DNA of 64,000 bases from assembly GCA_943788635.1 (NCBI GenBank), contig CALSRA010000007.1, forward strand, positions 27,035 through 91,034. Reading direction: 5' to 3'. The notes below the pieces were generated by a model. That model did no database searches. It was not told the origin of the DNA and was given only the letters and a program-made list of their open reading frames with translations. The number at the start of each line of letters is the position of its first letter. Position 1 is the first letter of the stretch. The translations under genes and the position numbers were made by a program. This document shows positions 1 through 64,000 of the stretch, one piece after another. This stretch comes from an uncultured Alphaproteobacteria bacterium (lineage in GTDB: Bacteria; Pseudomonadota; Alphaproteobacteria; UBA8366; GCA-2717185).

Positions 1-1679
1 CCACCATCGTCACCCTGGTGGTCGGTCTGATCTGGACCGCGGCATTCGCGGCCCTGACAATCGGCCATCTGAATCTTATCTCAGTCGCGTTTGCTGTGTT
101 GTTCATTGGTCTGGGCGTGGATTTCAGCATACATTATTGCCTCTATTACCGGGAATGTGCCGCCCGATACACATCCGGCGCCCTTGCCGCCACGGGCGCC
201 GGCATTGGTGGATCCCTCGCGATCAGCGCTATCTGTGCCGCAGCCGGCTTCCTGTCCTTTCTACCAACTGACTACAAGGGACTGGCGGAGTTGGGCCTGA
301 TATCCGGTGGCGGCATGGGTATCGCGTTTTTTCTGAACATGACCCTGATGCCCGCCATCCTGGCCTGTTTTCCCGGCAAGCCCACGCCACAGGCAAGTTC
401 TCCAAACCCCCAGGAACCATTCACACGACGACACTATCGCGCCATTCTTGTTTTGGCGGGCAGCCTCGGATTGGGTGCGGCTGCAGCGATACCCTTTGCG
501 CAATTCGACTTCAATCCCATGAACCTGAAGGACCCCGAAGCCGAATCCGTCGCCACATTCCATGACCTGTCCAACAATCCCCGGAACGGCATTCATGCCA
601 TCGACATTCTCGCCACAGACCTGGAAAAGGCCCGTGCTGACGCGACAAGAATAGAGTCGCTGCCCGATGTCGGCAAAACGGTCAGCCTGTTTAATTTTGT
701 ACCGGCGGATCAGGAAGAAAAACTGACAATCATCGAGGATATCGCCTTTTTTCTTGCCCCCGCTCTGATGACTGTTCCGGCACAAAACGCCAAACCGGCG
801 TCCTTCGCTACCGCAATCAATCAGTTCCAGGTTAATGCGGCGACCTACCTTGCCGATGCCCCCGCCAGCCCCCTAAGCAGCGCCATCGCGCAGTTGAACG
901 ACGCCCTGTTATCCGTTGATGCCACCGATCCCACCCTGCTTGAAGACCTGAATTATCGGCTGACGGGCTATCTTCCGGCCATGCTCGGTAATCTTCGGAA
1001 TGCCTTGCAGGCAACCGCATTTGGTATCGATGAAATTCCGGCGGAAATCCGACGGAACTGGGTAGCGCCCGATGGCCGGGCCCGTGTCCAGGTCTGGCCC
1101 AAAACCCGACCAAAATCAAATGCTGACCTGCAACATTTCGCATCCGCGATGCTGGCCGCTGCTCCCAATGCAGTTGGGACACCCATCACAATTTCCGAAG
1201 CGGGTATCGCCGTCGTATCTGCTTTTCGCGACGCATCCGTCATTGCTCTGATTCTGGTGACCCTGCTTCTGGTCGTCCTGCTGCGCGATATCGCAGGCCT
1301 CGCGTTGATTATGCTGCCACTGGCACTTGCGGCGATCCTCACCGGGGGAACATCCGTTTTGCTGAATCTTCCCTTCAACTTCGCCAATATTATCGTTTTG
1401 CCCCTGCTATTCGGGCTTGGCGTCGCAAGCGGCGTCCATATGGTCATACGCAGCCGGAATATTGGTCAGGATGAGAATGTGATGCTGACCAGCACTCCGC
1501 GCGCCGTATTGTTCAGCGCCCTGACAACAATCGCCTCATTCGGCAGCCTGGCATTGTCAGGGCATCTCGGCATGACCAGCATGGGACAATTGCTGACCAT
1601 CGCTATCGGCTACACGCTGATCTGCATGCTGATTGTTCTGCCCGCCCTGATGGCCTGGCAGGAAAAGCGCGCCCTTTGA
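1..1679 (+). CDS. hpnN: HpnN-like RND/MMPL hopanoid transporter, C-terminal part (5' end upstream of window)
   Basis: Frame is open from the window edge to the stop at 1679. Two multi-TM bundles (GLGVDFSIHYCLYY..., LPLLFGLGVASGVHMV...) flank a ~300-aa soluble loop, which is the MMPL/RND half-repeat layout. It sits at the edge of the hpn cluster. Confidence 0.7.
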   Translation, partial: TIVTLVVGLIWTAAFAALTIGHLNLISVAFAVLFIGLGVDFSIHYCLYYRECAARYTSGALAATGAGIGGSLAISAICAAAGFLSFLPTDYKGLAELGLISGGGMGIAFFLNMTLMPAILACFPGKPTPQASSPNPQEPFTRRHYRAILVLAGSLGLGAAAAIPFAQFDFNPMNLKDPEAESVATFHDLSNNPRNGIHAIDILATDLEKARADATRIESLPDVGKTVSLFNFVPADQEEKLTIIEDIAFFLAPALMTVPAQNAKPASFATAINQFQVNAATYLADAPASPLSSAIAQLNDALLSVDATDPTLLEDLNYRLTGYLPAMLGNLRNALQATAFGIDEIPAEIRRNWVAPDGRARVQVWPKTRPKSNADLQHFASAMLAAAPNAVGTPITISEAGIAVVSAFRDASVIALILVTLLLVVLLRDIAGLALIMLPLALAAILTGGTSVLLNLPFNFANIIVLPLLFGLGVASGVHMVIRSRNIGQDENVMLTSTPRAVLFSALTTIASFGSLALSGHLGMTSMGQLLTIAIGYTLICMLIVLPALMAWQEKRAL

Positions 1680-1829
1680 CAGCGGGTTGGTTATGGACGC
1701 CAAACTATTACATGCGTAAAACGGACACTCGGAACCAAAGTCAATTATCGCAATTTCATAACCGTATCGACACATGCTCGAAACCTGTTCACCTCGCTGG
1801 CCACGGCAAGAATACCTGGGGTCCTGCAC

Positions 1830-2573
1830 ATGAAAGCCGTAATGCTTGCAGCAGGCGTCGGCTCAAGGCTTGAAAAAGAAGCCGGCTTCCCGCCGAAGAC
1901 GCTGTTGCGTTTCGGGGGCAAGTCACTTGTGCAACGCCACGCGGAAATCCTGAAACACCTGGGCTTCGACGAACTTGTCATGGGCGTGGGCTACCAGGCG
2001 AACCTTATCCGCGCTGAAATATCGGCGATTGGCGCTAGTGATTTCATCCGAACCGTGGACTGCCCGGAACACGCCAAAGGCGCCATCTATACACTTTGGG
2101 GGTTACGGGCGGAATTCGCAGGCCCGACCGTCTTCATGGATGGCGACGTTCTGTACGATCACCGGCTTATGGCCCAACTTGTCAATTCCCCCCATGAAAC
2201 ATGTTTCGCAATGGACCGGAATGTCCGCCCGGGCGACGACCCGGTCAAAATCTGTTTCAAGGACAAACAGATTGTCGACTTCCACAAGCAACCGACCACC
2301 CCGCATGACGAGTTCGCCGAATGGATCGGCTTCCTGCGATTGTCTGCAGCGGTCGCGCGACAGCTCGAATCTGCGTTACGGCCCTATATCGAATCCGGCC
2401 GCACCGATGTGATTTACGAGCAGTCGTTTCTGGACATCCTTCGCAATTCACCGGATGGCACGTTTGCCGTAGAGGACATTACCGGCCTGCCATGGACTGA
2501 AATCGACTTCCCCCACGACCTGACATATGCCAGCACGACGATCCTGCCACGGCTAGAACCGCTGCCGGGATGA
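1830..2573 (+). CDS. Sugar-/alcohol-phosphate nucleotidyltransferase (LicC/NTP_transferase-like)
   Basis: 247-aa ORF. N-terminal MLAAGVGSRL matches the GxGxRL nucleotidyltransferase motif, and the size suits a single-domain cytidylyl/uridylyltransferase. Its stop overlaps the next start by 4 nt. Confidence 0.75.
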   Translation: MKAVMLAAGVGSRLEKEAGFPPKTLLRFGGKSLVQRHAEILKHLGFDELVMGVGYQANLIRAEISAIGASDFIRTVDCPEHAKGAIYTLWGLRAEFAGPTVFMDGDVLYDHRLMAQLVNSPHETCFAMDRNVRPGDDPVKICFKDKQIVDFHKQPTTPHDEFAEWIGFLRLSAAVARQLESALRPYIESGRTDVIYEQSFLDILRNSPDGTFAVEDITGLPWTEIDFPHDLTYASTTILPRLEPLPG

Positions 2574-3193
2574 CCGCCAAGTCACCCCCTTGGGACCAGC
2601 GTTTGGCGCGCCCCGTCGCACGGCTTCTGGCAAAGACGCCCGCTACCCCGAACCAGGTCACAACCGTCAGCCTGTTGTTGGGAGTCAGCGGCGGTATCCT
2701 GCTTGGTTTCGGTGAAACAGCAGCCTATTGGGGTGCGCTACTCTACATATTGGCGCAGTTCGTGGACCACATGGATGGTGAACTGGCGCGTATGACCGGG
2801 CAAACCAGCGAGTTTGGTCATTATTACGACCATATTGTTGGCGGCATTTTTGAGTTCGCGCTTTTCTGCGGCATTGGCATTGGCCTGGGGGCGGAAGCAC
2901 TGGGGGGCTGGGCCACCGTTTTGGGATTCGTCGCCGCCATTGCCGTCGGTGTCACCGTGACGGTTCGGATCGGCATTTTCCGTCGCTATGGGCGCAGCGC
3001 CATCGATCAGCCAAGCTGGGGCGGCTTTGAAATCGAGGACATCATGTATCTGGTCGGTCCGATTGCATGGATCGACGGGCTCGACATCTTTTTGTTACTG
3101 GCAAGTATCGGGACGCCAATATTCATGGTGATGACGATCCTGGAATACGTTAAAGGTCCCTCATCAGGAACTGGAGCGGATGAAAAGGCGTGA
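2570..3193 (+). CDS. CDP-alcohol phosphatidyltransferase family membrane protein (divergent signature)
   Basis: 207-aa polytopic ORF with DHMDGELAR-x8-G-x3-D, matching DxxDGxxAR...GxxxD. The position of the fourth Asp is Gly (codon 2840-2842). Overlaps both neighbours by 4 nt. Confidence 0.75.
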   Translation: MTAKSPPWDQRLARPVARLLAKTPATPNQVTTVSLLLGVSGGILLGFGETAAYWGALLYILAQFVDHMDGELARMTGQTSEFGHYYDHIVGGIFEFALFCGIGIGLGAEALGGWATVLGFVAAIAVGVTVTVRIGIFRRYGRSAIDQPSWGGFEIEDIMYLVGPIAWIDGLDIFLLLASIGTPIFMVMTILEYVKGPSSGTGADEKA

Positions 3194-4188
3194 CTGTACT
3201 GGTCACCGGTGCCACGGGATTTGTCGGGTCAGCTGTCACGCGCAGCCTGCTGGCTGATAACCAGCCCGTCCGCGTTCTCGTCCGCCCCGAAAGCGATCGC
3301 GCCAACATCGCCGACCTACCGGTCGGCATTGCCGTCGGCGACCTTCGTGATGCGGCCTCGCTTGTTGCCGCCATGAAAGACTGCCGGGCACTTTACCATG
3401 TCGCTGCCGATTACCGGCTTTGGACGCCAAGGCCCGACGCACTTTACGAAGCCAATGTTACCGGCACCCTGAACCTCATTCGGGCCGCGATGGCGACCGG
3501 GGTCGAACGCATTGTTTATACAAGCAGCGTCGCAACGCTTGGCCTGAATGCGGATGGCAAACCGGCGGACGAATCCACGCCAGTTTCACTCGACGCCATG
3601 ATCGGTCATTACAAACGCTCCAAGTTCCTTGCGGAGGAAGCCGTACAGCGGCTGGTTCGGGAAGAAGGCGCGCCAGTTGTAATCGTCAATCCGTCAACAC
3701 CGATTGGCCCCCGGGATATCAAACCCACCCCGACCGGTCGCATGATTGTCGAGGCCGCCGCCGGCCGGATGCCCGCATTTGTCGATACCGGACTGAACAT
3801 AGTTCATGTCGATGATGTTGCCGCCGGGCACCTGCTGGCATATCGACACGGCCGGATTGGCGAACGCTATGTGCTGGGTGGCGAAAACCAAACCCTCGCG
3901 GAAATTCTGTCTGCAATCGCGACGATAACCGGTCGCCGGCCACCAAAAATCAAATTGCCGCACAACGCCATCGTTCCTGTCGCCGCCGTTGCCGAAGCAT
4001 GGGCGCGCCTGTTCCGTACCGGTGAACCGTTCGTCACGCTGGACGGGATCCGGATGGCCCGCAAACGCATGTTTTTCTCTGCGGCAAAAGCCAAAAAGGA
4101 ACTCGGATATACCGCCAGGCCCTCCGTCGAAGCACTGCAAGACGCCATAGGCTGGTTTGCCCACAATCGCTATCTGGGCACCAAATGA
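3190..4188 (+). CDS. hpnA: Hopanoid-associated NAD-dependent epimerase/dehydratase HpnA
   Basis: 332 aa. Rossmann motif VTGATGFVGS and catalytic YKRSK (YxxxK). Located within the hpn cluster. Confidence 0.8.
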   Translation: MTVLVTGATGFVGSAVTRSLLADNQPVRVLVRPESDRANIADLPVGIAVGDLRDAASLVAAMKDCRALYHVAADYRLWTPRPDALYEANVTGTLNLIRAAMATGVERIVYTSSVATLGLNADGKPADESTPVSLDAMIGHYKRSKFLAEEAVQRLVREEGAPVVIVNPSTPIGPRDIKPTPTGRMIVEAAAGRMPAFVDTGLNIVHVDDVAAGHLLAYRHGRIGERYVLGGENQTLAEILSAIATITGRRPPKIKLPHNAIVPVAAVAEAWARLFRTGEPFVTLDGIRMARKRMFFSAAKAKKELGYTARPSVEALQDAIGWFAHNRYLGTK

Positions 4189-5165
4189 AGTGGGGCATGC
4201 TCCTTAGCCTGGCTGTCGGCGGTGCAGTCTTTACGGCACTCATTGTCTGGTACGGCGCCGCAGATATCCTGGCCGCCGCGACAACCATCGGCTGGGGAAT
4301 TGTCTGGGTCAGTCTCTTCCGGTTTGCCATTCTGATATTCGATACCTTTTCCTGGCAGGTTCTCCTTCCGGTTCCCGGGCGGGAATCTTTGGGGCGACTT
4401 TTCTGGATCCGCTGGATTGCTGATTCCGTGAACGCTTTGCTGCCGGTTGCGCGGGTTGGCGGTGAATTTCTGCGCGCCCTGCTTGTGTATCGTCGTGGCC
4501 TGCCCGGCCCCATTGCCGGCGCGAGCGTCATGGTCGACCTCACCGCCGGTATCTTGACGCAATTTGTTTTTTCCATCGTCGGCGTTATCGCCTTTGCCAT
4601 AATCTCGGACGGTGATGCCGATATTGTAATCAACCTGGCGGCAGGGCTCGCGCTGTTCGCCGCCGGCCTGGCCGGCTTCTACGCCGTTCAGCGGTCTCAG
4701 CCCTTTCTAAAGCTCGCCCGATTGATGGAAAAAATCAGCAATATACAGCGCTGGGCCACGATCACTGGCGGTGCTGCCGCGATGGATGCCGCAATCGTCG
4801 CATTGTACCGGCAACGCCCCGCAATGCTTCTTTGTTGCTTCTGGCGTATCGTTGGGTGGGTTGCCGGCACCGGGGAAGTCTGGCTGATCCTGTATCTGCT
4901 CGGTCACCCGGTAACCCTGATGGAAGCCTTTGTGCTGGAAAGCCTTGGTCAGGCAGCCCGAAGCGCCGGATTCATGATCCCGGGCGGGCTAGGTGTCCAG
5001 GAAGGCGGCCTTGTGCTCGTGGGCAGTCAGCTTGGACTGACGCCGGAAATAGCGCTTGCCCTGTCGCTGGTAAAGCGCGCCCGTGAACTGATTGTCGGGG
5101 TGCCCGGGCTGCTTGCCTGGCAGATCGGCGAGGGGCACGGGTTCTTGAAACGGCACGATACTTGA
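4185..5165 (+). CDS. hpnL: HpnL-like membrane protein (lysyl-PG synthase TM / flippase-like family)
   Basis: 326-aa polytopic protein with a conserved ...LPVARVGGEFLRA... segment typical of the LPG_synthase_TM family. 4-nt overlap with hpnA. Confidence 0.55.
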   Translation: MKWGMLLSLAVGGAVFTALIVWYGAADILAAATTIGWGIVWVSLFRFAILIFDTFSWQVLLPVPGRESLGRLFWIRWIADSVNALLPVARVGGEFLRALLVYRRGLPGPIAGASVMVDLTAGILTQFVFSIVGVIAFAIISDGDADIVINLAAGLALFAAGLAGFYAVQRSQPFLKLARLMEKISNIQRWATITGGAAAMDAAIVALYRQRPAMLLCCFWRIVGWVAGTGEVWLILYLLGHPVTLMEAFVLESLGQAARSAGFMIPGGLGVQEGGLVLVGSQLGLTPEIALALSLVKRARELIVGVPGLLAWQIGEGHGFLKRHDT

Positions 5166-5262
5166 TTCTTGAGCCATAAATTCCACATCCTTGAGGCATA
5201 TCAAGCAACATGCTACGTAGCGAAGAATCGAGAATCGCCCGGCGCGGGCAGAAGGAAATCGA

Positions 5263-6207
5263 ATGGGTAAAAAACCGCTAACGGTTCTGCTCGCGAAGCC
5301 AAGAGGCTTTTGCGCCGGCGTGGTCCGTGCCGTCGATATCGTCGAACGCGCTCTGATAAAGTATGGCAAGCCGGTCTATGTCCGGCATGAAATCGTGCAC
5401 AACAAGCATGTGGTCGAGGCACTGAAGGCCAAGGGCGCCATTTTCGTCGAGGAAGTGGATGAAATTCCCGAAGGCGCGGTGACAATCTTCAGCGCCCACG
5501 GGGTATCCCAAAAAGTCGAGGGCGATGCAATCGGCAGGGATCTTGAGGTAATTGACGCCACCTGTCCGTTGGTGAGCAAGGTCCATAACGAAGCCCAGCG
5601 GTACTCTCGTAACGGTTACGAAATCGTCCTGATCGGCCATCGCGGCCATCCGGAAGTCGAAGGGACCATGGGGCAGGTTCCAGGCATCGTCCATCTGGTA
5701 AGCACCATTGATGACGTCGCACAACTGCAGCCGGAAGACGCCAGCAAGCTGGCCTATGTGACACAGACAACGCTGAGCGTCGATGATACGCGGCACATCA
5801 TCGAAGCGTTGCGGCAGCGCTTTTCAGACATTGTCGGACCGGATGTAAAAGATATCTGCTACGCGACCCAGAACCGGCAGAGTGTCATCCGGGAAATTGC
5901 CACGCAGGCCGATGTCATCCTCGTTATTGGCGCCAATTACAGTTCTAATTCAAATCGCCTGCGGGAAATCGGCGAAGAATCCGGTATACCCAGTTATCTG
6001 CTTGCGGACGAAACGACCCTGGATCCGGCATGGCTTAACGACGCCTCGACAGTCGGCATTACAGCGGGTGCATCCGCACCGGAGGAACTTGTTCAGGGTT
6101 TGATTCGGCGACTTGAAGAATATTTCGAGGTTACCGTCGAGGACCTTGAAACGGTTAAGGAAAACGTCCAGTTCAAGTTACCAAAAGAACTGGCGAACGT
6201 TATCTAG
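5263..6207 (+). CDS. ispH: 4-hydroxy-3-methylbut-2-enyl diphosphate reductase IspH/LytB
   Basis: 314 aa. [20 protein letters not shown]-terminus and conserved Cys-containing segments ([15 protein letters not shown]). RBS AAGGAA lies upstream. Confidence 0.95.
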
Positions 6208-6231
6208 GCGGGGCAGCTAAATTCAACAGGA

Positions 6232-7389
6232 TTGAAAATCGTGGCAGTACCTTTAATTCAGCAATTGCGCGTCGGCGCTTATGTCATAAAGCAACGCCTG
6301 AAAGGCGTTCGGCGTTATCCCCTCGTCCTGATGCTGGAACCGTTATTCCGTTGCAATCTCGCCTGTCCGGGATGCGGCAAGATCGACTATCCCGATGAAA
6401 TCCTGAACCGCCGGCTGAGCGTTGCCGAATGTATCGAAGCGGTCGAGGAATGTGGTGCCCCCATTGTTTCAATTCCTGGTGGCGAGCCGTTGATTCACAA
6501 GGAAATCGGTGAGATTGTAGAGGCATTCGTTGAACGCAAGAAGTTCGTGTACCTGTGCACGAACGCATTGCTGCTTGAAAAGAAACTGCACCTCTTTAAA
6601 CCCAGCCCCTATCTGACATTTTCTGTTCACCTCGACGGACTTGAAGGTGACCATGACCGCGCCGTCAATCAAAAGGGCGTTTTCGCGATCGCGACCCGCG
6701 CCATCGCAAAAGCACGCGACGCCGGTTTCCGTGTCAACGTCAATTGCACCCTGTTCGACAACGCCAAAGCGGACGAAGTAAGCGCATTCTTCGACTACGG
6801 CATGTCGCTTGGTGTTGAAGGCATTACGGTGTCGCCGGGCTACGCCTATGAACGTGCGCCCGACCAGGCACATTTCCTGTCACGCCAGAAAACGAAGCAA
6901 CTCTTCCGGGATGTCTTCAAGCTTGGCAAAGGCAAGAAGTGGCGCTTCAGCCAGTCAACGCTTTTCCTGGATTTCCTGGCCGGCAATCAGGAGTACAAAT
7001 GCACGCCCTGGGGCAACCCGACCCGCAACGTCTTCGGCTGGCAACGACCCTGCTATCTGCTGGGCGAAGGTTATGTGCCAACCTATCGCGAGTTGATGGA
7101 AGAAACCGACTGGGACTTATACGGAACCGGCAAATATGAAAAATGCGCCGAATGCATGGTGCATTGCGGTTACGAAGCGACGGCGGTGATGGACACGATT
7201 GCCCACCCGGTCAAGGCTTTGAAAACATTCGTTTCCGGCCCCGAGCTGGACGGTCCCATGGCGCCGGAAATTTCGCTCGAAAACCAGCGACCCGCGGAAT
7301 ACATCTTCGATTCCAATGTGCAGAAAACGTTGACGCAATTGCATGCCGAAGCCGAACAACGCGCCAAGGAACGCAGCGACGCGGCGTAA
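6232..7389 (+). CDS. hpnH: Hopanoid-associated radical SAM protein HpnH (adenosylhopane synthase)
   Basis: CNLACPGCGK is a CxxxCxxC radical-SAM motif, preceded by YPLVLMLEPLFR. The longest ORF starts at TTG 6232. GTG 6241 (MAVPLIQQLRVG) is an equally plausible start. Confidence 0.9.
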   Translation: MKIVAVPLIQQLRVGAYVIKQRLKGVRRYPLVLMLEPLFRCNLACPGCGKIDYPDEILNRRLSVAECIEAVEECGAPIVSIPGGEPLIHKEIGEIVEAFVERKKFVYLCTNALLLEKKLHLFKPSPYLTFSVHLDGLEGDHDRAVNQKGVFAIATRAIAKARDAGFRVNVNCTLFDNAKADEVSAFFDYGMSLGVEGITVSPGYAYERAPDQAHFLSRQKTKQLFRDVFKLGKGKKWRFSQSTLFLDFLAGNQEYKCTPWGNPTRNVFGWQRPCYLLGEGYVPTYRELMEETDWDLYGTGKYEKCAECMVHCGYEATAVMDTIAHPVKALKTFVSGPELDGPMAPEISLENQRPAEYIFDSNVQKTLTQLHAEAEQRAKERSDAA

Positions 7390-7397
7390 TCGTTCTG

Positions 7398-8096
7398 TCA
7401 GCTGAACCGCGTTTTCAGCAAAATTCGCGCAGTAACCGCAAGGCTGCCTAGCGCGGCGGAACTGTCACGGGCCAGTCCGATAATGCCGGGCAGATCCTGC
7501 GGACGGGTCAGCAGTTTTCCAAGAACGGCAAACGGTCGGCGGTGGCCGTCCGGCCCCATCCCAACCAGTGCCGCTGCCGGGATAGCGCGTGTTGCCGGGT
7601 CCGCGATGGCGCGTATCACCAAAAGCGGAATACCGGCCTTTGCCGCCACCCGTGCGACACCGTGACTTTCCATATCCGCGGCAACAGCGTCTGTTTTATC
7701 CCGCAGCAACGCTTTTCCGGCAGAAGACATCACCGGCGTATCAATTCCGGCAACACCACCGGTTTCAACGCGGCATTCCAACCCGATCCTTTCCGCAAGC
7801 AATTGCGTCCAGGCCGGAGCGGTATCCGTTTGGGTCAGGTCTGCATCCTGCCAAACGAATGTGCCCACCACGATATCACCCGGTGATCGGGACGGGTCGA
7901 GACCACCCGCAATGCCGAAACTGACCAGCACATCGGCGCCATTTTCAAGATGTTGCATGGCGACGCTGGCGGCGCGCTCGGCGCTGCCACCTGCCACCCC
8001 AACAAACGGCCTTTCGGATTCCGGCTCGCTATCGAACACCGCTTCGATCCGGGCGGCTTCAACGACGAGGCCTGTTACGAGTCCCAGGCGGGTCAC
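7398..8096 (-). CDS. hpnG: Hopanoid-associated phosphorylase/nucleosidase HpnG
   Basis: PNP/MTAN-like fold sequence (LVSFGIAGGLDP..., VAADMESHGVARVA). The longest ORF reaches 8159, inside shc. I favour GTG at 8096, which overlaps the shc stop as GTGA. Confidence 0.75.
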   Translation of the reverse strand: MTRLGLVTGLVVEAARIEAVFDSEPESERPFVGVAGGSAERAASVAMQHLENGADVLVSFGIAGGLDPSRSPGDIVVGTFVWQDADLTQTDTAPAWTQLLAERIGLECRVETGGVAGIDTPVMSSAGKALLRDKTDAVAADMESHGVARVAAKAGIPLLVIRAIADPATRAIPAAALVGMGPDGHRRPFAVLGKLLTRPQDLPGIIGLARDSSAALGSLAVTARILLKTRFS

Positions 8097-10153
8097 ATGC
8101 CGTGCGGCACTGTATTGGCGTTGCCGACCTGAAGGTTTCTGTAGCGCGCCAGCGCCCACAGCGGAAAATAGGCGCTATAGCCGTGGTAACGCAGGTAAAA
8201 TACCCGCGGGAAGCCGACTGCGGTGTACCAGGCTTCGGTCCAGCGGGCACCGTCACGTTCGGCCGCAACCAGATACGCGACACCACGTTTCACCGCATCC
8301 GAATCGACCTCTCCCGCCGCCATCAGACCCAGCAACGCCCAGGCAGTTTGCGACGGGGTGCTTTCCTTTTCCATGTCACGGGTTTCGGTCCAGTAGGTCG
8401 CACCGTCTTCCCCCCATCCACCATCGCTGCGCTGCCGGCTCTTCAACCAGTCCACGGCCTTGGTTATATGCGGGGCCGTCATGTCTTCGGACGCTGCGTT
8501 GAACGCGCACAGGACCGACCAGGTCCCGTAAATATAATTTGTGCCCCAGCGGCCGAACCAGGATCCATCGGGCTGCTGGGTTTCCCGCAGGTATGCGAGG
8601 CCGCGCTCGACAGCAACCCTGCCAGATTCCTCATCGATCTGCGCCAGCATACTCACGCAACGTGCGGTCACATCTTCCGTCGGCGGATCAAGCAACGCAC
8701 CGTGATCCGCGAAGGGAATATGATTCAGATACGTGTTTGTATTCTCCGCATCAAATGACCCCCAGCCGCCATTTTGCGACTGCATGCCGACGATCCATTC
8801 CGCCGCACGATCCATCGACTCTTTCAAAGCCGGGTCTTCCATACGATGCAACGCCATCGCGACAACCGCAGAATCGTCCACATCGGGATAGTGATCGTTC
8901 CCGTACTGAAATGCCCAGCCACCGGGCCTTAGCCCCGGACGGTTGTCAGCCCAGTCGCCAACGACATCCAGCACCTGCCGGTCTGCCAACCATTTTGCAG
9001 CCTGCTGGAGCTTCTCACTATCCTGCGGCACACCGGCCTCAAGCATCGCCTGCGTTGCCAGGCCCGTATCCCACACCGGCGACACGCAGGGCTGGCAATA
9101 CCCGCGATCCTCTTCAAGAACCAAAAGCCGCCGGATCGCCGCCTTTGCGGTGACCAGGTCAGGATGGTCCTTCGCAAACCCCAACCGGTCGAATGCCATG
9201 ACCGTATTGGCCATAGCGGGGAAAATTCCACCCAGACCATCCTCGCCGTTGAGCCTTTCCTGAACAAATTCAACGGCTTTGCGGAATGCTCGTTGCCGGC
9301 GATTCTTCGGATACTGCCGTTCAACGACGCGCAAAGCCTTGTCCAGGCCGATAAAGAGGGTTCCCCAGAGTGAACCCGTGGGATTACGCATGTAATGCTT
9401 CACGTCATTCGCCGGCATCACAAAAAGCTCGTCTATATGGACCCCGCGCGGATTTCGGGCGCGCGGCTTCAGCGCCATCAAAATCAGCAGGGGGACGAGA
9501 ACGGTACGTGACCAGTAGGAAATTTTTGAAATGTGGAACGGAAACCAGCGCGGCAAAAGCATGATTTCCACCGGCATAACCGGCACCGCGCGCCAGGGCA
9601 GCTGGTCGAACAGCGCCAGGGCAATACGCGTAAATACATTGCAGGTCGCAGCACCGCCACGCGCCAATATCGCTTCGCGGGCGCGCAGCATATGCGGCGC
9701 ATCTATGGGGTCGCCTGCAAGCTTCAGCGCGTAATACGCCTTCACGCTCGCGCTGATATCAAACGCCCCCTTGTGAAACAGGGGCCACCCGCCGTGATCG
9801 CCCTGAATTTCGCGCAGATAAACGGCCAGTTTACGCTCTATCCCATCGTCGATTTCATCAAGGAAATGTTCCAGCATGATGTATTCGGATGGAATCGTCG
9901 CATCAGCTTCGAGTTCGAAAACCCAATGGCCATCATCTTTTTGCAAAGCACCAAGCGCATCCGTCGCATCATCGACGACGGTATTCACTAAATCCAGAAG
10001 CCGGTCATCGCTTCCTATGGGCCCGCCGCCGACATACGCGTCAGCGTTGCTGACTTCCCTGGCAGTATCCATTATCGCTACGCTATTCTTCCCATTCACC
10101 GCATAAGTACACCGATTCGACGCTTCATGCTCCAACAATCGGAATATTGTCAA
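8093..10153 (-). CDS. shc: Squalene-hopene cyclase
   Basis: 686 aa. DxDD motif (PDVDDSAVV) and multiple QW repeats (QxxDGSWxGxWG, QRSDGGWGE, QNGGWG). TTG start at 10153 is preceded by GAGG. An alternative ATG lies at 10072. Confidence 0.95.
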   Translation of the reverse strand: MTIFRLLEHEASNRCTYAVNGKNSVAIMDTAREVSNADAYVGGGPIGSDDRLLDLVNTVVDDATDALGALQKDDGHWVFELEADATIPSEYIMLEHFLDEIDDGIERKLAVYLREIQGDHGGWPLFHKGAFDISASVKAYYALKLAGDPIDAPHMLRAREAILARGGAATCNVFTRIALALFDQLPWRAVPVMPVEIMLLPRWFPFHISKISYWSRTVLVPLLILMALKPRARNPRGVHIDELFVMPANDVKHYMRNPTGSLWGTLFIGLDKALRVVERQYPKNRRQRAFRKAVEFVQERLNGEDGLGGIFPAMANTVMAFDRLGFAKDHPDLVTAKAAIRRLLVLEEDRGYCQPCVSPVWDTGLATQAMLEAGVPQDSEKLQQAAKWLADRQVLDVVGDWADNRPGLRPGGWAFQYGNDHYPDVDDSAVVAMALHRMEDPALKESMDRAAEWIVGMQSQNGGWGSFDAENTNTYLNHIPFADHGALLDPPTEDVTARCVSMLAQIDEESGRVAVERGLAYLRETQQPDGSWFGRWGTNYIYGTWSVLCAFNAASEDMTAPHITKAVDWLKSRQRSDGGWGEDGATYWTETRDMEKESTPSQTAWALLGLMAAGEVDSDAVKRGVAYLVAAERDGARWTEAWYTAVGFPRVFYLRYHGYSAYFPLWALARYRNLQVGNANTVPHGM

Positions 10154-10200
10154 TACGCGCCTCTATGACGGTGCAAGGGGCGAATTCACCCTGACGCTTA

Positions 10201-11451
10201 TCAGGATTCCAATACAGCATCCGCCGCAGCGTGACCCGACCGAACAGCGCTTTCAATCGTCGCCGGCAAGCCGGTATCGGTCCAGTCACCGGCGAGGCAA
10301 AGGTTCGCCAAAGACGATTGTGTCTTCGCCCGCAGAAGCATCGCTGCCGGTGTCTGCGCAAAAGTCGCGCGCCGCTCCTTCACCACCCGAAAGGGCGGCA
10401 CGGGCGCGCTGGGCAATTCGAGTGCGCGGGACACATCTGTCCAAACGCGGTCGCCAATCAATTCCGCAGCCTGGTCCGCCAGGTCATCGGCAGCGCTTAC
10501 CGTAACGGACGCAATATCGTGTCGAACGAAAAGCCATTGAGCGACCCCACCGACAAGACCGAGCAACGAAACATCTCCATGCGCCATAACAGGCGATGGC
10601 AGCCTGTAATGCACATTGACAATGGCGTGGCTTCCTTCGGGCACAGATACGCCGGGCAGCACGGATTTAAGGCCCTGCGGCGGGAGCGCCAGAATAACCG
10701 CATCGGTTGGCTGAACGACAACGCCCGTCTCCGTGAACTCCAGGTGAGTCACCAGATTATCGCGGGTTTGCACTGTCTTCAGACGATGCGAAAATCGGAT
10801 ATCCGCCCCCAGCGCAGCGAGCCGTTCCAGCGCCGGGTCAACCAGGCTGGCAGAAAGCCCCTTTCGCGCAACGAGCGGCCGGCACGATGCCGCGCCATGG
10901 GCGAAGGTTTCCGTCAGCACCTGCCATAGGGGCTGTGCCGCAGCCTGGGCTGCCGGCGTGTTCAGCGCCGCAACGGCAAGCGGCTCCCAGAACGTTTCAT
11001 ACAGTGAACCGCTCCCGCCCAGCACTTCCTCTACGGTCGCGGTCGGTGGTGCGGATCGAAGCCGCAACGCCGCAAGAAAATCCCGTGCCCGTGAGGCAGG
11101 TGGCCGCCGTCCCGCACACAATATCCACCACGGAATCGGCCCGGCATTTGGTCTTACCGTCCACCGCGCCCCCGAATCGAGGTCAACAAACGGAAATTCG
11201 GCAACAGCAGGACCGGTGAGCGTATCCCGCGCCCCGATTTCATCAAGATATGCCATGGCGGAACGGTTTCCGCTCATCATCAGATGATTGCCGTTGTCGA
11301 TAACCGCATCGAGAACACTGTCGTGGAAAGACCGGCAGCGCCCGCCGGCATGACCACTTGATTCATACACCGTCACACGCCGTCCCGCCGCAGCCAGACT
11401 GACCGCGGCGGCAAGACCCGCAAGACCGGCACCAACAATATGCACACGCAT
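10201..11451 (-). CDS. hpnE: Hydroxysqualene dehydroxylase HpnE (FAD-dependent amine-oxidase family)
   Basis: 416 aa. N-terminal FAD motif IVGAGLAGLAAA. Lies between hpnD and shc. Confidence 0.8.
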   Translation of the reverse strand: MRVHIVGAGLAGLAAAVSLAAAGRRVTVYESSGHAGGRCRSFHDSVLDAVIDNGNHLMMSGNRSAMAYLDEIGARDTLTGPAVAEFPFVDLDSGARWTVRPNAGPIPWWILCAGRRPPASRARDFLAALRLRSAPPTATVEEVLGGSGSLYETFWEPLAVAALNTPAAQAAAQPLWQVLTETFAHGAASCRPLVARKGLSASLVDPALERLAALGADIRFSHRLKTVQTRDNLVTHLEFTETGVVVQPTDAVILALPPQGLKSVLPGVSVPEGSHAIVNVHYRLPSPVMAHGDVSLLGLVGGVAQWLFVRHDIASVTVSAADDLADQAAELIGDRVWTDVSRALELPSAPVPPFRVVKERRATFAQTPAAMLLRAKTQSSLANLCLAGDWTDTGLPATIESAVRSGHAAADAVLES

Positions 11452-11461
11452 CTCTGCGGCC

Positions 11462-12367
11462 CTAGAACAGACTGTACCGCAGGGCGAGGCGGAGCTTCAC
11501 CCAGCGCGACAGATGAACCGGTGCGTCGAGCTGCTTCCAGCCCCGCTGCCGAAGCAGTTCGAAAATTTCCCGATAAACCGCCATCATCATTATCGCCGGT
11601 CGCATTTTGCGCTGGTCAAGCTGCCCCATCAGGTCACTGCTGACAGCGAATGCTTCCTTGGCCAGATCGGCAAGATCGACACACACCCGCGCAACTGCGG
11701 GATCAGCCAACAAGGCATCGGGCGTGGTTGCCACAACGCCATGCTTGTCCAGCAGTTCTCTTGGCAGATAGAGCCGCCCCCACAACGCGTCTTCGTGAAC
11801 GTCACGCAGAATATTGGTGAGCTGCAGCGCATTTCCCAGGCTGATCGCCAGATCCGCTGCCGGCGCCCGCGTTTCACCAAACGCATGGATTGACAGCATG
11901 CCCACCGCACCAGCCACCCGCCGGCAATACAGAAAGAGATCCGCATAACTGGGACCCCAGATATCAGCGCGGGCATCCATTTCCATACCATCGATGACGG
12001 TCAGAAATTCAGCTTTAGGCAGATCGAATGCATGAACGGGTTCCAGCAGGGCCTGGGCTGTCAGCAACCGAGGCCGCCCTGCATAAAGGTTCTCGATTTC
12101 CTGCCGCCACGCATCCAGACGTTTCAGCTTTTCCGGACCAGTCCCTGGTTCATCCGCGATATCATCGACTTCCCGGCAGAATGCATAGATCGCGTACATG
12201 GCTGCACGCCGGTCCGCCGGCAAGACACGCATCCCCAACCGAAAAGACGACCCTGATCGTTCGACAACCTGGCGCGCATGCTCAATTGCGGCAGCCTCAT
12301 CGAACGGTGCAGAACCGTCGCTTCCCGGGTTCGGTTGTTTTTCCGCGGTTGAAAGCAAATTTGCCAT
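11462..12367 (-). CDS. hpnD: Presqualene diphosphate synthase HpnD (squalene/phytoene synthase family)
   Basis: YAFCREVDDIADE and NILRDVHEDAL Asp-rich motifs. ATG at 12367 (MANLL...) is preferred. The longest ORF extends to TTG 12433. Confidence 0.85.
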   Translation of the reverse strand: MANLLSTAEKQPNPGSDGSAPFDEAAAIEHARQVVERSGSSFRLGMRVLPADRRAAMYAIYAFCREVDDIADEPGTGPEKLKRLDAWRQEIENLYAGRPRLLTAQALLEPVHAFDLPKAEFLTVIDGMEMDARADIWGPSYADLFLYCRRVAGAVGMLSIHAFGETRAPAADLAISLGNALQLTNILRDVHEDALWGRLYLPRELLDKHGVVATTPDALLADPAVARVCVDLADLAKEAFAVSSDLMGQLDQRKMRPAIMMMAVYREIFELLRQRGWKQLDAPVHLSRWVKLRLALRYSLF

Positions 12368-12448
12368 CGCCTGTTCGATCTCAAAAATATGCGCCGTGTT
12401 CGCGGATAGGCTCCCAGCCAACGCGGCGCGCAACCTTGTATAGCAGAA

Positions 12449-13297
12449 TCAGCCGGACCGGCGAACCACATCCCAGACAGCGCCGACGCCACAGCAAAGA
12501 TATTGCGGACGCCGCAGGACGACCCGTTCCGCCAGCGGATCCCGGTCGCGTAATTCCAGAATCAGGCGGTTCGCAATCCGGACAATCATTGCCGCTTCCA
12601 ACGCGAAACGCCGGTTCTGCAACTGCCCCGCCAGGGGTTGCGCAACGCGCATGAGGTCTGCAGTCAGATCAAGGCAGCGATCAATGACCCGCCGCAAACC
12701 GCTATCAGTCGTCACGCCATCCAGCGCCGCCGTCGTAATACCCGCTTCGGCCATCCAGTCACCGGGCAAATAGACCCGGTCCATTGTCCGAAAATCATCC
12801 TGGCAATCCTGCAGATGGTTGATGACCTGCAGCGCCGCACAAAGCGCATCGGACGCCGGATACGCGTGCCTGGATTCACCGTGCAGGTCTATCAGGTAAC
12901 GGCCAACAGGGGCTGCCGATAATCGGCAATACCCCATCAGCTCATCCCAATCGGCATAACGGGACTGCACCGCATCCTGCTTGAAGGCGTTGATCAGGTC
13001 GATGCAATGCTGCGGATCGACACCCGTTGCGGCCATGCTGTCACGTATCGCATTTGCTTTGGCATATGCAGGGTCCGCGCCACCGGGTTCCCGCAAGGCG
13101 TGCTCGAATCCGGAAAGCCGGTCAATTTTTTGCGCCGCGGGCAGTTCCGGATTATCCGCGATATCGTCTATTGCCCTGGCATAGGCGTAAAATACAGCGA
13201 CATGCGGCCGCAAGGCCGCCGGAAGCAGCCAGGACCCCACCGGGAAATTTTCGTCACCCGCCTGTTTCCCGGACGGTGTTTCTACTGATTCAGACAA
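12449..13297 (-). CDS. hpnC: Hydroxysqualene synthase HpnC (squalene/phytoene synthase family)
   Basis: YAYARAIDDIADN and INHLQDCQDD motifs. The longest ORF (to 13369) overlaps hpnB by 49 nt. TTG at 13297 has GGGAGGA 5 nt upstream and lies just after the hpnB stop. Confidence 0.85.
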   Translation of the reverse strand: MSESVETPSGKQAGDENFPVGSWLLPAALRPHVAVFYAYARAIDDIADNPELPAAQKIDRLSGFEHALREPGGADPAYAKANAIRDSMAATGVDPQHCIDLINAFKQDAVQSRYADWDELMGYCRLSAAPVGRYLIDLHGESRHAYPASDALCAALQVINHLQDCQDDFRTMDRVYLPGDWMAEAGITTAALDGVTTDSGLRRVIDRCLDLTADLMRVAQPLAGQLQNRRFALEAAMIVRIANRLILELRDRDPLAERVVLRRPQYLCCGVGAVWDVVRRSG

Positions 13298-13320
13298 AAG
13301 TTCCTCCCGAAAGCGGCAGC

Positions 13321-14487
13321 TTATTGCTGATAGACACGGCCTTTCCAGCCACCCCCAACGCCCCGCCAATGGCGAACAGCGGAAGAAATCGTCATTGCCG
13401 TATAAAGCATACCAGCGAGAGGCAGGAACACAGCCGTATACAGCGGTCGATCATACAATCGCAATGTCGGAATATAGGCGACACACATCAGTATATAGGT
13501 GGCTAACCCCGCCAGGACGGTTATGGGCGCCAACCAGCCAAAGGCCAGAACCACCAGCAACGGAACGCCATACACAAGCGCCATACCCATAATGCATCCC
13601 ATCAGCAGCCAGGGCGAGTAGCGCAATTGCGTATAGGCGCTTCTGGCAACCATGTTCCAGATTCCACTGAATCCGCCATAAGGACGTGTGGAACGGGTCT
13701 TCGCATCCAGACTCAGCGAAAGACGGCCACCCGCATCTGCGAGACTTCGGGCCAGGGCACAATCGTCAATCAATGCGCCCTTGATCGCATCCATTCCCCC
13801 TGACCGGTGCAGCGCGGAACGGCGCACCAGCATACAGCCCCCGGCCGCTGCCGCCGTATCCCGGGTATCATCATTGACCCGGCTGAACGGATAGAGCATC
13901 TGAAAAAAGAAAACGAAGGGCGGTATCAAAAACCGTTCCCAGAAGCCCTTCGTCATCAACATCACCATGATCGATACCAGGTCTTTGCCTTCGGTTTCAG
14001 CGGTGTGAACCAGGCGCCGCAGGTTCGAAGGGGCATGTTCAATATCGGCATCGCTGAACAGAATATATCGCGCCTGCGGGGCGATACTGTCTGCGTGCGC
14101 CACCCCCTGCGCCATCGCCCAGACCTTGCCTGTCCAGCCCGGCGCAAGGGGGGCACCGTCCACCACGGCCAGGCGATCGGCATGCCCGGCCTCCTCGGCC
14201 GCCGCGCGGGCAATCGCCGCCGTGCCATCATTGCTGTTGTCATCAACCAGAACGATTGAAACCGGGCGCGAATAGTCCTGCTGCTGCAACGACAAAACCG
14301 TACGGCTAATGACATCGGCCTCATTGCGTGCCGGGATGACCACAAGAACATCCGGCCATTCCGGTAGATCGGGATTTGGCAATTCGTTGGCCGACAGGGT
14401 GCTCCGCCAGAAACCGCCATGAAAGAAGACAAGATAGACCCATGCGGCACATGACATCACGGCCAGAATTGCAGCGACGTAAATCAA
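13321..14487 (-). CDS. hpnB: Hopene-associated family-2 glycosyltransferase HpnB
   Basis: 388 aa. GT2 motifs VVIPARNE, VDDNSNDGT and FSDADIEH, plus C-terminal TM helices. TTG start lies 3 nt after the upstream stop. Confidence 0.8.
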   Translation of the reverse strand: MIYVAAILAVMSCAAWVYLVFFHGGFWRSTLSANELPNPDLPEWPDVLVVIPARNEADVISRTVLSLQQQDYSRPVSIVLVDDNSNDGTAAIARAAAEEAGHADRLAVVDGAPLAPGWTGKVWAMAQGVAHADSIAPQARYILFSDADIEHAPSNLRRLVHTAETEGKDLVSIMVMLMTKGFWERFLIPPFVFFFQMLYPFSRVNDDTRDTAAAAGGCMLVRRSALHRSGGMDAIKGALIDDCALARSLADAGGRLSLSLDAKTRSTRPYGGFSGIWNMVARSAYTQLRYSPWLLMGCIMGMALVYGVPLLVVLAFGWLAPITVLAGLATYILMCVAYIPTLRLYDRPLYTAVFLPLAGMLYTAMTISSAVRHWRGVGGGWKGRVYQQ

Positions 14488-14490
14488 GGG

Positions 14491-15243
14491 TCACACGCGG
14501 AATACATACTCTTTGCCCGTCTCCCGCTCCACATCAGGCGGGAAACTCTTGCGCTTGTCCGCATAATACTGTGCACGGTGGTCGCCGTCGGCACGCCGGT
14601 TGTAGGTCACGTACAGGACACGACGGGGCGATTGCGTAAGATTTGGCGCTGACCGATGGGGCGCATAGGAATCAAACAGAACCACATCACCGGGCTGAGT
14701 CGGACAGGAGTGGTATTTGATCTCGCTGCCTTCGCCGTCATCCAGCGGTTGCCACTCGTTGCCGATCAGCCCCCTGTCATGCCATCCGGCTGCCATTTCC
14801 AGGCAACCATTCGTCGTCGTCGCCGCATCGATACTGACCAGTGCCGTAATGTGAAAATCCGAATAGACGTTCCAGCCTGCCTGCGCATCCTGATGCGCCT
14901 TGAAGCCGTCGCCGCCCGGCATCTTCATATTGATCTTTTCCTTGAAAAGAACCGCGGCTTCGCCAAGCAATTGTGACACTGCATCAATCATGGCGCCGGT
15001 CCGGATCAGATCGTCAAAACCGGCATGGAACGGACAGAAATTTTCGACCCGGGACACGACACGGTCCGCACCAGCAATCAGGCTGTCTTCATAATAGACC
15101 ATGTGTTCACCCGGCAACTCGGGCCAACCGAGGATTTCTTCCGTCCATGTGGCAATTTTGCCGACACTCGCCACGTCGTACATTGCCGGGACGATGACAT
15201 AACCGTCTCGCCGAAAAGACCGAATCTGTTCTTCTGTCAGCAT
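14491..15243 (-). CDS. Phytanoyl-CoA dioxygenase (PhyH)-family Fe(II)/2-oxoglutarate oxygenase
   Basis: 250 aa. LTEEQIRSFRRDGYVIV N-terminus, HxD triad element (AHQD) and distal His (YAPHRS). It is the first gene of the minus-strand hpn operon. Confidence 0.75.
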   Translation of the reverse strand: MLTEEQIRSFRRDGYVIVPAMYDVASVGKIATWTEEILGWPELPGEHMVYYEDSLIAGADRVVSRVENFCPFHAGFDDLIRTGAMIDAVSQLLGEAAVLFKEKINMKMPGGDGFKAHQDAQAGWNVYSDFHITALVSIDAATTTNGCLEMAAGWHDRGLIGNEWQPLDDGEGSEIKYHSCPTQPGDVVLFDSYAPHRSAPNLTQSPRRVLYVTYNRRADGDHRAQYYADKRKSFPPDVERETGKEYVFRV

Positions 15244-15439
15244 TGCGTACGGGCCTTCAATTCCGTCGATTCAGATTGCGAATTTATATAGATGGCTCCA
15301 CCACTTATCTCGCATGCAAAGACTAGCGCTGCAAGAGCTGGCGCGGACCCTCTGACGAAAATTAACCATATCGCTTCAGGTTTCGTTAACACGGTAACGG
15401 CATACTCCGCACGAATTCTAAGTAGCCGGGAACGGATCC

Positions 15440-17128
15440 ATGCAGGCCATCGATTTGTTGGCAAACAGCATTCCACAATTTGAAGCCAATATCGACGACC
15501 ACGAAACGATCGTCGCCGCCTTCGATAAGCTGAGAGTCGCCGTCTCAATTTTTGATGAGAACGACTGCCTGACCTATTGCAACACGCATTTTCGGTTTAT
15601 TTTTCAATCATTTCAGGCCCTGGACCGGCTGATTGGCAAGTCCTACGCAGAATTGCTTCGCTGCAAGCTCGACAATAACGAAATTGCCGGGACCCAGGTC
15701 GTGGAAGACCCGGACGCCTGGATTGCCTATCGGATGACGTTACGCAAACGCCCGATGGAAACACCGCTGGAAGAACGTCTCACGGATGGCCGCTGGATCC
15801 GCATCAACGAAAGAGCATTGGATAATGGCGGAACGATCCGGATGTACACGGATATTACCGCAACGAAAGTCAATGAATACCGGTTCCTGAGTGCCGTCGA
15901 GGACAGCCGCGACGCACTCGCATTCTGGGATCAACGGGACCGCCTCATCATGCGCAACGATGCGTTTGAGGAATTGTTTTATACGCCGGGCGAAAACCTC
16001 GTGCCGGGCGTTGCTTTCGACGACGTACTGCGCGTCGCTGCCGAATATCACTTTCATATCGAAGATTGCCAAGCCAGCGATTGGATTGAGGCTCGTGTCG
16101 AGCGCCACCGTCTACCGGATCATCGGGAAATGTGGCGACACAAGGACGGTCGATGGTTTCTGGTCAACGAGCACCGGTCGCGAGACGGCGGTGTTGTAAC
16201 GCGCCTGTCAGACGTCACCGAGGTCAAGGAAAACGAACTCGCGATGATCGAGCGCGGCACGACCCTGTCCGGCGCCGTGCATCAGCTCGAAATGTCCAAG
16301 GTCATGTTCGAAAAACAGGGCGCCGAGCATGTCAACGCCATCGAAGAACTGGCCATTGCAAAGACAGATCTGGAATCTGCCAATGCCAGCCGGTCGCGGT
16401 TTCTCAGCATCATCAGCCATGAACTTCGAACACCGATGAATGCGATCATCGGTTTTTCGGAAATCATTAAAAACGAAATGCTGGGCCCGTTGGGTACCGA
16501 GAAATATGTCGAGTATGCTGGTGACATTTTCACCAGCGGTCAGCATCTGTTGTCATTGATCAACGACCTGTTGGACATGTCAAAGGTCGAGGCCGGAAAA
16601 TGGCAACTCCATCGAAGCGACGTCAATATCGAATCCCTCGTCCTTTCGTGTTGCAGACTGATGTCGGAACAGGCGGCAAGCGCCGAAATCAGCATCGAAC
16701 ATTCCTTCACCGATATTCAGGGGCCTATCCATATCGACGAGCGGGCAATCCGACAGGTTCTGCTGAACCTGCTCTCCAATGCCCTGAAATTCACCGGTCG
16801 TTGCGGCATTGTTGCCGTCACCACCGCGATTTACGACAATTTCCTGACAATCTCGGTCGCGGACAATGGCGTCGGCATCCAGAACAGGGATCTGGCGCGC
16901 GTCTTCAAGCCGTTTGAGCAAGGGGAAAACAACCTGAACCGCACCCATGAGGGAACGGGACTGGGGCTGTCCCTGTGCAAATCACTGATCGAACTTCATG
17001 GCGGCACAATTCATCTCGAAAGCCACGAAGGCGAAGGGACTGTTGTAACCTTTGTGCTGCCATTGCTATTTGATCCGCAGGCGGATCAATCAGCCCCACA
17101 CTCCATCCCGCTGGTCGATTCAGCTTAG
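15440..17128 (+). CDS. PAS-domain sensor histidine kinase (no adjacent response regulator)
   Basis: 562 aa. H-box SHELRTPMNAIIGFSE, N-box LLNLLSNALKF, G-boxes DNGVGI and GTGLGLSL. The N-terminal ~300 aa are PAS-like repeats. Confidence 0.85.
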   Translation: MQAIDLLANSIPQFEANIDDHETIVAAFDKLRVAVSIFDENDCLTYCNTHFRFIFQSFQALDRLIGKSYAELLRCKLDNNEIAGTQVVEDPDAWIAYRMTLRKRPMETPLEERLTDGRWIRINERALDNGGTIRMYTDITATKVNEYRFLSAVEDSRDALAFWDQRDRLIMRNDAFEELFYTPGENLVPGVAFDDVLRVAAEYHFHIEDCQASDWIEARVERHRLPDHREMWRHKDGRWFLVNEHRSRDGGVVTRLSDVTEVKENELAMIERGTTLSGAVHQLEMSKVMFEKQGAEHVNAIEELAIAKTDLESANASRSRFLSIISHELRTPMNAIIGFSEIIKNEMLGPLGTEKYVEYAGDIFTSGQHLLSLINDLLDMSKVEAGKWQLHRSDVNIESLVLSCCRLMSEQAASAEISIEHSFTDIQGPIHIDERAIRQVLLNLLSNALKFTGRCGIVAVTTAIYDNFLTISVADNGVGIQNRDLARVFKPFEQGENNLNRTHEGTGLGLSLCKSLIELHGGTIHLESHEGEGTVVTFVLPLLFDPQADQSAPHSIPLVDSA

Positions 17129-17177
17129 CCGCAAGAGGCGTGCATCGGGGGCCGGGGGCTAAACCGCCGCAGACCGC

Positions 17178-17669
17178 TCAGACGCGGCGATAGGCGTGGT
17201 ACCGTCCAGGTTCAACATCCTGCGGCAACGGTATCGGCGTCAATTCCGGCACCGTATCAAGCGCCTGGTCACACAACACGAGACCTCCCGACACAAGCAA
17301 TCCCGGAATTTTCGGGCCAATTTCACGGACATTCCGCGCCGTCGCCGCGGCGTCGCCATAACCGATATCCGCATGCACCAGTATCCCATTCGGGCCAAGC
17401 CGGTCCGTCGCCGTCAGCAGCGTTTCGGACATCGGCCCCAGAAACATATGCGCACTATCAGGGCGGCAGTCCGGATGCGAAGCCACTTCCAGGTCGAAAA
17501 CATAAATATCCCGGTCCGGGAAAAGATCGCGCAGATGATCATATGTCCGGCCATTGCCCAAACCGAGCTCAAGGATATGGCCATCATTGCCACGCAAGGC
17601 CTCCGCCGCCGCGTTCAGGCAGCTGCGCTGCGCCTTAAGGCGCTCGATAACCGTATCCAGTCGCGTCAT
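17178..17669 (-). CDS. Putative class I SAM-dependent methyltransferase
   Basis: 163 aa. ILELGLGNGRTYDHL resembles SAM-binding motif I, followed by an acidic residue after the next strand (VFDLE). Confidence 0.5.
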   Translation of the reverse strand: MTRLDTVIERLKAQRSCLNAAAEALRGNDGHILELGLGNGRTYDHLRDLFPDRDIYVFDLEVASHPDCRPDSAHMFLGPMSETLLTATDRLGPNGILVHADIGYGDAAATARNVREIGPKIPGLLVSGGLVLCDQALDTVPELTPIPLPQDVEPGRYHAYRRV

Positions 17670-17699
17670 ATTCCTGATCGCCTTTGCCTGCGTTGCAGG

Positions 17700-18155
17700 T
17701 CAGCTCTGCGACTTGGCAACAGCTTCGCGAAGCCGTGCCGTTGTCTGTTCAAGGCGGTGCGCCAGTTCGCGCATGATCTCCACGGCGATTTCCGGAAACT
17801 CGACAATCAGGTTGAAAAACAGGTCCTTTGAAATGCGGAGAGTCGTCAACTGGGACTTGGCGCGGACCGTCGCCGTTCGCGGCACATCGCAAAGGATGGC
17901 AATTTCACCAACAATTTCGTTCTGTTTCAGTGTCGCGACAACCAATGGCCCGCCCGGTGTGTCGATAATAACATCGGCTTCACCACCGATAATAATATAT
18001 GCCGCATCGCCGGAATCGCCCTGTTCGAAGACAACATCCTCTGGACTGTATGTCAGCCGCTCGCTTGTAAATGCCAGCAACTTCAGCTTCGACGCATCGA
18101 TCTTGGCAAAGAGCGGGATGTTCCGAAGGAGTTCAACTTCCTGCTGTAAGCTCAT
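17700..18155 (-). CDS. Stand-alone cyclic nucleotide-binding (CAP/PKA-type) domain protein
   Basis: 151 aa. Intact phosphate-binding cassette VGEIAILCDVPRTATVRA. Strong RBS AGGAGA sits in the 17-nt gap after the ABC gene. Confidence 0.85.
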   Translation of the reverse strand: MSLQQEVELLRNIPLFAKIDASKLKLLAFTSERLTYSPEDVVFEQGDSGDAAYIIIGGEADVIIDTPGGPLVVATLKQNEIVGEIAILCDVPRTATVRAKSQLTTLRISKDLFFNLIVEFPEIAVEIMRELAHRLEQTTARLREAVAKSQS

Positions 18156-18172
18156 TATTCTTCTCCTGGACC

Positions 18173-20830
18173 TCAGCCGGCCGAAAGCAGTGACTGAAAT
18201 TCGCCATCTGCCGTACTCAATTCATCGAACGAACCGGTTTCGACAATTCGTCCCGACTTTAGCACAACAGTCTTACTGAAATATTTTGCATCTGAAACGC
18301 GGTTGAGGATCCACAATACGCCCCGGCCTTCGCAATCCCGCAGGATATTTTCCATCACCGTGTTCTGGCTGAGCGCGTCGAGATTGGCCGATGCCTCATT
18401 CAGGATCAACATGTCGGGCCGGCGGATCAGGCAACGCGCGATCGCCAGTTTCTGCCGCTGGCCCTGCGACAACCGTGCGCCGCCATTACCTGCCTGAAAG
18501 TCGAGGCCGGCCGCGGTCACCGTTTCACGCAACTCCAGTTCATCAACGACTTCACTGATCAATTTGCCGACCTTCGCCTCTGCCTGCGCCTGACCATAAG
18601 ACACCTTTCCGAACAGGATATTATCCTGCAGGGTCGCGGCCGGGTTGTAGGCATCCGCATCGAAGAAGGCGATCGCCTCGCGCAAATCTTCGGGCAGCCC
18701 CTCCGCAAAGACCCGTCTGGCCTCCAGGATGCGTGGCATCATCTGATCATCAATCAAATCAAGGCGGTGCCGTGCCCGGATCAGCTTGAAGGGCAGGGAT
18801 ACAAGCCGGCGACGATCTTCCACCGTCAACCCTTCAGGCCCCCGCGCTGCACGGCCTAGTATGGCCTGGAACTCGGGCAGATCGTCAGATTCGATGAAAC
18901 TGAATTGCTCAAAGAACTCATGCCCGGGCGGCAGGCCCGCGAACAGTTCCAGCATCGTCTGCGCCACCTGCGTCCCCATATCAAGGAAGTCAGCACTCAA
19001 ATTCACCTTGTCGAGGACCACCTGCATATAGGCGCTGTCGGCCAGGTTCTCGAGGTCAAACGCATTCCCGATCGGGAGGCCAAAAAGAATATTCTCGGCA
19101 ACCGACGCATTCGAATTATACGTTTCGATATCGAAAGGTTCTATCAACTGCGCCACGGCCGGGTCCGATAACCTGCCGCGCAATGCGGCGCGTGCGGACA
19201 TAATGAGTTCAGCCGTTTCGGGCTGGCGCTCCGGATCAATCACGCCGCGCAATCCAAACCTGTAAACTTCATCGTCCATATCGACAATCTGCAGGATTTC
19301 GATCAAACGATGCTGCAGCCCATTCAGGTCTTCGACACCGGCTTCTTCATAGTCTACCCAGTCCGAATGGTAGTCATATGGTGAATTCCCCGTGGTAACC
19401 GCCTCTTCCAGGTCCGTCACATGCTCGGCTGAATCCTGGTTGGCCGGGCGCAACGAACGATGCTTCAGGCCATACAGGATATTATCGCCAATCGAAGCCG
19501 CCTGCAGATAAGGGCTGGCATTCACATAGGCGATCCGGCGACCGGTCACAGACTCGGGAAGGTTCGAAAGGTCGCTGCCACCGAACTTGATCGTCCCGGA
19601 TGTCGGCCTGACGAGCCGGGCCAGCACCGCGCCGAGTTCGGTTTTACCGCTGCCGCCATCACCGACAAATGCTGTATGCGCCGTTGTCGAAGTCGTCAGT
19701 GACACAGCATCCAGAGTGCGCACACCGTCTTCATCCGCAAGGCCGATATTGCTCAGGACCAGATCACCCCTGATCGGCGGTGGCCCCTCGGGCTCCGCGA
19801 TCTGAAGCTCTTCGTCAAGCATGCCCTGTGGTTCGAACTGCTCGATCACCTGTTCGTATTTTATGCGAACGTCTTCCTTTTGCTGATACCAGCTCAACAA
19901 TTCCTTCCAGGGGCTGGCTAGCTCCTTGTAGGCATTCAGAACGGCAACAAGCGCGCCGACCGTCAGGTCACCCTGAATGACCAGATAGCCGCCGATCGAA
20001 AAGAAGAAAAATGGCGTAAGTTTGTCGATGAAATTATTGAGGAACTTAATGAAGAACTTGCGCCGATAGATATCGTACCGGATGTCATAGATGGCGCCCA
20101 ACCGGTTGGCGAACCGGGACAGCTCATAAAATGACGTATCATGCGCGTGAATTTCGCTGATCCCTGAAATGGACTCACCCAGGTGATCGGACAGGCGACG
20201 GACATTTTGAACGCGTTGCTTGCCCAGCGCGTTCACCCTCTTCTGCAGCTTCGGGATAATGTAACCCTGAATCGGAATCATCCCGGCGGCAGCGAGACCC
20301 AGCACCCAGTCCTGCATCAGGATATAGCCAACGATCAGCAGCAACTGGCCGCCAAAGAACAATGGATCAGCATATGCAATGCCGATAAACCCGCCCAAAG
20401 GCTCCACCTCCGCGGTGACCATTGGAATCACTTCGCCCTGGCTGACTTTCTTGAAATGCGGCGTCGGGAACCGAAGAATTCGGGAATACAGTTGATATCG
20501 CAGGCGCCGAAGCAGCCTTTCACCCAACCGGCCCTTGTAAACACTGATGTAATATTTGAAGCCGCCGGTAATAAATACCAGGGCGAGATAGGCAAAACTC
20601 AATATCATCAGATAGGTGAGCTGCGTGACATCGAGCGGAATCTCAAAGCCAAACAAGGGCACGTCAAAAGGCGGCGCTGCGCCGTCGCTCCTGATTGCCC
20701 TGTTAACGATGATCTTTGGCAGATCAAGCGTTACAAACAGAAATGGGTAGAATGCGATAATGACAAAAAGCAATACGATCTGCTGCCGCAGACTGTAACG
20801 CAGAATGTATTTGAAGATACTGCTTTCCAT
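18173..20830 (-). CDS. Atypical ABC half-transporter (TMD-NBD) with a large insertion in the NBD and substituted catalytic residues
   Basis: 885 aa with an N-terminal ~330-aa ABC exporter TMD. Walker A GDGGSGKT is at 19640-19663 and the signature LSQGQ is ~390 residues later. Walker B reads LILNEA (Asn codon 18398-18400) and the H-loop reads ILNRVS (Asn codon 18302-18304). Confidence 0.85.
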   Translation of the reverse strand: MESSIFKYILRYSLRQQIVLLFVIIAFYPFLFVTLDLPKIIVNRAIRSDGAAPPFDVPLFGFEIPLDVTQLTYLMILSFAYLALVFITGGFKYYISVYKGRLGERLLRRLRYQLYSRILRFPTPHFKKVSQGEVIPMVTAEVEPLGGFIGIAYADPLFFGGQLLLIVGYILMQDWVLGLAAAGMIPIQGYIIPKLQKRVNALGKQRVQNVRRLSDHLGESISGISEIHAHDTSFYELSRFANRLGAIYDIRYDIYRRKFFIKFLNNFIDKLTPFFFFSIGGYLVIQGDLTVGALVAVLNAYKELASPWKELLSWYQQKEDVRIKYEQVIEQFEPQGMLDEELQIAEPEGPPPIRGDLVLSNIGLADEDGVRTLDAVSLTTSTTAHTAFVGDGGSGKTELGAVLARLVRPTSGTIKFGGSDLSNLPESVTGRRIAYVNASPYLQAASIGDNILYGLKHRSLRPANQDSAEHVTDLEEAVTTGNSPYDYHSDWVDYEEAGVEDLNGLQHRLIEILQIVDMDDEVYRFGLRGVIDPERQPETAELIMSARAALRGRLSDPAVAQLIEPFDIETYNSNASVAENILFGLPIGNAFDLENLADSAYMQVVLDKVNLSADFLDMGTQVAQTMLELFAGLPPGHEFFEQFSFIESDDLPEFQAILGRAARGPEGLTVEDRRRLVSLPFKLIRARHRLDLIDDQMMPRILEARRVFAEGLPEDLREAIAFFDADAYNPAATLQDNILFGKVSYGQAQAEAKVGKLISEVVDELELRETVTAAGLDFQAGNGGARLSQGQRQKLAIARCLIRRPDMLILNEASANLDALSQNTVMENILRDCEGRGVLWILNRVSDAKYFSKTVVLKSGRIVETGSFDELSTADGEFQSLLSAG

Positions 20831-20920
20831 GGATCGGCGCTGCGACCTCCGCCGTGCACGACTGAATTCCCTTATTGGGACACCTTAGCGCAGCATCCTT
20901 CGAGGGTAAACGTTTAGAAA

Positions 20921-21016
20921 TTGATCATTTTTGATCGATATCATTCAAATAAATATTATCCCCTGTTTAATTCTGACCTTTTGATTACTCTGTTAAGCAT
21001 GCAATAGTAGGATCAA
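20921..21016. promoter_or_regulatory. AT-rich divergent control region with phased TTGAT(C/T) repeats
   Basis: TTGATC at 20921 and 20931, TTGATT at 20981, and inverted GATCAA at 21011, directly before ATG 21017. The three direct copies are spaced by multiples of 10 bp. The region is much more AT-rich than its flanks. Confidence 0.4.
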
Positions 21017-22270
21017 ATGACTGTTGGCGGGGAGAGTAAAGGGGATCGGGGCATGAGCGGAGACCATCGCCCGCCGCGGGTACTAGTATATAGTCATGAT
21101 TCGTTCGGGCTGGGCCATTTGCGCCGTTGCCGCGCGATCGCGCACGCCATGTGCGAAGACAACGAAGAACTGTCCGTCCTGATTCTGTCCGGTTCGCCGA
21201 TTATTGGCAGTTTCGATTTTCGGTCCAGGGTCGATTTCGTTCGCGTTCCCGGCGTCATCAAGTTGCGCAACGGGGAATACACGTCCCTGACTCTGCCTAT
21301 GGCAATCGAAGATGCGATTGAAATGCGCGCATCGATCATTCGCCATACGGCCGAAGTCTTTGACCCGGATATCATGCTGGTCGACAAGGAGCCTTCCGGT
21401 CTGCGGGGCGAGCTCTCCGAGACGCTGGAAGTCATGAAGCAGCGTGGCACGCATATCGTTCTTGGTTTGCGCGACGTGCTGGATGACCCCCTGCAGTTGC
21501 GGGCGGAGTGGAAGCGGAAGAACGCCGCCGCAGCGCTGGAGGAATATTACCACGAAATCTGGGTGTACGGCCTGCCGCAAATCTGCGAGCCGCTGGACGG
21601 CATAGAATTGGCCGCATCGACACGGCGCAAGACAACCTATACCGGCTACCTGCAGCGTTTTGCTGATACTCAAACGGTTTCCGAACTGCCCTTCATCAAG
21701 CGCGACGACCCGTTCATTCTTGTAACGCCCGGTGGCGGTGGCGATGGAGAGGAACTGGTCGACTGGGTTCTTCGCGCCTATGAATCAGACAGTTCCCTGC
21801 CGCATAGGTCCGTTATCGTCCTTGGCCCGTTCATGCAGTCAGACCGCCGGGCCGAATTCATCGCGCGCACGGACAAACTGTCAAAAGTCGAAGCCATTAC
21901 CTTCGACGCGCATATGGAAAGCCTGATGGTCAAGGCAATCGCGGTCGTGGCGATGGGCGGATACAATACGTTTTGCGAAATCCTGTCATTCGACAAACGC
22001 GCCCTTATCGTGCCGCGGACTGAACCCCGCCGCGAACAGCTAATCCGGGCCAGCCGGGCAGCGGAATTGGGACTTTTGACCATGTTGCGCGGCGACGACG
22101 ATCGAAAAGCCGACGTCATGGCAACCGCATTGCGCCATCTGCCACAGCAGGACCCGCCGTCTCGGTCGGTTGTGCCCGGGCTGATGGCTGGTCTTGAAAA
22201 CGTGAATATCCTGACCCGGCGCGCTCTCGGCCTTAAAAAACGCCCGTCCCTGGCCCGGAAGCGCGCCTGA
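21017..22270 (+). CDS. Glycosyltransferase (MurG/GT28-like, COG4671-type)
   Basis: 417 aa. N-terminal VLVYSHDSFGLGHLRRCRAIA and C-terminal GGYNTFCEIL, resembling GT-B enzymes of the MurG-like class. An alternative start lies at 21053. Confidence 0.7.
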   Translation: MTVGGESKGDRGMSGDHRPPRVLVYSHDSFGLGHLRRCRAIAHAMCEDNEELSVLILSGSPIIGSFDFRSRVDFVRVPGVIKLRNGEYTSLTLPMAIEDAIEMRASIIRHTAEVFDPDIMLVDKEPSGLRGELSETLEVMKQRGTHIVLGLRDVLDDPLQLRAEWKRKNAAAALEEYYHEIWVYGLPQICEPLDGIELAASTRRKTTYTGYLQRFADTQTVSELPFIKRDDPFILVTPGGGGDGEELVDWVLRAYESDSSLPHRSVIVLGPFMQSDRRAEFIARTDKLSKVEAITFDAHMESLMVKAIAVVAMGGYNTFCEILSFDKRALIVPRTEPRREQLIRASRAAELGLLTMLRGDDDRKADVMATALRHLPQQDPPSRSVVPGLMAGLENVNILTRRALGLKKRPSLARKRA

Positions 22271-22274
22271 CACC

Positions 22275-23507
22275 GTGTCCGTTCAATTTATTCTGAAAGG
22301 GTACCCTCGCCTTTCGGAAACCTTTATTGCCCAGGAAATCCTGGCACTCGAACGGCGGGGCCTCGAGATCAATATCGCATCACTGCGCCACCCGACCGAT
22401 GACAGGGTTCATCCGATTCATCGCGATATCAGGGCAGAAGCACTGTACCTGCCGGAATACCTGTACCAGGAACCCGAACGCGTGCGGGATGCCCGCGCCG
22501 CGGCGCAGCGTCTTCCGGGCTATCAAACCGCGTATGCCTGCTTTCGCGCGGATTTAAAGCGGGATCCCACCCGGAACAGGATCAGGCGCTTCGGGCAGGC
22601 CTGTGTCCTGGCCCACGAGCTGCCCGAAGGTGTCACACGACTGCACGCCCATTTTCTGCATACGCCGGCATCCGTCGCCCGCTACGCCGCCATGATGACC
22701 GGCCTGCCATGGAGCTGTTCTGCCCACGCCAAAGACATCTGGACAACACCGGAATGGGAGATGCGGGAGAAACTGGCGGATCTGGATTGGCTCGTTACCT
22801 GCACCGCCGCCGGCGCGGATTTTCTGGCGGGATTGGCACCGGGGAAAGATACCGTCTCGCTGGTCTATCACGGGATCGATTTTTCCCGCTTCCCGCCGCC
22901 CCCTGACGCCCGACCGGGCCTCGACGGGCAGGCGGCACCCGTCACGATCCTTTCCGTCGGCAGGGCAGTGGGGAAGAAAGGCTATGATGATCTGCTGACA
23001 GCGCTTTCTCGGTTGCCAGCCGATATTAACTGGCGCTTCCGTCATATCGGGGGCGGGCCATTGCTGGAAACCCTGAAAGCGCAGGCACAGCAGCTTGGAA
23101 TTGCGGCACATGTCGAATGGTACGGCGCCCGCGCGCAGGAAGATGTGCTGGACGCATTGCGGCACGCGGATATTTTTGTTCTCGCCAGCAAGACAACCGA
23201 TGACGGAGACCGCGATGGCTTGCCAAACGTCCTGATGGAAGCCCAAAGTCAGTGTTTGCCCGTTCTTTCAACCATGGTCTCAGGCATTCCCGAACTCATT
23301 CACCACGACACGACCGGACTGCTGGTTCCGCCCGGCGATGCGTTGGCCATTGCAACGGCGCTTGAACGGCTGATCCGCAACCCTTCGGAGCGACGGCGCC
23401 TCGCCGACGCGGGACTGGACCGTGTGCATTCGCAATTTTCGATGGACCATGGCGCGGATACCCTGGCGGCGCGGTTCCTTCGGGATCCCCAATCCGCCGC
23501 GGCCTGA
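22275..23507 (+). CDS. Family 4 (GT-B) glycosyltransferase
   Basis: 410 aa. C-terminal GLPNVLMEAQSQCLPVLST...GLLV matches the GT4 EX7E region. GTG start lies 4 nt after the upstream stop. Confidence 0.8.
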   Translation: MSVQFILKGYPRLSETFIAQEILALERRGLEINIASLRHPTDDRVHPIHRDIRAEALYLPEYLYQEPERVRDARAAAQRLPGYQTAYACFRADLKRDPTRNRIRRFGQACVLAHELPEGVTRLHAHFLHTPASVARYAAMMTGLPWSCSAHAKDIWTTPEWEMREKLADLDWLVTCTAAGADFLAGLAPGKDTVSLVYHGIDFSRFPPPPDARPGLDGQAAPVTILSVGRAVGKKGYDDLLTALSRLPADINWRFRHIGGGPLLETLKAQAQQLGIAAHVEWYGARAQEDVLDALRHADIFVLASKTTDDGDRDGLPNVLMEAQSQCLPVLSTMVSGIPELIHHDTTGLLVPPGDALAIATALERLIRNPSERRRLADAGLDRVHSQFSMDHGADTLAARFLRDPQSAAA

Positions 23508-24637
23508 TGCGCGTCGCGTTCTATTCGCCGCTTAAACCGCCGTCCCACCCGATTGCATCGGGCGACCGACGGGTGGCCCGGTTGCTGCTCGCCGCCATCC
23601 GGCAGGGCGGTAACGATGCCTTCGTAGCATCGACGTTACGCGCATTCGAAGGCGCCGGCGATCCAAAGCGGCAGCATCTTATCCAGCGCCGGGGTGAAGC
23701 CATCGCCCGCCGCCTGATAACGAAATTTGAATCCAATCCACCGGACCTGTGGTTCACCTATCACCTCTATCACAAGGCGCCTGACTGGGTCGGTCCCGCC
23801 GTATGCGAGGCATTGTCCATCCCCTACGTCGTGGCTGAAGCCAGCATTGCACCCAAACAGGCCGACGGACCCTGGTCCGAAGGCTACAATGCTGTTCTGT
23901 CGGCCGTACGCCGCGCATCGCGCATCATTACGCTGAACCCGGACGACCGCGCGTGCATAGAGCCGGTTGTCGGATCGCCGGAACGTATCGTCATGCTGCC
24001 GCCGTTCATTGATACCCGTCCCGTGCGACGCACCGTCGCGAAACGGGTCGGGCATCGAACGGACCTATCCAGACAGCTGGGCATTCCCACATCCGATATC
24101 TGGATTGCGGTATCCGCGATGATGCGCCCAGGGGATAAACTGGAATCATACCGCGTCCTGGGGCGGGCCATGCAAAGACTTCAGGACGTGCCATTACGCT
24201 GGCTCGTTGCCGGCGACGGCGCGGCACGCGGGGAAGTCGAAGCGGCGTTGGACGCCGGCACGGTCAGCTATCTTGGCTCACTGGGGCGCCGCGACATGGA
24301 CAACCTTCACGCCGCAGCGGACGTCGCGGTCTGGCCGGCAATCCGGGAAGCCTTCGGCATGGCGCTGCTGGAAGCCCAGGCGGCCGGCTTGCCGGTTGTT
24401 GCGGGCCGCTCACCGGGTGTTGCACAGATTGTCGCCGACGGCGAAACCGGCTTGCTGACAACGCCCGGCGACGACAAGATGCTGGCCGACGCCGTACGGA
24501 TACTCGCCGGCAACGCGGAGCAACGACGCAGCATGGGACAAGCAGCGATGAAAAAGGCCGAAAACCAACACGATATCAGCTCTGCCGCCAGGCAAATCGG
24601 GCGCGTGCTGCAGGAAGCGGAAGGGACAAGGAAATGA
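23507..24637 (+). CDS. Family 4 (GT-B) glycosyltransferase
   Basis: 376 aa. FGMALLEAQAAGLPVVAG...GETGLL motif. Its start overlaps the upstream stop (TGATG). Confidence 0.8.
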   Translation: MRVAFYSPLKPPSHPIASGDRRVARLLLAAIRQGGNDAFVASTLRAFEGAGDPKRQHLIQRRGEAIARRLITKFESNPPDLWFTYHLYHKAPDWVGPAVCEALSIPYVVAEASIAPKQADGPWSEGYNAVLSAVRRASRIITLNPDDRACIEPVVGSPERIVMLPPFIDTRPVRRTVAKRVGHRTDLSRQLGIPTSDIWIAVSAMMRPGDKLESYRVLGRAMQRLQDVPLRWLVAGDGAARGEVEAALDAGTVSYLGSLGRRDMDNLHAAADVAVWPAIREAFGMALLEAQAAGLPVVAGRSPGVAQIVADGETGLLTTPGDDKMLADAVRILAGNAEQRRSMGQAAMKKAENQHDISSAARQIGRVLQEAEGTRK

Positions 24638-25230
24638 CGTTGCTTGCCGTTATCCGCCACGGCCCCACCCACTGGAATGAAACCGGAATTGTACAGGGGC
24701 GCAGTGATATCCCACTCAGCGAGACTGGCCGCAGCCTTGTCGGTAGCTGGCAGGTACCGGAAGCATTCACGGAATACGAATGGGTGACGAGTCCGTTGGT
24801 CCGAGCCGCCGAAACCGCAAAGATCCTGAGCGGACAGCCGCAACCAACCGACCACCGGCTCGTTGAAATGGACTGGTCTGCGTGGGAAGGCATGAAACTG
24901 CCGGATCTGCGCGCGCAATTGGGCAACCTGATGAAAGCCTGGGAGGCCGAAGGATTGGACTTCCGGGCACCCGGCGGGGAAAGCCCCCGTGACGTGCAGG
25001 ATCGTTTAAGGCCGTTTCTGGCAGAACGCGCCGCGGTCGGCACACCGACAGTTGTGGTTTGCCACAAGGGTGTCATCCGGGCGCTGTACGCAATGGCGGT
25101 ATCATGGGACATGACCGACAAACCGCCGGAGAAGCTGCAGGATAATTGTACCCATGTTTTCCGACTGGAACCGGATGGCTCGCCGCAACCCCATCAACTC
25201 AACCTGCCGATGACGACCACTGAAGAATGA
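24634..25230 (+). CDS. Histidine phosphatase family protein (phosphoglycerate-mutase-like)
   Basis: 198 aa. Catalytic RHG motif (AVIRHGPTHWN). ATGA overlaps at both ends. Confidence 0.85.
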   Translation: MTLLAVIRHGPTHWNETGIVQGRSDIPLSETGRSLVGSWQVPEAFTEYEWVTSPLVRAAETAKILSGQPQPTDHRLVEMDWSAWEGMKLPDLRAQLGNLMKAWEAEGLDFRAPGGESPRDVQDRLRPFLAERAAVGTPTVVVCHKGVIRALYAMAVSWDMTDKPPEKLQDNCTHVFRLEPDGSPQPHQLNLPMTTTEE

Positions 25231-26384
25231 CGGCATCGCATCGCAAGCGGGTGATGTTTTATGTCCAGCACCTGCTGGGCGTCGGGCATCAGGCGCGCGC
25301 CGCCGCTATCACGCGTGCGATGCAGGCAAACAATCTTGAAGTCCACTATGTTTCCGGGGGATTCGATGAATCCCGGCAGGACCTCGGCGACGCCCGGTAC
25401 GTTCAGTTGCCGCCAGCCCGGACGGCGGATGCATCCTTCACCACGTTACTGGATGTCAACGGGCAGCCGGTCGATACCGCCTGGGAAAACAGGCGTCGGC
25501 AGGCCCTTCTGGATACCTACGCCGCGATAGCGCCGGATGTGCTACTTGTCGAAAGCTTCCCGTTCGGTCGACGCCGTTTCCGATTCGAACTGCTTCCCTT
25601 ACTGGAAGCCGCAAACGGAAAATCGGCCATTGCGGCCTCTGTACGGGATATCCTTGTTGAACGAGACGACCCCAAACGAACGCAATGGATCATCGACACC
25701 GCACGGTCGTTTTTCAATACCATCATCGTCCATGGTGACCCGGCGGTCGCTCCATTCTCGGACACATTCGCCGGTGCCGATGCCATCGCCGACATGATCT
25801 GTTATTCCGGCTATGTCACCGCACCACCGGTCACCGCAACGGAACCGCGAACTGAGTCAGTCCTTGTTTCGGCCGGAGGGGGCGCCGTCGGTGGACCACT
25901 GTTGCGTACGGCAATAGCGGCACGGCCTTTGACAAAATTGGCAAATGCGCCCTGGCAGCTGGCGACCGGACCAAATATGGCCGAATTCGATCGAAAATCA
26001 CTGATTGTGCCGCCTGGTGTGACGGTGGACACATTTTTTTCAAATTTCAGGCATATTTTAACCAAAGTTACGGTATCGGTAAGTCAGGCAGGGTATAATA
26101 CCGTCATGGATCTATACACTACTGGTACCCGCGCCGTTCTGGTTCCTTTCAGCAGCCATGGTGAAACCGAACAATCGCGGCGGGCTGAAATTCTCGCTGG
26201 GAGAGGTCATTTTCAGGTTGTTCCGGAAGAATCCCTCACGCCGGAAACGCTGGCCAGGGCAATTGACCGTGCGCTCGACGCCGCCCCGCCCGACCCGGCA
26301 GGTATACATTTCAATGGCGCACACAGAACGGCCGAGATCGTGGCCGCGCTCGCAGGTGGCAAGCCGCCACCCCATTCACTGTAG
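25227..26384 (+). CDS. Glycosyltransferase (MurG/GT28-like, paralogous class to 21017-22270)
   Basis: 385 aa. FYVQHLLGVGHQARAAAITRA N-terminus and AGYNTVMDL C-terminal motif parallel the first GT of the block. Confidence 0.65.
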   Translation: MTASHRKRVMFYVQHLLGVGHQARAAAITRAMQANNLEVHYVSGGFDESRQDLGDARYVQLPPARTADASFTTLLDVNGQPVDTAWENRRRQALLDTYAAIAPDVLLVESFPFGRRRFRFELLPLLEAANGKSAIAASVRDILVERDDPKRTQWIIDTARSFFNTIIVHGDPAVAPFSDTFAGADAIADMICYSGYVTAPPVTATEPRTESVLVSAGGGAVGGPLLRTAIAARPLTKLANAPWQLATGPNMAEFDRKSLIVPPGVTVDTFFSNFRHILTKVTVSVSQAGYNTVMDLYTTGTRAVLVPFSSHGETEQSRRAEILAGRGHFQVVPEESLTPETLARAIDRALDAAPPDPAGIHFNGAHRTAEIVAALAGGKPPPHSL

Positions 26385-26391
26385 GCAGCGC

Positions 26392-27168
26392 ATGTCCGCC
26401 CCGTTGCACGCACATAACCAGACAGCCTGGTCCGAATTCCTCGCGGAACTGGACACCTGGGCCGCGTCCGGTCGTCGTGCTGAATTCTGGTGGCGGGATG
26501 ACGACGCAACCAAACCCGGCCCGGCGCTGGATCGCCTGATTGCCATCACCGGCGCAAATCCTCTAGCTCTCGCCGTTATCCCGGCGTCGGCAACAGCAGA
26601 ACTCGCCAGCGTGACGCGCGACTACCCGAATATTGACGTCGTGCAGCATGGGTTCGCCCATACCAACCACGCGCCTATCGGCGAGAAAAAGGCTGAATTC
26701 GGGGCGCACAGGCCAATCCAGGTCATGCGAAACGAAATACTGGAAGGGCGCAAACGCCTGACCGAACTGTTTGGCGCGACCTTCACCGCCGTCTTCGTGC
26801 CCCCCTGGAATCGCATCGCGAGTTCGGTCGCGGCGGCGCTGGAAGCCTGCGAATTTTCGCGGCTTTCGACGTTTGGCAGCACCGACCCGAATGCCATACC
26901 GAAACAAATCAATTGCCACATCGACATTGTAAACTGGCGTGGCGGCCGCGGGTTTTTGGGCGTCGAACCTGTTCTGGATGCCTTTACCGCCCTGCTTTCC
27001 GGCATCCGGACGGGCGCGTTACCCGTCGAATTGCCTGTTGGCCTGTTGACCCATCACCGCGACCATGACGATGCCGGCTGGCTATTTCTCGAGGAACTGG
27101 CCCCCGTTCTGGCGGACCACCCGGGAGTCAATTGGCTGCCTGTTGTCCCGGAAAAGGGAGCGCGCTGA
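26392..27168 (+). CDS. Polysaccharide deacetylase-like protein
   Basis: 258 aa from ATG 26392. WWRDDDAT and HGFAHTNH resemble NodB-type metal-binding motifs. The longer ORF from 26158 overlaps the preceding GT and was not used. Confidence 0.55.
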   Translation: MSAPLHAHNQTAWSEFLAELDTWAASGRRAEFWWRDDDATKPGPALDRLIAITGANPLALAVIPASATAELASVTRDYPNIDVVQHGFAHTNHAPIGEKKAEFGAHRPIQVMRNEILEGRKRLTELFGATFTAVFVPPWNRIASSVAAALEACEFSRLSTFGSTDPNAIPKQINCHIDIVNWRGGRGFLGVEPVLDAFTALLSGIRTGALPVELPVGLLTHHRDHDDAGWLFLEELAPVLADHPGVNWLPVVPEKGAR

Positions 27169-27169
27169 A

Positions 27170-27682
27170 ATGGAGCTGCGGTATCCCCTAAAGAGCCTTT
27201 ATGGCGACTACCTGCGGGCACTGATCGGGATGGTTATTCTTGGAACGCCGTTCTTTTATTCCCTTATTAACGGCAGCTTTGTCGTGACCACTATCATGGG
27301 CATGCTGCTCTCGTTATTCCTCATCTTCGGGATACGGACCTATTTTCGCCAGATAACCATAATATCGGTCGGCGACGACGGTATCGCGTCAAGCGGCCCT
27401 TTTGGCCGTCGGCTCGCGTGGAACGATCTTGTGCAGGTCGATTTACGGTATTATTCGACCCGTCGCGAAAAAGCGGGAAAAGGCGACGGTTGGATGCAGA
27501 TGAAAATCTGCGATTCGGGGGGATGCATGAAATTCGATTCTTCTTTGCAACATTTTAACGACCTTGCCGCAAAAGTTGCCGCTACGGCGTTTCAGAACAA
27601 TGCGGAAATGTCAGAGACAACAATAGAAAACTTCACGGCAATGGGCATAACCATTGCAATTCCGGAAGAGGCTGTGGAATGA
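27170..27682 (+). CDS. Hypothetical membrane protein (two N-terminal TM helices plus soluble domain)
   Basis: 170 aa from ATG 27170, 1 nt after the upstream stop. Hydrophobic segments [16 protein letters not shown] and [18 protein letters not shown]. No family recognised. Confidence 0.5.
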
Positions 27683-29577
27683 CGTCTGCCGAAAATCTGC
27701 TGACGGTCGAGAACCTGAAAGTGCAGTTCAAGCTGCAGAAAGGATATGTCGAGGCGGTAAAGGGCGTTTCTTTCCGCATTAAACCGGGATCGACCGTCGC
27801 GCTGGTTGGCGAGTCCGGCTCGGGAAAATCCGTCATATCCCAGGCAATCATGGGTATTCTGCCCAAGGCAGCGCAAATCGCCGGCGGACGGATCCTGTTT
27901 AACGACCCGGCCAAACCTGGCGAAACGGTTGATATTGCAGCACTGAATCCCGAGCATGCACCGATGCGCGCCATTCGCGGCGACCGCATTTCGATCATTT
28001 TTCAGGAACCGATGACCTCCCTGTCGCCGCTTCATACTGTCGGCGACCAGATCGGCGAGGCCCTGCATCTGCATCGGCAATGCTCGAAACCTGAAGGGGA
28101 AGAACTGACCAGGGATATGTTGCGCCTGGTCGGATTTCCCGACCCTGCCCGGGCACTCAGAACCTACCCGTTCGAGCTTTCCGGCGGCTTGCGGCAGCGC
28201 GCGATGATTGCGATGGCGCTAATCTGCCGCCCCAGCCTGCTCATCGCCGATGAACCGACGACCGCGCTCGACGTGACCATTCAGGCCCAGATCCTGAAAC
28301 TGATGGTCGACCTGCAATCCGGATTCGGCATGGCCGTTCTGATGATCACGCACGACCTCGGCGTCGTCGCCAACATGGCCGATGAAATCGTCGTCATGTA
28401 TCACGGCGAGGTCATGGAATCCGGAACGCTCGATCATATTTTCCGCGACGCGCAGCACCCGTATCTCAAGGCCCTGCAGCATGCCGTACCACGCTTCGAT
28501 ATGAAGCCTGGCGAAAAGCTGACGCCCATCCGGGAAATCAAACCGGCGCGCGGCTTCCTGCATGAAGCCAAGAAGCCCTGGCCGGAAGGCGCGGATGCCG
28601 CCGGACCGTTGCTCAACGTAAAGAACCTCCGAAAAGAATTCGTGATCCGTAAAAGCGGCTGGTTCGGTTCCAGTGACGAAGACCGCGTCGTTGCGGTGGA
28701 CGACGTCAGTTTCGAGATCGCCCGCGGCGAATGCCTTGGCCTTGTCGGGGAGAGCGGCTGCGGCAAGACAACCCTGTCGAAAATGCTCATGCGCGCCATT
28801 TCGGCCGATAGCGGCAGCGTGACCTTCAATGACCACGGTACAGCACTGGATGTGCTGGGGCTGGACAAGCAGGCACTGAACCCCTTCCGACGCAAGATGC
28901 AGTTCATTTTTCAGGATCCCTATTCTTCCCTGAACCCCCGCATGACCGTTTTCGATATCATCACCGAACCCCTGGTCATTCACGAAATCGGCGATGACAG
29001 CAGCCGCCGCCAATGCGCGCGGGAACTGATGGAACTCGTCGGCCTTGATATCCGGCATCTGAACCGGTATCCGCACAGTTTTTCCGGCGGCCAGCGCCAG
29101 CGCATCGGTATCGCGCGGGCGCTTGCGCTGCAACCCGACCTGTTGATCTGTGACGAACCCGTCTCTGCACTGGACGTTTCGGTCCAGGCGCAGGTCCTGA
29201 ATCTGCTGAAGGATCTTCAGGACGAGCTGGGCCTTACCTATCTGTTCATTTCGCACAACCTCGCGGTTGTGGACTACATCGCCGACCGAATTGCGGTGAT
29301 GTGCCGGGGTCGCCTGGTGGAAACCGCACCCTGCGCCGAGCTGTTCCGCAACCCGGTGCACCCCTATACGCAGGCGTTGCTGCGCGCCGTTCCGGAACCG
29401 AACCCGGACAATAAACTCGATTTTTCGGCCATCCTGGGAGAGCGCGCGTCGATCCCGTCAGCATGGCCGGCACCGTTTACCGAAGACGGCGCCGCACGAC
29501 CGGTATTGCGCAGCATTGGCGCCGGACATGCTGTTCGCGCCCAGCCCGAAGCAGACCTCGGAGCATGGATGTCATGA
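27679..29577 (+). CDS. Fused double-ATPase of a peptide/opine-type (Dpp/Opp/YejF-like) ABC importer
   Basis: 632 aa. Two Walker A motifs ([16 protein letters not shown]), two signatures ([16 protein letters not shown]), and two oligopeptide-ATPase C-terminal regions (HPYLKAL, HPYTQAL). Confidence 0.9.
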
Positions 29578-31490
29578 CACACTGGATCAAACGTTGCACC
29601 GCAATCGGCCTCGTCGTGGCGATGCCGGAACTCGCGGCGGCGATGACGTATATGGAAACGCCCTCCCTGGCACCCGCCGTCGCAAGCGGCGCGCTGCCAC
29701 CCGTCGCAAAACGGTTACCCGCCGTCCCGCAGATTGTGCCAATGGACAAAGCCGATCAATCGATTGGCCGGCACGGTGGTTCCGTGAATACCATCATGGC
29801 CCGGTCAAAGGATGTCCGGCTGATGGTCGTTTACGGCTATGCGCGGCTGGTAAAATTCAACCGAAACCTGGAAATCGTTCCCGACATCCTTGCAGGCATC
29901 GACGTTGTCGAGGGCCGGGAATTTACGATGCGGTTGCGGCCGGGGCATAAATGGTCCGACGGCAAGCCGTTCACCTCTGCAGATTTCCGCTATTACTGGA
30001 AAGATGTCGCCGGCAACGATTTGCTTTCACCGACCGGTCCCCCGACATCGCTGCGTGTCGACGGTGAACTGCCGACCGTAACCTTTATTGATGAAACAAC
30101 GGTCCGGTACACATGGTCGAAACCGAACCCGGCATTCCTTCCGGCACTGGCCAGCGCGACGCCGCTTTATCTTTATCGCCCGGCCCATTACCTCAAGCAG
30201 TTCCACGCTTCGTATAATGACGAAGCGAAGCTGAACGCAAAGGCCAAGGAAAAGGGTCAGCGGAACTGGGCGTCGCTCCATAACAAGGAAGACCACGCCT
30301 ACCGCAACCAGAACATCAATCTGCCGTCGTTGCAGCCCTGGACCAATACGACGGAAGGGCCGGCCGAGCGCTTTGTTTTCGAACGCAACCCGTTCTACCA
30401 CAAGGTCGACCCCGAAGGACGGCAGCTGCCCTATATCGACCGTTTCATTTTGAACATGGCCAGCGGCAAAATCATTCCCGCCAAGGTCGGCACCGGACAA
30501 TCCGATCTGCAGGCCCGCTATCTGCGGTTTGACAACTTCACCTTTCTGAAGCGCAACGAGGTCAAGAGCGGCTATTCAACAAGGTTATGGCGGATCGCCA
30601 AGGGGTCGCACCTGACCCTGTTCCCCAACCTGAATGCCAATGATCCGGCGTGGCGCAAATTGTTGCGCGACGTTCGGTTCCGCCGAGCGCTTTCGATGGG
30701 CGTTGACCGGTTCGAACTGAATAAGGTGATTTATTACGGTCTTGCGCTGCCGGCCCAGAATACGGTTCTGCCGGATAGCCCGCTGTTCAAGGAAGAATAC
30801 CAGAAAGCCTGGGCGAATTTCGACCTCGCCGCTGCCAACCAGCTTCTGGACGACATCGGACTGACAGAGCGCGACGACCGTGGCGTCCGCCTTTTGCCGG
30901 ATGGCCGACCACTGGAAATCATCGTGGAATCAACCGGCGAAAGCACCGAAGAAGCAGACGTGCTGGAACTGATCACCGATAGCTGGGCCGCCATCGGCGT
31001 CAAGCTGCTGACCAAGCCGTCACAACGAGACGTCATGCGGAACCGGGTTTATGCGGGCGATACCATCATGTCGATTTCCTCCGGCCTCGAAAACGGTGTG
31101 CCGAACGCGGATATGGACCCGGAAGGCCTCACCCCGATTCACCAGATTCACTACCAATGGCCAAAATGGGGCCAGTATGCCGAAACAATGGGCCGGATGG
31201 GCGAACCTGCCGACATGCCCAAAGCAGTACAGTTGGTCGAATTGCACAAGCAATGGCGCAAGGCGACCAACACCGAAGCGCGCCGGAAAATCTGGGATGA
31301 AATCCTCTCGATCAATGCCGACCAAGTTTACACCATCGGCCTGATTTCCGGCGTGCTGCAACCGGTCGTGGTCCGCAACACGCTGCGGAACGTTCCGGAA
31401 AAAGGCATCTACAACTGGGACCCAGGCGCCCATTTTGGAATTTACGAACCCGACAGTTTCTGGTTCGCCGAAGAAACCGCGAGCAAATAG
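29565..31490 (+). CDS. ABC transporter substrate-binding protein, family 5 (peptide/nickel/opine type)
   Basis: ~640 aa. Signal-like N-terminus [29 protein letters not shown] 29574 (ATGA overlap with the ATPase stop) is an alternative start. The ORF upstream extension to 29463 was not used. Confidence 0.85.
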
Positions 31491-31505
31491 AACAGGCGCA
31501 CGCAT

Positions 31506-32504
31506 ATGTTTGGCTACATCATCCGCCGGCTTTTCGTCATGATTCCCACGCTGATCATTATCAGCGCGCTGGTCTTTGTCATTATCCAGTTGCCGCCAGG
31601 CGATTATTTCTCGACCTATATGAACGAGCTGCAAAGCCGTGGCGAAGCGATTGACGAAGCCAAGCTGCAATTCATCAAGGAACAGTACGGCTTCGACAAG
31701 CCGATGTGGGAGCAATACCTGGTCTGGGTATTCAATATGTTGCAGGGCGACATGGGATACTCGTTCGAATTCAACCGCCCGGTATCCGATGTGGTCGGTG
31801 ACCGGTTGGCGCTCAGCTTTATCGTTTCCTTTACGACGATCATCTTCACCTGGATCGTGTCCTTCCCCATCGGGGTATATTCCGCCGTTCGTCAGTACAG
31901 CATCGGCGATTACAGCCTGACCTTCCTCGGCTTTCTGGGGCTGGCGACACCGAACTTTCTTCTGGCACTGGTGCTCCAATGGTTCGCCTACAGTTATTTC
32001 GGCACCTCGATCGGCGGGCTTATGGACCCGGAATATATCGATCAGGGATGGAGCATGGGCAAGTTCCTGTCGGTCCTCGAGCATCTCTGGGTCCCGGTCC
32101 TCGTTATCGGCACCTCCGGTACCGCCGGCATGATCCGTCGATTGCGCGCCAATCTTCTGGATGAGCTGCACAAACAGTATGTTACGACCGCCTGCGCGAA
32201 GGGCCTGCCGCCCGGCCGGGCGCTGGTAAAATATCCGCTGCGCATGGCGCTCAACCCATTCATCGCTGATATTGGCAACCTGTTGCCAGAGATCATTTCG
32301 GGTGCCGCAATCGTCTCGATCGTCCTGTCACTGCCAACCACGGGACCAATGCTGCTGAATGCACTGCAAAGCCAGGATATGTATCTTGCCGGATCGTTCC
32401 TGATGTTCCTCGCGGCACTGACCGTTGTCGGTACATTGATTTCCGACCTTGCGCTGGCGGTGCTTGATCCACGTATCCGGCTTGGCGGGGAGGGCGCACG
32501 ATGA
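31506..32504 (+). CDS. ABC importer permease (DppB/YejB-like)
   Basis: 332 aa with 6 predicted TM segments and the typical MFGYIIRRL N-terminus of BPD-transporter permeases. Confidence 0.9.
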   Translation: MFGYIIRRLFVMIPTLIIISALVFVIIQLPPGDYFSTYMNELQSRGEAIDEAKLQFIKEQYGFDKPMWEQYLVWVFNMLQGDMGYSFEFNRPVSDVVGDRLALSFIVSFTTIIFTWIVSFPIGVYSAVRQYSIGDYSLTFLGFLGLATPNFLLALVLQWFAYSYFGTSIGGLMDPEYIDQGWSMGKFLSVLEHLWVPVLVIGTSGTAGMIRRLRANLLDELHKQYVTTACAKGLPPGRALVKYPLRMALNPFIADIGNLLPEIISGAAIVSIVLSLPTTGPMLLNALQSQDMYLAGSFLMFLAALTVVGTLISDLALAVLDPRIRLGGEGAR

Positions 32505-33673
32505 CCGATTCGCCAATCGAACATTACGTCAACAAGGCAGAGTTCGACCCGAACACGCTGGTTACGCTGACGCCGGAGCAGGAACGCTTTTATATGGCGT
32601 CGCAATGGCAATTGATGTGGTGGAAGCTCAAACGCCACAAACTGGCCGTTATCAGTGGTGTTTTCCTGCTGCTGGTCTATCTGTCGATCACTATCAGCGA
32701 AATTCTGTCGCCCTATAATCTGCATGCGCGCAACACTGAATACCTGTATGCGCCGCCGCAGTCGGTACACATATTCCATGATGGCGAATTTGTCGGCCCC
32801 TTCGTCTATGGCATGAAGACCAGCCTGAATATGGAAAACCTGCAATGGAACTATGCCGAGGATACAACGCGGGTCCAGCCGATCCGGTTCTTCTGTAGCG
32901 GCAATGATTACAAGGGGGCCGATTATTCGTTCTGGGGCCTGGTCCCCGGCTCATTCCATCTGTTTTGTCCGGCAGCCGGCGGCCAGCTTTTCCTGCTGGG
33001 TACAGACAGGCTGGGCCGTGACGTATTAAGCCGTGTCCTCTATGGCGCCCGAATTTCGCTGACCGTCGGTCTGATCGGTATCGCAATCAGCTTTATCATG
33101 GGGCTGACCATTGGCGGATTGGCGGGATATTACGGCGGCATGACCGATACAATCGTGCAGCGCATTATTGAAATCATCCGGTCCTTCCCATCCCTGCCAC
33201 TCTGGATGGCGCTATCGGCCATCCTGCCGGTGACCTGGAGTCCGATCCTCGTCTTCGCGGGCATCACGGTCATTCTCGGCATGCTGGACTGGCCGGGGCT
33301 GGCCCGCGCCGTGCGGTCAAAACTGCTGGCATTACGGGAAGAAGACTTTTGCACCGCTGCGGAACTGATGGGCGCGAAACCAAGCCGCGTTATCGGCCGA
33401 CACCTGATGCCCAGCTTCATGAGCCATCTCATCGCATCCGCGACCTTATCGATCCCAAGCATGATCCTGGGCGAAACGGCGCTGAGCTTTCTTGGCCTGG
33501 GCCTGCGCCCGCCGATCACAAGCTGGGGTGTATTGCTGAACGAAGCACAGAACATCAATGTCGTAGCGCTTTATCCATGGCTGATGTTCCCGGTCGTGCC
33601 GGTCATTCTCGTTGTGCTGGCCTTCCAGTTCTTTGGCGACGGATTACGGGACGCAGCCGACCCCTACAAATAG
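32501..33673 (+). CDS. ABC importer permease (DppC/YejE-like) with long N-terminal extension
   Basis: 390 aa. EAA-like loop region (...AAELMGAKPSRVIGRHLMP...). 4-nt overlap with the upstream permease. Confidence 0.9.
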   Translation: MTDSPIEHYVNKAEFDPNTLVTLTPEQERFYMASQWQLMWWKLKRHKLAVISGVFLLLVYLSITISEILSPYNLHARNTEYLYAPPQSVHIFHDGEFVGPFVYGMKTSLNMENLQWNYAEDTTRVQPIRFFCSGNDYKGADYSFWGLVPGSFHLFCPAAGGQLFLLGTDRLGRDVLSRVLYGARISLTVGLIGIAISFIMGLTIGGLAGYYGGMTDTIVQRIIEIIRSFPSLPLWMALSAILPVTWSPILVFAGITVILGMLDWPGLARAVRSKLLALREEDFCTAAELMGAKPSRVIGRHLMPSFMSHLIASATLSIPSMILGETALSFLGLGLRPPITSWGVLLNEAQNINVVALYPWLMFPVVPVILVVLAFQFFGDGLRDAADPYK

Positions 33674-33680
33674 GAAACCT

Positions 33681-35054
33681 TCAGCGGCACGCGAGCACCA
33701 CGGTATCGATCGGATAGTCGACACCGCCGATCATATCGGCGGATCGCTCCTCGCAATCTCCCGTGGCCGCGTACCCTTGTCGTTTCGCAAGCCCGTAGGA
33801 CTCGCGCGTCGTCAGGGCAACCGTTTCCGCGGTGCGATTGTGTTTCTCCAGCTTTGCGCACAGGTTAACCGGATCGCCGATGACGGTGTATTCTAGGCGC
33901 GTTTCATCCCCGACCGCGCCAAAGACGATCCGCCCCGTCACAACGGCAATTCCAATATCGACCGGGCTCTTGCCGGCAGCAACACGCTCTGCTTTCCACG
34001 CCAGGTAGGCAAGGTTCAGGTCGTCAGCCGCCCGCATCGCGTCCGCCGCGTAAGTGTCGCTCGGCAGTGCCGCGCCAAAGGTTGCGAGAATGCCATCGCC
34101 CAGGAACTTGTCGATATTCCCGCCATTCGCCTGAACGATCGGAACCATGCGGGATTCATACTCCGTCAGCAGGCCGACAAGGTCAGACGGTTCCATGTCA
34201 TTCGCCAAAGCCGTAAAGCCGCGAATGTCGATCATCAGAATAGCCGCTTCGCGCGCCTCCCCCTGACCGGGACGGATTTGCGTCTTGGATTGGGTAATCT
34301 TGTCGGCGATCTCCGGTGAGAAAAACCGCGCCAGGTCCTTGGCCGCCGCCGCTTCAATAACGGACCGCTCCAGCAACCGCCGCGCCCGAACCAGGGCAAC
34401 GGACAGAATCGCCGTCACGGTCAGAATTGAAATGATCTTGTCGAATTCCGCGCCGATCAGAACGGTATTGGAGGTCATGTAGGCGACATAGTCGCGGGTA
34501 ATCATGTTGTCCTGCGGATCGATGGATATCACATAGCCGACCAGCAACAACCAGCCGGCCGCCGAAACCGCGCCTGCCAGAATAACGTACCGGGCCTCGA
34601 ACCGCAGCGCCCGCAGCGCAATGAAAATGAACACATACAGCAGCGTCGGCGCCTTCAGGTAAAAGGAGGCGGGCTGATCGTACTGGATATGGAAGCTCCA
34701 AATCATCGTCAGCAACAACGCCAGATCGGCAACAACCGACAACGTCAGAAACCAGCCAGGCAACCGGATTCGATAGGACAGCCACACCCGGAACACCGAG
34801 AATACGAAATACAGGCCAAGCGACAGGCCGACCGGTGTCTGCCAGGGATCGACATCAGAGGTTTTCGGCGAAATGACATACAACGTGCCGAAAATAACCA
34901 CCACACCGAACTGGACCCATGCAATCAGCCGCTCGCTGGCATCCTGCTGCCGGGCAATCGTATCGCGCACCCGTGCGGGAACCTCCAGCGCGCTGCTGTC
35001 CGCACCAAATATCGACGGCAGGAACGATCGTTTCATCGCCCGGTCCTCGTCCAT
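33681..35054 (-). CDS. Membrane-anchored class III adenylate/guanylate cyclase
   Basis: N-terminal ~6 TM segments. Catalytic domain motifs MIDIRGFTAL and KFLGDGILATFG. ATG 35054 lies 2 nt after the upstream stop. The longest ORF begins at GTG 35078. Confidence 0.85.
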   Translation of the reverse strand: MDEDRAMKRSFLPSIFGADSSALEVPARVRDTIARQQDASERLIAWVQFGVVVIFGTLYVISPKTSDVDPWQTPVGLSLGLYFVFSVFRVWLSYRIRLPGWFLTLSVVADLALLLTMIWSFHIQYDQPASFYLKAPTLLYVFIFIALRALRFEARYVILAGAVSAAGWLLLVGYVISIDPQDNMITRDYVAYMTSNTVLIGAEFDKIISILTVTAILSVALVRARRLLERSVIEAAAAKDLARFFSPEIADKITQSKTQIRPGQGEAREAAILMIDIRGFTALANDMEPSDLVGLLTEYESRMVPIVQANGGNIDKFLGDGILATFGAALPSDTYAADAMRAADDLNLAYLAWKAERVAAGKSPVDIGIAVVTGRIVFGAVGDETRLEYTVIGDPVNLCAKLEKHNRTAETVALTTRESYGLAKRQGYAATGDCEERSADMIGGVDYPIDTVVLACR

Positions 35055-35056
35055 TG

Positions 35057-35917
35057 TCACAAGAGTTTTTCGAGCCACAGACTCGATTCTAAAGCCCCGT
35101 CCAAAAGCGGCAGACGAGATACGACGCTAGCACGGCAGGCGTCATTCATGCGGGTCACAACATGGTGACTGGCGAACATCGGCTGCCAGGCGCCCCCCAT
35201 CAGAAGCGCCGCAACACCAAGCTGTTCATTGTAGCCCCGCCAGTCCCAAAGCGACGGATAACCATCGGGCAGGAAGATATCGTGAAAATGAACGATGGCG
35301 CCCGGCGGCAGGGTCGGCAATACCGTATTCAGCAACAGGTCGACATCGCTGCCCGGCATCAGAATATGGCTGGAGTCGATTGTCAGGATATCACCGGCCG
35401 CCAACCCGCCAAAGGGCGCAAGGCCGACCTCCTGAACCGTCCGCCGGTCAAGCGTCACCCGCCGCAGCCCTTCCAGCGCAGCCCGCGGCGCCGGATCAAT
35501 GGCCAGAATTTCTGTATTCAGCCGGCCATCCGCAATGGCACGGGCAAAAAACCGCGTCGAATGGCCGGAGCCGATTTCGACGATCCGGCGCGGTGCCTTC
35601 TGTCTTACGACAGTATAGGCAATCGCCGCATCCAACCGGGGAAACCAGTCCTGATTCCAGCGGGGCGCCGGGGCCGGCGCCACATCACCAATCGCCAGAA
35701 GCGATTCAGAAAATGATTCTATTGCACCCAGCCAATCCATGAACATTGGCGCCGATTCATCGAACAGCGCTTCAAGGGCCGGGTAACCGGGCCGCGTTTC
35801 CGGCGGCGGCAGGCTGCCTGCATACCGATAGGGAATAAAAAAGCCCTGCGGGTTCAGCCCCAGAACCGTCGGCAATCCGGAACGAAGGCGCCGTCGCCAT
35901 GCCTGGAAGGGTGTCAT
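35057..35917 (-). CDS. Class I SAM-dependent methyltransferase (Methyltransf_24-like)
   Basis: 286 aa. IVEIGSGHSTRFFA motif I. ATGA overlap with the upstream MBL gene. Confidence 0.6.
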   Translation of the reverse strand: MTPFQAWRRRLRSGLPTVLGLNPQGFFIPYRYAGSLPPPETRPGYPALEALFDESAPMFMDWLGAIESFSESLLAIGDVAPAPAPRWNQDWFPRLDAAIAYTVVRQKAPRRIVEIGSGHSTRFFARAIADGRLNTEILAIDPAPRAALEGLRRVTLDRRTVQEVGLAPFGGLAAGDILTIDSSHILMPGSDVDLLLNTVLPTLPPGAIVHFHDIFLPDGYPSLWDWRGYNEQLGVAALLMGGAWQPMFASHHVVTRMNDACRASVVSRLPLLDGALESSLWLEKLL

Positions 35918-36762
35918 GGGCGCAGTGTCAGCCCCTCGCGAGCGACCAATGTGCCCGGCCGCATCGCTTCCGCCTGCTTTGCGACCTCATCCATGAATTC
36001 ATCATTGTGATTGGGGTCATGGTGGAAAATTACCAGCGTTTTGACATCGGCTGCATCCGCCAGCTTTACGCCTTCCTGCCAGGTTGAATGTCCGAAGCCC
36101 TTGAACTTGGGATATTCTTCGTCGGTATAGGTCGCGTCGTAAATGACAATATCGGCACCGCGAACGAGCGCGACCACTTTGTCGTCGATATGGTCTTCAA
36201 AATGTTCGGTATCGGTAATGTAGCAAATTGCCTTGCCGTCATATTCCACCCTGTACCCGGTCGCGCGGTTGGGGTGGTTCAAGGGACCGGTCCGGATTGT
36301 GACACCGGGATACGGGGTCAGCACCTTGCCGCATTCGTAATCGTTATAGGACACCTCTGCCTGGAAAATTTCCGGCGGCACCGGAAATAGCGGCGCCATC
36401 ATCATTTCAACCAGCACCTGCCTCAGATTGTGTTCGGGTAACAAATGCCCGGCCCAGAGCCGAACCTTGTTGCCGGGAATGAACATGGGCACGAAAAACG
36501 GCAACCCGCAGACATGGTCGAAATGCGTATGGGTAAAAAACAGATCTGTTTCGCCCGGTCCCATCGGCACCAGCTTGTTGCCGAGTTTGCGCAGGCCGGT
36601 ACCGGCATCAAAAATGAACCGCCGGTCACCGCACATGACCTCCAGACAGGATGTATCCCCGCCATAGCGAATCGTTTCAGGGCCCGGGCAGGCTATGCTC
36701 CCGCGCACGCCCCAGAACGTGACGCTGAATTCCTGCTGCTCCGTCATACCATGCGTCCCCAA
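35914..36762 (-). CDS. MBL-fold metallo-hydrolase
   Basis: 282 aa. HTHFDH metal-binding motif and a later conserved His/Asp pattern. Confidence 0.8.
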   Translation of the reverse strand: MGTHGMTEQQEFSVTFWGVRGSIACPGPETIRYGGDTSCLEVMCGDRRFIFDAGTGLRKLGNKLVPMGPGETDLFFTHTHFDHVCGLPFFVPMFIPGNKVRLWAGHLLPEHNLRQVLVEMMMAPLFPVPPEIFQAEVSYNDYECGKVLTPYPGVTIRTGPLNHPNRATGYRVEYDGKAICYITDTEHFEDHIDDKVVALVRGADIVIYDATYTDEEYPKFKGFGHSTWQEGVKLADAADVKTLVIFHHDPNHNDEFMDEVAKQAEAMRPGTLVAREGLTLRP

Positions 36763-36933
36763 TTTCCGGGTGGCGCCCCTTCGTTATGCCCGGAGTATAG
36801 CGGCAACAATCGGGTAACGCTTTAAAAAAACGGTTAACGGGATACCGTTGGCTGCCACACCACGAAAATAGTTGTCATTAATAGGGAACCGACGATACGG
36901 CGCACAAAATACGCAATCAAGCCCCAGGCGACG

Positions 36934-37437
36934 TTAGATTACCTGAAACAGCAGTCCCGCCAGAACTCCCGCCACGACCGGCAGGATCGCGGAGGCGGCG
37001 AGGCGGATGAAGGTGAACCGGGCGCCCATCATCGGGATCTCATAGACCATGACCCGGAACGTCGCATAAACCGACCAGCCGGTAATGAAGGCGATCAACT
37101 GCGGCAGGCCGGCACCTGTATGATACAGCGACAGCGCCAAGGGGAACGACAGGAACGGACCGCTGGGCACCAGCCCTCCTGCCAGCGACGCGATGATAAT
37201 ACCGGTCAGCCCGGATTCCGAGCCGATCAGATGGGCGATAAGTTCCTGCGGGATCATTTGCGACAGCAGCATTGCCGCCAGCAAGGCGAATGGCACAATT
37301 CGAACGACGATCTTGCCGAGGGTCAGGGCACCATTCAGGCCTTCGCGGACGCCCTGGGAGCCATGCGTGTACCAGGTCAGCGCCATGAAAAAGACGACCA
37401 GCCCCCACAGGATATAGACACTGGTATCAATCATCAT
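36934..37437 (-). CDS. Half-size permease (COG0701/ArsP-like), downstream partner
   Basis: 167 aa, polytopic. Homologous to the upstream 192-aa ORF (GIIIASLAGGLVPSGPFLSFPLAL vs GIMIATCVGALTPGGPMLAFPLVV). ATGA overlap. Confidence 0.6.
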   Translation of the reverse strand: MMIDTSVYILWGLVVFFMALTWYTHGSQGVREGLNGALTLGKIVVRIVPFALLAAMLLSQMIPQELIAHLIGSESGLTGIIIASLAGGLVPSGPFLSFPLALSLYHTGAGLPQLIAFITGWSVYATFRVMVYEIPMMGARFTFIRLAASAILPVVAGVLAGLLFQVI

Positions 37438-38012
37438 GGCTTGGCCACCGGTCCGGCGCCGGGTTTCCTGTCACCTATGAAATGGGTGATCAGCATGATG
37501 GTCAATCCGGCGATAATCGGCAGGGGAATTGAGGAAATATACCGGACTGCAGCAAATTCAGTGCCCATGAAGGGCAATTCCCACATGATGATGCGATGGA
37601 TGCCCAGCACCGCCCAGGCGGTGATAAAGGTCACGACGCAGGTCAGCGAGGCCCCGGCATTGCGCAAGACGACAACCAGCGGAAAGGCCAGCATCGGGCC
37701 GCCCGGGGTCAAGGCACCAACGCAGGTGGCGATCATGATACCGCGAAAACCGGCGCCATCGCCCAGCCAGCGGGCGACCAGACTGCGCGGCACCAGCACC
37801 TGTATGAAGCCACCAATCAGCAATGCCGCCGACATGCGCGGGATCAGATTGAGAATCTGCGAAACATAATTATCGATCGACGTTTCGACCGCCGCCGGCC
37901 CTTCGAGATACCAGCACAACACCCCCATCACCAGCGACACGGCAAGCCAGATGACAATGCCCTTCCAGCCACCGCCCGGACGCCCCGCCTTGGCAGAGTC
38001 GGTTTCGCTCAC
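37434..38012 (-). CDS. Half-size permease (COG0701/ArsP-like), upstream partner
   Basis: 192 aa, polytopic. Paralogous to 36934-37437. Confidence 0.6.
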   Translation of the reverse strand: MSETDSAKAGRPGGGWKGIVIWLAVSLVMGVLCWYLEGPAAVETSIDNYVSQILNLIPRMSAALLIGGFIQVLVPRSLVARWLGDGAGFRGIMIATCVGALTPGGPMLAFPLVVVLRNAGASLTCVVTFITAWAVLGIHRIIMWELPFMGTEFAAVRYISSIPLPIIAGLTIMLITHFIGDRKPGAGPVAKP

Positions 38013-38170
38013 CCGTTATTCCCCGGAATCGTCTGTGTTTACGTGAAATCGGTTTCAACATCCTGATTATTCCGCGAGCGCGAAAGGATGCCAATACCTT
38101 CGTTATACAGGCGGATTCGCCGCCGTCCAGAAACAACTGGGCCACACAGGGCAGCAATGCGCCTTGTGCA

Positions 38171-38216
38171 GAACAAGAAAAAGCCGCCCCACCCGAAAAT
38201 TCCCGGGTTGGGCGGC
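38171..38216 (-). terminator. Rho-independent terminator downstream of 38244-39314
   Basis: 13-bp GC-rich stem (38183-38195 pairs with 38204-38216, one mismatch) with an 8-nt loop. On the minus strand it is followed by TTTTTCTTGTTC. Confidence 0.65.
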
Positions 38217-38243
38217 CATTATACTATTGCGTTATTCGAACAA

Positions 38244-39314
38244 TCAGGAAGCTTTTGCGCGGTTCCGCTCAAGCCAGGTTTCAACCATTCCCACGGTTTC
38301 ATCGACCGTATCCAGGCTCATCCCTTTCTGCAGGGCGATCGTCCGCACCAGGCAGTCGGCGCGTTCGATATTCGGCACCCCTGCGGCCAATGCACGGGCC
38401 GCAGAAGACGGTTTGGCAAGCCCGTTGGCGGCATTCGCATACTTTTCAAACGGCACCTGATCCGCCACATCCGCGCCCATCGCATGAACAACCGACGTGA
38501 CCCAGTTATAAACTTCGCGCGACTTGTCGAGGTCGCTATGCACCGCGTCCTTGATCGCGCGCATATCGTCCTGCTGGACGCAACGATAGTTGCCCGTCAA
38601 CAACATGCTCCATTTCGCAAGCGGAACGAACACCGAATCATATACCTTCAGCTTTACCGGCAGTTCGATTTCACCGTCACCGGGATTGAAGCGAACCGCC
38701 TCGATATCCGCCTGAATCTGGCGCAAAATAGCGGTATCTGCATCGGATTCGAAGCGTGCGACCTTGAAATTGGTCGGCAGGCTGACCTGCAGAACATTGG
38801 TCGGTTCTTCCGGTGGGCGGAAGGCCTGCGGGTCCGGGCTGCACAGCGTAATCGTTTTGGGATCGAAACTATCCCAGACTGTCGGGTCCGTGTAGCAATG
38901 CTTCAAGCTGTCGGTATCGAGGCCCGGAATACGCGCCATATACGGCAGCGGCGGCATGTTCATGATCGACATGCAGGGAACGCCGGATTTAGCGACCTTG
39001 TCGAGCAGTTCACGGACGCCCGGGGACCGGTATTGCGGTTCCTGCATCGCCAGCGCGATTAAATCATAGTCTGCGGGATCGACCTCATCCGGTGCTGCCG
39101 CCGATAACGTACCCGGCAAGTTACGCGAATCGATTTCGACCAGGCCCTCACGGCCCCGAATCGGCATCCGAACGCGTTGACCATCCTTGTTGATCAGATC
39201 CGCTTCTTCCGGCAGGCAGACCATTTTGGCGGAATGCCCGGCCAGCAACAGCTTTATCGCGAGCAGCGATCCGTAGGATGCGCCCATAATGAGAGTGTTG
39301 TATTTCTTCGACAT
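38244..39314 (-). CDS. Putative NAD(P)-binding oxidoreductase (ketopantoate-reductase/ApbA-like fold)
   Basis: 356 aa from ATG 39314. N-terminal LIMGASYGSLLAIKLLLAG is Rossmann-like. The family assignment is tentative. Confidence 0.35.
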   Translation of the reverse strand: MSKKYNTLIMGASYGSLLAIKLLLAGHSAKMVCLPEEADLINKDGQRVRMPIRGREGLVEIDSRNLPGTLSAAAPDEVDPADYDLIALAMQEPQYRSPGVRELLDKVAKSGVPCMSIMNMPPLPYMARIPGLDTDSLKHCYTDPTVWDSFDPKTITLCSPDPQAFRPPEEPTNVLQVSLPTNFKVARFESDADTAILRQIQADIEAVRFNPGDGEIELPVKLKVYDSVFVPLAKWSMLLTGNYRCVQQDDMRAIKDAVHSDLDKSREVYNWVTSVVHAMGADVADQVPFEKYANAANGLAKPSSAARALAAGVPNIERADCLVRTIALQKGMSLDTVDETVGMVETWLERNRAKAS

Positions 39315-39430
39315 GATTTCCCCGTCCTGTTCCAAAAAAAGTGGTTCCGTTTCCTCATGGTTCAAACCTGAGGAATTTGGGGGGAATTTGCCCATCTCAA
39401 CCGCATCAGGTCAAGCAATAGAGGGGATTT

Positions 39431-39880
39431 TTACGCCCCTTCCAGCGCCGCAAGCGGATTATCGCCTGCCAGACGCGCCTCGTCTTCTGCGGAACCTTTT
39501 CCGGATTGGATCGCCACGTGGGATAGCGACCGCTGAATGCGCTCATTCATCAGACGCATCATGATCATCCTGAGTTTGACCTTCAGGGCGTCGAGATCCG
39601 CATCATTGGGTTCGTCGCCAAACAGGTCTTCTGACGTTTTCAGGAAGGTTTCCCGAATTTCAGCGTCACTGTCACGCGAGAACAGTACCTTGATTATAAA
39701 AGAAAAACAGGCCTTGAGCTTCGCCGACGTGGTTGCCTGCTCAATTTGAGCAATCAGGCCGGTTTCAGGCGCCTGAAACACGGTCATCCAGTCGATGGTT
39801 CCATCGGGAAGTTTTGGCCAATCCATTGCGTATCTGGCTCCAACTCGTAAACGAAGCAACCGGCGAGACAACCGACTCAC
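39431..39880 (-). CDS. Hypothetical protein
   Basis: 149-aa ORF, acidic and helical, with no recognisable motif. An alternative start lies at 39826 (MDWPKLPDG). Confidence 0.4.
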   Translation of the reverse strand: MSRLSRRLLRLRVGARYAMDWPKLPDGTIDWMTVFQAPETGLIAQIEQATTSAKLKACFSFIIKVLFSRDSDAEIRETFLKTSEDLFGDEPNDADLDALKVKLRMIMMRLMNERIQRSLSHVAIQSGKGSAEDEARLAGDNPLAALEGA

Positions 39881-40000
39881 CGGGTAAACGACCGAAACGC
39901 AGCGGTTTCCGGCATTCCACCCTAGAATAAACGCTACAATGTTACCGCTATGTTAAAAACATAGCGCTGTCCCCGTGGAAGGCAATACGGCAATCGAAAG

Positions 40001-40945
40001 TCAGGCCCCTATAATTGGCTCCCCCTTGACCAAAGTCCGGTGCAATTCGCGCGGCTGCGTGTGGTCTGCCTGGGTACGGCTGTGCAGGGTGCAACGGTTA
40101 TCCCACAACAACACTTCCCCGGGTGTCCAGGCATGCGCCCAGGTCAGGGATGGCCTCGTTGCGTTCGTCCATAGGGTATCGAGCAACGTCTCGCTTTCAT
40201 CCTGCGGCAACTCCACAATGTAACTGGATGGCGCCGCGTAGCGCCGGCCAAGATACAACGCCTTGCGGCCTGTATCGGGATGAATCCTGACCAGCGGATG
40301 GACAGGTCCTTCGACCTCTTCACGGCTTGCCGGCAGTTTTTGGGTCGGCCTTTTACCCCCCGCGGTATTGCGGCTGGTATCGTGCCGGATATGCAACCCC
40401 TCAATCTGCGCCTTGAGGTGTTCCGACAGTGAATCATAGGCGTCATACTGGTTGGCAAACAATGTTTCCCCACCGCCATTCACCGGCACCTGGATGGAAT
40501 AGAGCAGGCTGCCCTTGGGTGGCGTCTCGGTATAGGAGTTGTCGGTATGCCAGAACAGTCTTTGGCTGCCCGAGGCATGTTCGGCTTTCAGAAATGGCTT
40601 CCCGTCATCATCGAGATTGGAAATATACGAAATGCCCGGCAGCCGTGAAACGCGGGCCGTACCTTCCTTGTATCCCGCATCGACAAAATACTGCCGCGAT
40701 CCCGTTGCCTGCGAACCGCCAAGCGCGTCGGCAACGCGAAGCAGGTCTTCATCCGAAAGCGACTGGTGACGGAACAACAGAACCAGATGGTTTCGCCATG
40801 CGGCCCGGACAAAGTCCAGCGTGTCGCCGGTCAGGGTGCGGGACAGGTCCACCCCCGTCACTTCCGCGCCAAGCGCTTTGCCTGACGGAATAACATCGCG
40901 TTCGATCACGGTGGACATTGCTTCATTCTCCCCCGAAACAGCCAA
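40001..40945 (-). CDS. TauD/TfdA-family Fe(II)/2-oxoglutarate dioxygenase
   Basis: 314 aa. WHTDNSY (HxD) and a distal NRCTLHSR His. An alternative start lies at 40918. Confidence 0.85.
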   Translation of the reverse strand: MAVSGENEAMSTVIERDVIPSGKALGAEVTGVDLSRTLTGDTLDFVRAAWRNHLVLLFRHQSLSDEDLLRVADALGGSQATGSRQYFVDAGYKEGTARVSRLPGISYISNLDDDGKPFLKAEHASGSQRLFWHTDNSYTETPPKGSLLYSIQVPVNGGGETLFANQYDAYDSLSEHLKAQIEGLHIRHDTSRNTAGGKRPTQKLPASREEVEGPVHPLVRIHPDTGRKALYLGRRYAAPSSYIVELPQDESETLLDTLWTNATRPSLTWAHAWTPGEVLLWDNRCTLHSRTQADHTQPRELHRTLVKGEPIIGA

Positions 40946-41067
40946 TCCTGTTTAAAAACCTTAGACCCGCTATAACAGCGATGCAATCAGCGCCCATTTG
41001 ACCGGACGACGGCGCGCGCATTAGAAACCCTGCATCAGTCCATATCCTCTGAATTCAAAGGTGTGCC

Positions 41068-42476
41068 GTGGCGAATGACGACCTCTGCTTTACCCCGGCG
41101 ACAGAACTGGCAACGCTGGTCCGTGACAAGTCTGTCTCGCCACTCGAAATCATGGACGCGGTCATTGGCCGCATTGAGCAGGTCAACCCGGCCGTAAACG
41201 CGTTCTGCCATGTCGATTTCGACCGCGCACGCGACGGCGCGAAAGCGGCCGAGAAATCGGTTATGCGGGGCGACCCGCTGGGACCCATGCACGGCATGCC
41301 GGTATCCATCAAGGATCTCGCAGCCGTCAACGGTATGCGCTTCTGTGGCGGATCCCATATTTACGCCGAGCGGATTGCAACTTTCGATGCACCGATGGTC
41401 GAACGGTTGAAAGCGGCTGGCGCCATTGTTACCGGCAAAACGACGACGCCTGAATTTGGCTGGAAAGCGATCGGTGACAGCCCGTTGACCGGGATAACGC
41501 GCAACCCCTGGAGCCTTGATCACACCACCGGCGGCTCCAGCGCCGGCGCGTCGGCTGCCGCAGCGGCAGGACTGGGGCCGCTGCATCAGGGCGGCGATGG
41601 GGCCGGCTCAATCCGGGTGCCCGCAAGTTTCTGTGGCGTCTTCGGCATGAAACCGACATTCGGGCGCGTGCCCGCCTGGCCGCAATCGAATGGCGACAAC
41701 GCCGCCGCGTCCGGCCCGGTTACCCGCACCGTTGGCGATGCAGCGCTGATGCTTTCCGTCATGGCAGGGCCGCATCCGCTGGACAATACATCGCTGAAGC
41801 CCGCCCCGATGACTATGTCGGGCGGCTGCAAGACGGCATCAAGGGACTTCGGATCGGGTGGAGCGGCGACCTGGGCTGCCTGCGTGTCGATCCGGAAATT
41901 GCCGCGATATGCGAACGCGCCGCGCAACGGTTTGTCGAGCTTGGCGCAACGGTCGAGGACGTGGCGATAGACTGGCCGGATCCATCCGAGATCATTCGTG
42001 TCATGTGGAGCGCGCATGAAAGCGGCAATTACGGTGGTCGCCTGCCGGAATGGCGCGACCGCATGGATCCGGGCCTGGTTGCCTGCATTGAGAATGGCGG
42101 ATCCTACCGATCCAATGAATACATTCGGCAGCGCGCCAGCAAACAGGCCTATTGCAGCGCTATCGCCAGAACCTTCACCGAATATGACCTGCTGCTGACG
42201 CCTTCCGTTTCGGTCGCAGCATTGCCGGTCGGGCAGTTGAACCCGGAAGGCTGGCCGCAACATGAATGGGACTGGTTTGCCTGGGCCGGGTTTTCATACC
42301 CTTTCAATTTTTCAGGCAATCCGGCGGCATCCGTGCCGGTTGGTTTTACAGCGTCCGGGCTGCCAGTCGGTTTGCAGATTGCAGGTCGTCGGTTTGCAGA
42401 CTTGGGCGTTCTTCAGGCCGCCGCGGCATTCGAGGAAATGATGCCATGGGCCGAGGCGAAACCGCGGCTTCGGTAA
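41068..42476 (+). pseudogene. Amidase (amidase-signature family), one apparent frameshift
   Basis: GTG start. The GGSSAGASAAAAAG...GGDGAGSIRVPASFCG signature is in ORF 41068-41970, and the C-terminal half is in ORF 41961-42476. The homologous sequence changes frame near 41801-41812 (...LKPAP / DDYVGRLQDGIKGLRIGW...). Confidence 0.8.
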
Positions 42477-42494
42477 CGTTCAAAAACAGACGCG

Positions 42495-42878
42495 TCAGGA
42501 AGCGAAGCTGGAGCGCATCTGCGCCGCCCATTTACCGTCGATACAGGCGATAATCCAAAGTGACCGGAACTGCCCGAGCGCCGAGCCATCGGCACGATAT
42601 CGTGTGAACCGCACATCAAGGTGCACCTTGTCGGCACCGCCTGCAATCAGGTCACGTGAATCCCACGCGCTGTGATCCCAGCCATCGCCCGCGCGGGCGA
42701 TGAAGCCAGCAAAATATTCATCGGGCGTTTCCCAGATCTGCATCCGGCCCTGGGTCAGACGGTAGTGCGGGAAATGCAGCGTATCCGCCAGCGCTACTTC
42801 GTCGCGCGCATTCAGTGCTGCAATGTGATTGTCCATCACCGTCAGGGCAGCGACATAGGCATCGTTATTATCGGTCAC
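42495..42878 (-). CDS. SnoaL-like / NTF2-fold protein
   Basis: 127 aa. The size and pattern fit an NTF2-like superfamily protein. No catalytic assignment. Confidence 0.5.
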   Translation of the reverse strand: MTDNNDAYVAALTVMDNHIAALNARDEVALADTLHFPHYRLTQGRMQIWETPDEYFAGFIARAGDGWDHSAWDSRDLIAGGADKVHLDVRFTRYRADGSALGQFRSLWIIACIDGKWAAQMRSSFAS

Positions 42879-42882
42879 CGCC

Positions 42883-44012
42883 CTAGTCCTTCAGGTCTTC
42901 CCAGAATTCCTTGACCTTGGCGAAGAAACCCTCGGATTCAGGGCTGTAGGATCGGCCAGCGCCCGCCGCTTCAAATTCCTGCAACAACTCTCGCTGTTTA
43001 CGCGACAGGTTGACCGGTGTTTCGATGCTGGCTTCGACATACATATCGCCGCGCTGCCGGGAATTGAGCACGCTCATACCCTTGCTACGAAGCCGGAACT
43101 GCTGACCCGTCTGCGTGCCCGGCGGCACCGCGACCTTGGCTTTGCCGCCATCGATGGTCGGCACTTCGACATTGCCGCCCAACGCCGCCGCGATCATTGA
43201 CATCGGCACCTTGCAATAAATGTCGGCATCTTCCCGCTGGAACAAGCGATGCGCCGTCAGGGACAGGAATATGTACAGGTCGCCCGCTGGCGCGCCATTC
43301 ATACCGGCCTCGCCTTCGCCCGACAGCCGGATGCGGGTGCCCTCTTCAACACCCGGCGGAATTTTTACGGCAAGAGTCTTTTCCTTGTGCGTCCTGCCGT
43401 TACCGTTACAGGGCGGACACGGCTTATCGATGACCCGGCCCGCGCCGTGGCAGCCCGGACAGGTTCGTTCGACCGTGAAGAAGCCCTGCTGCGAGCGCAT
43501 TTTGCCGGCACCGCGGCAGGTCGGACAGGAAATCGGCTGTGCACCGCCCTCGGCGCCGGACCCGTCACAGGTGTCACAGGTGACGGAAGTCGGCACCCGG
43601 ATATCGGCGGATTTTCCGTTGAATGCTTCCTCCAGCGAAATTTCCAGATTATAGCGCAAATCCGAACCGCGACGGTTTCCCGATCCGCGACGCCCGCCGG
43701 CGCCACCAAACATTTCGTCAAAGATATCGGCAAAGCCACCGGCAAAATCGAAGCCCGCAGCGCCATGGCCGGGGCACGCCGCTGCCATTCTCGAAGGCCG
43801 CTTCGCCATAGCGGTCGTACGCTGCGCGTTTTTGTTCATCCTTCAGGATGTCGTAGGCGCTGGCCGAATTCCTTGAATTTCTTTTCCGCTTCTTCGTCAC
43901 CCGGATTGCGATCCGGGTGATACTGCATGGCCAGCTTGCGAAACGCCTTTTTCAGGTCGTCCTGGCTGGCGTCCCGCCCGACACCCAGCATTTCATATAA
44001 GTCTTCAGCCAT
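42883..44012 (-). pseudogene. dnaJ: Chaperone DnaJ, two apparent frameshifts
   Basis: J-domain start [11 protein letters not shown]...HPDRNPGD at 44012. A fragment ...[18 protein letters not shown] is in ORF 43718-43900. The Gly-rich region and four CxxCxGxG repeats are in ORF 42883-43839. Frame changes lie near 43861-43880 and 43765-43780. Confidence 0.9.
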
Positions 44013-44037
44013 TCTCCACCCCTAAAAGGTGAGGGGC

Positions 44038-44060
44038 CCGGCGGAATATTCTTCCGCCGG
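44038..44060 (-). promoter_or_regulatory. Intercistronic stem-loop between dnaK and dnaJ
   Basis: Perfect 9-bp stem CCGGCGGAA / TTCCGCCGG with a 5-nt loop, 26 nt upstream of the dnaJ ATG. Confidence 0.35.
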
Positions 44061-44141
44061 CACCCTTTGTACTGTCTGGCCGTTCTGATCCCGCGCGCCG
44101 CACATTCCCCCGGACGTCACGAAACCGGAAAGGCCGTCCGA

Positions 44142-46067
44142 TTATGCCGACTTCTTATCGTCGTCGACCTCTTCGAAATCCGCATCGACGACATTTTCGT
44201 CCGCGGCCGGTTCGGTTGCCTCAGCGGATGGGTCCATGTCCGGAGCCGCCGTCATATCTTCCTGGCTGGCCTTGTAGATAGCTTCACCAAGCTTCATCGA
44301 CGATTGCGACAAGGCTTCGGTCTTTGCCTTGATATCATCAGCATCTTCACCTTCAAGTGCGGTTTTTAGTGCCGCAACATCGGTTTCGATCTGCGTCTTG
44401 TCATCTTCGGGAATCTTGTCGCCGTGTTCGGCAAGATTCTTTTCTGTCTGATAGACAAGACTGTCGGCGGTGTTGCGGACGTCCACAAGTTCGCGGCGCT
44501 TCTTGTCATCGGCCGAATGCATTTCGGCATCCTTGACCATCTTGTCGATGTCGTCATCGGTAAGTCCGCCGGACGCCTGGATACGGATCTGCTGTTCCTT
44601 GCCGGTGCCCTTGTCCTTGGCCGAACATTGACGATGCCGTTGGCATCGATGTCGAAGGTCACCTCGATCTGCGGCACACCGCGCGGCGCCGAGGGAATCC
44701 CGACCAGATCGAACTGGCCCAGCATCTTGTTGTCGGCGGCCATTTCACGTTCGCCCTGGAAAACCCGGATTGTCACCGCAGTCTGATTGTCTTCGGCGGT
44801 CGAGAACACCTGGCTCTTCTTCGTCGGGATCGTCGTGTTGCGATCGATCAGGCGGGTGAACACACCGCCCAGCGTTTCGATGCCCAGCGACAGCGGCGTC
44901 ACATCCAGCAGCAGCACGTCCTTGACGTCACCCTGCAGCACGCCCGCCTGAATCGCCGCGCCAATGGCGACAACTTCATCCGGGTTCACGCCACGATGGG
45001 GTTCGCGGCCGAAAGAAGGTCTTCACCGTTTCCTGATCTTCGGCATGCGGGTCATGCCGCCAACCAGAATGACCTCGTCGATTTCGCGGCTTGAGGCCCG
45101 CGTCCTTCAACGCCTTCTGGCACGGGCTCAACCGTCGCGTGACCAGGTCATCGACCAGGGCTTCGAGCTTGGCGCGGGTCAGCTTCACGTTCAGATGCTT
45201 CGGGCCCGACTGGTCGGCCGTGATGAACGGCAGGTTCACTTCGGTCTGCGGTCGCGCTGACAGCTCGATCTTGGCCTTCTCGCGAGCTTCCTTCAGGCGC
45301 TGCAGCGCGAGCTTGTCTTCGCGCAGATCAATGCCCTGTTCCTTTTTGAACTCATCGGCCAGATATCGATGATCCGCTGGTCGAAATCCTCGCCACCGAG
45401 GAAGGTATCGCCGTTGGTCGACTTCACCTCGAACACGCCATCGCCGATTTCCAGAATCGAGACAGTCGAACGTGCCGCCGCCGAGATCGTAAACCGCGAT
45501 CGTGCCGGTGTTCTTCTTGTCGAGACCATAGGCCAGCGCCGCCGCCGTCGGCTCGTTGATGATGCGCAGCACTTCAAGGCCCGCAATCTTGCCGGCATCC
45601 TTGGTCGCCTGGCGCTGCGAGTCGTTGAAATAGGCAGGCACTGTCACGACCGCCTGGGTCACTGTCTCACCAAGATAGGATTCTGCGGTTTCCTTCATAT
45701 GCTGCAGGATAAATCCGCTGATCTGGCTCGGCGCGTAGGTTTTGGCATCCTTGCCTTCCACCCATGCATCACCGTTTTCGCCGGCAATGATCTTGTAGGG
45801 AACCAGATCCTTGTCCTTTTCGACTTCCGCATCCGTGGCGCGACGGCCAATCAGGCGCTTGATCGATGAAAATGTATTGGTCGGATTGGTGACCGCCTGT
45901 CGCTTCGCCGAATGGCCGACAAGCCGCTCGCCGCCATCTGTGAACGCTACCATGGAGGGCGTCGTGCGATGCCCTTCAGAGCTTTCAATGACTTTCGCGG
46001 CCGTCCCTTCCATGACCGCGACGCAGGAATTGGTCGTTCCCAGATCGATGCCAATGACTTTACTCAT
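44142..46067 (-). pseudogene. dnaK: Chaperone DnaK (Hsp70), at least six apparent frameshifts
   Basis: The span equals a ~641-aa DnaK. DnaK-homologous sequence is distributed over ORFs 44976-46067 ([14 protein letters not shown]...), 45293-45598 ([29 protein letters not shown]), 44366-44989 ([13 protein letters not shown]...) and 44142-44540 (C-terminal lid). Frame changes fall between ~44.62 and ~45.47 kb. Confidence 0.95.
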
Positions 46068-46173
46068 GCCGAAATACCTCTTCGTTTACGGCAGCCCCAA
46101 CCGGCCTGCTTCGCAGCGCCTGTAAAGGCCCCTGAATGTTTAAGGATCACAGAATCGTTATGAACTACGGGTC

Positions 46174-46202
46174 ATATAGGCATGTTCGAAAAGCCGCGCA
46201 AG
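46174..46202 (-). promoter_or_regulatory. RpoH (sigma-32)-type heat-shock promoter upstream of dnaK
   Basis: The minus strand reads CTTG-N18-CCTATAT (plus-strand CAAG at 46199-46202, ATATAGG at 46174-46180), ~107 nt upstream of the dnaK ATG. This matches the alphaproteobacterial sigma-32 consensus CTTG-N17/18-CYTATNT. Confidence 0.5.
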
Positions 46203-46280
46203 CCGCCGATGCGTAGAAAATGGAACCGGAACGGGGAATTTGCAGCGTAAAGGGTGTGCTGGTGTGGACTCTGGTGCGAA

Positions 46281-47219
46281 CTACAAACGATCCAGCAGTA
46301 CAACAGCGTTGCGCACTTCGCGCTGTACAGCTTTCCGGCACGCCAGTACCAGCGGCGTATCTGCCTCCACGTCCGTCACAACAAGGCTGAACGTCACCAT
46401 AGTGAACTGCGCCTTGTCGACGACAAATACCCGACCGTAGAAAATGGCCAGACCGTCGGCGTCGGGGCCGTCGGACCATAGAAACGCTTTCTCTTCATCG
46501 CCTTCGACAATGATATCAAGATGCCCCATTTCATCGACGATCTCCGTGAACTGCTGCGCCTTTTCACGTGCGGAAATCCTGGTCACGCCAGACAGGTCCC
46601 TGAAACTGTCCCAGTCAATCCAGAGCGTGCCGTCAACCACATCCATGGTATCGCAGTAATATCGGCCCCCCTCAGTCCTGCCGCTCTTCCACCAGGACGG
46701 CACACGAATAAAAATGTGGTTTTCGACCTGAATCAACTGCAGGCCTTGTGCCAGCGCAATCCGGTCCAGCGGCGTTATCACATTGGAAAACCGGCTCGTC
46801 TCGATCAATTCCAGGACCTGCATCGGAAGCGTATCGGGCAGGTTTTCGATATTCTCGATAAACGGCGTTTCCAACCTGGCAACAAGAACCCGAATATGGG
46901 TTGGCGGCAGGATATGGCCCCATTTGAAAATCTGGACATAAGTCTGACTATCCGCGGGCAGGAAACCGTAAGCGAACAGGGTTTCCGGCGCGACACCTGA
47001 ATCCTCAGAAAACGGCATACCCTCCTCGAAGACAAAGCAACTTATGTCATCACAAGCGACTGATTCAGGGTGTTCGTAACAATTGACAGTAATCTGCAGT
47101 CGTATTGCCGGGTATTGCGGAAAGACAATCGTCGCACCCATAAATTCGATATCGGAAACATCCCACTCGTCGGGCAGATCGAGAATTACGGTTCCCCCAC
47201 CGAAACTAATTTGCTTCAT
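46281..47219 (-). CDS. Hypothetical protein (no recognisable family)
   Basis: Uninterrupted 312-aa ORF, visibly lower GC than its neighbours. Divergent from the DUF1848 gene across an AT-rich spacer. Confidence 0.55.
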   Translation of the reverse strand: MKQISFGGGTVILDLPDEWDVSDIEFMGATIVFPQYPAIRLQITVNCYEHPESVACDDISCFVFEEGMPFSEDSGVAPETLFAYGFLPADSQTYVQIFKWGHILPPTHIRVLVARLETPFIENIENLPDTLPMQVLELIETSRFSNVITPLDRIALAQGLQLIQVENHIFIRVPSWWKSGRTEGGRYYCDTMDVVDGTLWIDWDSFRDLSGVTRISAREKAQQFTEIVDEMGHLDIIVEGDEEKAFLWSDGPDADGLAIFYGRVFVVDKAQFTMVTFSLVVTDVEADTPLVLACRKAVQREVRNAVVLLDRL

Positions 47220-47327
47220 TCTCTTCCTCGTAAGAGATTCTTGAGCGCCCGTTATTATATTAAAATTTTCAATATTACTATTATAGATGGTTTTCTATGG
47301 ACCCTGGTACTTCGCGGAAGTTGGACA

Positions 47328-48197
47328 ATGATCGTATCCGCCAGTTACAGATCTGATATTCCGGCATTTTATGGTGACTGGTTCATGCGTCGGCTGACCG
47401 AGGGGTCGTGTCAGGTAACAAACCCCTATGGAAGCAAACCGTATACGGTCGTCCTGACGCCGGAGGCCGTGGACGGGTTCGTTTTCTGGACCCGCAACCT
47501 GCGACCGTTCGAGCCGCATCTTTCCCGTATCAGCGCGGACCATCCCTTCATGGTGCAATACACAATTACGGGGTATCCGCGCGCGCTGGAGCCCGGCGTG
47601 ATCGCGACCGACCAGGCAATCGCCGATTTGCAACGGTTGGCGGTGGAATTCGGGCCGCGTTGCGGCGTCTGGCGCTATGATCCCGTTGTCATCAGCGACC
47701 TGACGCCGCCGCAATGGCACTATAATAATTTTGCCCGCATCGCCGCCGCACTGGAAGGTTCTGTCGATGAGGTCATCATCTCTTTCGCCCATCTCTACGC
47801 AAAGACCGAGCGCAATCTCAAGATTGCCGCCCGCGGCAACGGGTTCGCCTGGCGCGATCCCGATACAGCGGAAAAGCAGGCTCTTTCAGCAGCTTTGGCG
47901 AAGATTGCGAGTCAACACGGGATAACGGCCGCCCTGTGCAGCCAGGAAAGTTTCCGGGGGGAGGGCGTTGCCGCCGCGCAATGCATAGACGCCGCCCGTC
48001 TGGGCGATATAGCCGGCAGGCCGATTACCGCCCGCGTGCGCGGCAACCGCCCCGACTGCCTGTGCCATGAATCGCGTGATATCGGTGCCTATGACACCTG
48101 CCCGCAAGGCTGCGCCTATTGCTACGCGGTCCGCAACCAGGCTTACGCCAAGCGCAGCCTGGCGCAACATGACCCGAACCAGCCGTTACTCGGCTAG
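47328..48197 (+). CDS. DUF1848-family protein with C-terminal radical-SAM-like Cys cluster
   Basis: 289 aa from ATG 47328. N-terminus MIVSASYRSDIPAFYGDWF. C-terminal CLCHESRDIGAYDTCPQGCAYC contains CxxxCxxC. Its stop is 4 nt from the convergent grpE stop. Confidence 0.65.
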   Translation: MIVSASYRSDIPAFYGDWFMRRLTEGSCQVTNPYGSKPYTVVLTPEAVDGFVFWTRNLRPFEPHLSRISADHPFMVQYTITGYPRALEPGVIATDQAIADLQRLAVEFGPRCGVWRYDPVVISDLTPPQWHYNNFARIAAALEGSVDEVIISFAHLYAKTERNLKIAARGNGFAWRDPDTAEKQALSAALAKIASQHGITAALCSQESFRGEGVAAAQCIDAARLGDIAGRPITARVRGNRPDCLCHESRDIGAYDTCPQGCAYCYAVRNQAYAKRSLAQHDPNQPLLG

Positions 48198-48201
48198 GCG
48201 A

Positions 48202-48835
48202 TCAGGCCGTTGTATCGACGTGTGATTCTTCAGGCTCAGCCTTGGCGACACCAACCATCGCCGGACGGAGCAACCGGTCATGCATCTTGTAGCCCGGCTG
48301 GCATGAGCTCGACGATTGTGCCGGCAGGCTGGACCGCTATTGGGTACTTCGAACATCGCCTGATGTTCATCGTGATTGAACTTCTCGCCCAGCGGAAGAA
48401 GCTGTTTGATGCTGTTCTTTTCGAATGCGGACAACAGCTCTTTTTCCGTCATTTCAACGCCGACCACGAAATTCTTGATGGCCTCGTCGCCTTCCCGCAT
48501 CTCCGGCGATACCGCCTGCAACGCACGACGCAGATTGTCGGCGACGTTCAGCAGGTCCCCGCGCAAGGTTGCTGGCGCCATAGCGCAGGGTTTCGGACTT
48601 TTCACGTTCTGCCCCGGCGCCGGATATTTTCCATCTCGGCGAGATTGCGAAGCGAGCGGTCGTTTGCTTCCGCCAGCGCCGTGGCCAGTTCCGCAATCCG
48701 CTCTTCAGGGGATTTCTCCGCCTCTTCTTCAACATCATCCGACGCGGCATCTACCTGCGCATCTTCGGCATCCTGTAAGTTCTCAGCGCCGGTTTCAGAT
48801 TCTTCCGGCCGCAACTTGTCGTCTTCTGTCATCAA
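48202..48835 (-). pseudogene. grpE: Nucleotide exchange factor GrpE, at least four apparent frameshifts
   Basis: The N-terminus in ORF 48602-48835 ends ...AEMENIRRR. It continues as EREKSETLRY in another frame, then as DLLNVADNLRRAL...FEVPNS in ORF 48186-48605. The C-terminus QPAGTIVELM / GYKMHDRLLRPAMVGVAKAE is in two further frames. Confidence 0.9.
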
Positions 48836-48851
48836 CTCATGTCCTTACCAC

Positions 48852-49894
48852 TCAGCCGATCAGTCGGCTGACAATCTTTGCGGTGTAATCCACCATGGGA
48901 ATAATGCGGGCATAGTTCATCCGTGCCGGACCGACAACCCCGATTGCACCGACAATCTGTTCCCCGCGGTTAGAGAACGGCGCGATGATGACCGAACATC
49001 CCGCCAGCGCGAAAAGATCATTATCCGCGCCGATAAATATCTGCACGCCTTCCGCACCATCCCGCCGCTTCCATCAAACGCACAAGCGACTCTTTAGTAT
49101 CGAGCTTCTGAAAACAACGCCCGGATCCGTTCCAGGTCCGCCATGGCCCTTAACATCGTCAAGCAGATATCCCTGGCCTCGCACGATCAACACGCCATCA
49201 CCCGACCCGACCGACGACCATGTCGCCAGCCCGGTTTCAACAACGTTTCGGGTCAGCGCATCGATTTCCGCACGCTCTTTCGCAATTTCAGTGCGGACGG
49301 ATTCCAGCGCTTCCGGCAGCGTGCGCCCGGCAACCTGGGACGAGAAGAAATTGCTCGCCTCCGTCAGGCTCGAGGAAGGCATGCCGACCGGCAAATCGAT
49401 GACCCCGGTTTTCAACCAACCCGTCCTCGCTCACGATCACGACCAGCGCACGACCGGGACCAATGCTGACGAACTCTATATGTTTCAGCGCCGCATCCTT
49501 CTTCGGCGCCACAACCAGTCCGGCGCAATGCGACAGACCGGACAGCATCGACGACGTTTCTTCCAGAACCTGATTCAGCGTGCTGCCTGCGGTCGCGCAC
49601 TGATTTTCAATATTCCGCTGCTCATCCTCGGTCAGATTGCCGATTTCGAGGATTCCCTCGACAAAAAGCTGAAGCCCGGCATCGGTCGGCAATCGCCCCG
49701 CCGAGGTATGCGGCGCATAAAGCAGGCCGGATTCTTCAAGATCCGCCATGACATTGCGGATTGTTGCCGGCGACAGGGAAATACCGAGCTGTTGCGAAAG
49801 CGACCGCGAACCAATCGGTTCGCCCCGTTTCCACATACGCCTCTACAACAAGGCGCAGGACTTCTCGCGAACGCTGATTCAGATCTGGTTTCAT
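48852..49894 (-). pseudogene. hrcA: Heat-inducible repressor HrcA, about five apparent frameshifts
   Basis: MKPDLNQRSREVLRLVVEAYVETG starts at 49894. Later segments are EPIGSRSLSQQLGISLSPATIRNVMADLEESGLL (ORF 49288-49836), the middle domain (ORF 49074-49415) and the C-terminus QIFIGADN... (ORF 48852-49046), with short segments in other frames between them. Confidence 0.9.
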
Positions 49895-50120
49895 GATCGA
49901 TTGAATGTAGTAACGGTGCAGTGCAGCGTCAATGAACCGGACAAAAGGGAAACGCCCGATTCAACGACACCCGCCGCGCCCGGCTCAGCCCCCGCCTGTA
50001 TGCCTGTAAAGACACCCTGGCGGCGCGAAATGCCGGTCAGCGATACCGAATGGCCGCTGGACACTCGTCTCCGCAGGGATTAGCGTCCGGCCAAATTTCA
50101 GCAAACCGGAAGTGAATTTT

Positions 50121-50834
50121 ATGGATCGACCATCAGGCCGCGCGTTCGACGCATGCGCGATATCTCCCTGGAAACAGGATTTTCGAAACATGCCGAAGGG
50201 TCCTGCCTGACCAAATTCGGCGATACGCACGTTTTATGCACGGCCAGCATCGAAGAGCGGGTGCCCCCGTTCCTGCGCAACACCGGCAAGGGCTGGGTAA
50301 CGGCCGAATATGGCATGTTGCCGCGTTCGACAAATTCCCGCATGGACCGGCGCCGTGCCGCGGAATCCGGTCGTACCCAGGAAATCCAGCGCCTGATCGG
50401 CCGTAGCCTGCGTGCGGTGACGAATATGGAAGGCTTTGGCGAACGCCAGATCCGGGTCGATTGCGATGTGATCCAGGCCGATGGCGGCACGCGCACTGCC
50501 GCGATTACCGGTGGCTATGTCGCGCTGTATATCGCATTTCGCCACATGCTCGACCTCGGCGCGATCACAGAAATTCCGTTGACCGACCGGGTGGCGGCAA
50601 TTTCCTGCGGGCTTTGGGAAGACACGGCGGTTCTTGACCTTGATTACGCCGAGGATTCGACCCGCGCAGGCTGACGCGAATTTCGTTTTCACCGGATCCG
50701 GTGGCATCGTGGAAGTTCAGGGCACGGCGGAAGGGGAACCGTTCTCGCATGACCAGTTCATGTCGTTGATGGAACTGGCCCGCAAAGGCGTGCACGAACT
50801 GGTTTCCATCCAGAACACGGCACTCGGGCTGTAA
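50121..50834 (+). pseudogene. rph: Ribonuclease PH, two apparent frameshifts
   Basis: [10 protein letters not shown] starts at 50121. [32 protein letters not shown]... is in ORF 50153-50674. The C-terminus [22 protein letters not shown]... is in ORF 50634-50834. Confidence 0.9.
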
Positions 50835-50837
50835 ATC

Positions 50838-51439
50838 ATGTCGCGGCATTTCGACGGCAGCAGACTGGTGATCGCAAGCCATAACCCGGGCAAGGTCCGG
50901 GAAATCGGCGCGCTGCTCGCAGCCGTATGGTGTCGATGTCGTATCGGTTGGCGAACTGGGTCTGCCGGAACTGTCGAGGATGGCGACAGCTTCATCGCAA
51001 ACGCTGTCATCAAGGCACAGGCGGCGGCGGGCGCGGCGGGGCTCATTGCCCTGGCAGATGATTCCGGCCTTTCCGTCACCGCGCTGAATGGTGATCCCGG
51101 GATTTACTCCGCCCGCTGGGCCGGACCGGAGAAAGATTTCGGTGCCGCAATGAAAAAGGTCGAGACGCGCTGGGCGATGCACCGGATCGCAGCGCGCGTT
51201 TTGTCTGTGCCCTGGCGCTGGCCTGGCCGGATGGGCATGTGGAAACCTTCGAAGGCACTGTCGACGGCACCCTCGTCTGGCCACCCCGTGGAACACACGG
51301 CTTCGGCTATGACCCGACCTTCCTGCCCACGGGCGGCAGCGAAACGTTCGGCGAAATGGATCCGGACCGCAAACATGCGATCAGTCATCGCGCCGATGCG
51401 TTTCGCAAACTCGTCGCGGGCTGCTTCGCCGGGGGTTGA
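50838..51439 (+). pseudogene. rdgB: dITP/XTP pyrophosphatase RdgB, several apparent frameshifts
   Basis: The N-terminus ...LVIASHNPGKVREI and [23 protein letters not shown] are in the 50838 frame. The C-terminus ...[13 protein letters not shown]...[19 protein letters not shown] is in ORF 51239-51439. Confidence 0.85.
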
Positions 51440-51446
51440 ATTCACG

Positions 51447-52592
51447 ATGGGCGATCTGGCCCTCTATATTCACTGGCCGTTCTGCGTCTCCAAATGCCCC
51501 TATTGCGACTTCAACAGCCATGTCCGCGAGTCGTCGACCAACAGGCGTGGCGCGAGCGCTGCTCGCCGACCTCGCACACGAAGCCGCGGCCTGCCCGGCC
51601 GCACGCTCGGATCGATCTTCTTCGGCGGTGGCACGCCGTCGCTGATGCCAGCCTCGACCGTCGCGGCGATCCTCGACGGCGGCGCAGACGATCTGGACCC
51701 CGCCGCCCGATATCGAGATCACGCTGGAGGCGAACCCCTCTCGGTTCGAGGCGGCGCGCTTCGCCGATCTCGCGCCGCCGGCGTCAACCGCGTCTCGCTC
51801 GGGCTGCAGTCGCTCGACATACCGGCGCTCGAATTTCTCGGCCGCGCGCACAGCGTCGACCGAAGCGCTGCGCGCGCTCGACACCGGCGCAGCGCACTTT
51901 CGGCCGCGTCAGCTTCGACCTGATCTATGCGCTGCCCGACCAGAGCCTCGCCGCCTGGCAGCCGAACTCGCCCGCGCGCTGGCTTCGGCACCGAGACATC
52001 TCTCGCTCTACCAATTGACGATCGAAGCCCGGCACCCGCTTCGCCACCGAAGCCGCGCAGGGGCGCCTGACGATCCCCGACGGCGACAGCGCCGCCGACT
52101 GTTCGAGTGCACGCGGCGATGACCGCCGCCGCGGGCCTGCCCGCCTACGAAACCTCGAACCATGCGCGTCCGGCGCGGAGAGCCGCCACAACCTGACCTA
52201 TTGGCGCTACGGCGATTATGCCGGCGTCGGCCCCGGTGCACATGGACGTATCACGCAGAACAATCCAGCGCATCGCGACCCAGAGAATTCGTAGTCCCGA
52301 CAGCTGGTTGAGCCAGGTTGAGGCAAGCAGCGACGGCATGGAATCAACGGAACCGCTGCCGCCTGAAACACAATTCGAAGAAGCCATTCTGATGGGGCTG
52401 CGCCTTTCCGAAGGCATTCCCGAAACCCGGCTGCAGGCGATTACGGGAAAGGGTTTTGACGATGCGTTTGATCCGGCACGGCTGGCCGCTTTGATCGAAA
52501 GTGATTTTCTGATCCGTACGCCGGAGCGGTTGACGGCAACCCCGGCGGGACGATCCCGCCTGAACGCCGTCATTGCCCACCTTCTGGCCTAG
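51447..52592 (+). pseudogene. hemW: Radical SAM heme chaperone HemW (HemN-like), many apparent frameshifts
   Basis: LYIHWPFCVSKCPYCDFNSH (CxxxCxxC) starts at 51447. IFFGGGTPSLM, GVNRVSLGLQSLD and the C-terminal ORF 52218-52592 lie in different frames. Confidence 0.85.
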
Positions 52593-52601
52593 GTTCGCCC
52601 G

Positions 52602-54061
52602 TCAGTTTGTCAGGGGTGTGAAGCTCGGCGGGGCCGTCCGGCGTGCCTTGGTCCCATCGCGAGTGACTTCATAAATCGCAAAGGCGCGTTCGGCGATCCC
52701 GTCCTCGTTCAACCGGAAAATTCCGTCTACGCCAAGAAAGCCGCGCCGGTCCAGCAGCGCGGACATGGAAAAATCAGCACCGCCTTCACTTTGGCCCAGG
52801 ATCGCGGCCAGGGCAGTGGCGTCATAGGCCAGTGTCGCCAGACGGTGGGGCGAGCGCCCGAAGGCTTCTTTGAACCGCGCAACAAAACGTTCGTGTTCTT
52901 CCGTCGGCGAACCGGTGAACCATGCGCCGATCAGCGCCGGCTCATTGCCCAGATTTGGAATCAGGTCCCATGACCGCAGACCCAGCAGCTTGACCTGTGG
53001 CACATCGATATCAAAATAGGACAGCAGGGCCGAAAACGTTCGCAGGCGCTCACCACTTTCAGGCAAAATCAGCGCATCGAACGGTGGTTCGCCGATTGCT
53101 ATCAACCCGCTCCAGACGACGCAGTGCCTGCCGGGAAATTTCGTCGCTTTTATCCGCCAGCGCCTTTCGCTGCGCAAGCAGCGCGCGATGTCGCGGTTCG
53201 TAGCCGGAAAAATCCTTCACTAGGTTCGTATAATCCGCTGCGGCCGTGTCATAGAGCCGCGCGCGAACCAACGACCCGCCGCCAGCCAGTACGGCATTCC
53301 GCGTCGCATCGACAACGGCACGGCCGTAATCGTCATCCGGCGCCAGCACCGCAAATCGTGTCGCCCCCTCCGCCGCAGCATAGCCCACCACGGACTGCAC
53401 CTGCTGGCGCGGCACGAAACCAAGGATGAAAACACCATCCCCGGCGACCTCATGCGAATTTGAAAAGGCAACGACCTGTACGCCGGCCGCCTTGGCAACC
53501 GGCGCAAACCGTCCGAACCGATGCCGCCAGAAGCGGGCCCAGAATAAGCTGGGCCTGGTTTCTGACAGCCGCAACAGCGGCAGCACGCGCGCCGGCTTCC
53601 GTTCCCGCGGTATCAAACGGCATCAACACGAAGGAATCGTCCGCCAGCTCGAACATTGACAGTTGTGCTGCATCCAGCATGGCCTGTCCCAGCGGACCGT
53701 TCGGGCCGGTCAGCGGCAGCAGAATTGCGACACGCGCTTCCGGCGGGCCGGCGGGTTCCGGCGACAACAAGGCTGGCGCGGATACCGGAGCCGCGGACTC
53801 TGCTGGCGGTTTCTCCACGGCCTCGACCGGCGCCTTTGCCTGTGCCGGCGGCGTTTCAGCGGGTTTTGGCGTATCGGATTCGACGCGCCCCGTTGACGGT
53901 TCGAATTTGCGGAACTGCGGCTCTTCTTTTACGGTGCTTACAACACAGCCGGTCGCGCCGAATGCTACAAACAGGGCGGCGCCGAACATTGCGAGCGCTT
54001 TGCCGCGAAACAGAGGAATCCGCCGCGCCGGGCGACATTTCTGATTATGCCGGGAATTCAT
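52602..54061 (-). pseudogene. LpoA-like penicillin-binding protein activator / type-1 periplasmic-binding-fold lipoprotein, two apparent frameshifts
   Basis: Lipoprotein signal ...ALFVAFGATGC and a Pro/Ala-rich linker are in ORF 53450-54073. The binding-fold sequence continues in ORFs 53059-53616 and 52602-53177. Confidence 0.65.
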
Positions 54062-54945
54062 GATGGCGGACACTAGCGAGCCTCCGAAAGGAAGTAAACC
54101 AACGCCGGAATTGACGTCGGGCCTCTATATTGTGGCGACACCGATTGGCAATCTTCGGGACATGACCTACCGCGCCGTCGACATTTTACACTCTGCTGAC
54201 CTGATCGCCTGCGAGGACACGCGTGTCACCGCAAAACTTCTGGCCGCATATGATATTCGCACCAAGATGACGGCATATCACGAACATAATGCGGCAAAAG
54301 TACGACCGAGAATGATTCGAGACCTGCAGGCCGGTATGCGGATCGCACTGGTCAGCGATGCGGGTACACCACTCGTTTCCGATCCCGGCTACCGGCTGGT
54401 CAAGGAAGTCGTTGCAGCAGGTATTACCGTCAGCGCAATTCCCGGCGCCAGCGCAACACTGACGGCGCTGGCAACGGCCGGCTTGCCAACCGACAAATTC
54501 ATGTTTGCCGGATTTCCGCCACCGCGCAGCGCCCGGCGGGTCACGGCGCTGCAGTCGCTCGCCGGTATCGACGCCACCCTGATTTTTTTTCGAATCAGCC
54601 CGGCGGCTCGCCGCAACCCTGACCGACATGCACACCGTCCTGGGCCCGAGGCCGGCCGCCATTGCCCGTGAATTGACCAAACGGTACGAAGAAGTGCGGC
54701 GGGGGACACTGGAAGAGCTCGCACGTCATTACGATGAAAGCGGCCCGCCCCTGGGCGAAGTGGTCATTGTCGTCGGGCCGCCGGACAGCGACCCGGTCAC
54801 CGAAGATGCGGATATCGATATCTTGCTGCAAGGTGCGATGACATCGATGAGCCTGCGGGATGCCGCCGCAACCGTTGCCGAAGCGACAGGACGGCCGCGG
54901 CGCGAAATTTACGCCCGCGCATTGGCGCTGGGGGCGGAAGATTGA
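54060..54945 (+). pseudogene. rsmI: 16S rRNA 2'-O-methyltransferase RsmI, one apparent frameshift in a T8 run
   Basis: GLYIVATPIGNLRDMT...CEDTR is in ORF 54060-54671 and ...ARELTKRYEEV... is in ORF 54628-54945. Removing one T from the run at 54583-54590 restores LIFFESARRLAATL. Confidence 0.9.
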
Positions 54946-55316
54946 CCGACAGCCGCAAACGCCGCAACGCCTGGCGGCGCGGCCGTATTGCGGAAACACT
55001 GGGCATGGTATGGCTTGTAGTACGGGGCTACCGGATCATGGAAAAACGTATGCGCACCCCGGTTGGCGAAATCGATATCGTGGCGCGGCGCGGCCGGACC
55101 CTGGCGATCATCGAGGTCAAGGCACGTGCCGACCGCAATATGGCACTGGCGGCAGTCGGCCCCCGGCAGCGCCGACGACTGCAACGCGCAGCGGCCTGGC
55201 TTGTGGCGGGACGGAATGATCTTGCAACACTCGATATACGGTTTGACGTGCTTGCCGTCACGCCGTGGCGAGTACCGTTACATGTTATTGACGCTTGGCG
55301 GACGGAAGAGTGTTGA
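54942..55316 (+). CDS. yraN: YraN-family (UPF0102) endonuclease-like protein
   Basis: 124 aa. GEIDIVARRGRTLAIIEVKAR motif. TTG start overlaps the rsmI stop. Confidence 0.85.
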   Translation: MTDSRKRRNAWRRGRIAETLGMVWLVVRGYRIMEKRMRTPVGEIDIVARRGRTLAIIEVKARADRNMALAAVGPRQRRRLQRAAAWLVAGRNDLATLDIRFDVLAVTPWRVPLHVIDAWRTEEC

Positions 55317-55330
55317 GTAGATAAAGGTTC

Positions 55331-55955
55331 ATGCGAAAACACCCGAAACATTCGAAACGATCAGCGACCGCAATCACGGGCAGGCTTTGCCTTGTCGCCA
55401 TGCTGTGCCTGGCCCTGCCCGGCTGCGTCAGCCTGGTCATCGGTGCCGGCGCGACGGCGGGGTACCGCCGCGATGCAGGAGCGGGGACTGGGCGGCGCCA
55501 TTGACGACACGGTCATCCACAGCAAGATCGCCGCTGCCTTTCTGGAAAATGACGTTAGCCTGCGCCGGCTCAGCATTGAGGTTCATCAGGGGGAAGTTCT
55601 GCTGACCGGCACGGTGCCGAATATTACCCACCGCGTGAATGCCGTGCGCCGCGCCTGGCAGGTGGAAGGCGTCAAAACGGTTATCAATGAAATCGAGATT
55701 GCAGACAGCAGCGACGTTATTGATCTTGCCCGTGATACCTGGATAACCGCACAATTGCGTTTGCGGCTGACATTCGACAGCAAGGTGCTGGCGATCAACT
55801 ATGCCATCGAAACAGTCAATGGTGCGGTCTACCTGATGGGTGTGGCGCAAAGCGCTGCGGAGCTGGCACAGGTCCGCAGCCACGCAAGAGAACTGAGATA
55901 CGTTCGCCGGATCGTCAGCCATGTGCGGATCAAACAACCGGACCCTGCAGGCTAG
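55331..55955 (+). pseudogene. BON-domain (OsmY/DolP-like) lipoprotein, one apparent frameshift
   Basis: ATG 55331 encodes MRKHPKHSKRSATAITGRLCLVAMLCLALPGC (lipobox LPGC), then runs out of frame at the G4 run 55459-55462. Two BON domains continue in ORF 55392-55955. Confidence 0.75.
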
Positions 55956-55958
55956 GTC

Positions 55959-56786
55959 ATGGATCAGACGGAAGCGGAACAGGTTCTGCGCGATGTTGGC
56001 AATTCGGCCGGACGGCCCGTCGACATTGCCGGCGCGGCCCTGGCCCTCGCCTCGTTCGACCATCCCAGTGTCGACCAGGAACAGTATCACCGGCACCTTT
56101 CCGAACTTGCATCGGATGTCGGGCGGGCCGCCGGTGGAACGGAAAGGCTTTCTGAACGGCTGGATGCGCTCAACACGACGCTCGTTGCGCAGTACGGCTA
56201 TCAGGGGGACAGCCAGAGTTACGACGACCTGCAGAATGCCAATCTGATGCAGGTAATCGACCGCCGCAAGGGACTGCCGGTCGCACTGGGCATTCTATAC
56301 ATCCATGTCGCGCGGGCGCAGGGGTGGGTGATGTCGGGGCTCGCCTTTCCCGGCCATTTCCTGCTGCGGCTGGATGGGCCCAATGCGCGTCTCGTAATTG
56401 ACCCCTTTCATGGCGGCACCCAACTGGAACCGCATAATCTGCGCGACATGCTGAAGACCATGACCGGCAATGACGCAGAATTGTTACCGGAGCATTATGC
56501 CGAGGTTTCAGATCGCGATATCCTGTTGCGCCTGCAGAACAACATCAAACTCCGCCTGATTCAGCAGAATAACGCGGAAGGCGCCGGCAATGTCGTCGAC
56601 CGAATGTTGATGCTGGCGCCATCAGAAGCCGGGTTATGGCGTGAGTCATGCCTGCTGAATGCGAAAATCGGTCGGCTACAAGCGGCCATCGGTGCCATCC
56701 AGACGTTCCTTGATTTCGATATCGGGCAGGCGGCGCGACAGGAAGCTGTCGCCCTTCTGCAGCAAATGCGAGACCGCTTGAACTGA
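55959..56786 (+). CDS. SirB1/UPF0162-type transglutaminase-like plus TPR-like protein
   Basis: 275 aa. ...[31 protein letters not shown]...FPGHFLLR... is typical of this family. Confidence 0.6.
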
Positions 56787-56865
56787 CCCACTGTGCGGCG
56801 CCGTTATGCGCCTTTATGATACGCACCGTCCGACACGCGAGATGCGTTTGAACGAGGAGCCGACC

Positions 56866-57804
56866 ATGAGCCTATCCGTCGCCATCCAGATGGATCCGAT
56901 TGAAGATATCGATATTAACGGCGACAGCAGTTTCGTGCTGGGGCTTGAAGCACAGAAGCGTGGCCATGAACTGTATTACTACCTGCCCAAGGCGCTGACC
57001 TTTCGCGACGGCAAGGTGACCGCGCGCGGCCGCCGGCTGACCCTGCGCCGCGAAGCCGGCAACCATTTCGAGGCCGGCCCGCAGATCATGCTGGACCTGG
57101 AATCGATGGACGTCATCCTGATGCGTCAGGACCCCCCTTTCGACATGGCATATATTACCGCGACACATCTGCTGGAACATCTGCACCCCAAGACACTGGT
57201 GGTGAATGACCCCGCGCATGTCCGCAACGCGCCGGAAAAAATATTCGTGACCCGCTTTCCGGATTTGATGCCGCCGACACTGATCACCTCTGCCCGCGAG
57301 GAAATTCTGGCGTTCCGCGCCGAACACAAAGACATCATCGTCAAGCCGCTATACGGCAATGGCGGCGCCGGCGTCTTTCATATCAAGCCAGGCGACGAAA
57401 ACCTGGCCTCGCTGCTGGAAATGTTCACCGGTATCTACCGTGAACCCATTATCGTTCAACGCTACCTGCCGGAAGTCCGCGCGGGTGACAAACGGATCAT
57501 CCTGGTTGACGGCAAGGCCGTCGGCGCGACGAACCGTATTCCGCCAGAAGGCGAAGCACGCTCCAACATGCATGTTGGCGGCAAGCCGGCAGCAACGACA
57601 CTGACCAAGCGTGAGGAAGAAATTTGCGAAGCCATCGGTCCGACACTGAAAGAATACGGGCTGATCTTTGTCGGTATCGACGTGATCGGCGACTATCTGA
57701 CCGAAATCAACGTCACATCACCGACCGGCATTCAGGAAGTGAACCGCTTCAACAATGTTTGTCTGGAAGCCGATATCTGGGATGCAATCGAAGCGCGGCT
57801 TTAG
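56866..57804 (+). CDS. gshB: Glutathione synthetase (prokaryotic ATP-grasp type)
   Basis: 312 aa from ATG 56866 (RBS GAGGAG). [24 protein letters not shown]-terminus and ATP-grasp motifs ([33 protein letters not shown]). Confidence 0.95.
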
Positions 57805-57824
57805 CCCGGACGCGCCGGGCGCCA

Positions 57825-58922
57825 TCAGGTTTCGAAATCGAATATCGCGCTCTGTAAAAGGCCCGCGACACCTGCACTGGTAGCGTTAAGCGATTTCGTC
57901 AGTGCACTTTCGAAAATCAGCTGACGTTTCTGCTCTTCAAGTTCGAAGCGCCGTTCATTGGCGAATTTTTCCGCCTCCAGCCCGGACACAGCGTTCTTGT
58001 TCTCCTCGATCTGCCCCTGGCTGAATTTTAGTGATACCTCGGCCTGCTTCAGCTGGCTTTCGAACATCGAAATATTGAAGCGCAATTTGGACAACGAATC
58101 CGTGATATCCGCCAGCGCCGTGTCGCGAAGGGTCTCGTCCTCGAAATTTCCATAGAAATAGGAGTGCAGTATGCCGACGCCCTTGCGTTCCAGCGTGCCT
58201 TCAAGGACAGGCGTCCCTTCGCCGCTTCGGGTAATCGATACCGAGCCCGTCGTATCGTCATAGGCAATGACGTCGTCATTCTTCAGCAAAACACCCGTAT
58301 CGTTCGGGTCCCCATTTGGAAACTGGACGATCGACGAACCGAAAATATTCGGCATGAACGTATCGCCATTGCCGTCGGTAATCACATAATCCGCGCCAAG
58401 AAAATTGCCGTTATATGTCACATTGGCAAGCGAACCCGGTTTGGCCTGAACTTCCAGGTCGTTTGCGTCGAAAATATCGCGGATGCTTGACCCGATCAGA
58501 TTCTTGCCAAGATGCCCGGCCCCTTTAGCCCGCAAGTTGTATTTGCCGATCAACTGATCGAACTGGTTGGCGAATTCACGTTTGGTTTCAGCCGTCGTAT
58601 CGGGACTTTGCGTCTTCACGATAAGCTCGCGCGCTTCCAGCAACAGGGCCTTCATTTCGACGAGGCGCTCATTCGCTTTTTCCAGCGTCTTAACCGCCCG
58701 CTTCTGCTTTACCGTCAATTTGGTAAATCCCTGCAGGACACGGGTCGCTTCGCGCGCCTGCGCTTCAAGCCGGGACTGGCCGCGGATCTCCTCGGGACCG
58801 GAAGGGCCGCCATTCCGGCCAGCCAACGCAATCTGAACCGTTCGGTTCGACGCAGCCTGACTGACCGTTGCGAACAACGACGAATTCAGCTCCGAGATCG
58901 AGTTATTGAAAAGAAGACCCAT
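57825..58922 (-). CDS. Divergent flagellin-like protein (flagellin-type N- and C-terminal helical regions)
   Basis: 365 aa. The N-terminal region (...EEIRGQSRLEAQAREA...LVEMKALLLEARELIV...KREFANQFDQLI...) and C-terminal region (...ALADITDSLSKLRFNISMFESQLKQAEVSL...) follow the heptad and residue pattern of flagellin D0/D1 helices, with a non-helical middle. No flagellar genes are nearby. Confidence 0.4.
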   Translation of the reverse strand: MGLLFNNSISELNSSLFATVSQAASNRTVQIALAGRNGGPSGPEEIRGQSRLEAQAREATRVLQGFTKLTVKQKRAVKTLEKANERLVEMKALLLEARELIVKTQSPDTTAETKREFANQFDQLIGKYNLRAKGAGHLGKNLIGSSIRDIFDANDLEVQAKPGSLANVTYNGNFLGADYVITDGNGDTFMPNIFGSSIVQFPNGDPNDTGVLLKNDDVIAYDDTTGSVSITRSGEGTPVLEGTLERKGVGILHSYFYGNFEDETLRDTALADITDSLSKLRFNISMFESQLKQAEVSLKFSQGQIEENKNAVSGLEAEKFANERRFELEEQKRQLIFESALTKSLNATSAGVAGLLQSAIFDFET

Positions 58923-59273
58923 TGGATTCCATCCTGAGGCATCAGGTATATCGCCATTTCATTAACAACTCGTAGCGATACACCAAGCAACAGTTGCAAC
59001 TTTCATGCCCCACTCAATACATTGAAACCCGCTGGTTTCTGCGCATTTTCCGGCCAGGGTGGCCCCTGACACCCCCTCAGCCCGGCAATTTCTGCCCTGT
59101 CGGCAAGTATTGCCCGGCAAGACCGGCCACAATCACTGTTCCGGGTTCAAAACAATTTGCGCGGGCTATACGTGCCGCCACACGATACCGTAAGTTGGTC
59201 TGCCCCACACCTGCATGCAACGCTTTGTCTGCCAGGGCCAAAGCCTGGAGCAGGCACCGAGAGGTCGACGCCG

Positions 59274-60910
59274 ATGACCGAAAGCACATCACCCTTCCAT
59301 CCCGGTGAACGGGACATACAGGCGCGGCTGGGTATTGAAGACAAAATGCTGGAGCCCGGGCGGCGCATGATCCGAAGCACCATGCCGGAGCAGCATAAGG
59401 AATTCTACGCGCAATTACCGATGTTCTTCATCGGCGGCGCGGACGGGGGACAATCGGATCTGGGCGTCAGCTGTGACGGGAGAGCCCGGCTTCGTATCGG
59501 CAACATCCGATACCGTGCTGTCGATCAAGGCACGCCCGGTTCCTGGCGACCCGCTGTCTGACAGCCTGACCAGTGGTGCGGATATCGGGGGTCTGGGGCT
59601 TCAATTGGAAACCCGGCGGCGCAACCGCATCAACGGGCGGATCGCGAACCCGACCCGAAGCGGGTTTGATATTGCCGTCCGGCAGAGTTTTGGCAATTGT
59701 CCCAAATACATCCAGACCCGGACCTGTCAGCCGACCGATACGTTGACCGCCGCGCCACAAGCTCATACCGGCGCAGCGCTGGGCGCGGCAGAGGCCGGTA
59801 TGATTGCGGGCGCGGGACACCTTCTTCATCGCCAGCCGCTTCCACGACGAAACCGATGCCGCATTCAATGGCTTTGATGTTTCGCATCGCGGCGGACAGC
59901 CCGGCTTCGTGATTGTTTCCCATTCAAAACAACTTCTGTTTCCCGACTATGCCGGCAACCGGATGTTCAACACCCTGGGCAATATCCAGACCGATCCGCA
60001 TTGCGGGCTGCTGTTTATCGATTTCAATTCGGGCACCACGCTGCAATTGACCGGCAATGCCGAGATACTTTGGGATGACGCACATACAAAACGTTTTCCC
60101 GGCGCGCAGCGGGTCATTGTCTTCAGCATCGACGCCATGGTCCGCATCGATAACGCCCTGCCGTTGCACTGGCAATTCGGGGAAGCCTCCCCCGTTTTCA
60201 GCATGCCGGGGTTCGAGATGCCGGTGGCGCCTCCGCCACCACAGGGCAGTATGCGACTGAAAACAATCAGCATCGCAATGCCACAGGACGTTGATGGCCC
60301 GAAAGGCCGCAACCTCGCCACCGGCATTTTCAAGCAGCCGGTCGATGGCAAAATCATGTTGTCCCGGATGGGGCTGCAAGGGGACGGGCAGGCCGACCTG
60401 CGCAACCATGGTGGCAGCTTTCGCGCCGTCTATGTCTATGACACGTCACACTATGAACATTGGGCCCAGGCGCTGGAACGTGATGACTTTGCCCCCGGTC
60501 AGTTCGGCGAAAACTTCACCGTCGCCGGCATGACCGAAAGCGATATTCATATCGGCGACCGCTTCCGCATTGGCGACGCGCTGGTCGAGGTCAGCCAGCC
60601 ACGCGTTCCCTGTTTCAAGCTGACGCTGAAAATGGGTGCCGATGGATTTCACGAACAGTTTTTGAACAGCAATCGCTGCGGCTTCTATCTGCGCGTCATC
60701 GAGGAAGGTTTCGTCACCGCCGGCGATGCCATAATGCCGGTGCACCGCGACCCGGACAGCCTGAGCGTCGCGCGGGTCAACGCGTTGCTGTTCCATGACA
60801 AGGGCAATCTTGAGGGCGCGCGCCGGGCGCTTGATATCCCGGCCCTGTCGCTTGGCTGGAAAGAAAGTTTTCAGGCCCAGCTGGACAAGGCCGACCCCGC
60901 CGGTTCCTGA
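59274..60910 (+). pseudogene. PNPOx-like FMN-binding split-barrel / MOSC domain fusion protein, two apparent frameshifts
   Basis: MTESTSPFHPGERDIQARLG... starts at 59274 (ORF 59157-59561). The middle is in ORF 59473-59877. The rest is in ORF 59804-60910, with the MOSC beta-barrel (GQFGENFTVAGM...VSQPRVPCFKL). Frame changes lie near 59.46 and 59.82 kb. Confidence 0.7.
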
Positions 60911-60960
60911 CCGGCAGCGCACACCGAAAGTAAAACGGAATACGGAACAGGGAATTTTCC

Positions 60961-61728
60961 ATGGCAGACATGACAAACGAACTCGATGGCAAGGTTGCGA
61001 TCATCACCGGCAGCGCCCGAAATATCGGCCGCGCCACCGCCGAGGAACTGGCCCGCGCCGGGGCCGTCGTCGTCATCAACGCGGTGCAGGCAAAAGACCT
61101 GTGCGAGGAAGTCGCCGAAGGCATCCGCGCCAAGGGCGGCAAGGCGATCGCGGTCATGGCCGATTGCCGCAACCCGGACGACATCGAACGGATGGCCCAG
61201 GCGGCGATCCGGGAATTCGGCGGTATCGATATTCTGGTGCATAACGCCGCCACCCGGAATCCGAAATCCTTCGACGATCTGACCCGCGAGGATTTCCAGC
61301 AGGTCATCGACCTGTCGATCCTCGGCTGCTTTCATCTGGCGAAATCCACTGTGCCCTCCATGCGTAAACGCGGCGGCGGCGCGATCATCGGCGTCGGCGG
61401 GCTGAACTCCTATATCGGGCAGAAGGGGCGGTCGCACCTGATGGTCGCGAAGGCCGGGCTGAACATGTATATCCGCGGGCTCGCGCTCGATCTCGCATCC
61501 GACAACATCACCGCCAACCAGGTCGTCGTCGGCACCTACGACACGCGCGATCCGGATTCGACGATGACCGCAGAACAAATTCAGGCCCGCGCCAACAAGG
61601 TCCCGATGGGCCGCGAAGGCACGCCGCAGGACATGGCCGACCTGATCCGCTTCCTCGTTGGTCCCGGCGGCCATTACATTTCCGGCCAGACGATCCATTC
61701 CAACGGCGCGGCCTTCATGAACGCGTAG
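60961..61728 (+). CDS. Short-chain dehydrogenase/reductase family protein (atypical active-site region)
   Basis: 255 aa. TGSARNIGRA cofactor motif and HNAA. The expected YxxxK reads LMVAK (Leu at the Tyr position). Confidence 0.75.
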   Translation: MADMTNELDGKVAIITGSARNIGRATAEELARAGAVVVINAVQAKDLCEEVAEGIRAKGGKAIAVMADCRNPDDIERMAQAAIREFGGIDILVHNAATRNPKSFDDLTREDFQQVIDLSILGCFHLAKSTVPSMRKRGGGAIIGVGGLNSYIGQKGRSHLMVAKAGLNMYIRGLALDLASDNITANQVVVGTYDTRDPDSTMTAEQIQARANKVPMGREGTPQDMADLIRFLVGPGGHYISGQTIHSNGAAFMNA

Positions 61729-61753
61729 AGCATGACAGCCAGGAGACAGCCTG

Positions 61754-62068
61754 ATGTTTCATGCCATTAATCCGGACCGGGGGCTCGTGCCAACCCTGTG
61801 GATGGTCATGCTGTTTGTCTCCATTCTGGCCATGTTTGGCGTCCTGTCCGGTGCAGTGGAAATAGCGCCGGATTTCACGAAATCGATCAGACCCTACGTC
61901 TGGGATGCCACACAGCAAGTTTGGACCATGGTGCTTGGCGCATCATGGGTCGCAAGCATGATCCTGTCCTGGAAATACAAAAGGGATGTTCCAACCCAGG
62001 TTGGCGCGGCGGTCATCGCCTCTCTGCCAATGGCCGTCTCATCCTTCTATCTCGGCGCAAAACTGTAA
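61754..62068 (+). CDS. Small hypothetical membrane protein
   Basis: 104 aa with three hydrophobic segments. Confidence 0.45.
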   Translation: MFHAINPDRGLVPTLWMVMLFVSILAMFGVLSGAVEIAPDFTKSIRPYVWDATQQVWTMVLGASWVASMILSWKYKRDVPTQVGAAVIASLPMAVSSFYLGAKL

Positions 62069-62166
62069 TCCCTGCGATTGTTTCAGCCTTTTCTTCGTGT
62101 AAAACTAGCCAAACTCTGCCATTACCATTAGAAAGATCATAACAGGAACATTGATGGCTTTCTGTC

Positions 62167-63099
62167 ATGGTCGCACGGATAAATACGGTCGCGTTTCAGG
62201 GCGTGGATACGCTGGATATCGATGTGCAGGTGCAGATCGCCGGCGGCCTGCCGGCCTTCACCATTGTTGGCCTGCCCGACAAGGCGGTCGCGGAAAGCCG
62301 CGAGCGGGTGCGGTCGGCGCTGGGTGCACTGGGGCTGGCGCTGCCGCCGAAGCGGATCACGGTGAACCTGTCGCCTGCCGACGTTCTGAAGGAAGGCAGC
62401 CATTTCGACCTGCCCATCGTGCTAGGGCTGCTGGTTGCGATGGATGTGCTGCCGGGCGAGGACCTGATGGAATTCACCGCGCTGGGCGAGCTGGCGCTGG
62501 ACGGCGCGTTGACCCGTGTTGCCGGGGTGTTGCCCGCCGCCATCGGCGCCAGCGCCAACGGGCGCGGGTTGATCTGCCCGGCTGCCTGTGGCGGGGAGGC
62601 GGCCTTTGCCGGCGACATCGCGGTGCTGGCCCCGCCATCGCTGCTGGCGCTGATCAACCACTTCAAGGGCGTGCAGGTGCTGTCTCCGCCGGAACCGCAA
62701 CTGGCGGAACCGGATGCAGGCGACGGGCTCGACCTCGCCGATATCAAGGGCCAGGAAACCGCAAAGCGCGCACTCGAAATCGCAGCCGCCGGAGCACATA
62801 ACCTGCTGATGATGGGGCCACCGGGATCGGGCAAGTCGATGCTGGCCGCGCGGCTGCCGGGCATCCTGCCGCCGATGGACCCGCGCGAAGCACTGGATAT
62901 TTCCATGGTCCATTCCGTCGCCGGGCTGTTGGCGGACGGCAAGCTGAGCCGCCAGCGCCCGTTCCGCGATCCGCATCATTCGGCGTCGCTGCCTGCGATG
63001 GTCGGTGGCGGGACGAGGGCACAGCCGGGTGAAATCAGTCTCGCCCATAACGGCGTCCTGTTCCTGGACGAGCTGCCCGAATTCGCCGGCATTATGTAG
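62167..63099 (+). pseudogene. comM: ComM/YifB Mg-chelatase-like AAA+ protein, 3'-truncated (N-terminal ~306 aa only)
   Basis: [22 protein letters not shown]... N-terminus, Walker A GPPGSGKS and Walker [11 protein letters not shown]. Homology ends after codon 306 (nt 63084) and a stop follows 4 codons later. Full-length members are ~500 aa. Confidence 0.85.
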
Positions 63100-63185
63100 G
63101 AAACGCACCAAGCGTTCCGCATGTGCCCGAGTGAGGGCAGAGTGAAACATATACCATTGGCGCGTGTTCGCGCTAAGATTGCCGA

Positions 63186-63923
63186 ATGGCAAATGTTAAT
63201 TCGCGAAAATATTGGCTACGGGTCAGGCGCGAAGCCTTCACCCGTGCGTGGCGTCTAATCGTGGGGTCTACAGTCACCCTATTCTTTGCCGCTGTAAGCG
63301 TCGGCTCCCTAGTCATCGGTCTATCAGTTTTTGGGTCCCCCGACGCGGCGTTAGACGAAGTTGTTGGGCGGTCAGTCCTTGCTTTCGCCGGGTTCCTGTT
63401 TTTCTTGGGCGTATATTTGTATTTTGAACACAAGATACCGGCAGAGTGGGATTCTGAGAAACAAGACCAAATAGACAAAAAGGATCGGCAGATCTCCGAT
63501 GCGACCGTCGCCCTTGAAAAAAAGGCCGTGGAGCGTGTCGTTTTTCTCACGCTAAGCATTCTTTGGGAACGCGGGTATCGGCTGAATATAGAGAGGATCA
63601 CGCTGGATCAGTTCCCAGCATGGCTACAGAGAGTCGAGTCTTGGCGGTTTCTAACGCTAAAATATATAGCCGATAAGTTCTCTCACCAACACGCAGTTTC
63701 GTTCGGGAATACACATTACCTTTTGACTGAAAACTTCATTTTTAATGTCAGCCAAGTCCACAACAGAGAGATGCAACAACTATCTGCCCAAATAGACAAA
63801 ATCAAAGTAATATTACAGCAAAATCAAGATGCTTGGTCTACCATATCAGCGCTAGAACGGAACCAAATCAACGCTCATTTAGTCATTTTCGAGGCGCAGG
63901 CTAGAGCAGCCGATAGCAGATAA
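63186..63923 (+). CDS. Hypothetical membrane protein (first gene of lower-GC DNA after the comM breakpoint)
   Basis: 245 aa. Two N-terminal TM helices followed by a charged, coiled-coil-like region. Clearly lower GC than the preceding 63 kb. Confidence 0.5.
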   Translation: MANVNSRKYWLRVRREAFTRAWRLIVGSTVTLFFAAVSVGSLVIGLSVFGSPDAALDEVVGRSVLAFAGFLFFLGVYLYFEHKIPAEWDSEKQDQIDKKDRQISDATVALEKKAVERVVFLTLSILWERGYRLNIERITLDQFPAWLQRVESWRFLTLKYIADKFSHQHAVSFGNTHYLLTENFIFNVSQVHNREMQQLSAQIDKIKVILQQNQDAWSTISALERNQINAHLVIFEAQARAADSR

Positions 63924-64000
63924 ACACTGGACCAGAAACACCGCCGAAAAGCCCCCTCGGCTGATCTTGTTATTGATATTCGTCTCTGTCTCGTGGATTC

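Follow-up and report, generated by a model that had tools for sequence, protein, structure and literature searches.

A predicted cytidylyltransferase-phosphotransferase pair conserved in bacterial hopanoid loci suggests a candidate head-group pathway for hopanoids

Introduction

What are a predicted cytidylyltransferase (NT) and a predicted CDP-alcohol phosphotransferase (PT) doing between hpnN and hpnA in a full hopanoid locus? Bacteriohopanepolyols have been widely surveyed, and a search of the accessible literature returned neither a phosphorus-containing bacteriohopanepolyol nor a phosphodiester-linked hopanoid, in line with an earlier note on this DNA whose author knew of no characterised example. 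The roles of HpnA, HpnB and HpnL are still listed as unknown in recent reviews and surveys, and a survey of cultured Alphaproteobacteria revealed no additional candidate genes in the neighbourhood of hopanoid clusters. Here, we report a computational analysis of the window, that is, the whole 64 kb stretch of DNA from an uncultured alphaproteobacterium, and of related loci in other genomes. It leads us to regard the NT-PT pair, with a probability of roughly 0.55, as a head-group module of the Kennedy type that specifically serves hopanoids.

Results

Four + strand ORFs, with the NT-PT pair between hpnN and hpnA, were found in the window where the earlier note had placed them (Table 1). The three 4-nt overlaps that it described can be read directly in the sequence as ATGA (NT/PT), GTGA (PT/hpnA) and ATGA (hpnA/hpnL), and on this evidence NT, PT, hpnA and hpnL are translationally coupled. 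A scan of positions 1500-7600 for promoters and terminators gave fewer matches than shuffled sequence. A full-length hpnN of 856 aa is present in the same genome (locus L001), and genes for MlaC-like and MlaA-like proteins lie upstream. In NCBIfam profile searches HpnA scored 507 bits against its model (cutoff 368) and HpnL 321 bits (cutoff 196). The 64 kb of the window contain no phosphonate cassette, no second PT and no second NT, nor do they contain a PEP mutase, a choline or ethanolamine kinase or an inositol-phosphate synthase to supply the substrate of NT; PEP mutase is likewise absent within 10 kb in L001.

Table 1. Features of the hopanoid locus in the window
Feature	Coordinates	Strand	Predicted product and size	Family match
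hpnN, 3' 553 codons (5' end lost at window edge)	18..1679	+	RND hopanoid transporter	TIGR03480, E 5e-188, profile positions 304-860
NT	1830..2573	+	LicC/PntC-like CTP:phospho(no)-alcohol cytidylyltransferase (predicted), 247 aa	Pfam NTP_transf_3
PT	2570..3193	+	six-helix CDP-alcohol phosphotransferase (predicted), 207 aa; clade PT1, Gln147	Pfam CDP-OH_P_transf
hpnA	3190..4188	+	hopanoid-associated extended SDR ('sugar epimerase'), 332 aa	TIGR03466
hpnL	4185..5165	+	LPG_synthase_TM (MprF flippase-like) membrane protein, 326 aa	TIGR03476, Pfam PF03706
ispH and hpnH (hopanoid genes continuing downstream on the + strand)	5263..7389	+	hpnH: adenosylhopane synthase	NCBIfam NF002188, TIGR03470
hpnG, shc, hpnE, hpnD, hpnC, hpnB, PhyH-family dioxygenase	7398..15243	-	divergent arm of the hopanoid locus	

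The family assignments of both enzymes in the earlier note hold: NT scored 40.2 bits against NTP_transf_3 (cutoff 27) and PT 53.5 bits against CDP-OH_P_transf (PF01066; cutoff 22). Searched against solved structures, the NT family profile matched the PntC domain of Tde1415 (6pd1) over its full length (E 4e-21), LicC at 6e-12 and IPCT at 1e-9, and the top Foldseek match of the AF2 model (pLDDT 93.6) was PntC-AEPT (6pd2, TM 0.84). By sequence and by fold, the nearest solved relative of NT is PntC, the 2-aminoethylphosphonate (AEP) cytidylyltransferase. Residues G9, R13, K23, D104, D106, W222, E224 and D226 are invariant in the family alignments, and E197 is kept in at least 90% of the sequences in alignment A2 and in all of those in A4. 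In PntC the substrate amine is contacted by E104 and E196 (Rice et al. 2019, PMC6697681); D104 and E197 of NT align with these residues and are both conserved, so that the two acidic residues touching the amine in PntC and LicC are kept. NT thus has the hallmarks of the LicC/PntC type in its fold, its N-terminal GxGxR...K motif, its DxD metal site and its amine-contact residues. The operational definition of PntC, however, requires PEP mutase as a genomic partner (Rice et al. 2019, PMC6697681), and the window's 64 kb contain none; in related loci it is a separate, PepM-fused NT domain that has this association. The genes licA, licB and licD, the context of LicC, are also missing from the window. 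Similarity of NT to sugar-1-phosphate nucleotidylyltransferases is weak, and its top NCBIfam match, the IPCT/DIPPS model NF041135, reached 53.5 bits (cutoff 580).

PT was modelled by AF2 (pLDDT 94) as a six-transmembrane-helix fold with an N-terminal juxtamembrane helix. Its top Foldseek match was AF2299 (4o6n, TM 0.78), and Mtb PgsA1, IPCT-DIPPS and the eukaryotic CHPT1 and CEPT1 (target lengths 364-387 residues) were matched as well. The highest NCBIfam scores, against the PIP synthase and archaetidylinositol-phosphate synthase models NF045883 and NF040950, were 57.3 and 59.7 bits (cutoffs 170 and 180) and limited to the N-terminal half, while NF041135 gave 42.4 bits (cutoff 580). When tested for the superfamily signature D1xxD2GxxAR...GxxxD3xxxD4 on TM2-TM3, PT was found to have D66, D69, G70, A73, R74, G83 and D87, with Gly91 at the D4 position, a detail absent from the earlier note. 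The seven remaining residues are invariant in 109/109 aligned ORFs, and D4 is other than Asp in 80 of the 110 family ORFs (G 54, D 30, A 11, V 5, M 5, S 3, T 2). In DIPPS and PIPS the fourth Asp has been proposed as the catalytic base, and without it the chemistry of PT may differ or its activity may be altered.

Residues H67, E154, E156, D157 and Y160 are conserved specifically in the PT family, and its acidic motif GFE-x-ED-xx-Y occupies the TM4-TM5 loop and the start of TM5, a region that in the PIP-synthase structures makes up the basic pocket which takes the phosphorylated acceptor. By this analogy, the candidate acidic pocket suits either a head group of positive charge or a neutral polyol, and not inositol-phosphate or glycerol-phosphate. 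The earlier note had likened the pair to IPCT/DIPPS and PI-phosphate synthase. This inositol chemistry was rejected as the best analogy, since every inositol-family NCBIfam score is far under its cutoff, NT is nearest to PntC and LicC, the candidate acceptor pocket of PT is acidic, no inositol-phosphate synthase is present in the window and a phosphonate cassette occurs in related loci.

Synteny was assessed in 79 species-level genomes with a PT relative, from stretches of up to 10 kb on each side. All of these loci, like the cluster members and long contigs, are from MAGs or metagenomes of uncultured organisms. At least one of hpnN, hpnA, hpnH, hpnG and shc was present in the fetched stretch of 60/79 loci and none in that of 19/79; hpnA lies within 600 bp of PT in 55/79, and NT adjoins PT in 47/79. 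The usual order is hpnN-NT-PT-hpnA-(hpnL)-(PT2)-ispH-hpnH, and a search started from NT led to two more long-read genomes in which it recurs. Identities fall as low as 41%, and the carriers in hopanoid loci are Alpha- and Gammaproteobacteria, Nitrospinae, Nitrospira and Desulfobacteraceae MAGs. The pair is thus kept in hopanoid loci across phyla, which was the check on position that the earlier note had proposed. As many as three paralogous PTs are found in one hopanoid locus, and some gammaproteobacterial loci have hpnN-PT-hpnA-PT and no NT nearby. The arrangement is far beyond chance: by our estimate, less than 1% would be expected if genes were placed at random in a genome of a few Mb. The PT subfamily appears to be specific to hopanoid loci, with phosphotransfer from a CDP-alcohol and release of CMP as the predicted reaction. 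Synteny may in part reflect descent rather than selection. In Acetobacter, hpnL-hpnA-hpnB-hpnC... are together without PT, and the adjacency of hpnA to PT may therefore be partly historical. A table in a Belin-lab preprint counts 1409 CDP-alcohol phosphotransferase neighbours of shc, and the Acetobacter and Burkholderia rows examined include none. A PhyH-family gene is also present in 10 related loci. No glycerolipid biosynthesis gene was recurrent in the related PT loci, and the recurrent 'gene families' c2, c14, c20, c22, c39, c51 and c54 were discarded as spurious antisense ORFs.

In ten related loci an AEP cassette, consisting of a PEP mutase fused to an NT domain (PepM-NT), a decarboxylase and in most cases a transaminase, is located inside or beside the hopanoid locus. 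The PepM-NT fusion occurs in eight PT-anchored loci, in most of them with phosphonopyruvate decarboxylase (Ppd) and AEP transaminase (AEPT), and there the cassette adjoins hpnM/hpnN or lies within the locus. One of them (L053) has the order hpnN>PT>hpnA>PT>NT>PepM-NT>Ppd>AEPT>, with hpnH and hpnB on its flanks. When the search was begun from PepM-NT, two of the three loci examined were hopanoid loci with PT, and in L087 a 4-nt overlap couples PT to Ppd; Roseomonas was not among the best 120 matches of that search.

Fusions tie PT to its neighbours. PT and an NT domain are joined in one protein, which strengthens the functional coupling of the two supposed in the earlier note. PT-HpnL fusions are seen in six cluster representatives and in both domain orders, and one HpnL-PT fusion (P0508), situated outside any hopanoid locus, is identical in four contigs; the same note's idea that HpnL translocates the product gains from these proteins. 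A further protein, P0446, found in a single contig, combines PT with a full HpnN (TIGR03480, 806 bits, cutoff 752). By analogy, the PT-HpnL fusions mirror the synthase-plus-flippase architecture of MprF, which argues for a lipid product.

Discussion

In the pathway that we propose, soluble NT would activate, with CTP, a small phosphate or phosphonate that bears an amine; phosphoethanolamine, phosphocholine and AEP are the candidates. PT, in the inner membrane, would then pass this head group on from CMP. Its acceptor would be a hydroxyl on the extended side chain of a hopanoid, either bacteriohopanetetrol or one of its precursors, at the cytoplasmic face, and its product a zwitterionic hopanoid phospho(no)diester. 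MprF-flippase-like HpnL would then bring the product to the outer leaflet, and HpnN, with the MlaC-like and MlaA-like proteins, would carry it to the outer membrane. HpnL is linked to hopanoids even in genomes without PT, such as Acetobacter, which makes a hopanoid derivative a plausible cargo. The earlier note's interpretation is upheld where it could be tested computationally, while its analogy with inositol enzymes is not.

It is from gene context and fusions that we infer a hopanoid rather than diacylglycerol as the acceptor. The pair could instead serve an ordinary glycerolipid or sphingolipid Kennedy pathway, in which NT makes CDP-choline, CDP-ethanolamine or CMP-AEP, PT transfers to diacylglycerol (or ceramide), and the siting in hopanoid loci comes only from co-regulation or co-export of outer-membrane lipids. 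Diacylglycerol-accepting CDP-alcohol phosphotransferases are well established, with CHPT1 and CEPT1 among the structural matches of PT, AEP-headed phosphonolipids are known on glycerolipids and sphingolipids, and both the 19 loci lacking hopanoid genes in the fetched stretch and P0508 speak for such a role. We nevertheless hold it unlikely, given that the placement of PT in hopanoid operons is tight and often overlap-coupled across phyla, that a locus may have three PT paralogues, that PT is fused to the full hopanoid transporter and that glycerolipid genes do not recur around it. PT might also be catalytically dead or repurposed for want of the fourth Asp, or the pair might make a soluble phosphodiester solute, as IPCT/DIPPS does with di-myo-inositol phosphate; Gly91 and the top NCBIfam match of NT would accord with this. 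Such an outcome seems very improbable, since the invariant signature residues and the extra conserved motif of PT indicate selection on its active site, a lipid is the likelier product of an enzyme that occurs fused to a flippase-like domain and to an RND lipid exporter, and NT and PT reach only about one tenth of the IPCT/DIPPS cutoff.

Other assignments of donor and acceptor would keep the hopanoid. CDP-diacylglycerol could be the donor of PT and the hopanoid polyol its acceptor, giving a phosphatidyl-hopanoid much as PgsA and PIP synthase act with small alcohols, with NT serving another step. The PIP synthases and archaetidylinositol-phosphate synthase, which give PT its best NCBIfam scores and rank high among its structural matches, and some gammaproteobacterial loci in which NT is not nearby, would agree with such a reaction; but NT stands beside PT in most loci and is overlap-coupled to it in the window, and this adjacency, the PT-NT fusion and the Ppd-PT overlap indicate a small CMP-activated donor, which makes a phosphatidyl-hopanoid quite improbable. 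The hopanoid could also be the activated partner, HpnG yielding ribosylhopane-1-phosphate, NT converting it to CDP-ribosylhopane, and HpnA and PT processing it further. HpnG is a purine-nucleoside-phosphorylase homologue whose expected phosphorylated product has never been observed according to the literature, HpnA has the NDP-sugar epimerase/dehydratase fold, and there is the weak resemblance of NT to sugar-1-phosphate enzymes. Against this, the closest relatives of NT have small aminoalkyl phosph(on)ates as substrates and the amine-contact residues of NT are conserved, hopanoid loci without NT or PT commonly contain hpnA and hpnG, and no soluble enzyme of the NT fold is known to use a triterpenoid lipid; we consider activation of the hopanoid very improbable.

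Taken further, the hopanoid head-group module leads to a more tentative proposal, which we put slightly short of even odds: that uncultured marine and soil bacteria make hopanoids with a phosphoethanolamine-, phosphocholine- or AEP-type head group, built by a PT with a relocated catalytic base, flipped by HpnL and exported by HpnN. If true, a phospho- or phosphonate-headed hopanoid would be a lipid class so far undescribed, and the flipping of a head-group-modified hopanoid would be a concrete, and the first, function for HpnL. The module predicts specific new bacteriohopanepolyol masses. Should the phosphonate link hold, part of bacterial AEP production would end on hopanoids, tying hopanoid biomarkers to the marine phosphonate pool and bearing on the reading of biomarkers and of marine organophosphorus. 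A PT subfamily with seven of the eight signature residues and without the proposed catalytic base is of mechanistic interest for the whole superfamily. The bacteria concerned in this proposal are a widespread group of Alpha- and Gammaproteobacteria, Nitrospinae and others.

Among known systems, the Pnt and Lic head-group pathways (PMC6697681) share with the present loci the PntC/LicC fold of NT, including matching conserved residues at the metal and amine contacts, the PepM-Ppd-AEPT cassette in its canonical form, which related loci carry with a PepM-fused NT domain, and the logic of CMP-activating a head group and then transferring it to a surface molecule. The transfer enzyme there is of the LicD type, whereas here it is a CDP-alcohol phosphotransferase inside a hopanoid locus, and as the window has neither PEP mutase nor lic genes, NT falls outside the context definitions of PntC and LicC. 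Genome mining had previously linked shc to PEP mutase in Roseomonas and Belnapia and led to the guess of an 'undiscovered terpene-phosphonate' (PMC8776678). In those genomes the hopene cyclase was seen beside a PEP mutase, but that study names no transfer enzyme, cytidylyltransferase or mechanism, and the window's own locus is without PEP mutase. CHPT1 and CEPT1 of the Kennedy pathway belong to the same superfamily as PT and transfer from a CDP-amino-alcohol to a membrane-lipid hydroxyl; they are larger, whereas PT is a six-helix minimal enzyme nearer to AF2299, PIPS and DIPPS, lacks D4 and has a hopanoid polyol as its proposed acceptor. The IPCT/DIPPS system of Archaeoglobus (4mnd) likewise pairs, and sometimes fuses, a cytidylyltransferase with a CDP-alcohol phosphotransferase, but NT and PT score only 42-54 bits against its cutoff of 580, the candidate acceptor pocket of PT is not suited to inositol-phosphate, and a lipid rather than a soluble solute is the expected product. 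MprF, finally, joins a lysyl-phosphatidylglycerol synthase to a flippase domain; HpnL has the MprF flippase-type membrane domain and the PT-HpnL fusions have the same architecture, with a phosphotransferase in place of the aminoacyl-tRNA-dependent synthase and with other cargo.

Results

The earlier note had placed a nucleotidyltransferase gene (NT) and a CDP-alcohol phosphotransferase gene (PT) in one row with hpnA and hpnL, chained by four-nucleotide stop/start overlaps, and an ORF check bore this out: all four ORFs are found on the forward strand (see the table), and at the junctions, which read ATGA, GTGA and ATGA, every stop overlaps the next start. A profile search of the window put the 3' part of hpnN 5' of NT, ispH and hpnH 3' of hpnL, and hpnG, shc, hpnE, hpnD, hpnC, hpnB and a PhyH-family dioxygenase on the opposite strand. 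The gene order is identical in four metagenome contigs of the window's genome, where MlaA-like and MlaC-like genes, named hpnS and hpnM respectively in a recent preprint, lie just 5' of hpnN.

The longest ORF for hpnG shares 67 nt with shc. Gene calls on L001, an identical contig, start hpnG at window position 8096 and so give a 4-nt overlap, by which the minus-strand hopanoid genes appear to be translationally coupled as well. The PhyH-family gene lies directly 3' of hpnB. Ten related hopanoid loci have a member of this family too, which stands between NT and a PEP mutase-NT fusion gene (PepM-NT) in L087 and adjoins PT in L047; possible substrates of the enzyme for hydroxylation are the side chain of the hopanoid and 2-aminoethylphosphonate (AEP), the latter as with PhnY. 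A few kb past the hopanoid locus, a cluster of transport and glycosyltransferase genes may constitute a glycolipid or surface-glycan pathway.

Genes and features of the window and of related loci (coordinates refer to the window unless a locus is named)
Feature	Coordinates	Strand	Length (aa)	Assignment
NT	1830-2573	+		NTP_transf_3 nucleotidyltransferase (profile search)
PT	2570-3193	+		CDP-OH_P_transf protein (profile search)
Gly91 codon of PT	2840-2842	+		position of the fourth signature Asp
hpnA	3190-4188	+		TIGR03466, 507 bits
hpnL	4185-5165	+		TIGR03476, 321 bits
hpnG	7398-8159	-		longest ORF
PhyH-family gene	14491-15243	-		2-oxoglutarate dioxygenase
Cluster past the hopanoid locus	18173-27168			885-aa ABC exporter, two GT28-like and two GT4 glycosyltransferases, histidine phosphatase
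Desaturase-family gene	L086, 2489-3568	-		fatty-acid desaturase family
PepM-NT	related loci		554	PEP mutase fused to an NTP_transf_3 domain
Ppd	related loci		381	thiamine-diphosphate enzyme, read as phosphonopyruvate decarboxylase from size and position
AEPT	related loci		382	class-V aminotransferase, read as AEP transaminase

The arrangement is conserved across distant genomes. When one genome for each GTDB species was scanned with motifs taken from a PT alignment, 290 species proved to encode a PT relative, and the best 79 distinct loci among these, all from MAGs, were counted after the window's hopanoid proteins had been placed on them by tblastn and by blastp of called ORFs. Going by record titles, their sources are Alphaproteobacteria, Gammaproteobacteria, Nitrospinae (L018), Nitrospira (L052) and Desulfobacteraceae (L042), and the lowest PT identity among the related loci was 41%. 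The earlier note had asked whether such gene pairs occur mainly in genomes without shc; among the visible loci this is not so, 60 of 79 carrying at least one of hpnN, hpnA, hpnH, hpnG and shc in the fetched stretch and 48 at least two. In 55 of the 79 loci hpnA lies within 600 bp of a PT, in 47 NT does so, and 26 have at least two PT paralogues. The commonest order was MlaC< hpnN> NT> PT> hpnA> (hpnL>) (PT2>) ispH> hpnH> <hpnG <shc <hpnE <hpnD, PT2 being a second PT paralogue, and the same order was met in two long-read genome assemblies found starting from the NT protein.

The remaining 19 PT loci, with none of these five hopanoid genes in the fetched stretch, fall into few kinds of context, such as an FAD oxidase with a tryptophan dioxygenase in Kiloniellales, an hpnL-like gene with a sulfotransferase, and a few more. 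Eight loci without a core hopanoid gene within reach (L028, L033, L038, L043, L060, L069, L072 and L075), which their record titles assign to Binatia, delta- and gammaproteobacterial, Sphingomonadales and other MAGs, have an hpnL-like gene in several cases and a Sulfotransfer_3 gene in six; this context may serve a different modified lipid.

When a profile of 60 NT relatives was searched against solved structures, the PntC domain of Treponema denticola Tde1415 (6pd1) was matched over its full length with an E-value of 4e-21, against 6e-12 for LicC and 1e-9 for inositol-1-phosphate cytidylyltransferase (IPCT). An AlphaFold model of NT (pLDDT 93.6) likewise gave PntC-AEPT as top Foldseek match (TM 0.84, E 1.6e-17), followed by IPCT and LicC. 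In Tde-PntC the substrate amine is contacted by Glu104 and Glu196, whose LicC counterparts are Asp105 and Asp192 (Rice et al. 2019, PMC6697681); in a pairwise alignment these residues align with Asp104 and Glu197 of the window's NT, both conserved across the NT family. By profile, fold and amine-contact residues NT is thus an enzyme of the LicC/PntC type, and its substrate is most likely a small amine-bearing phosphate or phosphonate. Public pipelines label NT relatives 'phosphocholine cytidylyltransferase family' or 'choline kinase'. Classification as PntC or LicC proper was set aside because the 64-kb window contains neither a PEP mutase nor lic genes.

The AlphaFold model of PT (pLDDT 94) comprises a juxtamembrane helix and six long helices, and its top structural matches were AF2299 (TM 0.78), M. 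tuberculosis PgsA1 and IPCT-DIPPS. Against the curated models for PIP synthase, archaetidylinositol-phosphate synthase and IPCT/DIPPS, PT scored three- to fourteen-fold below the cutoffs. Of the eight signature residues of CDP-alcohol phosphotransferases, seven do not vary in any of the 109 family ORFs that were aligned (109 of 109). The exception is the fourth Asp: the window's PT has Gly91 there, and a residue other than Asp is found in 80 ORFs of the 110 in the family (counts at this position: G 54, D 30, A 11, V 5, M 5, S 3, T 2). In place of this Asp the family has conserved residues of its own, Asp157 being invariant and His67, Glu154, Glu156 and Tyr160 nearly so, which form a motif GFE-x-ED-xx-Y in the helix 4-5 loop and the start of helix 5, a region that we take to correspond to the lining of the acceptor pocket in PIP-synthase structures. 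This pocket is basic in enzymes binding inositol-phosphate; by analogy, we infer that an acidic pocket, as predicted for PT, would suit a head group with a positive charge or a polyol with none. With 182 clusters (50% identity) reaching E 1e-30 among the 1.84 billion representatives of the library searched, the family is a small one, and its paralogue clades follow gene position: PT1, with Gln147 and including the window's PT, lies between NT and hpnA, PT2a (His147) between hpnA and ispH, and PT2b (Tyr147) directly 3' of hpnL.

Clustering of the unassigned ORFs of related loci revealed a recurrent set of three genes adjoining hpnM/hpnN (PepM-NT, Ppd and AEPT in the table), which, on the readings given there, make up the canonical AEP pathway together with an activating domain of the PntC type. 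Eight of the 79 loci have the PepM-NT fusion or the decarboxylase, and most of the eight have all three genes. The cassette, with the aminotransferase in most cases, was found within or directly beside the hopanoid loci of L036, L037, L044, L045, L047, L053, L062, L068, L086 and L087; in the gammaproteobacterial L053 the order hpnN> PT> hpnA> PT> NT> PepM-NT> Ppd> AEPT> runs on one strand and is followed by hpnH and hpnB. As an independent check, a search was begun from the PepM-NT fusion rather than from PT, and three long contigs were examined. One of these, L086, has MlaC> PepM-NT> beside <hpnN <NT <PT <hpnA ... <PT; L087 has hpnB, hpnD, hpnE, shc, hpnG, <hpnH, <ispH, hpnA>, NT>, <PhyH, PepM-NT>, Ppd>, PT>; and the third, L088, contains no hopanoid genes. 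Ppd and PT overlap by 4 nt in L087, where this PT belongs to a subclade retaining the fourth Asp. It follows that at least some members of the PT family share an operon with genes for AEP synthesis within hopanoid loci. No AEP cassette is in reach in the window's own clade (L001, L005-L013 and L026). L086 also has, between hpnA and its second PT, a gene of the fatty-acid desaturase family.

Fusion candidates, taken as proteins much longer than 210 aa among the best matches of an exhaustive PT profile search, were scanned with Pfam and NCBIfam. Three have the order HpnL-PT (P0508, P0511, P0484) and three PT-HpnL (P0390, P0506, P0499), the HpnL domain exceeding the TIGR03476 cutoff in P0508, P0390 and P0511. 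The others are PT-NT (P0420), a tandem PT-PT, as two matched stretches indicate (P0382), PT with a 2OG oxygenase (P0415) and PT with a complete HpnN (P0446; 806 bits for TIGR03480, whose cutoff is 752). Four contigs from separate assemblies encode P0508 in identical form, which makes it a real fusion; it does not belong to a hopanoid locus. P0446 and P0390 are each known from one short contig and may be assembly or frameshift artefacts.

Discussion

We propose, at a probability somewhat above one half (about 0.55), that NT, PT, HpnL and HpnN form a head-group pathway acting on an extended hopanoid, in which the candidate acceptor, the head group and the activity of PT are all predictions. NT would use CTP to activate a small aminoalkyl phosphate or phosphonate, PT would move the activated head group onto a hydroxyl of the extended hopanoid at the cytoplasmic face, and the product would be flipped by HpnL and exported by HpnN with the Mla-like proteins. 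For bacteriohopanetetrol (BHT) as the acceptor, the calculated [M+H]+ of the predicted product would be 654.4857 with AEP, 670.4806 with phosphoethanolamine (or hydroxy-AEP) and 712.5276 with phosphocholine.

The main alternative keeps this chemistry and replaces the acceptor by diacylglycerol or ceramide, which we regard as unlikely. Less probable again are a phosphatidyl-hopanoid made from CDP-diacylglycerol, an inactive PT or one whose product is a soluble solute, and activation of the hypothetical ribosylhopane-1-phosphate of HpnG, a product that, according to a 2026 review, has never been observed.

HpnA, HpnB and HpnL have no known function according to recent work. Supplementary Table S8 of a Belin-lab preprint (bioRxiv 10.1101/2025.07.29.667474), which covers the 20 ORFs around each of 3662 shc loci, enters 'IPR000462 CDP-alcohol phosphatidyltransferase' 1409 times, a MobA-like NTP transferase 336 times and a fused form twice; no CDP-alcohol phosphatidyltransferase occurs in those Acetobacter and Burkholderia rows that were inspected, and the main text never mentions these entries. 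Genome mining of Acetobacteraceae (PMC8776678) reported shc adjoining a PEP mutase in type strains of several Roseomonas species and in Belnapia rosea, the strains including R. aerilata DSM 19363, R. nepalensis S9, R. oryzae KCTC 42542 and B. rosea CGMCC 1.10758, and guessed at an 'undiscovered terpene-phosphonate', the transfer enzyme not being named. No report of a phosphorus-containing bacteriohopanepolyol was found in the literature searched. The component enzyme families are known, and so is the activate-then-transfer logic. This does not apply to the dedicated PT subfamily with its fusions and its placement in hopanoid loci, nor to the predicted product.

The PT-HpnL fusions are built like MprF, in which a flippase-type domain is attached to a lipid synthase, and this likeness argues, by analogy, that the PT product would be a membrane lipid handled by HpnL.

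Follow-up and report, generated by a model that had tools for sequence, protein, structure and literature searches.

The 64-kb window (the whole stretch of DNA analyzed) carries a hopanoid gene cluster with a PhyH-fold oxygenase gene embedded in it. On the minus strand lie hpnB, a hopene-associated GT2 glycosyltransferase gene (13321..14487; TIGR03469, 521 bits, cut-off 379), the squalene synthase gene hpnC (12449..13369 as the maximal ORF; TIGR03464, 284 bits, cut-off 250), hpnD for presqualene diphosphate synthase (11462..12433; TIGR03465, 312 bits, cut-off 279), hpnE for hydroxysqualene dehydroxylase (10201..11451; TIGR03467, 386 bits, cut-off 283), the squalene-hopene cyclase gene shc (8093..10153; TIGR01507, 811 bits, cut-off 431) and hpnG for a hopanoid-associated phosphorylase/nucleosidase (7398..8159; TIGR03468, 190 bits, cut-off 187). 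The true start of hpnC is probably about 24 codons downstream of the maximal-ORF start; the orthologue has 282 aa. On the plus strand are hpnH, the radical SAM adenosylhopane synthase gene (6232..7389; Radical_SAM and DUF3463 on the identical contig), which is syntenic with hpnH of the related loci, ispH (LytB; 5263..6207; PF02401 on the identical contig), hpnL for a flippase-like/LPG-synthase TM protein (4185..5165; TIGR03476, 321 bits, cut-off 196) and hpnA for a hopanoid-associated SDR/epimerase (3190..4188; TIGR03466, 507 bits, cut-off 368). The 5′ end of hpnN, the RND/MMPL hopanoid exporter gene (18..1679, plus strand), is cut by the window edge, with an 856-aa MMPL gene at this position on the identical contig and hpnN matches in the related loci.

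Two further plus-strand genes lie between hpnN and hpnA. The first (1830..2573; PF12804, E=5e-10) encodes a PntC/LicC-like NTP transferase of the cytidylyl type and is a proposed head-group activator; its product shares 45% identity with the free-standing counterpart in the L021 phosphonate cluster, and the NCBIfam model that fits it best is the IPCT domain of IPCT/DIPPS. The second (2570..3193; PF01066, E=4.6e-14) encodes a CDP-alcohol phosphotransferase, the proposed head-group transferase, which shares 38% identity with the L021 copy next to Ppm-Ppd-AEPT. Its best NCBIfam matches, archaetidylinositol-phosphate (59.7 bits) and phosphatidylinositol-phosphate (57.3 bits) synthases, are both sub-threshold, and it also matches the C-terminal half of the bifunctional IPCT/DIPPS at 42.4 bits.

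Directly before hpnB is the oxygenase gene itself (14491..15243, minus strand), which encodes 250 aa from an ATG start and belongs to what we call the PhnY*-like ‘GWY’ subfamily of PhyH-fold Fe(II)/2OG oxygenases. The earlier note had described it as the leading gene of an operon, ending 3 nt before hpnB and followed without meaningful gaps by the squalene-to-hopene genes, and this description agrees with our examination of the region. The minus-strand junction reads TGA-CCC-TTG, with the oxygenase stop at 14493-14491 and the hpnB TTG start at 14487-14485, and the tight coupling is kept in orthologous contigs. Downstream, hpnC through hpnG all score above their NCBIfam cut-offs, and the intergenic gaps are less than about 130 nt when ORF starts are adjusted to orthologues. 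The possibility that a terminator or promoter splits the oxygenase from hpnB had also been raised, and scans of the junction found no terminator-like or promoter-like site, with counts of both over 7200-15600 at or under shuffle expectation.

Upstream, the divergent intergenic region (15244..15439) holds a candidate minus-strand promoter, proposed from motif conservation, with a -35-like CTTGCA near 15334-15329, a -10-like GAGATA near 15312-15307 and two GTTAA repeats further upstream. These motifs are kept in 5/5 orthologous intergenic regions; a sigma-70 consensus scan upstream of the oxygenase gave nothing above chance, and an Rfam search of the junction and upstream region gave no match. 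A conserved promoter-like motif here fits the oxygenase as the leading gene. The divergent neighbour on the plus strand is a PAS histidine kinase gene (15440..17128; PAS_7/HisKA/HATPase_c); it keeps this place next to the oxygenase in L001-L008, in L081 and on the P0081 contig and is thus syntenic within the window’s clade.

Pfam PhyH (PF05721) matches residues 10-209 of the oxygenase over the full model (E=1.6e-20, 74.7 bits, cut-off 22), and the translation reads FKAHQDAQ (H117-Q-D119) and YAPHRS (H196), so that the HxD and distal His pointed out in the earlier note are intact. H117, D119, H196 and R207 are invariant in 81/81 locus proteins and 97-100% kept in 109 representatives; R207 is the Arg about 11 residues past the distal His, where one is expected for the 2OG C5 carboxylate, making this its putative role. 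In the alignment of 81 sequences 49 residues are at least 97% conserved, and homologues number 4131 at E<=1e-5. The AlphaFold (AF2) model has a mean pLDDT of 94.1 and a pTM of 0.91, and the top Foldseek matches are all PhyH-family (E ~1e-15, TM 0.70-0.75), the nearest structures being the small-molecule hydroxylases proline hydroxylase H11, GriE and EctD. A PDB sequence search returned no close solved relative, with GriE the best match (E=1.7e-8). Sequence and model together indicate that this is a real, conserved PhyH-type Fe(II)/2OG oxygenase, the double-stranded beta-helix fold being present in the model.

Among curated families the oxygenase matches methylphosphonate hydroxylase PhnY* best (NF052437, residues 2-241, E=3e-59), although at 200.5 bits it falls below the equivalog cut-off of 500 bits; ectoine hydroxylase is next at 30 bits. 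Homologues from every gene context score similarly against NF052437 (180-208 bits), and JGI labels two homologues, 63% identical to the oxygenase, as ‘2-aminoethylphosphonate dioxygenase’, one of which (P0081) sits in the same HK<>oxygenase-hpnB-C-D-E-shc context as in the window. Of the top 150 representatives of the homologues, 11 carry a fused HD domain of the PhnZ type and one a fused TPP-enzyme domain resembling Ppd; the N-terminal domains of fusions P0137 and P0155, suspected to be LicD-like, had no Pfam match.

Two sets of residues describe this relationship. The first is a polar core of 16 residues (R65 E67 K101 K103 N105 K107 H117 D119 H196 S198 N201 R207 R208 Y226 K230 R231; REKKNKHDHSNRRYKR as a string). 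Of the five HD fusions compared first, four match it at 16/16 positions, and the fifth and several further fusions differ at one or two. The core is invariant across Ppm-linked and hpn-linked copies, implying the same small anionic substrate everywhere. The second is the GWY signature, Q121-x-G-W124..Y127..W164-x-P, conserved at 96-100% per position in the 81 locus proteins (W164 at 96%, with Met in L080). A copy on a Rhizobium rhizogenes plasmid has it complete, the Ppd fusion has the close variant RGWYYP, and none of the HD fusions examined has it. Because the signature is unlike proven or fused PhnY*, and the score is 200 against 500 bits, the substrate could differ from that of PhnY*.

To place the gene in a wider context, we surveyed 80 species-level genomes with an oxygenase homologue, mapping neighbour genes by tblastn with defined query proteins; 14 of these loci span less than 8 kb. 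The earlier note had asked whether PhyH homologues recur next to hpnB/hpnC in other genomes. In 33/80 species genomes, two or more hpn genes lie no farther than 10 kb from the homologue, in at least five gene orders spread over Alpha- and Gammaproteobacteria and Nostocales. In the window’s clade the oxygenase always adjoins hpnB, hpnC or hpnD, and a Methyltransf_17 gene is conserved nearby. These comparisons support the view that the oxygenase belongs functionally with the hopanoid cluster and that the linkage is no local accident. Neither hpn nor phosphonate genes were found nearby in 31/80 loci (Rokubacteria, Nitrospinae and others).

The genes that accompany the oxygenase most regularly code for a cytidylyltransferase and for a phosphotransferase of the CDP-alcohol or LicD type. 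At least one of the cytidylyltransferase and CDP-OH phosphotransferase genes is near the oxygenase in 30/80 loci, with the cytidylyltransferase within 400 nt in 13 loci, and Ppm/Ppd/AEPT, the genes for synthesis of 2-aminoethylphosphonate (AEP), are near it in 16/80 loci, sometimes inside hpn clusters. Nostocales HT-58-2, for example, has the order HpnI, B12-rSAM, CDP-OH PT, oxygenase, NTPt, Ppm-NTPt, Ppd, AEPT, Rieske, HpnH, HpnA, with Ppm, Ppd and AEPT all above equivalog cut-offs, and L077 and L080 have the order hpnN-CDPOH-AEPT-Ppd-oxygenase-NTPt-hpnA-hpnH. Many loci carry the oxygenase and cytidylyltransferase without Ppm, and R. rhizogenes pC5.7d, a plasmid without hpn genes, has cytidylyltransferase-oxygenase-LicD. 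No Ppm, Ppd or AEPT was found in the window plus 10 kb on each side (about 85 kb), or within the flanks of any locus of the window’s alphaproteobacterial clade, so the supply of AEP here is an assumption.

A small anionic head-group substrate is more likely than a hopanoid side chain or ring, judging from the PhnY*-like family, the polar core of PhnY*-PhnZ fusions and the cytidylyltransferase, transferase and AEP-gene partners. Our best explanation, which we consider to have about an even chance of being right, is that the protein is a biosynthetic, non-catabolic PhnY*-like AEP-type hydroxylase and belongs to a module that furnishes a hopanoid, or else a neighbouring membrane lipid, with a head group. 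In the order of steps that we infer, the oxygenase would use Fe(II), 2-oxoglutarate and O2 to hydroxylate C-1 of AEP, or of its CMP- or lipid-bound form, giving 1-hydroxy-AEP. The cytidylyltransferase (1830-2573) would make a CMP-phosphonate, from which the membrane CDP-alcohol phosphotransferase (2570-3193) would move the phosphonyl group onto an alcohol acceptor, after which flipping and export of the product bearing the head group would fall to HpnL and HpnN. All parts of this predicted three-enzyme module are encoded within the hpn cluster of the window, while AEP itself would come from elsewhere in the genome or from uptake. A bacteriohopanepolyol hydroxyl is the likeliest acceptor, given that the module is embedded in hopanoid clusters of several phyla; otherwise the acceptor would be a glycerolipid made together with hopanoids. 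The +16 Da species predicted in the earlier note would still be expected, though probably with the added oxygen on a phosphonate head group.

It is also conceivable, if unlikely, that the same cytidylyltransferase/transferase pair handles another small polar head-group precursor, which could be N-methylated AEP, 2-hydroxyethylphosphonate or a phosphate-ester amino alcohol, and that the hydroxylated carbon is not necessarily C-1. The GWY/W164 aromatics, not present in catabolic PhnY*, could cage a bulkier or methylated amine or a nucleotide, and the score far under the PhnY* cut-off, the many Ppm-free loci and the Methyltransf_17 gene in the window’s clade would all fit such a substrate. However, where a precursor pathway is encoded beside the oxygenase it is always Ppm-Ppd-AEPT, which makes AEP, and hydroxylation alpha to phosphorus is the only demonstrated chemistry of the wider family (PMC8942020, PMC8154272).

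The earlier note had favoured a different substrate, reasoning that PhyH enzymes act on isoprenoid chains and that a hopanoid or squalene-derived substrate was therefore plausible. In this case the oxygenase would act on the hopanoid itself, either on the side chain at C-31/C-30 to give bacteriohopanepentol or -hexol, or on a ring carbon. The position at the head of hpnB-C-D-E-shc, with the constant hpnB, hpnC or hpnD neighbour and no AEP-synthesis genes close by in the window’s clade, speaks for such a role, and the phyla with homologues include Nostocales and Methylomirabilota, to which pentol or hexol producers belong. As the earlier note had stated, penta- and hexafunctionalized and ring-hydroxylated hopanoids exist without known hydroxylases. 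The genes for BHpentol and BHhexol are explicitly reported as unknown (PMC12583986), and our literature search found no paper assigning an Fe(II)/2OG oxygenase to hopanoid synthesis. The argument from the PhyH name loses its force, however, when PhnY* scores 200 bits and other curated families at most 30 bits. The Lys/Arg-rich polar core is that of PhnY*-PhnZ fusions in Ppm- and hpn-linked copies alike, the partners are a cytidylyltransferase, a phospho-alcohol transferase and AEP genes, and the nearest structures are small-molecule hydroxylases. Furthermore, when cultured Alphaproteobacteria that produce pentol or hexol were surveyed in 2025, no candidate gene turned up next to their hpn clusters, and the Rhizobium homologue with a cytidylyltransferase and LicD lies on a plasmid without hpn genes. 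We therefore regard a hopanoid substrate as improbable. An ordinary phosphonate-scavenging PhnY* for AEP or methylphosphonate catabolism, next to hpnB by coincidence, seems very improbable and was rejected: the best curated match, the JGI naming and the abundance of AEP in the environment of this marine bacterium would suit it, but no PhnZ-like (HD) partner gene was found in the window or in any of the 80 homologue loci, the oxygenase falls in a never-HD-fused subfamily, linkage to hpn genes is seen in three phyla and no fewer than five arrangements, and the 3-nt hpnB coupling is conserved.

Hopanoids count among the major membrane lipids of bacteria and serve as geological biomarkers. To our knowledge, several conserved hpn-cluster genes have no known function, and the same applies to the origins of many polar derivatives. 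The relatives and neighbours of the oxygenase hint at an undescribed phosphonate-decorated hopanoid lipid, and literature searches found no report of a phosphonate-bearing hopanoid. We tentatively propose, while holding it to be doubtful, that many marine Alphaproteobacteria, Nitrosococcus-like Gammaproteobacteria and Nostocales make a (1-hydroxy-)AEP-headed hopanoid through the hpn-cluster module, with this oxygenase as its hydroxylase. If true, this would be a lipid class never described and the first concrete function for ‘phosphonate-terpene’ and ‘Group 1 phosphonolipid’ clusters, and it would tie hopanoid producers to marine phosphonate cycling as a source of lipid-bound AEP or hydroxy-AEP. 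The module predicts searchable compounds, with computed [M+H]+ values of 654.486 for BHT-AEP and 670.481 for BHT-hydroxyAEP; with the usual acetylation or periodate work-ups, a BHT-AEP-type lipid would be overlooked or broken down. As a separate observation, BHT-hydroxyAEP minus H3PO3 has the elemental formula of the ‘ethenolamine-BHT’ tentatively reported in PMC12583986, a coincidence of formulas for which we see no mechanistic basis. For annotation, the biosynthetic PhnY*-like subfamily can be set apart from the catabolic one, both of which pipelines currently call ‘AEP dioxygenase’ or ‘phytanoyl-CoA dioxygenase’.

Compared with PhnY*, the AEP/methylphosphonate alpha-hydroxylase of oxidative PhnY*-PhnZ C-P cleavage, the window oxygenase has the same PhyH fold and HxD...H triad and is about 36-45% identical to HD-fused homologues. 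It differs in having no PhnZ partner, the HD fusions belonging to another subfamily, in the Q-x-G-W..Y..W-x-P that follows HxD and marks the lid loop, and in a context that is biosynthetic and membrane-lipid related as opposed to catabolic. PHYH (phytanoyl-CoA 2-hydroxylase), EctD, GriE and proline hydroxylase H11 have the fold and cofactor chemistry in common with it, but at 16-23% identity they are separate subfamilies, and so the PhyH name says nothing about an isoprenoid substrate here.

At the level of gene clusters, the closest comparison is with the uncharacterized ‘Group 1 phosphonolipid’ core of Ppm-PntC, Ppd, AEPT, aKG oxygenase, a second PntC and CDP-OH transferase, which is predicted to yield a 1-hydroxy-AEP lipid (Li & Horsman 2022, PMC8942020). 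Like this core, the window has an oxygenase, a free-standing PntC-type cytidylyltransferase and a CDP-alcohol phosphotransferase, and in related loci the Ppm-PntC fusion, Ppd and AEPT are present as well. Unlike it, the window has no Ppm, Ppd or AEPT across about 85 kb, and its module is split over the two ends of the hopanoid cluster. ‘Phosphonate-terpene’ clusters have been noted for Nitrosococcus GCF 731 (PMC8942020/PMC7285500) and acidophilic Acetobacteraceae (PMC8776678) in one-line, antiSMASH-level remarks that give no hydroxylase, product or phylogenetic survey. The window is a variant of these clusters without a local Ppm, and the gammaproteobacterial loci L022, L025, L031 and L034 resemble such hybrids in joining phosphonate head-group genes with squalene synthase/cyclase genes.

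The 250-aa PhyH-fold Fe(II)/2OG oxygenase on the minus strand (14491–15243) is a real feature, matching PhyH in Pfam (E = 1.6e-20) and carrying FKAHQDAQ (H117-x-D119) and YAPHRS (H196). Its stop codon lies 3 nt from the hpnB start (TGA CCC TTG at the minus-strand junction), and HpnB, HpnC, HpnD, HpnE, squalene-hopene cyclase and HpnG are encoded downstream, all above curated NCBIfam cut-offs; reading frame, motifs, junction and family matches together confirm the earlier note, which had placed a PhyH oxygenase at the head of hpnB-C-D-E-shc-hpnG. The opposite strand carries hpnH, ispH, hpnL, hpnA, a CDP-alcohol phosphotransferase (2570–3193), an NTP transferase (1830–2573) and hpnN, which is truncated at its 5′ end. 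The oxygenase/hpnB gap holds no terminator-like or promoter-like site, counts over 7200–15600 being no higher than in shuffles, and orthologous contigs keep the tight coupling, with a 4-nt gap at locus L081 and a 17-nt overlap on the contig of homologue P0081. Window hpnE (10201–11451) is intact at 416 aa; on ERZ10646569:contig_4258 (L083 18372–19101), which encodes an identical NTP transferase, it is called as 126-aa and 106-aa fragments, a strain or assembly difference.

The 196 nt upstream separate the oxygenase from a divergently transcribed PAS histidine kinase gene. They contain a CTTGCA-N17-GAGATA motif and GTTAA repeats, both conserved in five orthologous loci, and judging by sequence the region fits a candidate promoter for the oxygenase; it (15244–15439) has no Rfam match. 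The two GTTAA(C/T) repeats (GTTAACG...GGTTAAT), about 50 nt apart upstream of the candidate promoter and conserved in orthologous intergenic regions, may be a putative regulator binding site common to the kinase gene and the hpn operon. Beyond them, a block at 15440–26384 is syntenic throughout the window's clade (L001–L007, L081) and comprises the kinase, Methyltransf_17 (17178–17669), a cNMP-binding protein (17700–18155), an 885-aa ABC exporter (18173–20830) and then a GT28/GT4/GT4/His-phosphatase/GT28 glycosyltransferase cluster (21017–26384). This block may be part of the same envelope-lipid programme. At the far end of the window a ComM-like Mg-chelatase gene is apparently split (62167–64000 and beyond; L086 9036–14118), with its ChlI/Mg_chelatase part at 62167–63099 and its Mg_chelatase_C part ~3.6 kb further on. 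Between them lie a 245-aa ORF without a Pfam match (63186–63923), a DUF6471 gene, an IS1595 transposase and a SocA_Panacea-domain gene, and the split looks like a mobile-element insertion.

NF052437, the family of the methylphosphonate hydroxylase PhnY*, matches nearly the full oxygenase at 200 bits (E = 3e-59), with all other curated families at ≤30 bits, and gives 180–208 bits for homologues from Nostocales, alphaproteobacterial, Nitrospinae and Rokubacteria loci. Two homologues, 63% identical, are called '2-aminoethylphosphonate dioxygenase' by JGI, one of them in exactly the window's hpn context. When 1.84 billion representatives were searched exhaustively with HMMER, 248 matched below 1e-30; the best 150 of these include 11 fusions to an HD domain, which is the PhnZ partner in oxidative C-P cleavage, one to a Ppd-like TPP enzyme and one to DUF5690. 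Jointly aligned, four of the five HD fusions tabulated at first agree with the window protein at all 16 polar core positions (R65, E67, K101, K103, N105, K107, H117, D119, H196, S198, N201, R207, R208, Y226, K230 and R231), and the others show one or two differences at most. The AlphaFold model is confident (pLDDT 94). The protein has no close relative among solved structures; those nearest to the model (proline hydroxylase H11, GriE, SnoN, PHYHD1 and EctD; TM 0.70–0.75) are all small-molecule hydroxylases. The earlier note had reasoned from the isoprenoid substrates of PhyH enzymes to a hopanoid or squalene-derived substrate, and here the evidence turned the other way, as the PhnY*-like family and the conserved Lys/Arg-rich core would suit a small anionic substrate rather than a C35 lipid.

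Six other positions (Q121, G123, W124, Y127, W164 and P166), the GWY signature, divide the family in two. The signature is 96–100% conserved per position in 81 locus proteins, hpn-linked, Ppm-linked (PEP mutase) and orphan alike, with Met at the W164 position in L080; it is full in a Rhizobium plasmid copy and near in the Ppd fusion, and P-[FY] replaces it in all HD fusions. Because of this split we interpret the window protein as belonging to a biosynthetic subfamily sister to catabolic PhnY*. That the oxygenase is a phosphonate head-group hydroxylase we hold at about even weight. Since the signature also means that the substrate need not be plain 2-aminoethylphosphonate (AEP), the enzyme might act on a different small head-group substrate, which we consider unlikely. 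In two homologues, P0137 (653 aa) and P0155 (630 aa), a GWY-type oxygenase domain is fused to a membrane-spanning N-terminal domain of ~380–400 aa with no Pfam match and conserved WDQDSD and GHGDIW motifs, which could be a novel transferase domain.

Scanning one genome per species and mapping defined query proteins gave 80 loci with homologues at 48–77% identity, and in 33 of them two or more hpn genes lie no further than 10 kb away. The gene orders are HK<>oxygenase-hpnB-C-D-E-shc, HK being the histidine kinase (the window, L001–L007, L081); hpnC-oxygenase-dxs-hpnD-E-shc (L011–L019); hpnC...oxygenase-hpnB-hpnD (L015, L017, L023, L028, L029); hpnD-shc-hpnG-oxygenase-hpnN-CDPOH-hpnA in Gammaproteobacteria (L022, L025, L031, L034, L036); hpnN-CDPOH-AEPT-Ppd-oxygenase-NTPt-hpnA-hpnH (L077, L079, L080, L065, L067); and HpnI...oxygenase...HpnH-HpnA in Nostocales (L021). 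They occupy separate clades in a neighbour-joining tree, so the recurrence beside hpn genes that the earlier note had proposed to survey is borne out, and the link to hopanoids is both genuine and widespread. Another 31 of the 80 loci, chiefly Rokubacteria/Methylomirabilota and Nitrospinae, have no hpn or phosphonate association; 14 of all 80 are shorter than 8 kb.

Outside the hpn set, the oxygenase is most regularly accompanied by an NTP transferase, at a distance of up to 400 nt in 13 loci, and by a CDP-alcohol phosphotransferase; 30 of the 80 loci carry at least one of the two. One or more of PEP mutase, phosphonopyruvate decarboxylase and AEP transaminase are encoded in 16. Nostocales cyanobacterium HT-58-2, whose genome is complete, has, in order, HpnI, a B12-radical SAM protein, CDP-OH transferase, oxygenase, NTP transferase, a Ppm-NTP-transferase fusion, Ppd, AEP transaminase, a Rieske oxygenase, HpnH and HpnA, with Ppm, Ppd, AEPT, HpnI, HpnH and HpnA all above equivalog cut-offs. 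Two of these genes flank the phosphonate genes within this hpn cluster (L021 7723–9360 and 15766–16764). The B12-binding radical SAM protein best matches the PhpK P-methyltransferase family in NCBIfam, below threshold, and the Rieske oxygenase shows weak similarity to SdmA, a sterol 4-methyl oxidase; these similarities suggest extra head-group or ring tailoring. On Rhizobium rhizogenes plasmid pC5.7d (NZ_MK318970.1; L087 7163–9424) a GWY-type copy, 45% identical to the window protein, is flanked by a 'phosphocholine cytidylyltransferase family' gene on one side and a LicD-family transferase gene on the other, with no hpn or Ppm genes nearby; here the same head-group module is arranged independently.

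Compared with the Nostocales copies, the window's NTP transferase is 45% identical and its CDP-OH transferase 38%. Bifunctional IPCT/DIPPS uses CTP to activate a polar alcohol phosphate, which it then transfers to a polyol; the NTP transferase best matches its N-terminal half, and the CDP-OH transferase scores 42 bits against its C-terminal half versus 57–60 bits for archaetidylinositol-/phosphatidylinositol-phosphate synthase models. Ppm, Ppd and AEPT are absent from the window and from the adjoining 10 kb of the same genome on either side, so the supply of AEP would have to depend on other parts of the genome or on seawater. No locus of the window's clade has any of the three within its flanks either, which would be in keeping with direct hydroxylation of a hopanoid in this clade, a reading that the polar core makes improbable. 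That the oxygenase is a catabolic PhnY* placed by coincidence is very improbable, as neither the window nor any of the 80 loci has a PhnZ-like gene.

Among phosphonate gene clusters, 'Burkholderiales_CDP-OH' (Group 1 phosphonolipids) forms the most abundant group (Li and Horsman 2022, PMC8942020), with a seven-gene core of Ppm(-PntC), Ppd, AEPT, an aKG/Fe(II) oxygenase, a second PntC and two phospholipid genes, and a predicted 1-hydroxy-AEP lipid that has never been isolated. The same paper cites an antiSMASH 'phosphonate-terpene' call and says of the squalene synthase and cyclase genes found in Nitrosococcus clusters that they 'hint at a possible phosphonoterpene', and an Acetobacteraceae genome survey makes the same one-line suggestion (PMC8776678). 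We found nothing more specific in the literature on hopanoids with PhyH/2OG dioxygenases or with phosphonates/phosphonolipids, which agrees with the earlier statement that no Fe(II)/2OG oxygenase has an assigned hopanoid role. Likewise, the hydroxylases of penta- and hexa-functionalised hopanoids had been called unknown, and a 2025 study of Alphaproteobacteria (PMC12583986) states this of the BHpentol and BHhexol genes. It lists hpnA, hpnB, hpnL and hpnM as without established function, reports no candidate gene next to the hpn clusters of its cultured strains and mentions no phosphorus-containing hopanoid.

An intact PhnY*-like oxygenase thus heads an hpn operon, with a cytidylyltransferase and a CDP-alcohol transferase in the same cluster, and in several phyla the three turn up together again, both with AEP-synthesis genes and with hpn genes. 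We propose that the oxygenase would hydroxylate C-1 of free, CMP-activated or lipid-bound AEP, that the cytidylyltransferase would form a CMP-phosphonate, and that the membrane transferase would attach the phosphonyl group to an alcohol. A glycerolipid is a real alternative as acceptor, but we favour a bacteriohopanepolyol hydroxyl because the module is embedded in hpn clusters, where the other known tailoring genes (HpnI, J, K, O) all have hopanoids as their substrates. The full phosphono-hopanoid product is more tentative, and we lean against it. By formula, BHT bearing a 1-hydroxy-AEP ester is C37H68NO7P, and loss of H3PO3 leaves C37H65NO4. 'Ethenolamine-BHT', which we take to be BHT + C2H3N = C37H65NO4, would equal hydroxyAEP-BHT minus H3PO3. 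It has been tentatively reported in Methylocella and Beijerinckia (PMC12583986), and the match may be coincidence.

These results specifically predict, in a form that can be tested, hopanoids decorated with phosphonate, or at the least a phosphonolipid made alongside hopanoids, and allow a cleaner division of 'AEP dioxygenases' into biosynthetic and catabolic. The window protein, which most likely works in the way PhnY* does, is a relative of that enzyme rather than an equivalog, because it scores 200 bits against a cut-off of 500 and has no adjacent or fused PhnZ. It is best filed as the biosynthetic PhnY*-like hydroxylase of a hitherto uncharacterised CDP-OH-type phosphonolipid module which, unlike that of Group 1, is split across the hopanoid cluster and lacks local AEP synthesis.

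Follow-up and report, generated by a model that had tools for sequence, protein, structure and literature searches.

A degenerate ABC exporter-like protein of Alphaproteobacteria with a triplicated segment in its nucleotide-binding domain and an adjacent or fused cyclic-nucleotide-binding domain

ATP-driven dimerisation of the nucleotide-binding domains (NBDs) is a defining trait of ABC exporters. To our knowledge, the known exceptions (CFTR, SUR, and heterodimers in which one site is degenerate) all retain one working ATP site. In CFTR and SUR (ABCC7 and ABCC8/9), one hydrolytic site remains and regulation is by R-domain phosphorylation or by Mg-nucleotides, without a directly attached cyclic-nucleotide-binding (cNMP) domain, and in the known bacterial heterodimeric exporters the partner genes are adjacent. 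TM287/288, TmrAB, BmrCD, TAP1/2, the ABCC family, and Pdr5 carry substitutions in the Walker B, H-loop, and signature motifs (PMC7756269), which are also substituted in the protein described here. HetC and the NHLP-type bacteriocin exporters (TIGR03797 and TIGR03896) combine, as this locus does, an ABC exporter with a domain of the cNMP-binding fold, which those exporters require for function; in HetC this domain lies at the N-terminus, shows no classic ligand binding but does bind ppGpp in vitro, and accompanies a canonical ATPase that is essential (PMC10986499).

The protein described here is encoded in a 64-kb stretch of DNA (the whole of which we call the window) by an 885-codon gene for an ABC half-transporter-like protein at 18173..20830 on the minus strand, which is the strand of all features below unless otherwise stated. 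Residues 1-335 (19826..20830) are a predicted transmembrane domain (TMD) of six long helices, based on AlphaFold2 DSSP assignments and conservation, which precedes the NBD and matches the Pfam profile ABC_membrane (PF00664) over residues 70-298 with an E value of 6.3e-23. The best Foldseek matches are all type IV exporters (PCAT1, TmrAB, TM287/288, and MsbA, with E values of about 1e-18). Based on the ORF, profile matches, and structural comparisons, we conclude that the predicted 885-aa protein has a type IV ABC exporter fold with a split NBD. Its best matches in sequence and structure are the ABCB-like homodimers of this type (MsbA, Sav1866, the PCAT1 core, NdvA/ChvA, and HepA), with which it has in common the TMD-NBD order, the ABC_membrane fold, and the NBD core. 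Unlike these proteins, it has an interruption of ~270 residues in the NBD, and its Walker B Asp, H-loop His, Q-loop Gln, A-loop aromatic residue, and LSGGQ glycines are non-canonical. Membership in a named exporter family was rejected because every NCBIfam score is far under its cut-off: none of the named equivalogs (MsbA, HepA, CydD/CydC, the glucan exporter NdvA/ChvA, HlyB, and NHLP ABC1/ABC2) scores above the curated value, the top score being 194.5 bits for MsbA (cut-off, 602), with HepA at 186 (cut-off, 725). We also rejected the possibility of a pseudogene or assembly artefact, since 80 species have versions conserved over the full length (48-81% identity) and 18 contigs encode an identical protein.

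In a typical NBD, Walker A and the signature are about 100 residues apart. Here, Walker A (GDGGSGKT, residues 390-397, 19640..19663) and the degenerate signature (LSQGQ, residues 787-791, 18458..18472; the family form is LS-x-x-Q) are separated by 397 residues, which bears out the gap of ~390 residues in the first-pass annotation, and a contiguous NBD of ~200 aa is not present. Both Pfam and NCBIfam split the domain into an N-terminal part that stops at about residue 457-479 and a C-terminal part that restarts at about residue 714-716. The profile PF00005 matches in two stretches, with residues 373-466 covering profile positions 1-80 and the remainder following after about residue 716, and phmmer alignments to ABCB4 and ABCB1 in the PDB span residues 103-463 and 776-883 only. 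In these alignments, N811 pairs with the Walker B Asp, N843 with the H-loop His, and LSQGQ with LSGGQ, in agreement with the earlier assignment of Asn to the Walker B and H-loop positions. N811 (AAT, 18398-18400) lies in the Walker B sequence MLILNEAS (residues 807-814, 18389..18412), in which the catalytic Glu, E812, is kept, and N843 (AAC, 18302-18304) lies in the H-loop sequence ILNRVS (residues 841-846, 18293..18310). The Q-loop Gln and the A-loop aromatic residue, neither of which had been considered in the first-pass annotation, are also missing (A438 and L364, respectively, occupy the positions). In all, 5 of 7 NBD motifs (A-loop, Q-loop, signature, Walker B Asp, and H-loop) depart from the canonical form; the Walker A Lys-Thr (within an intact GxxGxGK[ST] motif), E812, and the D-loop Asp are retained. 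Recomputation reproduced all of the ORF and motif coordinates given earlier.

Comparison with homologues, which had been proposed as a check when the unusual NBD was first described, shows that the insert and the two Asn substitutions are family traits and not unique to this sequence, so that this check does not refute the original claim. The Walker B Asn is found in 72 of 83 close relatives and in 49 of 63 relatives in which a cNMP domain is fused to the ABC protein (121/146). At the H-loop position, Asn is present in 65 of the 83 close relatives and Ser is commonest in the fused relatives. A small number of relatives still have the Asp or the His. Walker A, although intact in the 885-aa protein, decays in distant relatives: across the family, its Ser/Thr position is mostly D, E, or G, and the Lys is gone in several distant members. 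In ABC proteins the NBD is usually more conserved than the TMD, but in this family the pattern is reversed, and the TMD is the best-conserved region (3.13 bits versus 2.33 bits for the C-terminal part of the NBD). Based on these alignments, we conclude that the predicted ATP-hydrolysis motifs have been lost or relaxed family-wide and that the TMD and the repeat motifs described below are more constrained. Conservation of the Walker B Asn suggests that the nucleotide site has a retained function, as opposed to having simply decayed.

These observations bear on whether the protein is still an ATP-driven pump, in which the Asn-Glu Walker B and Asn H-loop would hydrolyse ATP slowly, or ATP binding alone would be the power stroke, with the cNMP-binding protein tuning the rate and the insert serving as a regulatory add-on. 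We consider such a pump unlikely, given the number of non-canonical motifs, the absence of the Walker A Lys or Ser/Thr from many relatives, the lower conservation of the NBD compared with the TMD, and the established inability of ABC transporters with an Asp-to-Asn change in Walker B to hydrolyse ATP. Even so, slow hydrolysis or switching driven by ATP binding could occur, because Walker A, Glu812, and the D-loop Asp are kept in the 885-aa protein and some relatives have Asp or His at the substituted sites. The non-random conservation of the Walker B Asn also fits a pump, as does the example of HetC, a working ABC exporter with a cNMP-type domain that needs its ATPase catalytic residue (PMC10986499).

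No second half-transporter gene (ABC_membrane or TMD-like) was found in the window or within 7 kb on each side at the loci of 80 species. Because of this, a homodimer with two degenerate sites, as the first-pass annotation had envisaged, is the likeliest assembly. Degenerate sites are familiar in heterodimeric type IV exporters (reviewed in PMC7756269), and the ABC protein might instead be the degenerate half of a heterodimer like TM287/288, TmrAB, or BmrCD, with a competent partner encoded elsewhere in the genome. However, heterodimers of the TM287/288 type still have one consensus site, and their two halves come from a pair of adjacent genes or from one full-length gene, whereas the present gene is alone, with no partner nearby, and both sites would therefore be degenerate. 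In addition, the cis motifs and the signature contributed in trans are both degenerate, so that a canonical partner would give only one good site. We regard a heterodimer as highly improbable.

The sequence that is extra to the canonical NBD comprises residues about 457-732 (18635..19462). The short motif that follows the Q-loop occurs as SIGDNILYG (residues 446-454), SVAENILFG (576-584), and TLQDNILFG (733-741), all at recomputed positions, and these three occurrences of [ST][ILV]x[DE]N[IL]L[FY]G compare with 1.6e-5 expected at this protein's composition. From this motif, a partial internal triplication had been suggested, and hhalign comparisons of family sub-alignments both uphold it and extend it past the motif itself. 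Unit 2 (residues 537-696) matches unit 3 (taken here as 697-830) with a probability of 97.9% and an E value of 4.5e-13 over 99 columns, unit 1 matches unit 2 with a probability of 89.7% (E = 1.9e-6), and unit 1 matches unit 3 with a probability of 76%. Each of these three tandem pseudo-repeats is a segment that consists of a strand, the Q-loop, DNILFG, and the first helix of the helical subdomain. Unit 1 (residues 415-536, 19223..19588) contains the pre-Q-loop strand, the Gln-less Q-loop, SIGDNILYG, a spacer, and a helix. Unit 2 (18743..19222) contains a helix, a strand, YNSNASVAENILFG, further helices, and a vestigial signature, GLTVEDRRRL. Unit 3, mapped in the protein to residues 697-786 (18473..18742) by hhalign and NCBIfam, contains a helix, a strand, and YNPAATLQDNILFG, followed by the genuine helical subdomain up to the signature; the NCBIfam C-terminal alignments begin within this unit, at residue 714-716. 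Based on these profile comparisons, we conclude that a segment starting with the pre-Q-loop strand and ending with the first helix of the helical subdomain was duplicated twice in tandem, which would have produced the predicted helical module of ~270 residues in the NBD.

AlphaFold2 predicts a confident helical fold for the insert and its flanks (residues 455-745; pLDDT 87.8, pTM 0.78), and Foldseek found no counterpart of this model in the PDB (best E value, 1.7; TM at most 0.18). A known domain was rejected as the identity of the insert: Pfam is blank for residues 467-715 up to an E value of 1, a PDB sequence search covers only the flanks, and Foldseek is likewise blank. Inserts at the equivalent place, past the Q-loop and ahead of the signature, are known from Rad50/SMC (the coiled coil), UvrA (the insertion domains), and ABCF (the arm), but the ATPases concerned are soluble and active in catalysis, and their inserts did not arise from repeats of the NBD. 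In the Foldseek search of the PDB, the insert has no similarity to any of them. The invariant polar residues of the insert region are N580, H688, R547, R705, and N737; N580 is invariant in all 146 sequences, as are N737 and G741. These polar residues, together with the methyltransferase and phosphatase of the conserved gene cluster (see below), could mean that the insert is a cargo-recognition module instead of a dock for the cNMP-binding protein, reading a methylated or phosphorylated glycan end like the C-terminal carbohydrate-binding domain of Wzt. We think this very unlikely, since the insert is all-helical and NBD-derived, unlike known carbohydrate-binding modules, and is equally conserved in fused paralogues that have no glycosyltransferase, methyltransferase, or phosphatase neighbours.

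Downstream of the ABC gene by 17 nt, on the same strand, is a gene for a 151-aa stand-alone cNMP-binding protein (17700..18155; Pfam cNMP_binding, PF00027, E = 1.7e-18). The first-pass annotation had not picked up this neighbour, which is almost always adjacent or fused. It is directly downstream of the ABC gene in 79 of 80 species, and the ABC gene is the less conserved of the two. The phosphate-binding cassette G-E-x-A-x(5)-P-R-[ST]-A is present in the 151-aa protein, and GEIAILCDVPRTATV is kept in nearly all of the 79 orthologues. Over about 140 aa, the protein is 46% identical to the C-terminal domain of fused relative P0361 and 38% identical to that of P0166. All nine of the long relatives examined, as well as a large sister clade, have such a C-terminal cNMP fusion, some together with a degenerate GGDEF domain. 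GG[DE]EF is absent from this domain in 35/35 fused relatives, and we therefore rejected the idea that the GGDEF-fused relatives are sensor-to-cyclase devices. One fused paralogue is encoded directly downstream of a gene for a CHASE2 class III cyclase. Compared with HetC, the cNMP domain here, at the C-terminus or stand-alone, carries a canonical phosphate-binding cassette and accompanies a degenerate NBD; neither TIGR03797 (149.7 versus a cut-off of 709.4) nor TIGR03896 (42.3 bits for the 151-aa partner versus a cut-off of 161) is reached. Based on adjacency and fusion across the family, we conclude that the ABC protein and a predicted canonical cNMP-binding domain form one genetic unit.

The original interpretation was of a nucleotide-gated or regulatory protein and not a conventional pump. 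We keep nucleotide gating but change the nucleotide: gating is more probably by cAMP or cGMP on the 151-aa partner than by ATP on the NBD. Because the Walker A Lys is lost in distant members of the family, ATP gating is unlikely as a general rule. The degenerate ABC family probably uses a second-messenger switch in place of a drive by ATP hydrolysis. In such a homodimer, the two nucleotide sites would at most bind nucleotide, without useful turnover of ATP, and the 151-aa partner would dock on the NBD/insert module in the cytoplasm. On binding cAMP or cGMP, the partner would drive or permit closure of the NBDs, and the membrane domain would switch. CFTR and SUR likewise use an ABC exporter scaffold as a gated channel or regulator with cytoplasmic modules and, ultimately, cAMP signalling, and the present protein may work in this way; however, there is no close sequence kinship, and CFTR and SUR have no triplicated Q-loop/helical-subdomain insert.

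The candidate cargo comes from synteny. The third gene of the ABC operon encodes a 163-aa SAM methyltransferase (Methyltransf_17; 17178..17669; Pfam E = 4.6e-48; PDB 3iht, E = 2e-32) and is found at 55 of 80 loci. An intergenic region (20831..21016) separates the ABC operon from a divergent operon on the plus strand (21017..27682; Pfam and NCBIfam) that encodes GT28-like, GT4, GT4, histidine phosphatase, and GT28-C proteins, a 258-aa protein, and a 170-aa membrane protein, which are present, in that order, at 74, 73, 65, 59, 72, 48, and 48 of the 80 loci. A promoter and terminator scan of the intergenic region and its surroundings gave no matches clearly above chance; the intergenic matches are weak and sigma-70-like, all on the plus strand and towards the glycosyltransferase operon. 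The GT28-like protein has no sequence relative in the PDB, and for the 258-aa and 170-aa proteins there is only a weak match to DUF2334 (E = 0.12). The gene set of this divergent operon shares one operon with a GGDEF-fused relative at locus L008, and the fused paralogue at L007 has no glycosyltransferase neighbours. We conclude from the gene order that the ABC gene is syntenic with an operon predicted to encode four glycosyltransferases and a phosphatase.

On the basis of synteny, the cargo would be a glycan or glycoconjugate from the neighbouring operon, which would cross or flip over the inner membrane down its gradient or be trapped on the far side, although we know of few precedents for downhill ABC-fold transporters. 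Taken as a whole, we give about an even chance to the proposal that the ABC protein is the membrane subunit of a second-messenger-controlled, hydrolysis-deficient, homodimeric ABC-fold exporter or gate for a glycan, under the control of cAMP or cGMP. The tight synteny with soluble glycosyltransferases is also consistent with a non-transporting, membrane-anchored regulator or scaffold, as SUR is to Kir6, which would make the glycosyltransferase machinery respond to the cNMP level in its activity or assembly and would bind those enzymes through the insert; the degeneracy of all the enzymatic-looking accessory domains (the NBD and, in the fused relatives, GGDEF) points the same way. We find a scaffold decidedly unlikely, since the architecture of the TMD is that of a complete type IV exporter and no other region is as well conserved; a translocation path, or a specific membrane ligand, would explain this better than a role as an anchor alone.

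The insert alone is matched by about 880 clusters at 50% identity, and at least 579 GTDB species have a relative. A full-text literature search found no paper on this degenerate ABC family, and the ABC genes named in the R. centenum cGMP/CgrA regulon paper are all unrelated. The insert-bearing degenerate ABC proteins represent a widespread, unstudied alphaproteobacterial family with three distinguishing traits: both subunits of the likely homodimer have degenerate sites, internal triplication has remodelled the NBD, and a cyclic-nucleotide sensor is an almost constant partner. It is a tentative possibility that these proteins form a widespread bacterial class of homodimeric ABC-fold membrane proteins, glycan exporters or channels, that have abandoned ATP hydrolysis and are gated by cAMP or cGMP, with the sensor clamping on the triplicated helical module and so replacing the ATP sandwich in NBD closure. 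A family of this size would then reveal another way to drive the ABC scaffold, and cAMP/cGMP signalling in Alphaproteobacteria would gain an effector that acts directly at the membrane and not through transcription. The presence of the glycosyltransferase operon in synteny suggests that a glycan not yet described is under second-messenger control, and the insert is a confidently predicted fold without a solved counterpart. The species with a relative include Azospirillum, Thalassobaculum, Sneathiella, Nisaea, and Oceanibacterium, of which the first four are cultured hosts that make the family experimentally tractable. Nearby hopanoid genes were rejected as part of the unit because they are missing beside the two inspected relatives of 56-58% identity, both of which retain the cNMP gene and the glycosyltransferase operon.

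The ORF at 18173-20830 (minus strand) is present and encodes 885 amino acids, and all of the motifs and codons cited in the first-pass annotation were recomputed where it had placed them. The Pfam ABC_membrane domain of this ABC protein spans residues 70 to 298 (E = 6e-23), and ABC_tran matches in two separated pieces, with residues 373 to 466 covering profile positions 1 to 80. Among NCBIfam full-length exporter models, N-terminal alignments end at 451 to 479 and C-terminal ones resume at 714 to 716; the protein reaches none of the curated NCBIfam family cutoffs. In phmmer comparisons with PDB sequences, residues 103 to 463 and 776 to 883 align to ABCB4, ABCB1, PCAT1, ABCB10, and BmrA. In these alignments, Walker B "mlilNeas" falls on "illlDeat", the H-loop "wilNrvs" on "viaHrls", and the signature "lsQgq" on "lsGgq", and the Q-loop Gln position is A438. 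The A-loop aromatic residue is also absent, with L364 in its place. Judged by its sequence, the protein lacks several defining features of a catalytic nucleotide-binding domain (NBD).

By fold, the ABC protein is a type IV ABC exporter. The whole-protein AlphaFold2 model, built from an alignment of 83 close and 63 distant relatives (146 sequences), has a mean pLDDT of 84.7 and a pTM of 0.78, with the NBD and its insert mostly above 90, and a Foldseek search of the PDB with this model returned only type IV ABC exporters (E of about 1e-18), including PCAT1, TmrAB, TM287/288, MsbA, Sav1866, and HlyB. The insert is absent from all of the half-transporters matched, which have about 550 to 700 residues (the other matches are full-length ABCB proteins). 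Modeled alone (residues 455 to 745; pLDDT 87.8, pTM 0.78), the insert is mostly helical with four short strands and has no significant Foldseek neighbor in the PDB (best E = 1.7, TM ≤0.18).

The insert is a partial tandem triplication of the NBD. The nine-residue post-Q-loop motif occurs 3 times, compared with 1.6e-5 occurrences expected by composition, and profile-profile comparison of family sub-alignments relates all three units to one another. Unit 2 (537-696) matches unit 3 (697-830) with a probability of 97.9% (E = 4.5e-13, 99 columns), while unit 1 (415-536) matches unit 2 at 89.7% (E = 1.9e-6, 58 columns) and unit 3 at 76% (E = 2.2e-5, 72 columns). Every unit has a helix, a pre-Q-loop strand, a segment of Q-loop length without Gln, and then a [DE]N[IL]L[FY]G turn followed by the first helical-subdomain helix. 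The copies of IAYVNASPYLQAASIGDNILYG are 22 residues each, which is the length of the canonical counterpart. Because the alignment of units 2 and 3 pairs GLTVEDRRRL of the former with the signature RLSQGQRQKL, there is a weak suggestion that unit 2 once reached through the signature motif. These repeats, together with the motif alignments to PDB exporters, uphold the triplication and the degenerate sites proposed in the first-pass annotation. It seems highly doubtful to us that the insert, built as it is from pieces of the NBD, recognizes the cargo instead of the sensor.

Both the insert and the substitutions are a family trait rather than a peculiarity of this one protein. A search of 5.8 billion proteins yielded 119 full-length relatives (54 to 100% identity, all 870 to 940 amino acids), of which 101 have Asn in place of the Walker B Asp and 94 have Asn in the H-loop. 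These relatives have the signature LS-x-x-Q, and S, D, G, or T follows their Walker A Lys. Motif copies 2 (YNxNA[ST]VAENLLFG) and 3 (YNxAA[ST]xQDNILFGK) are near-invariant, and copy 1 is less so. With the insert alone as the query (residues 455 to 732, against 1.84 billion cluster representatives), there were 880 matches at E ≤1e-3, 602 at E ≤1e-10, and 228 at E ≤1e-30. The ATPase motifs of the full-length representatives have decayed further. The Walker A Lys is gone from several of them, and Asp or His is rarely retained at the substituted sites, but the copy 2 and copy 3 motifs are still present. The hydrolysis motifs are relaxed across the family. The ABC protein itself still has Walker A (GDGGSGKT) as well as the catalytic Glu812 and the D-loop Asp; weighing these against the family-wide decay, we consider it unlikely that the protein is a slow yet real ATP-driven pump modulated by a cyclic nucleotide.

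In ABC transporters, the NBDs are usually the conserved part. Conservation in this family is the reverse: in the 146-sequence alignment, the membrane domain ranks highest (3.13 bits per column), compared with 2.2 to 2.8 bits for the insert and 2.33 bits for the C-terminal part of the NBD. N580, N737, G741, H688, R547, and R705 do not vary across the alignment, in contrast to the Walker A Gly and Lys. Given this conserved membrane domain, we regard a regulatory or scaffold subunit that performs no transport as quite improbable. The TM3 segment EVEPLGGFIGIAYADPLF (residues 142 to 158, about 20357-20407) is among the most conserved stretches (3.4 bits) and, alone in the AlphaFold2 model, has a pLDDT of <50; it could mark a break in the helix or a substrate site.

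At least 579 species carry a relative (one genome scanned per GTDB species). Carriers include a complete Defluviicoccus MAG and the cultured Azospirillum soli, A. aestuarii, A. halopraeferens, Thalassobaculum litoreum, Sneathiella spp., Nisaea nitritireducens, and Oceanibacterium hippocampi. Public names of family members are generic, and full-text literature searches yielded no paper on the family. It is large, uncharacterized, and open to experiment, and it may operate an ABC scaffold with no ATP hydrolysis.

Seventeen nucleotides downstream of the ABC gene, on the same strand, is a gene (17700-18155) for a 151-amino-acid protein that is essentially one cyclic-nucleotide-binding (cNMP) domain (PF00027, E = 1.7e-18). 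By tblastn, the cNMP gene is directly downstream in 79 of 80 species loci. Conservation of its product exceeds that of the ABC protein (mostly 51 to 89% identity, with four loci at 39 to 42%), and the phosphate-binding cassette GE..PR[TS]A is retained in nearly all 79 orthologues. All nine of the longer insert-matched relatives tested (1010 to 1206 amino acids) have a cNMP_binding domain fused at the C terminus, with an additional GGDEF domain in two of them. A search with one fused relative as the query revealed a large sister clade, which includes Aestuariispira insulae, Curvivirga, and Marivibrio, with the architectures ABC-insert-cNMP (about 1035 amino acids) and ABC-insert-cNMP-GGDEF (about 1185 amino acids). 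The stand-alone protein is 46% and 38% identical to fused domains over about 140 residues, which is a classic Rosetta-stone link. Taken together, the ABC protein and the cNMP-binding domain form an obligatory genetic unit, with the domain predicted to be ligand competent.

GG[DE]EF is missing from 35 of 35 fused GGDEF domains (in proteins of about 1185 amino acids such as P0361, P0305, and P0316); these are degenerate and receptor-like and not cyclases, and they recall the degenerate GGDEF receptor domains of polysaccharide secretion systems. At locus L008, a GGDEF-fused relative lies within the same glycosyltransferase/phosphatase operon as is described below for the ABC gene, and at L007 a fused paralogue has no glycosyltransferase context. 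At L009, a CHASE2 plus class III adenylate/guanylate cyclase gene (6737-8905 of that locus) is directly upstream of a cNMP-fused paralogue on the same strand and is a possible dedicated ligand source.

We infer a homodimer with two nonhydrolytic nucleotide sites; ABC transporters with Walker B Asp-to-Asn or H-loop mutations bind nucleotide without hydrolyzing it. The conserved Walker B Asn may, speculatively, preserve Mg-independent nucleotide binding. Binding of cAMP or cGMP to the partner would control NBD closure and, through it, the state of the membrane domain. The earlier reading of a regulatory protein rather than a conventional pump is strengthened and shifts to cyclic-nucleotide control via the partner. 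Degenerate sites are documented in heterodimers and in full-length transporters that retain one consensus site (PMC7756269); we found no literature report of an exporter encoded by one gene in which both sites are degenerate. Neither the window nor the 7 kb on either side of the ABC gene at any of the 80 loci contains a second half-transporter gene, and a heterodimer whose partner is encoded at a distance seems barely probable. HetC is an example of an ABC exporter in which a domain of cNMP fold is essential (PMC10986499). Unlike the arrangement here, this domain is N-terminal, and its in vitro ligand is ppGpp, not cAMP; HetC also needs its ATPase catalytic residue (PMC10986499). CFTR and SUR serve as analogies of function only.

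The ABC gene is syntenic with a glycan-assembly operon, and its cargo would be the product of the adjacent glycosyltransferases. The cNMP gene is followed by a SAM methyltransferase (17178-17669, minus strand; Methyltransf_17 by Pfam, PDB 3iht). The divergent upstream operon (21017-27682, plus strand) encodes a GT28-like and two GT4 glycosyltransferases, a branch-1 histidine phosphatase, a second GT28-C protein, a 258-amino-acid unknown, and a 170-amino-acid membrane protein. In tblastn searches of the 80 species loci (ABC identity 48 to 81%), where some absences are contig ends, we detected the GT28-like gene in 74, GT4a in 73, GT28b in 72, GT4b in 65, the phosphatase in 59, the methyltransferase in 55, and the 258- and 170-amino-acid proteins in 48 each. 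L062 is the only locus with no detected cNMP, glycosyltransferase, or methyltransferase neighbor. At L004, where the relative is 76% identical, gene calling merges the GT28-like gene and the first GT4 gene into a single 818-amino-acid ORF (5351-7807 of that locus), which may be a real fusion or an assembly frameshift. The 258-amino-acid protein (26392-27168, plus strand) has NodB-like motifs (WWRDDDA and QHGFAHTNH) and a weak DUF2334 match (E = 0.12) and may be a glycan deacetylase. The 170-amino-acid protein (27170-27682, plus strand) has hydrophobic N-terminal segments that probably form one or two membrane-spanning helices, and it could be assigned to no family; its identity across its 48 loci is only 28 to 52%.

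A hopanoid-type gene set (8093-15243, minus strand) comprises a squalene-hopene cyclase (8093-10153), an amine-oxidase/HpnE-like gene (10201-11451), two SQS_PSY genes (11462-13369), a GT2/GT21 glycosyltransferase (13321-14487), and a PhyH dioxygenase (14491-15243). This set adjoins the ABC unit in close relatives only and is missing from both of the more distant relatives that were inspected. A PAS-PAS-HisKA-HATPase histidine kinase (15440-17128, plus strand) is convergent with the ABC-cNMP-methyltransferase operon and is kept beside the ABC unit at just 3 of the 80 species loci. Directly after the glycosyltransferase operon is a GsiA/Opp-like importer (27679-33673, plus strand), in which a fused double-NBD ATPase gene (27679-29577) is followed by three more ORFs; going by the arrangement at loci L001 and L008, these would encode an SBP_bac_5 binding protein and two permeases. 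In L004 to L006 and in the GGDEF-fused locus L008, this importer likewise flanks the ABC unit.
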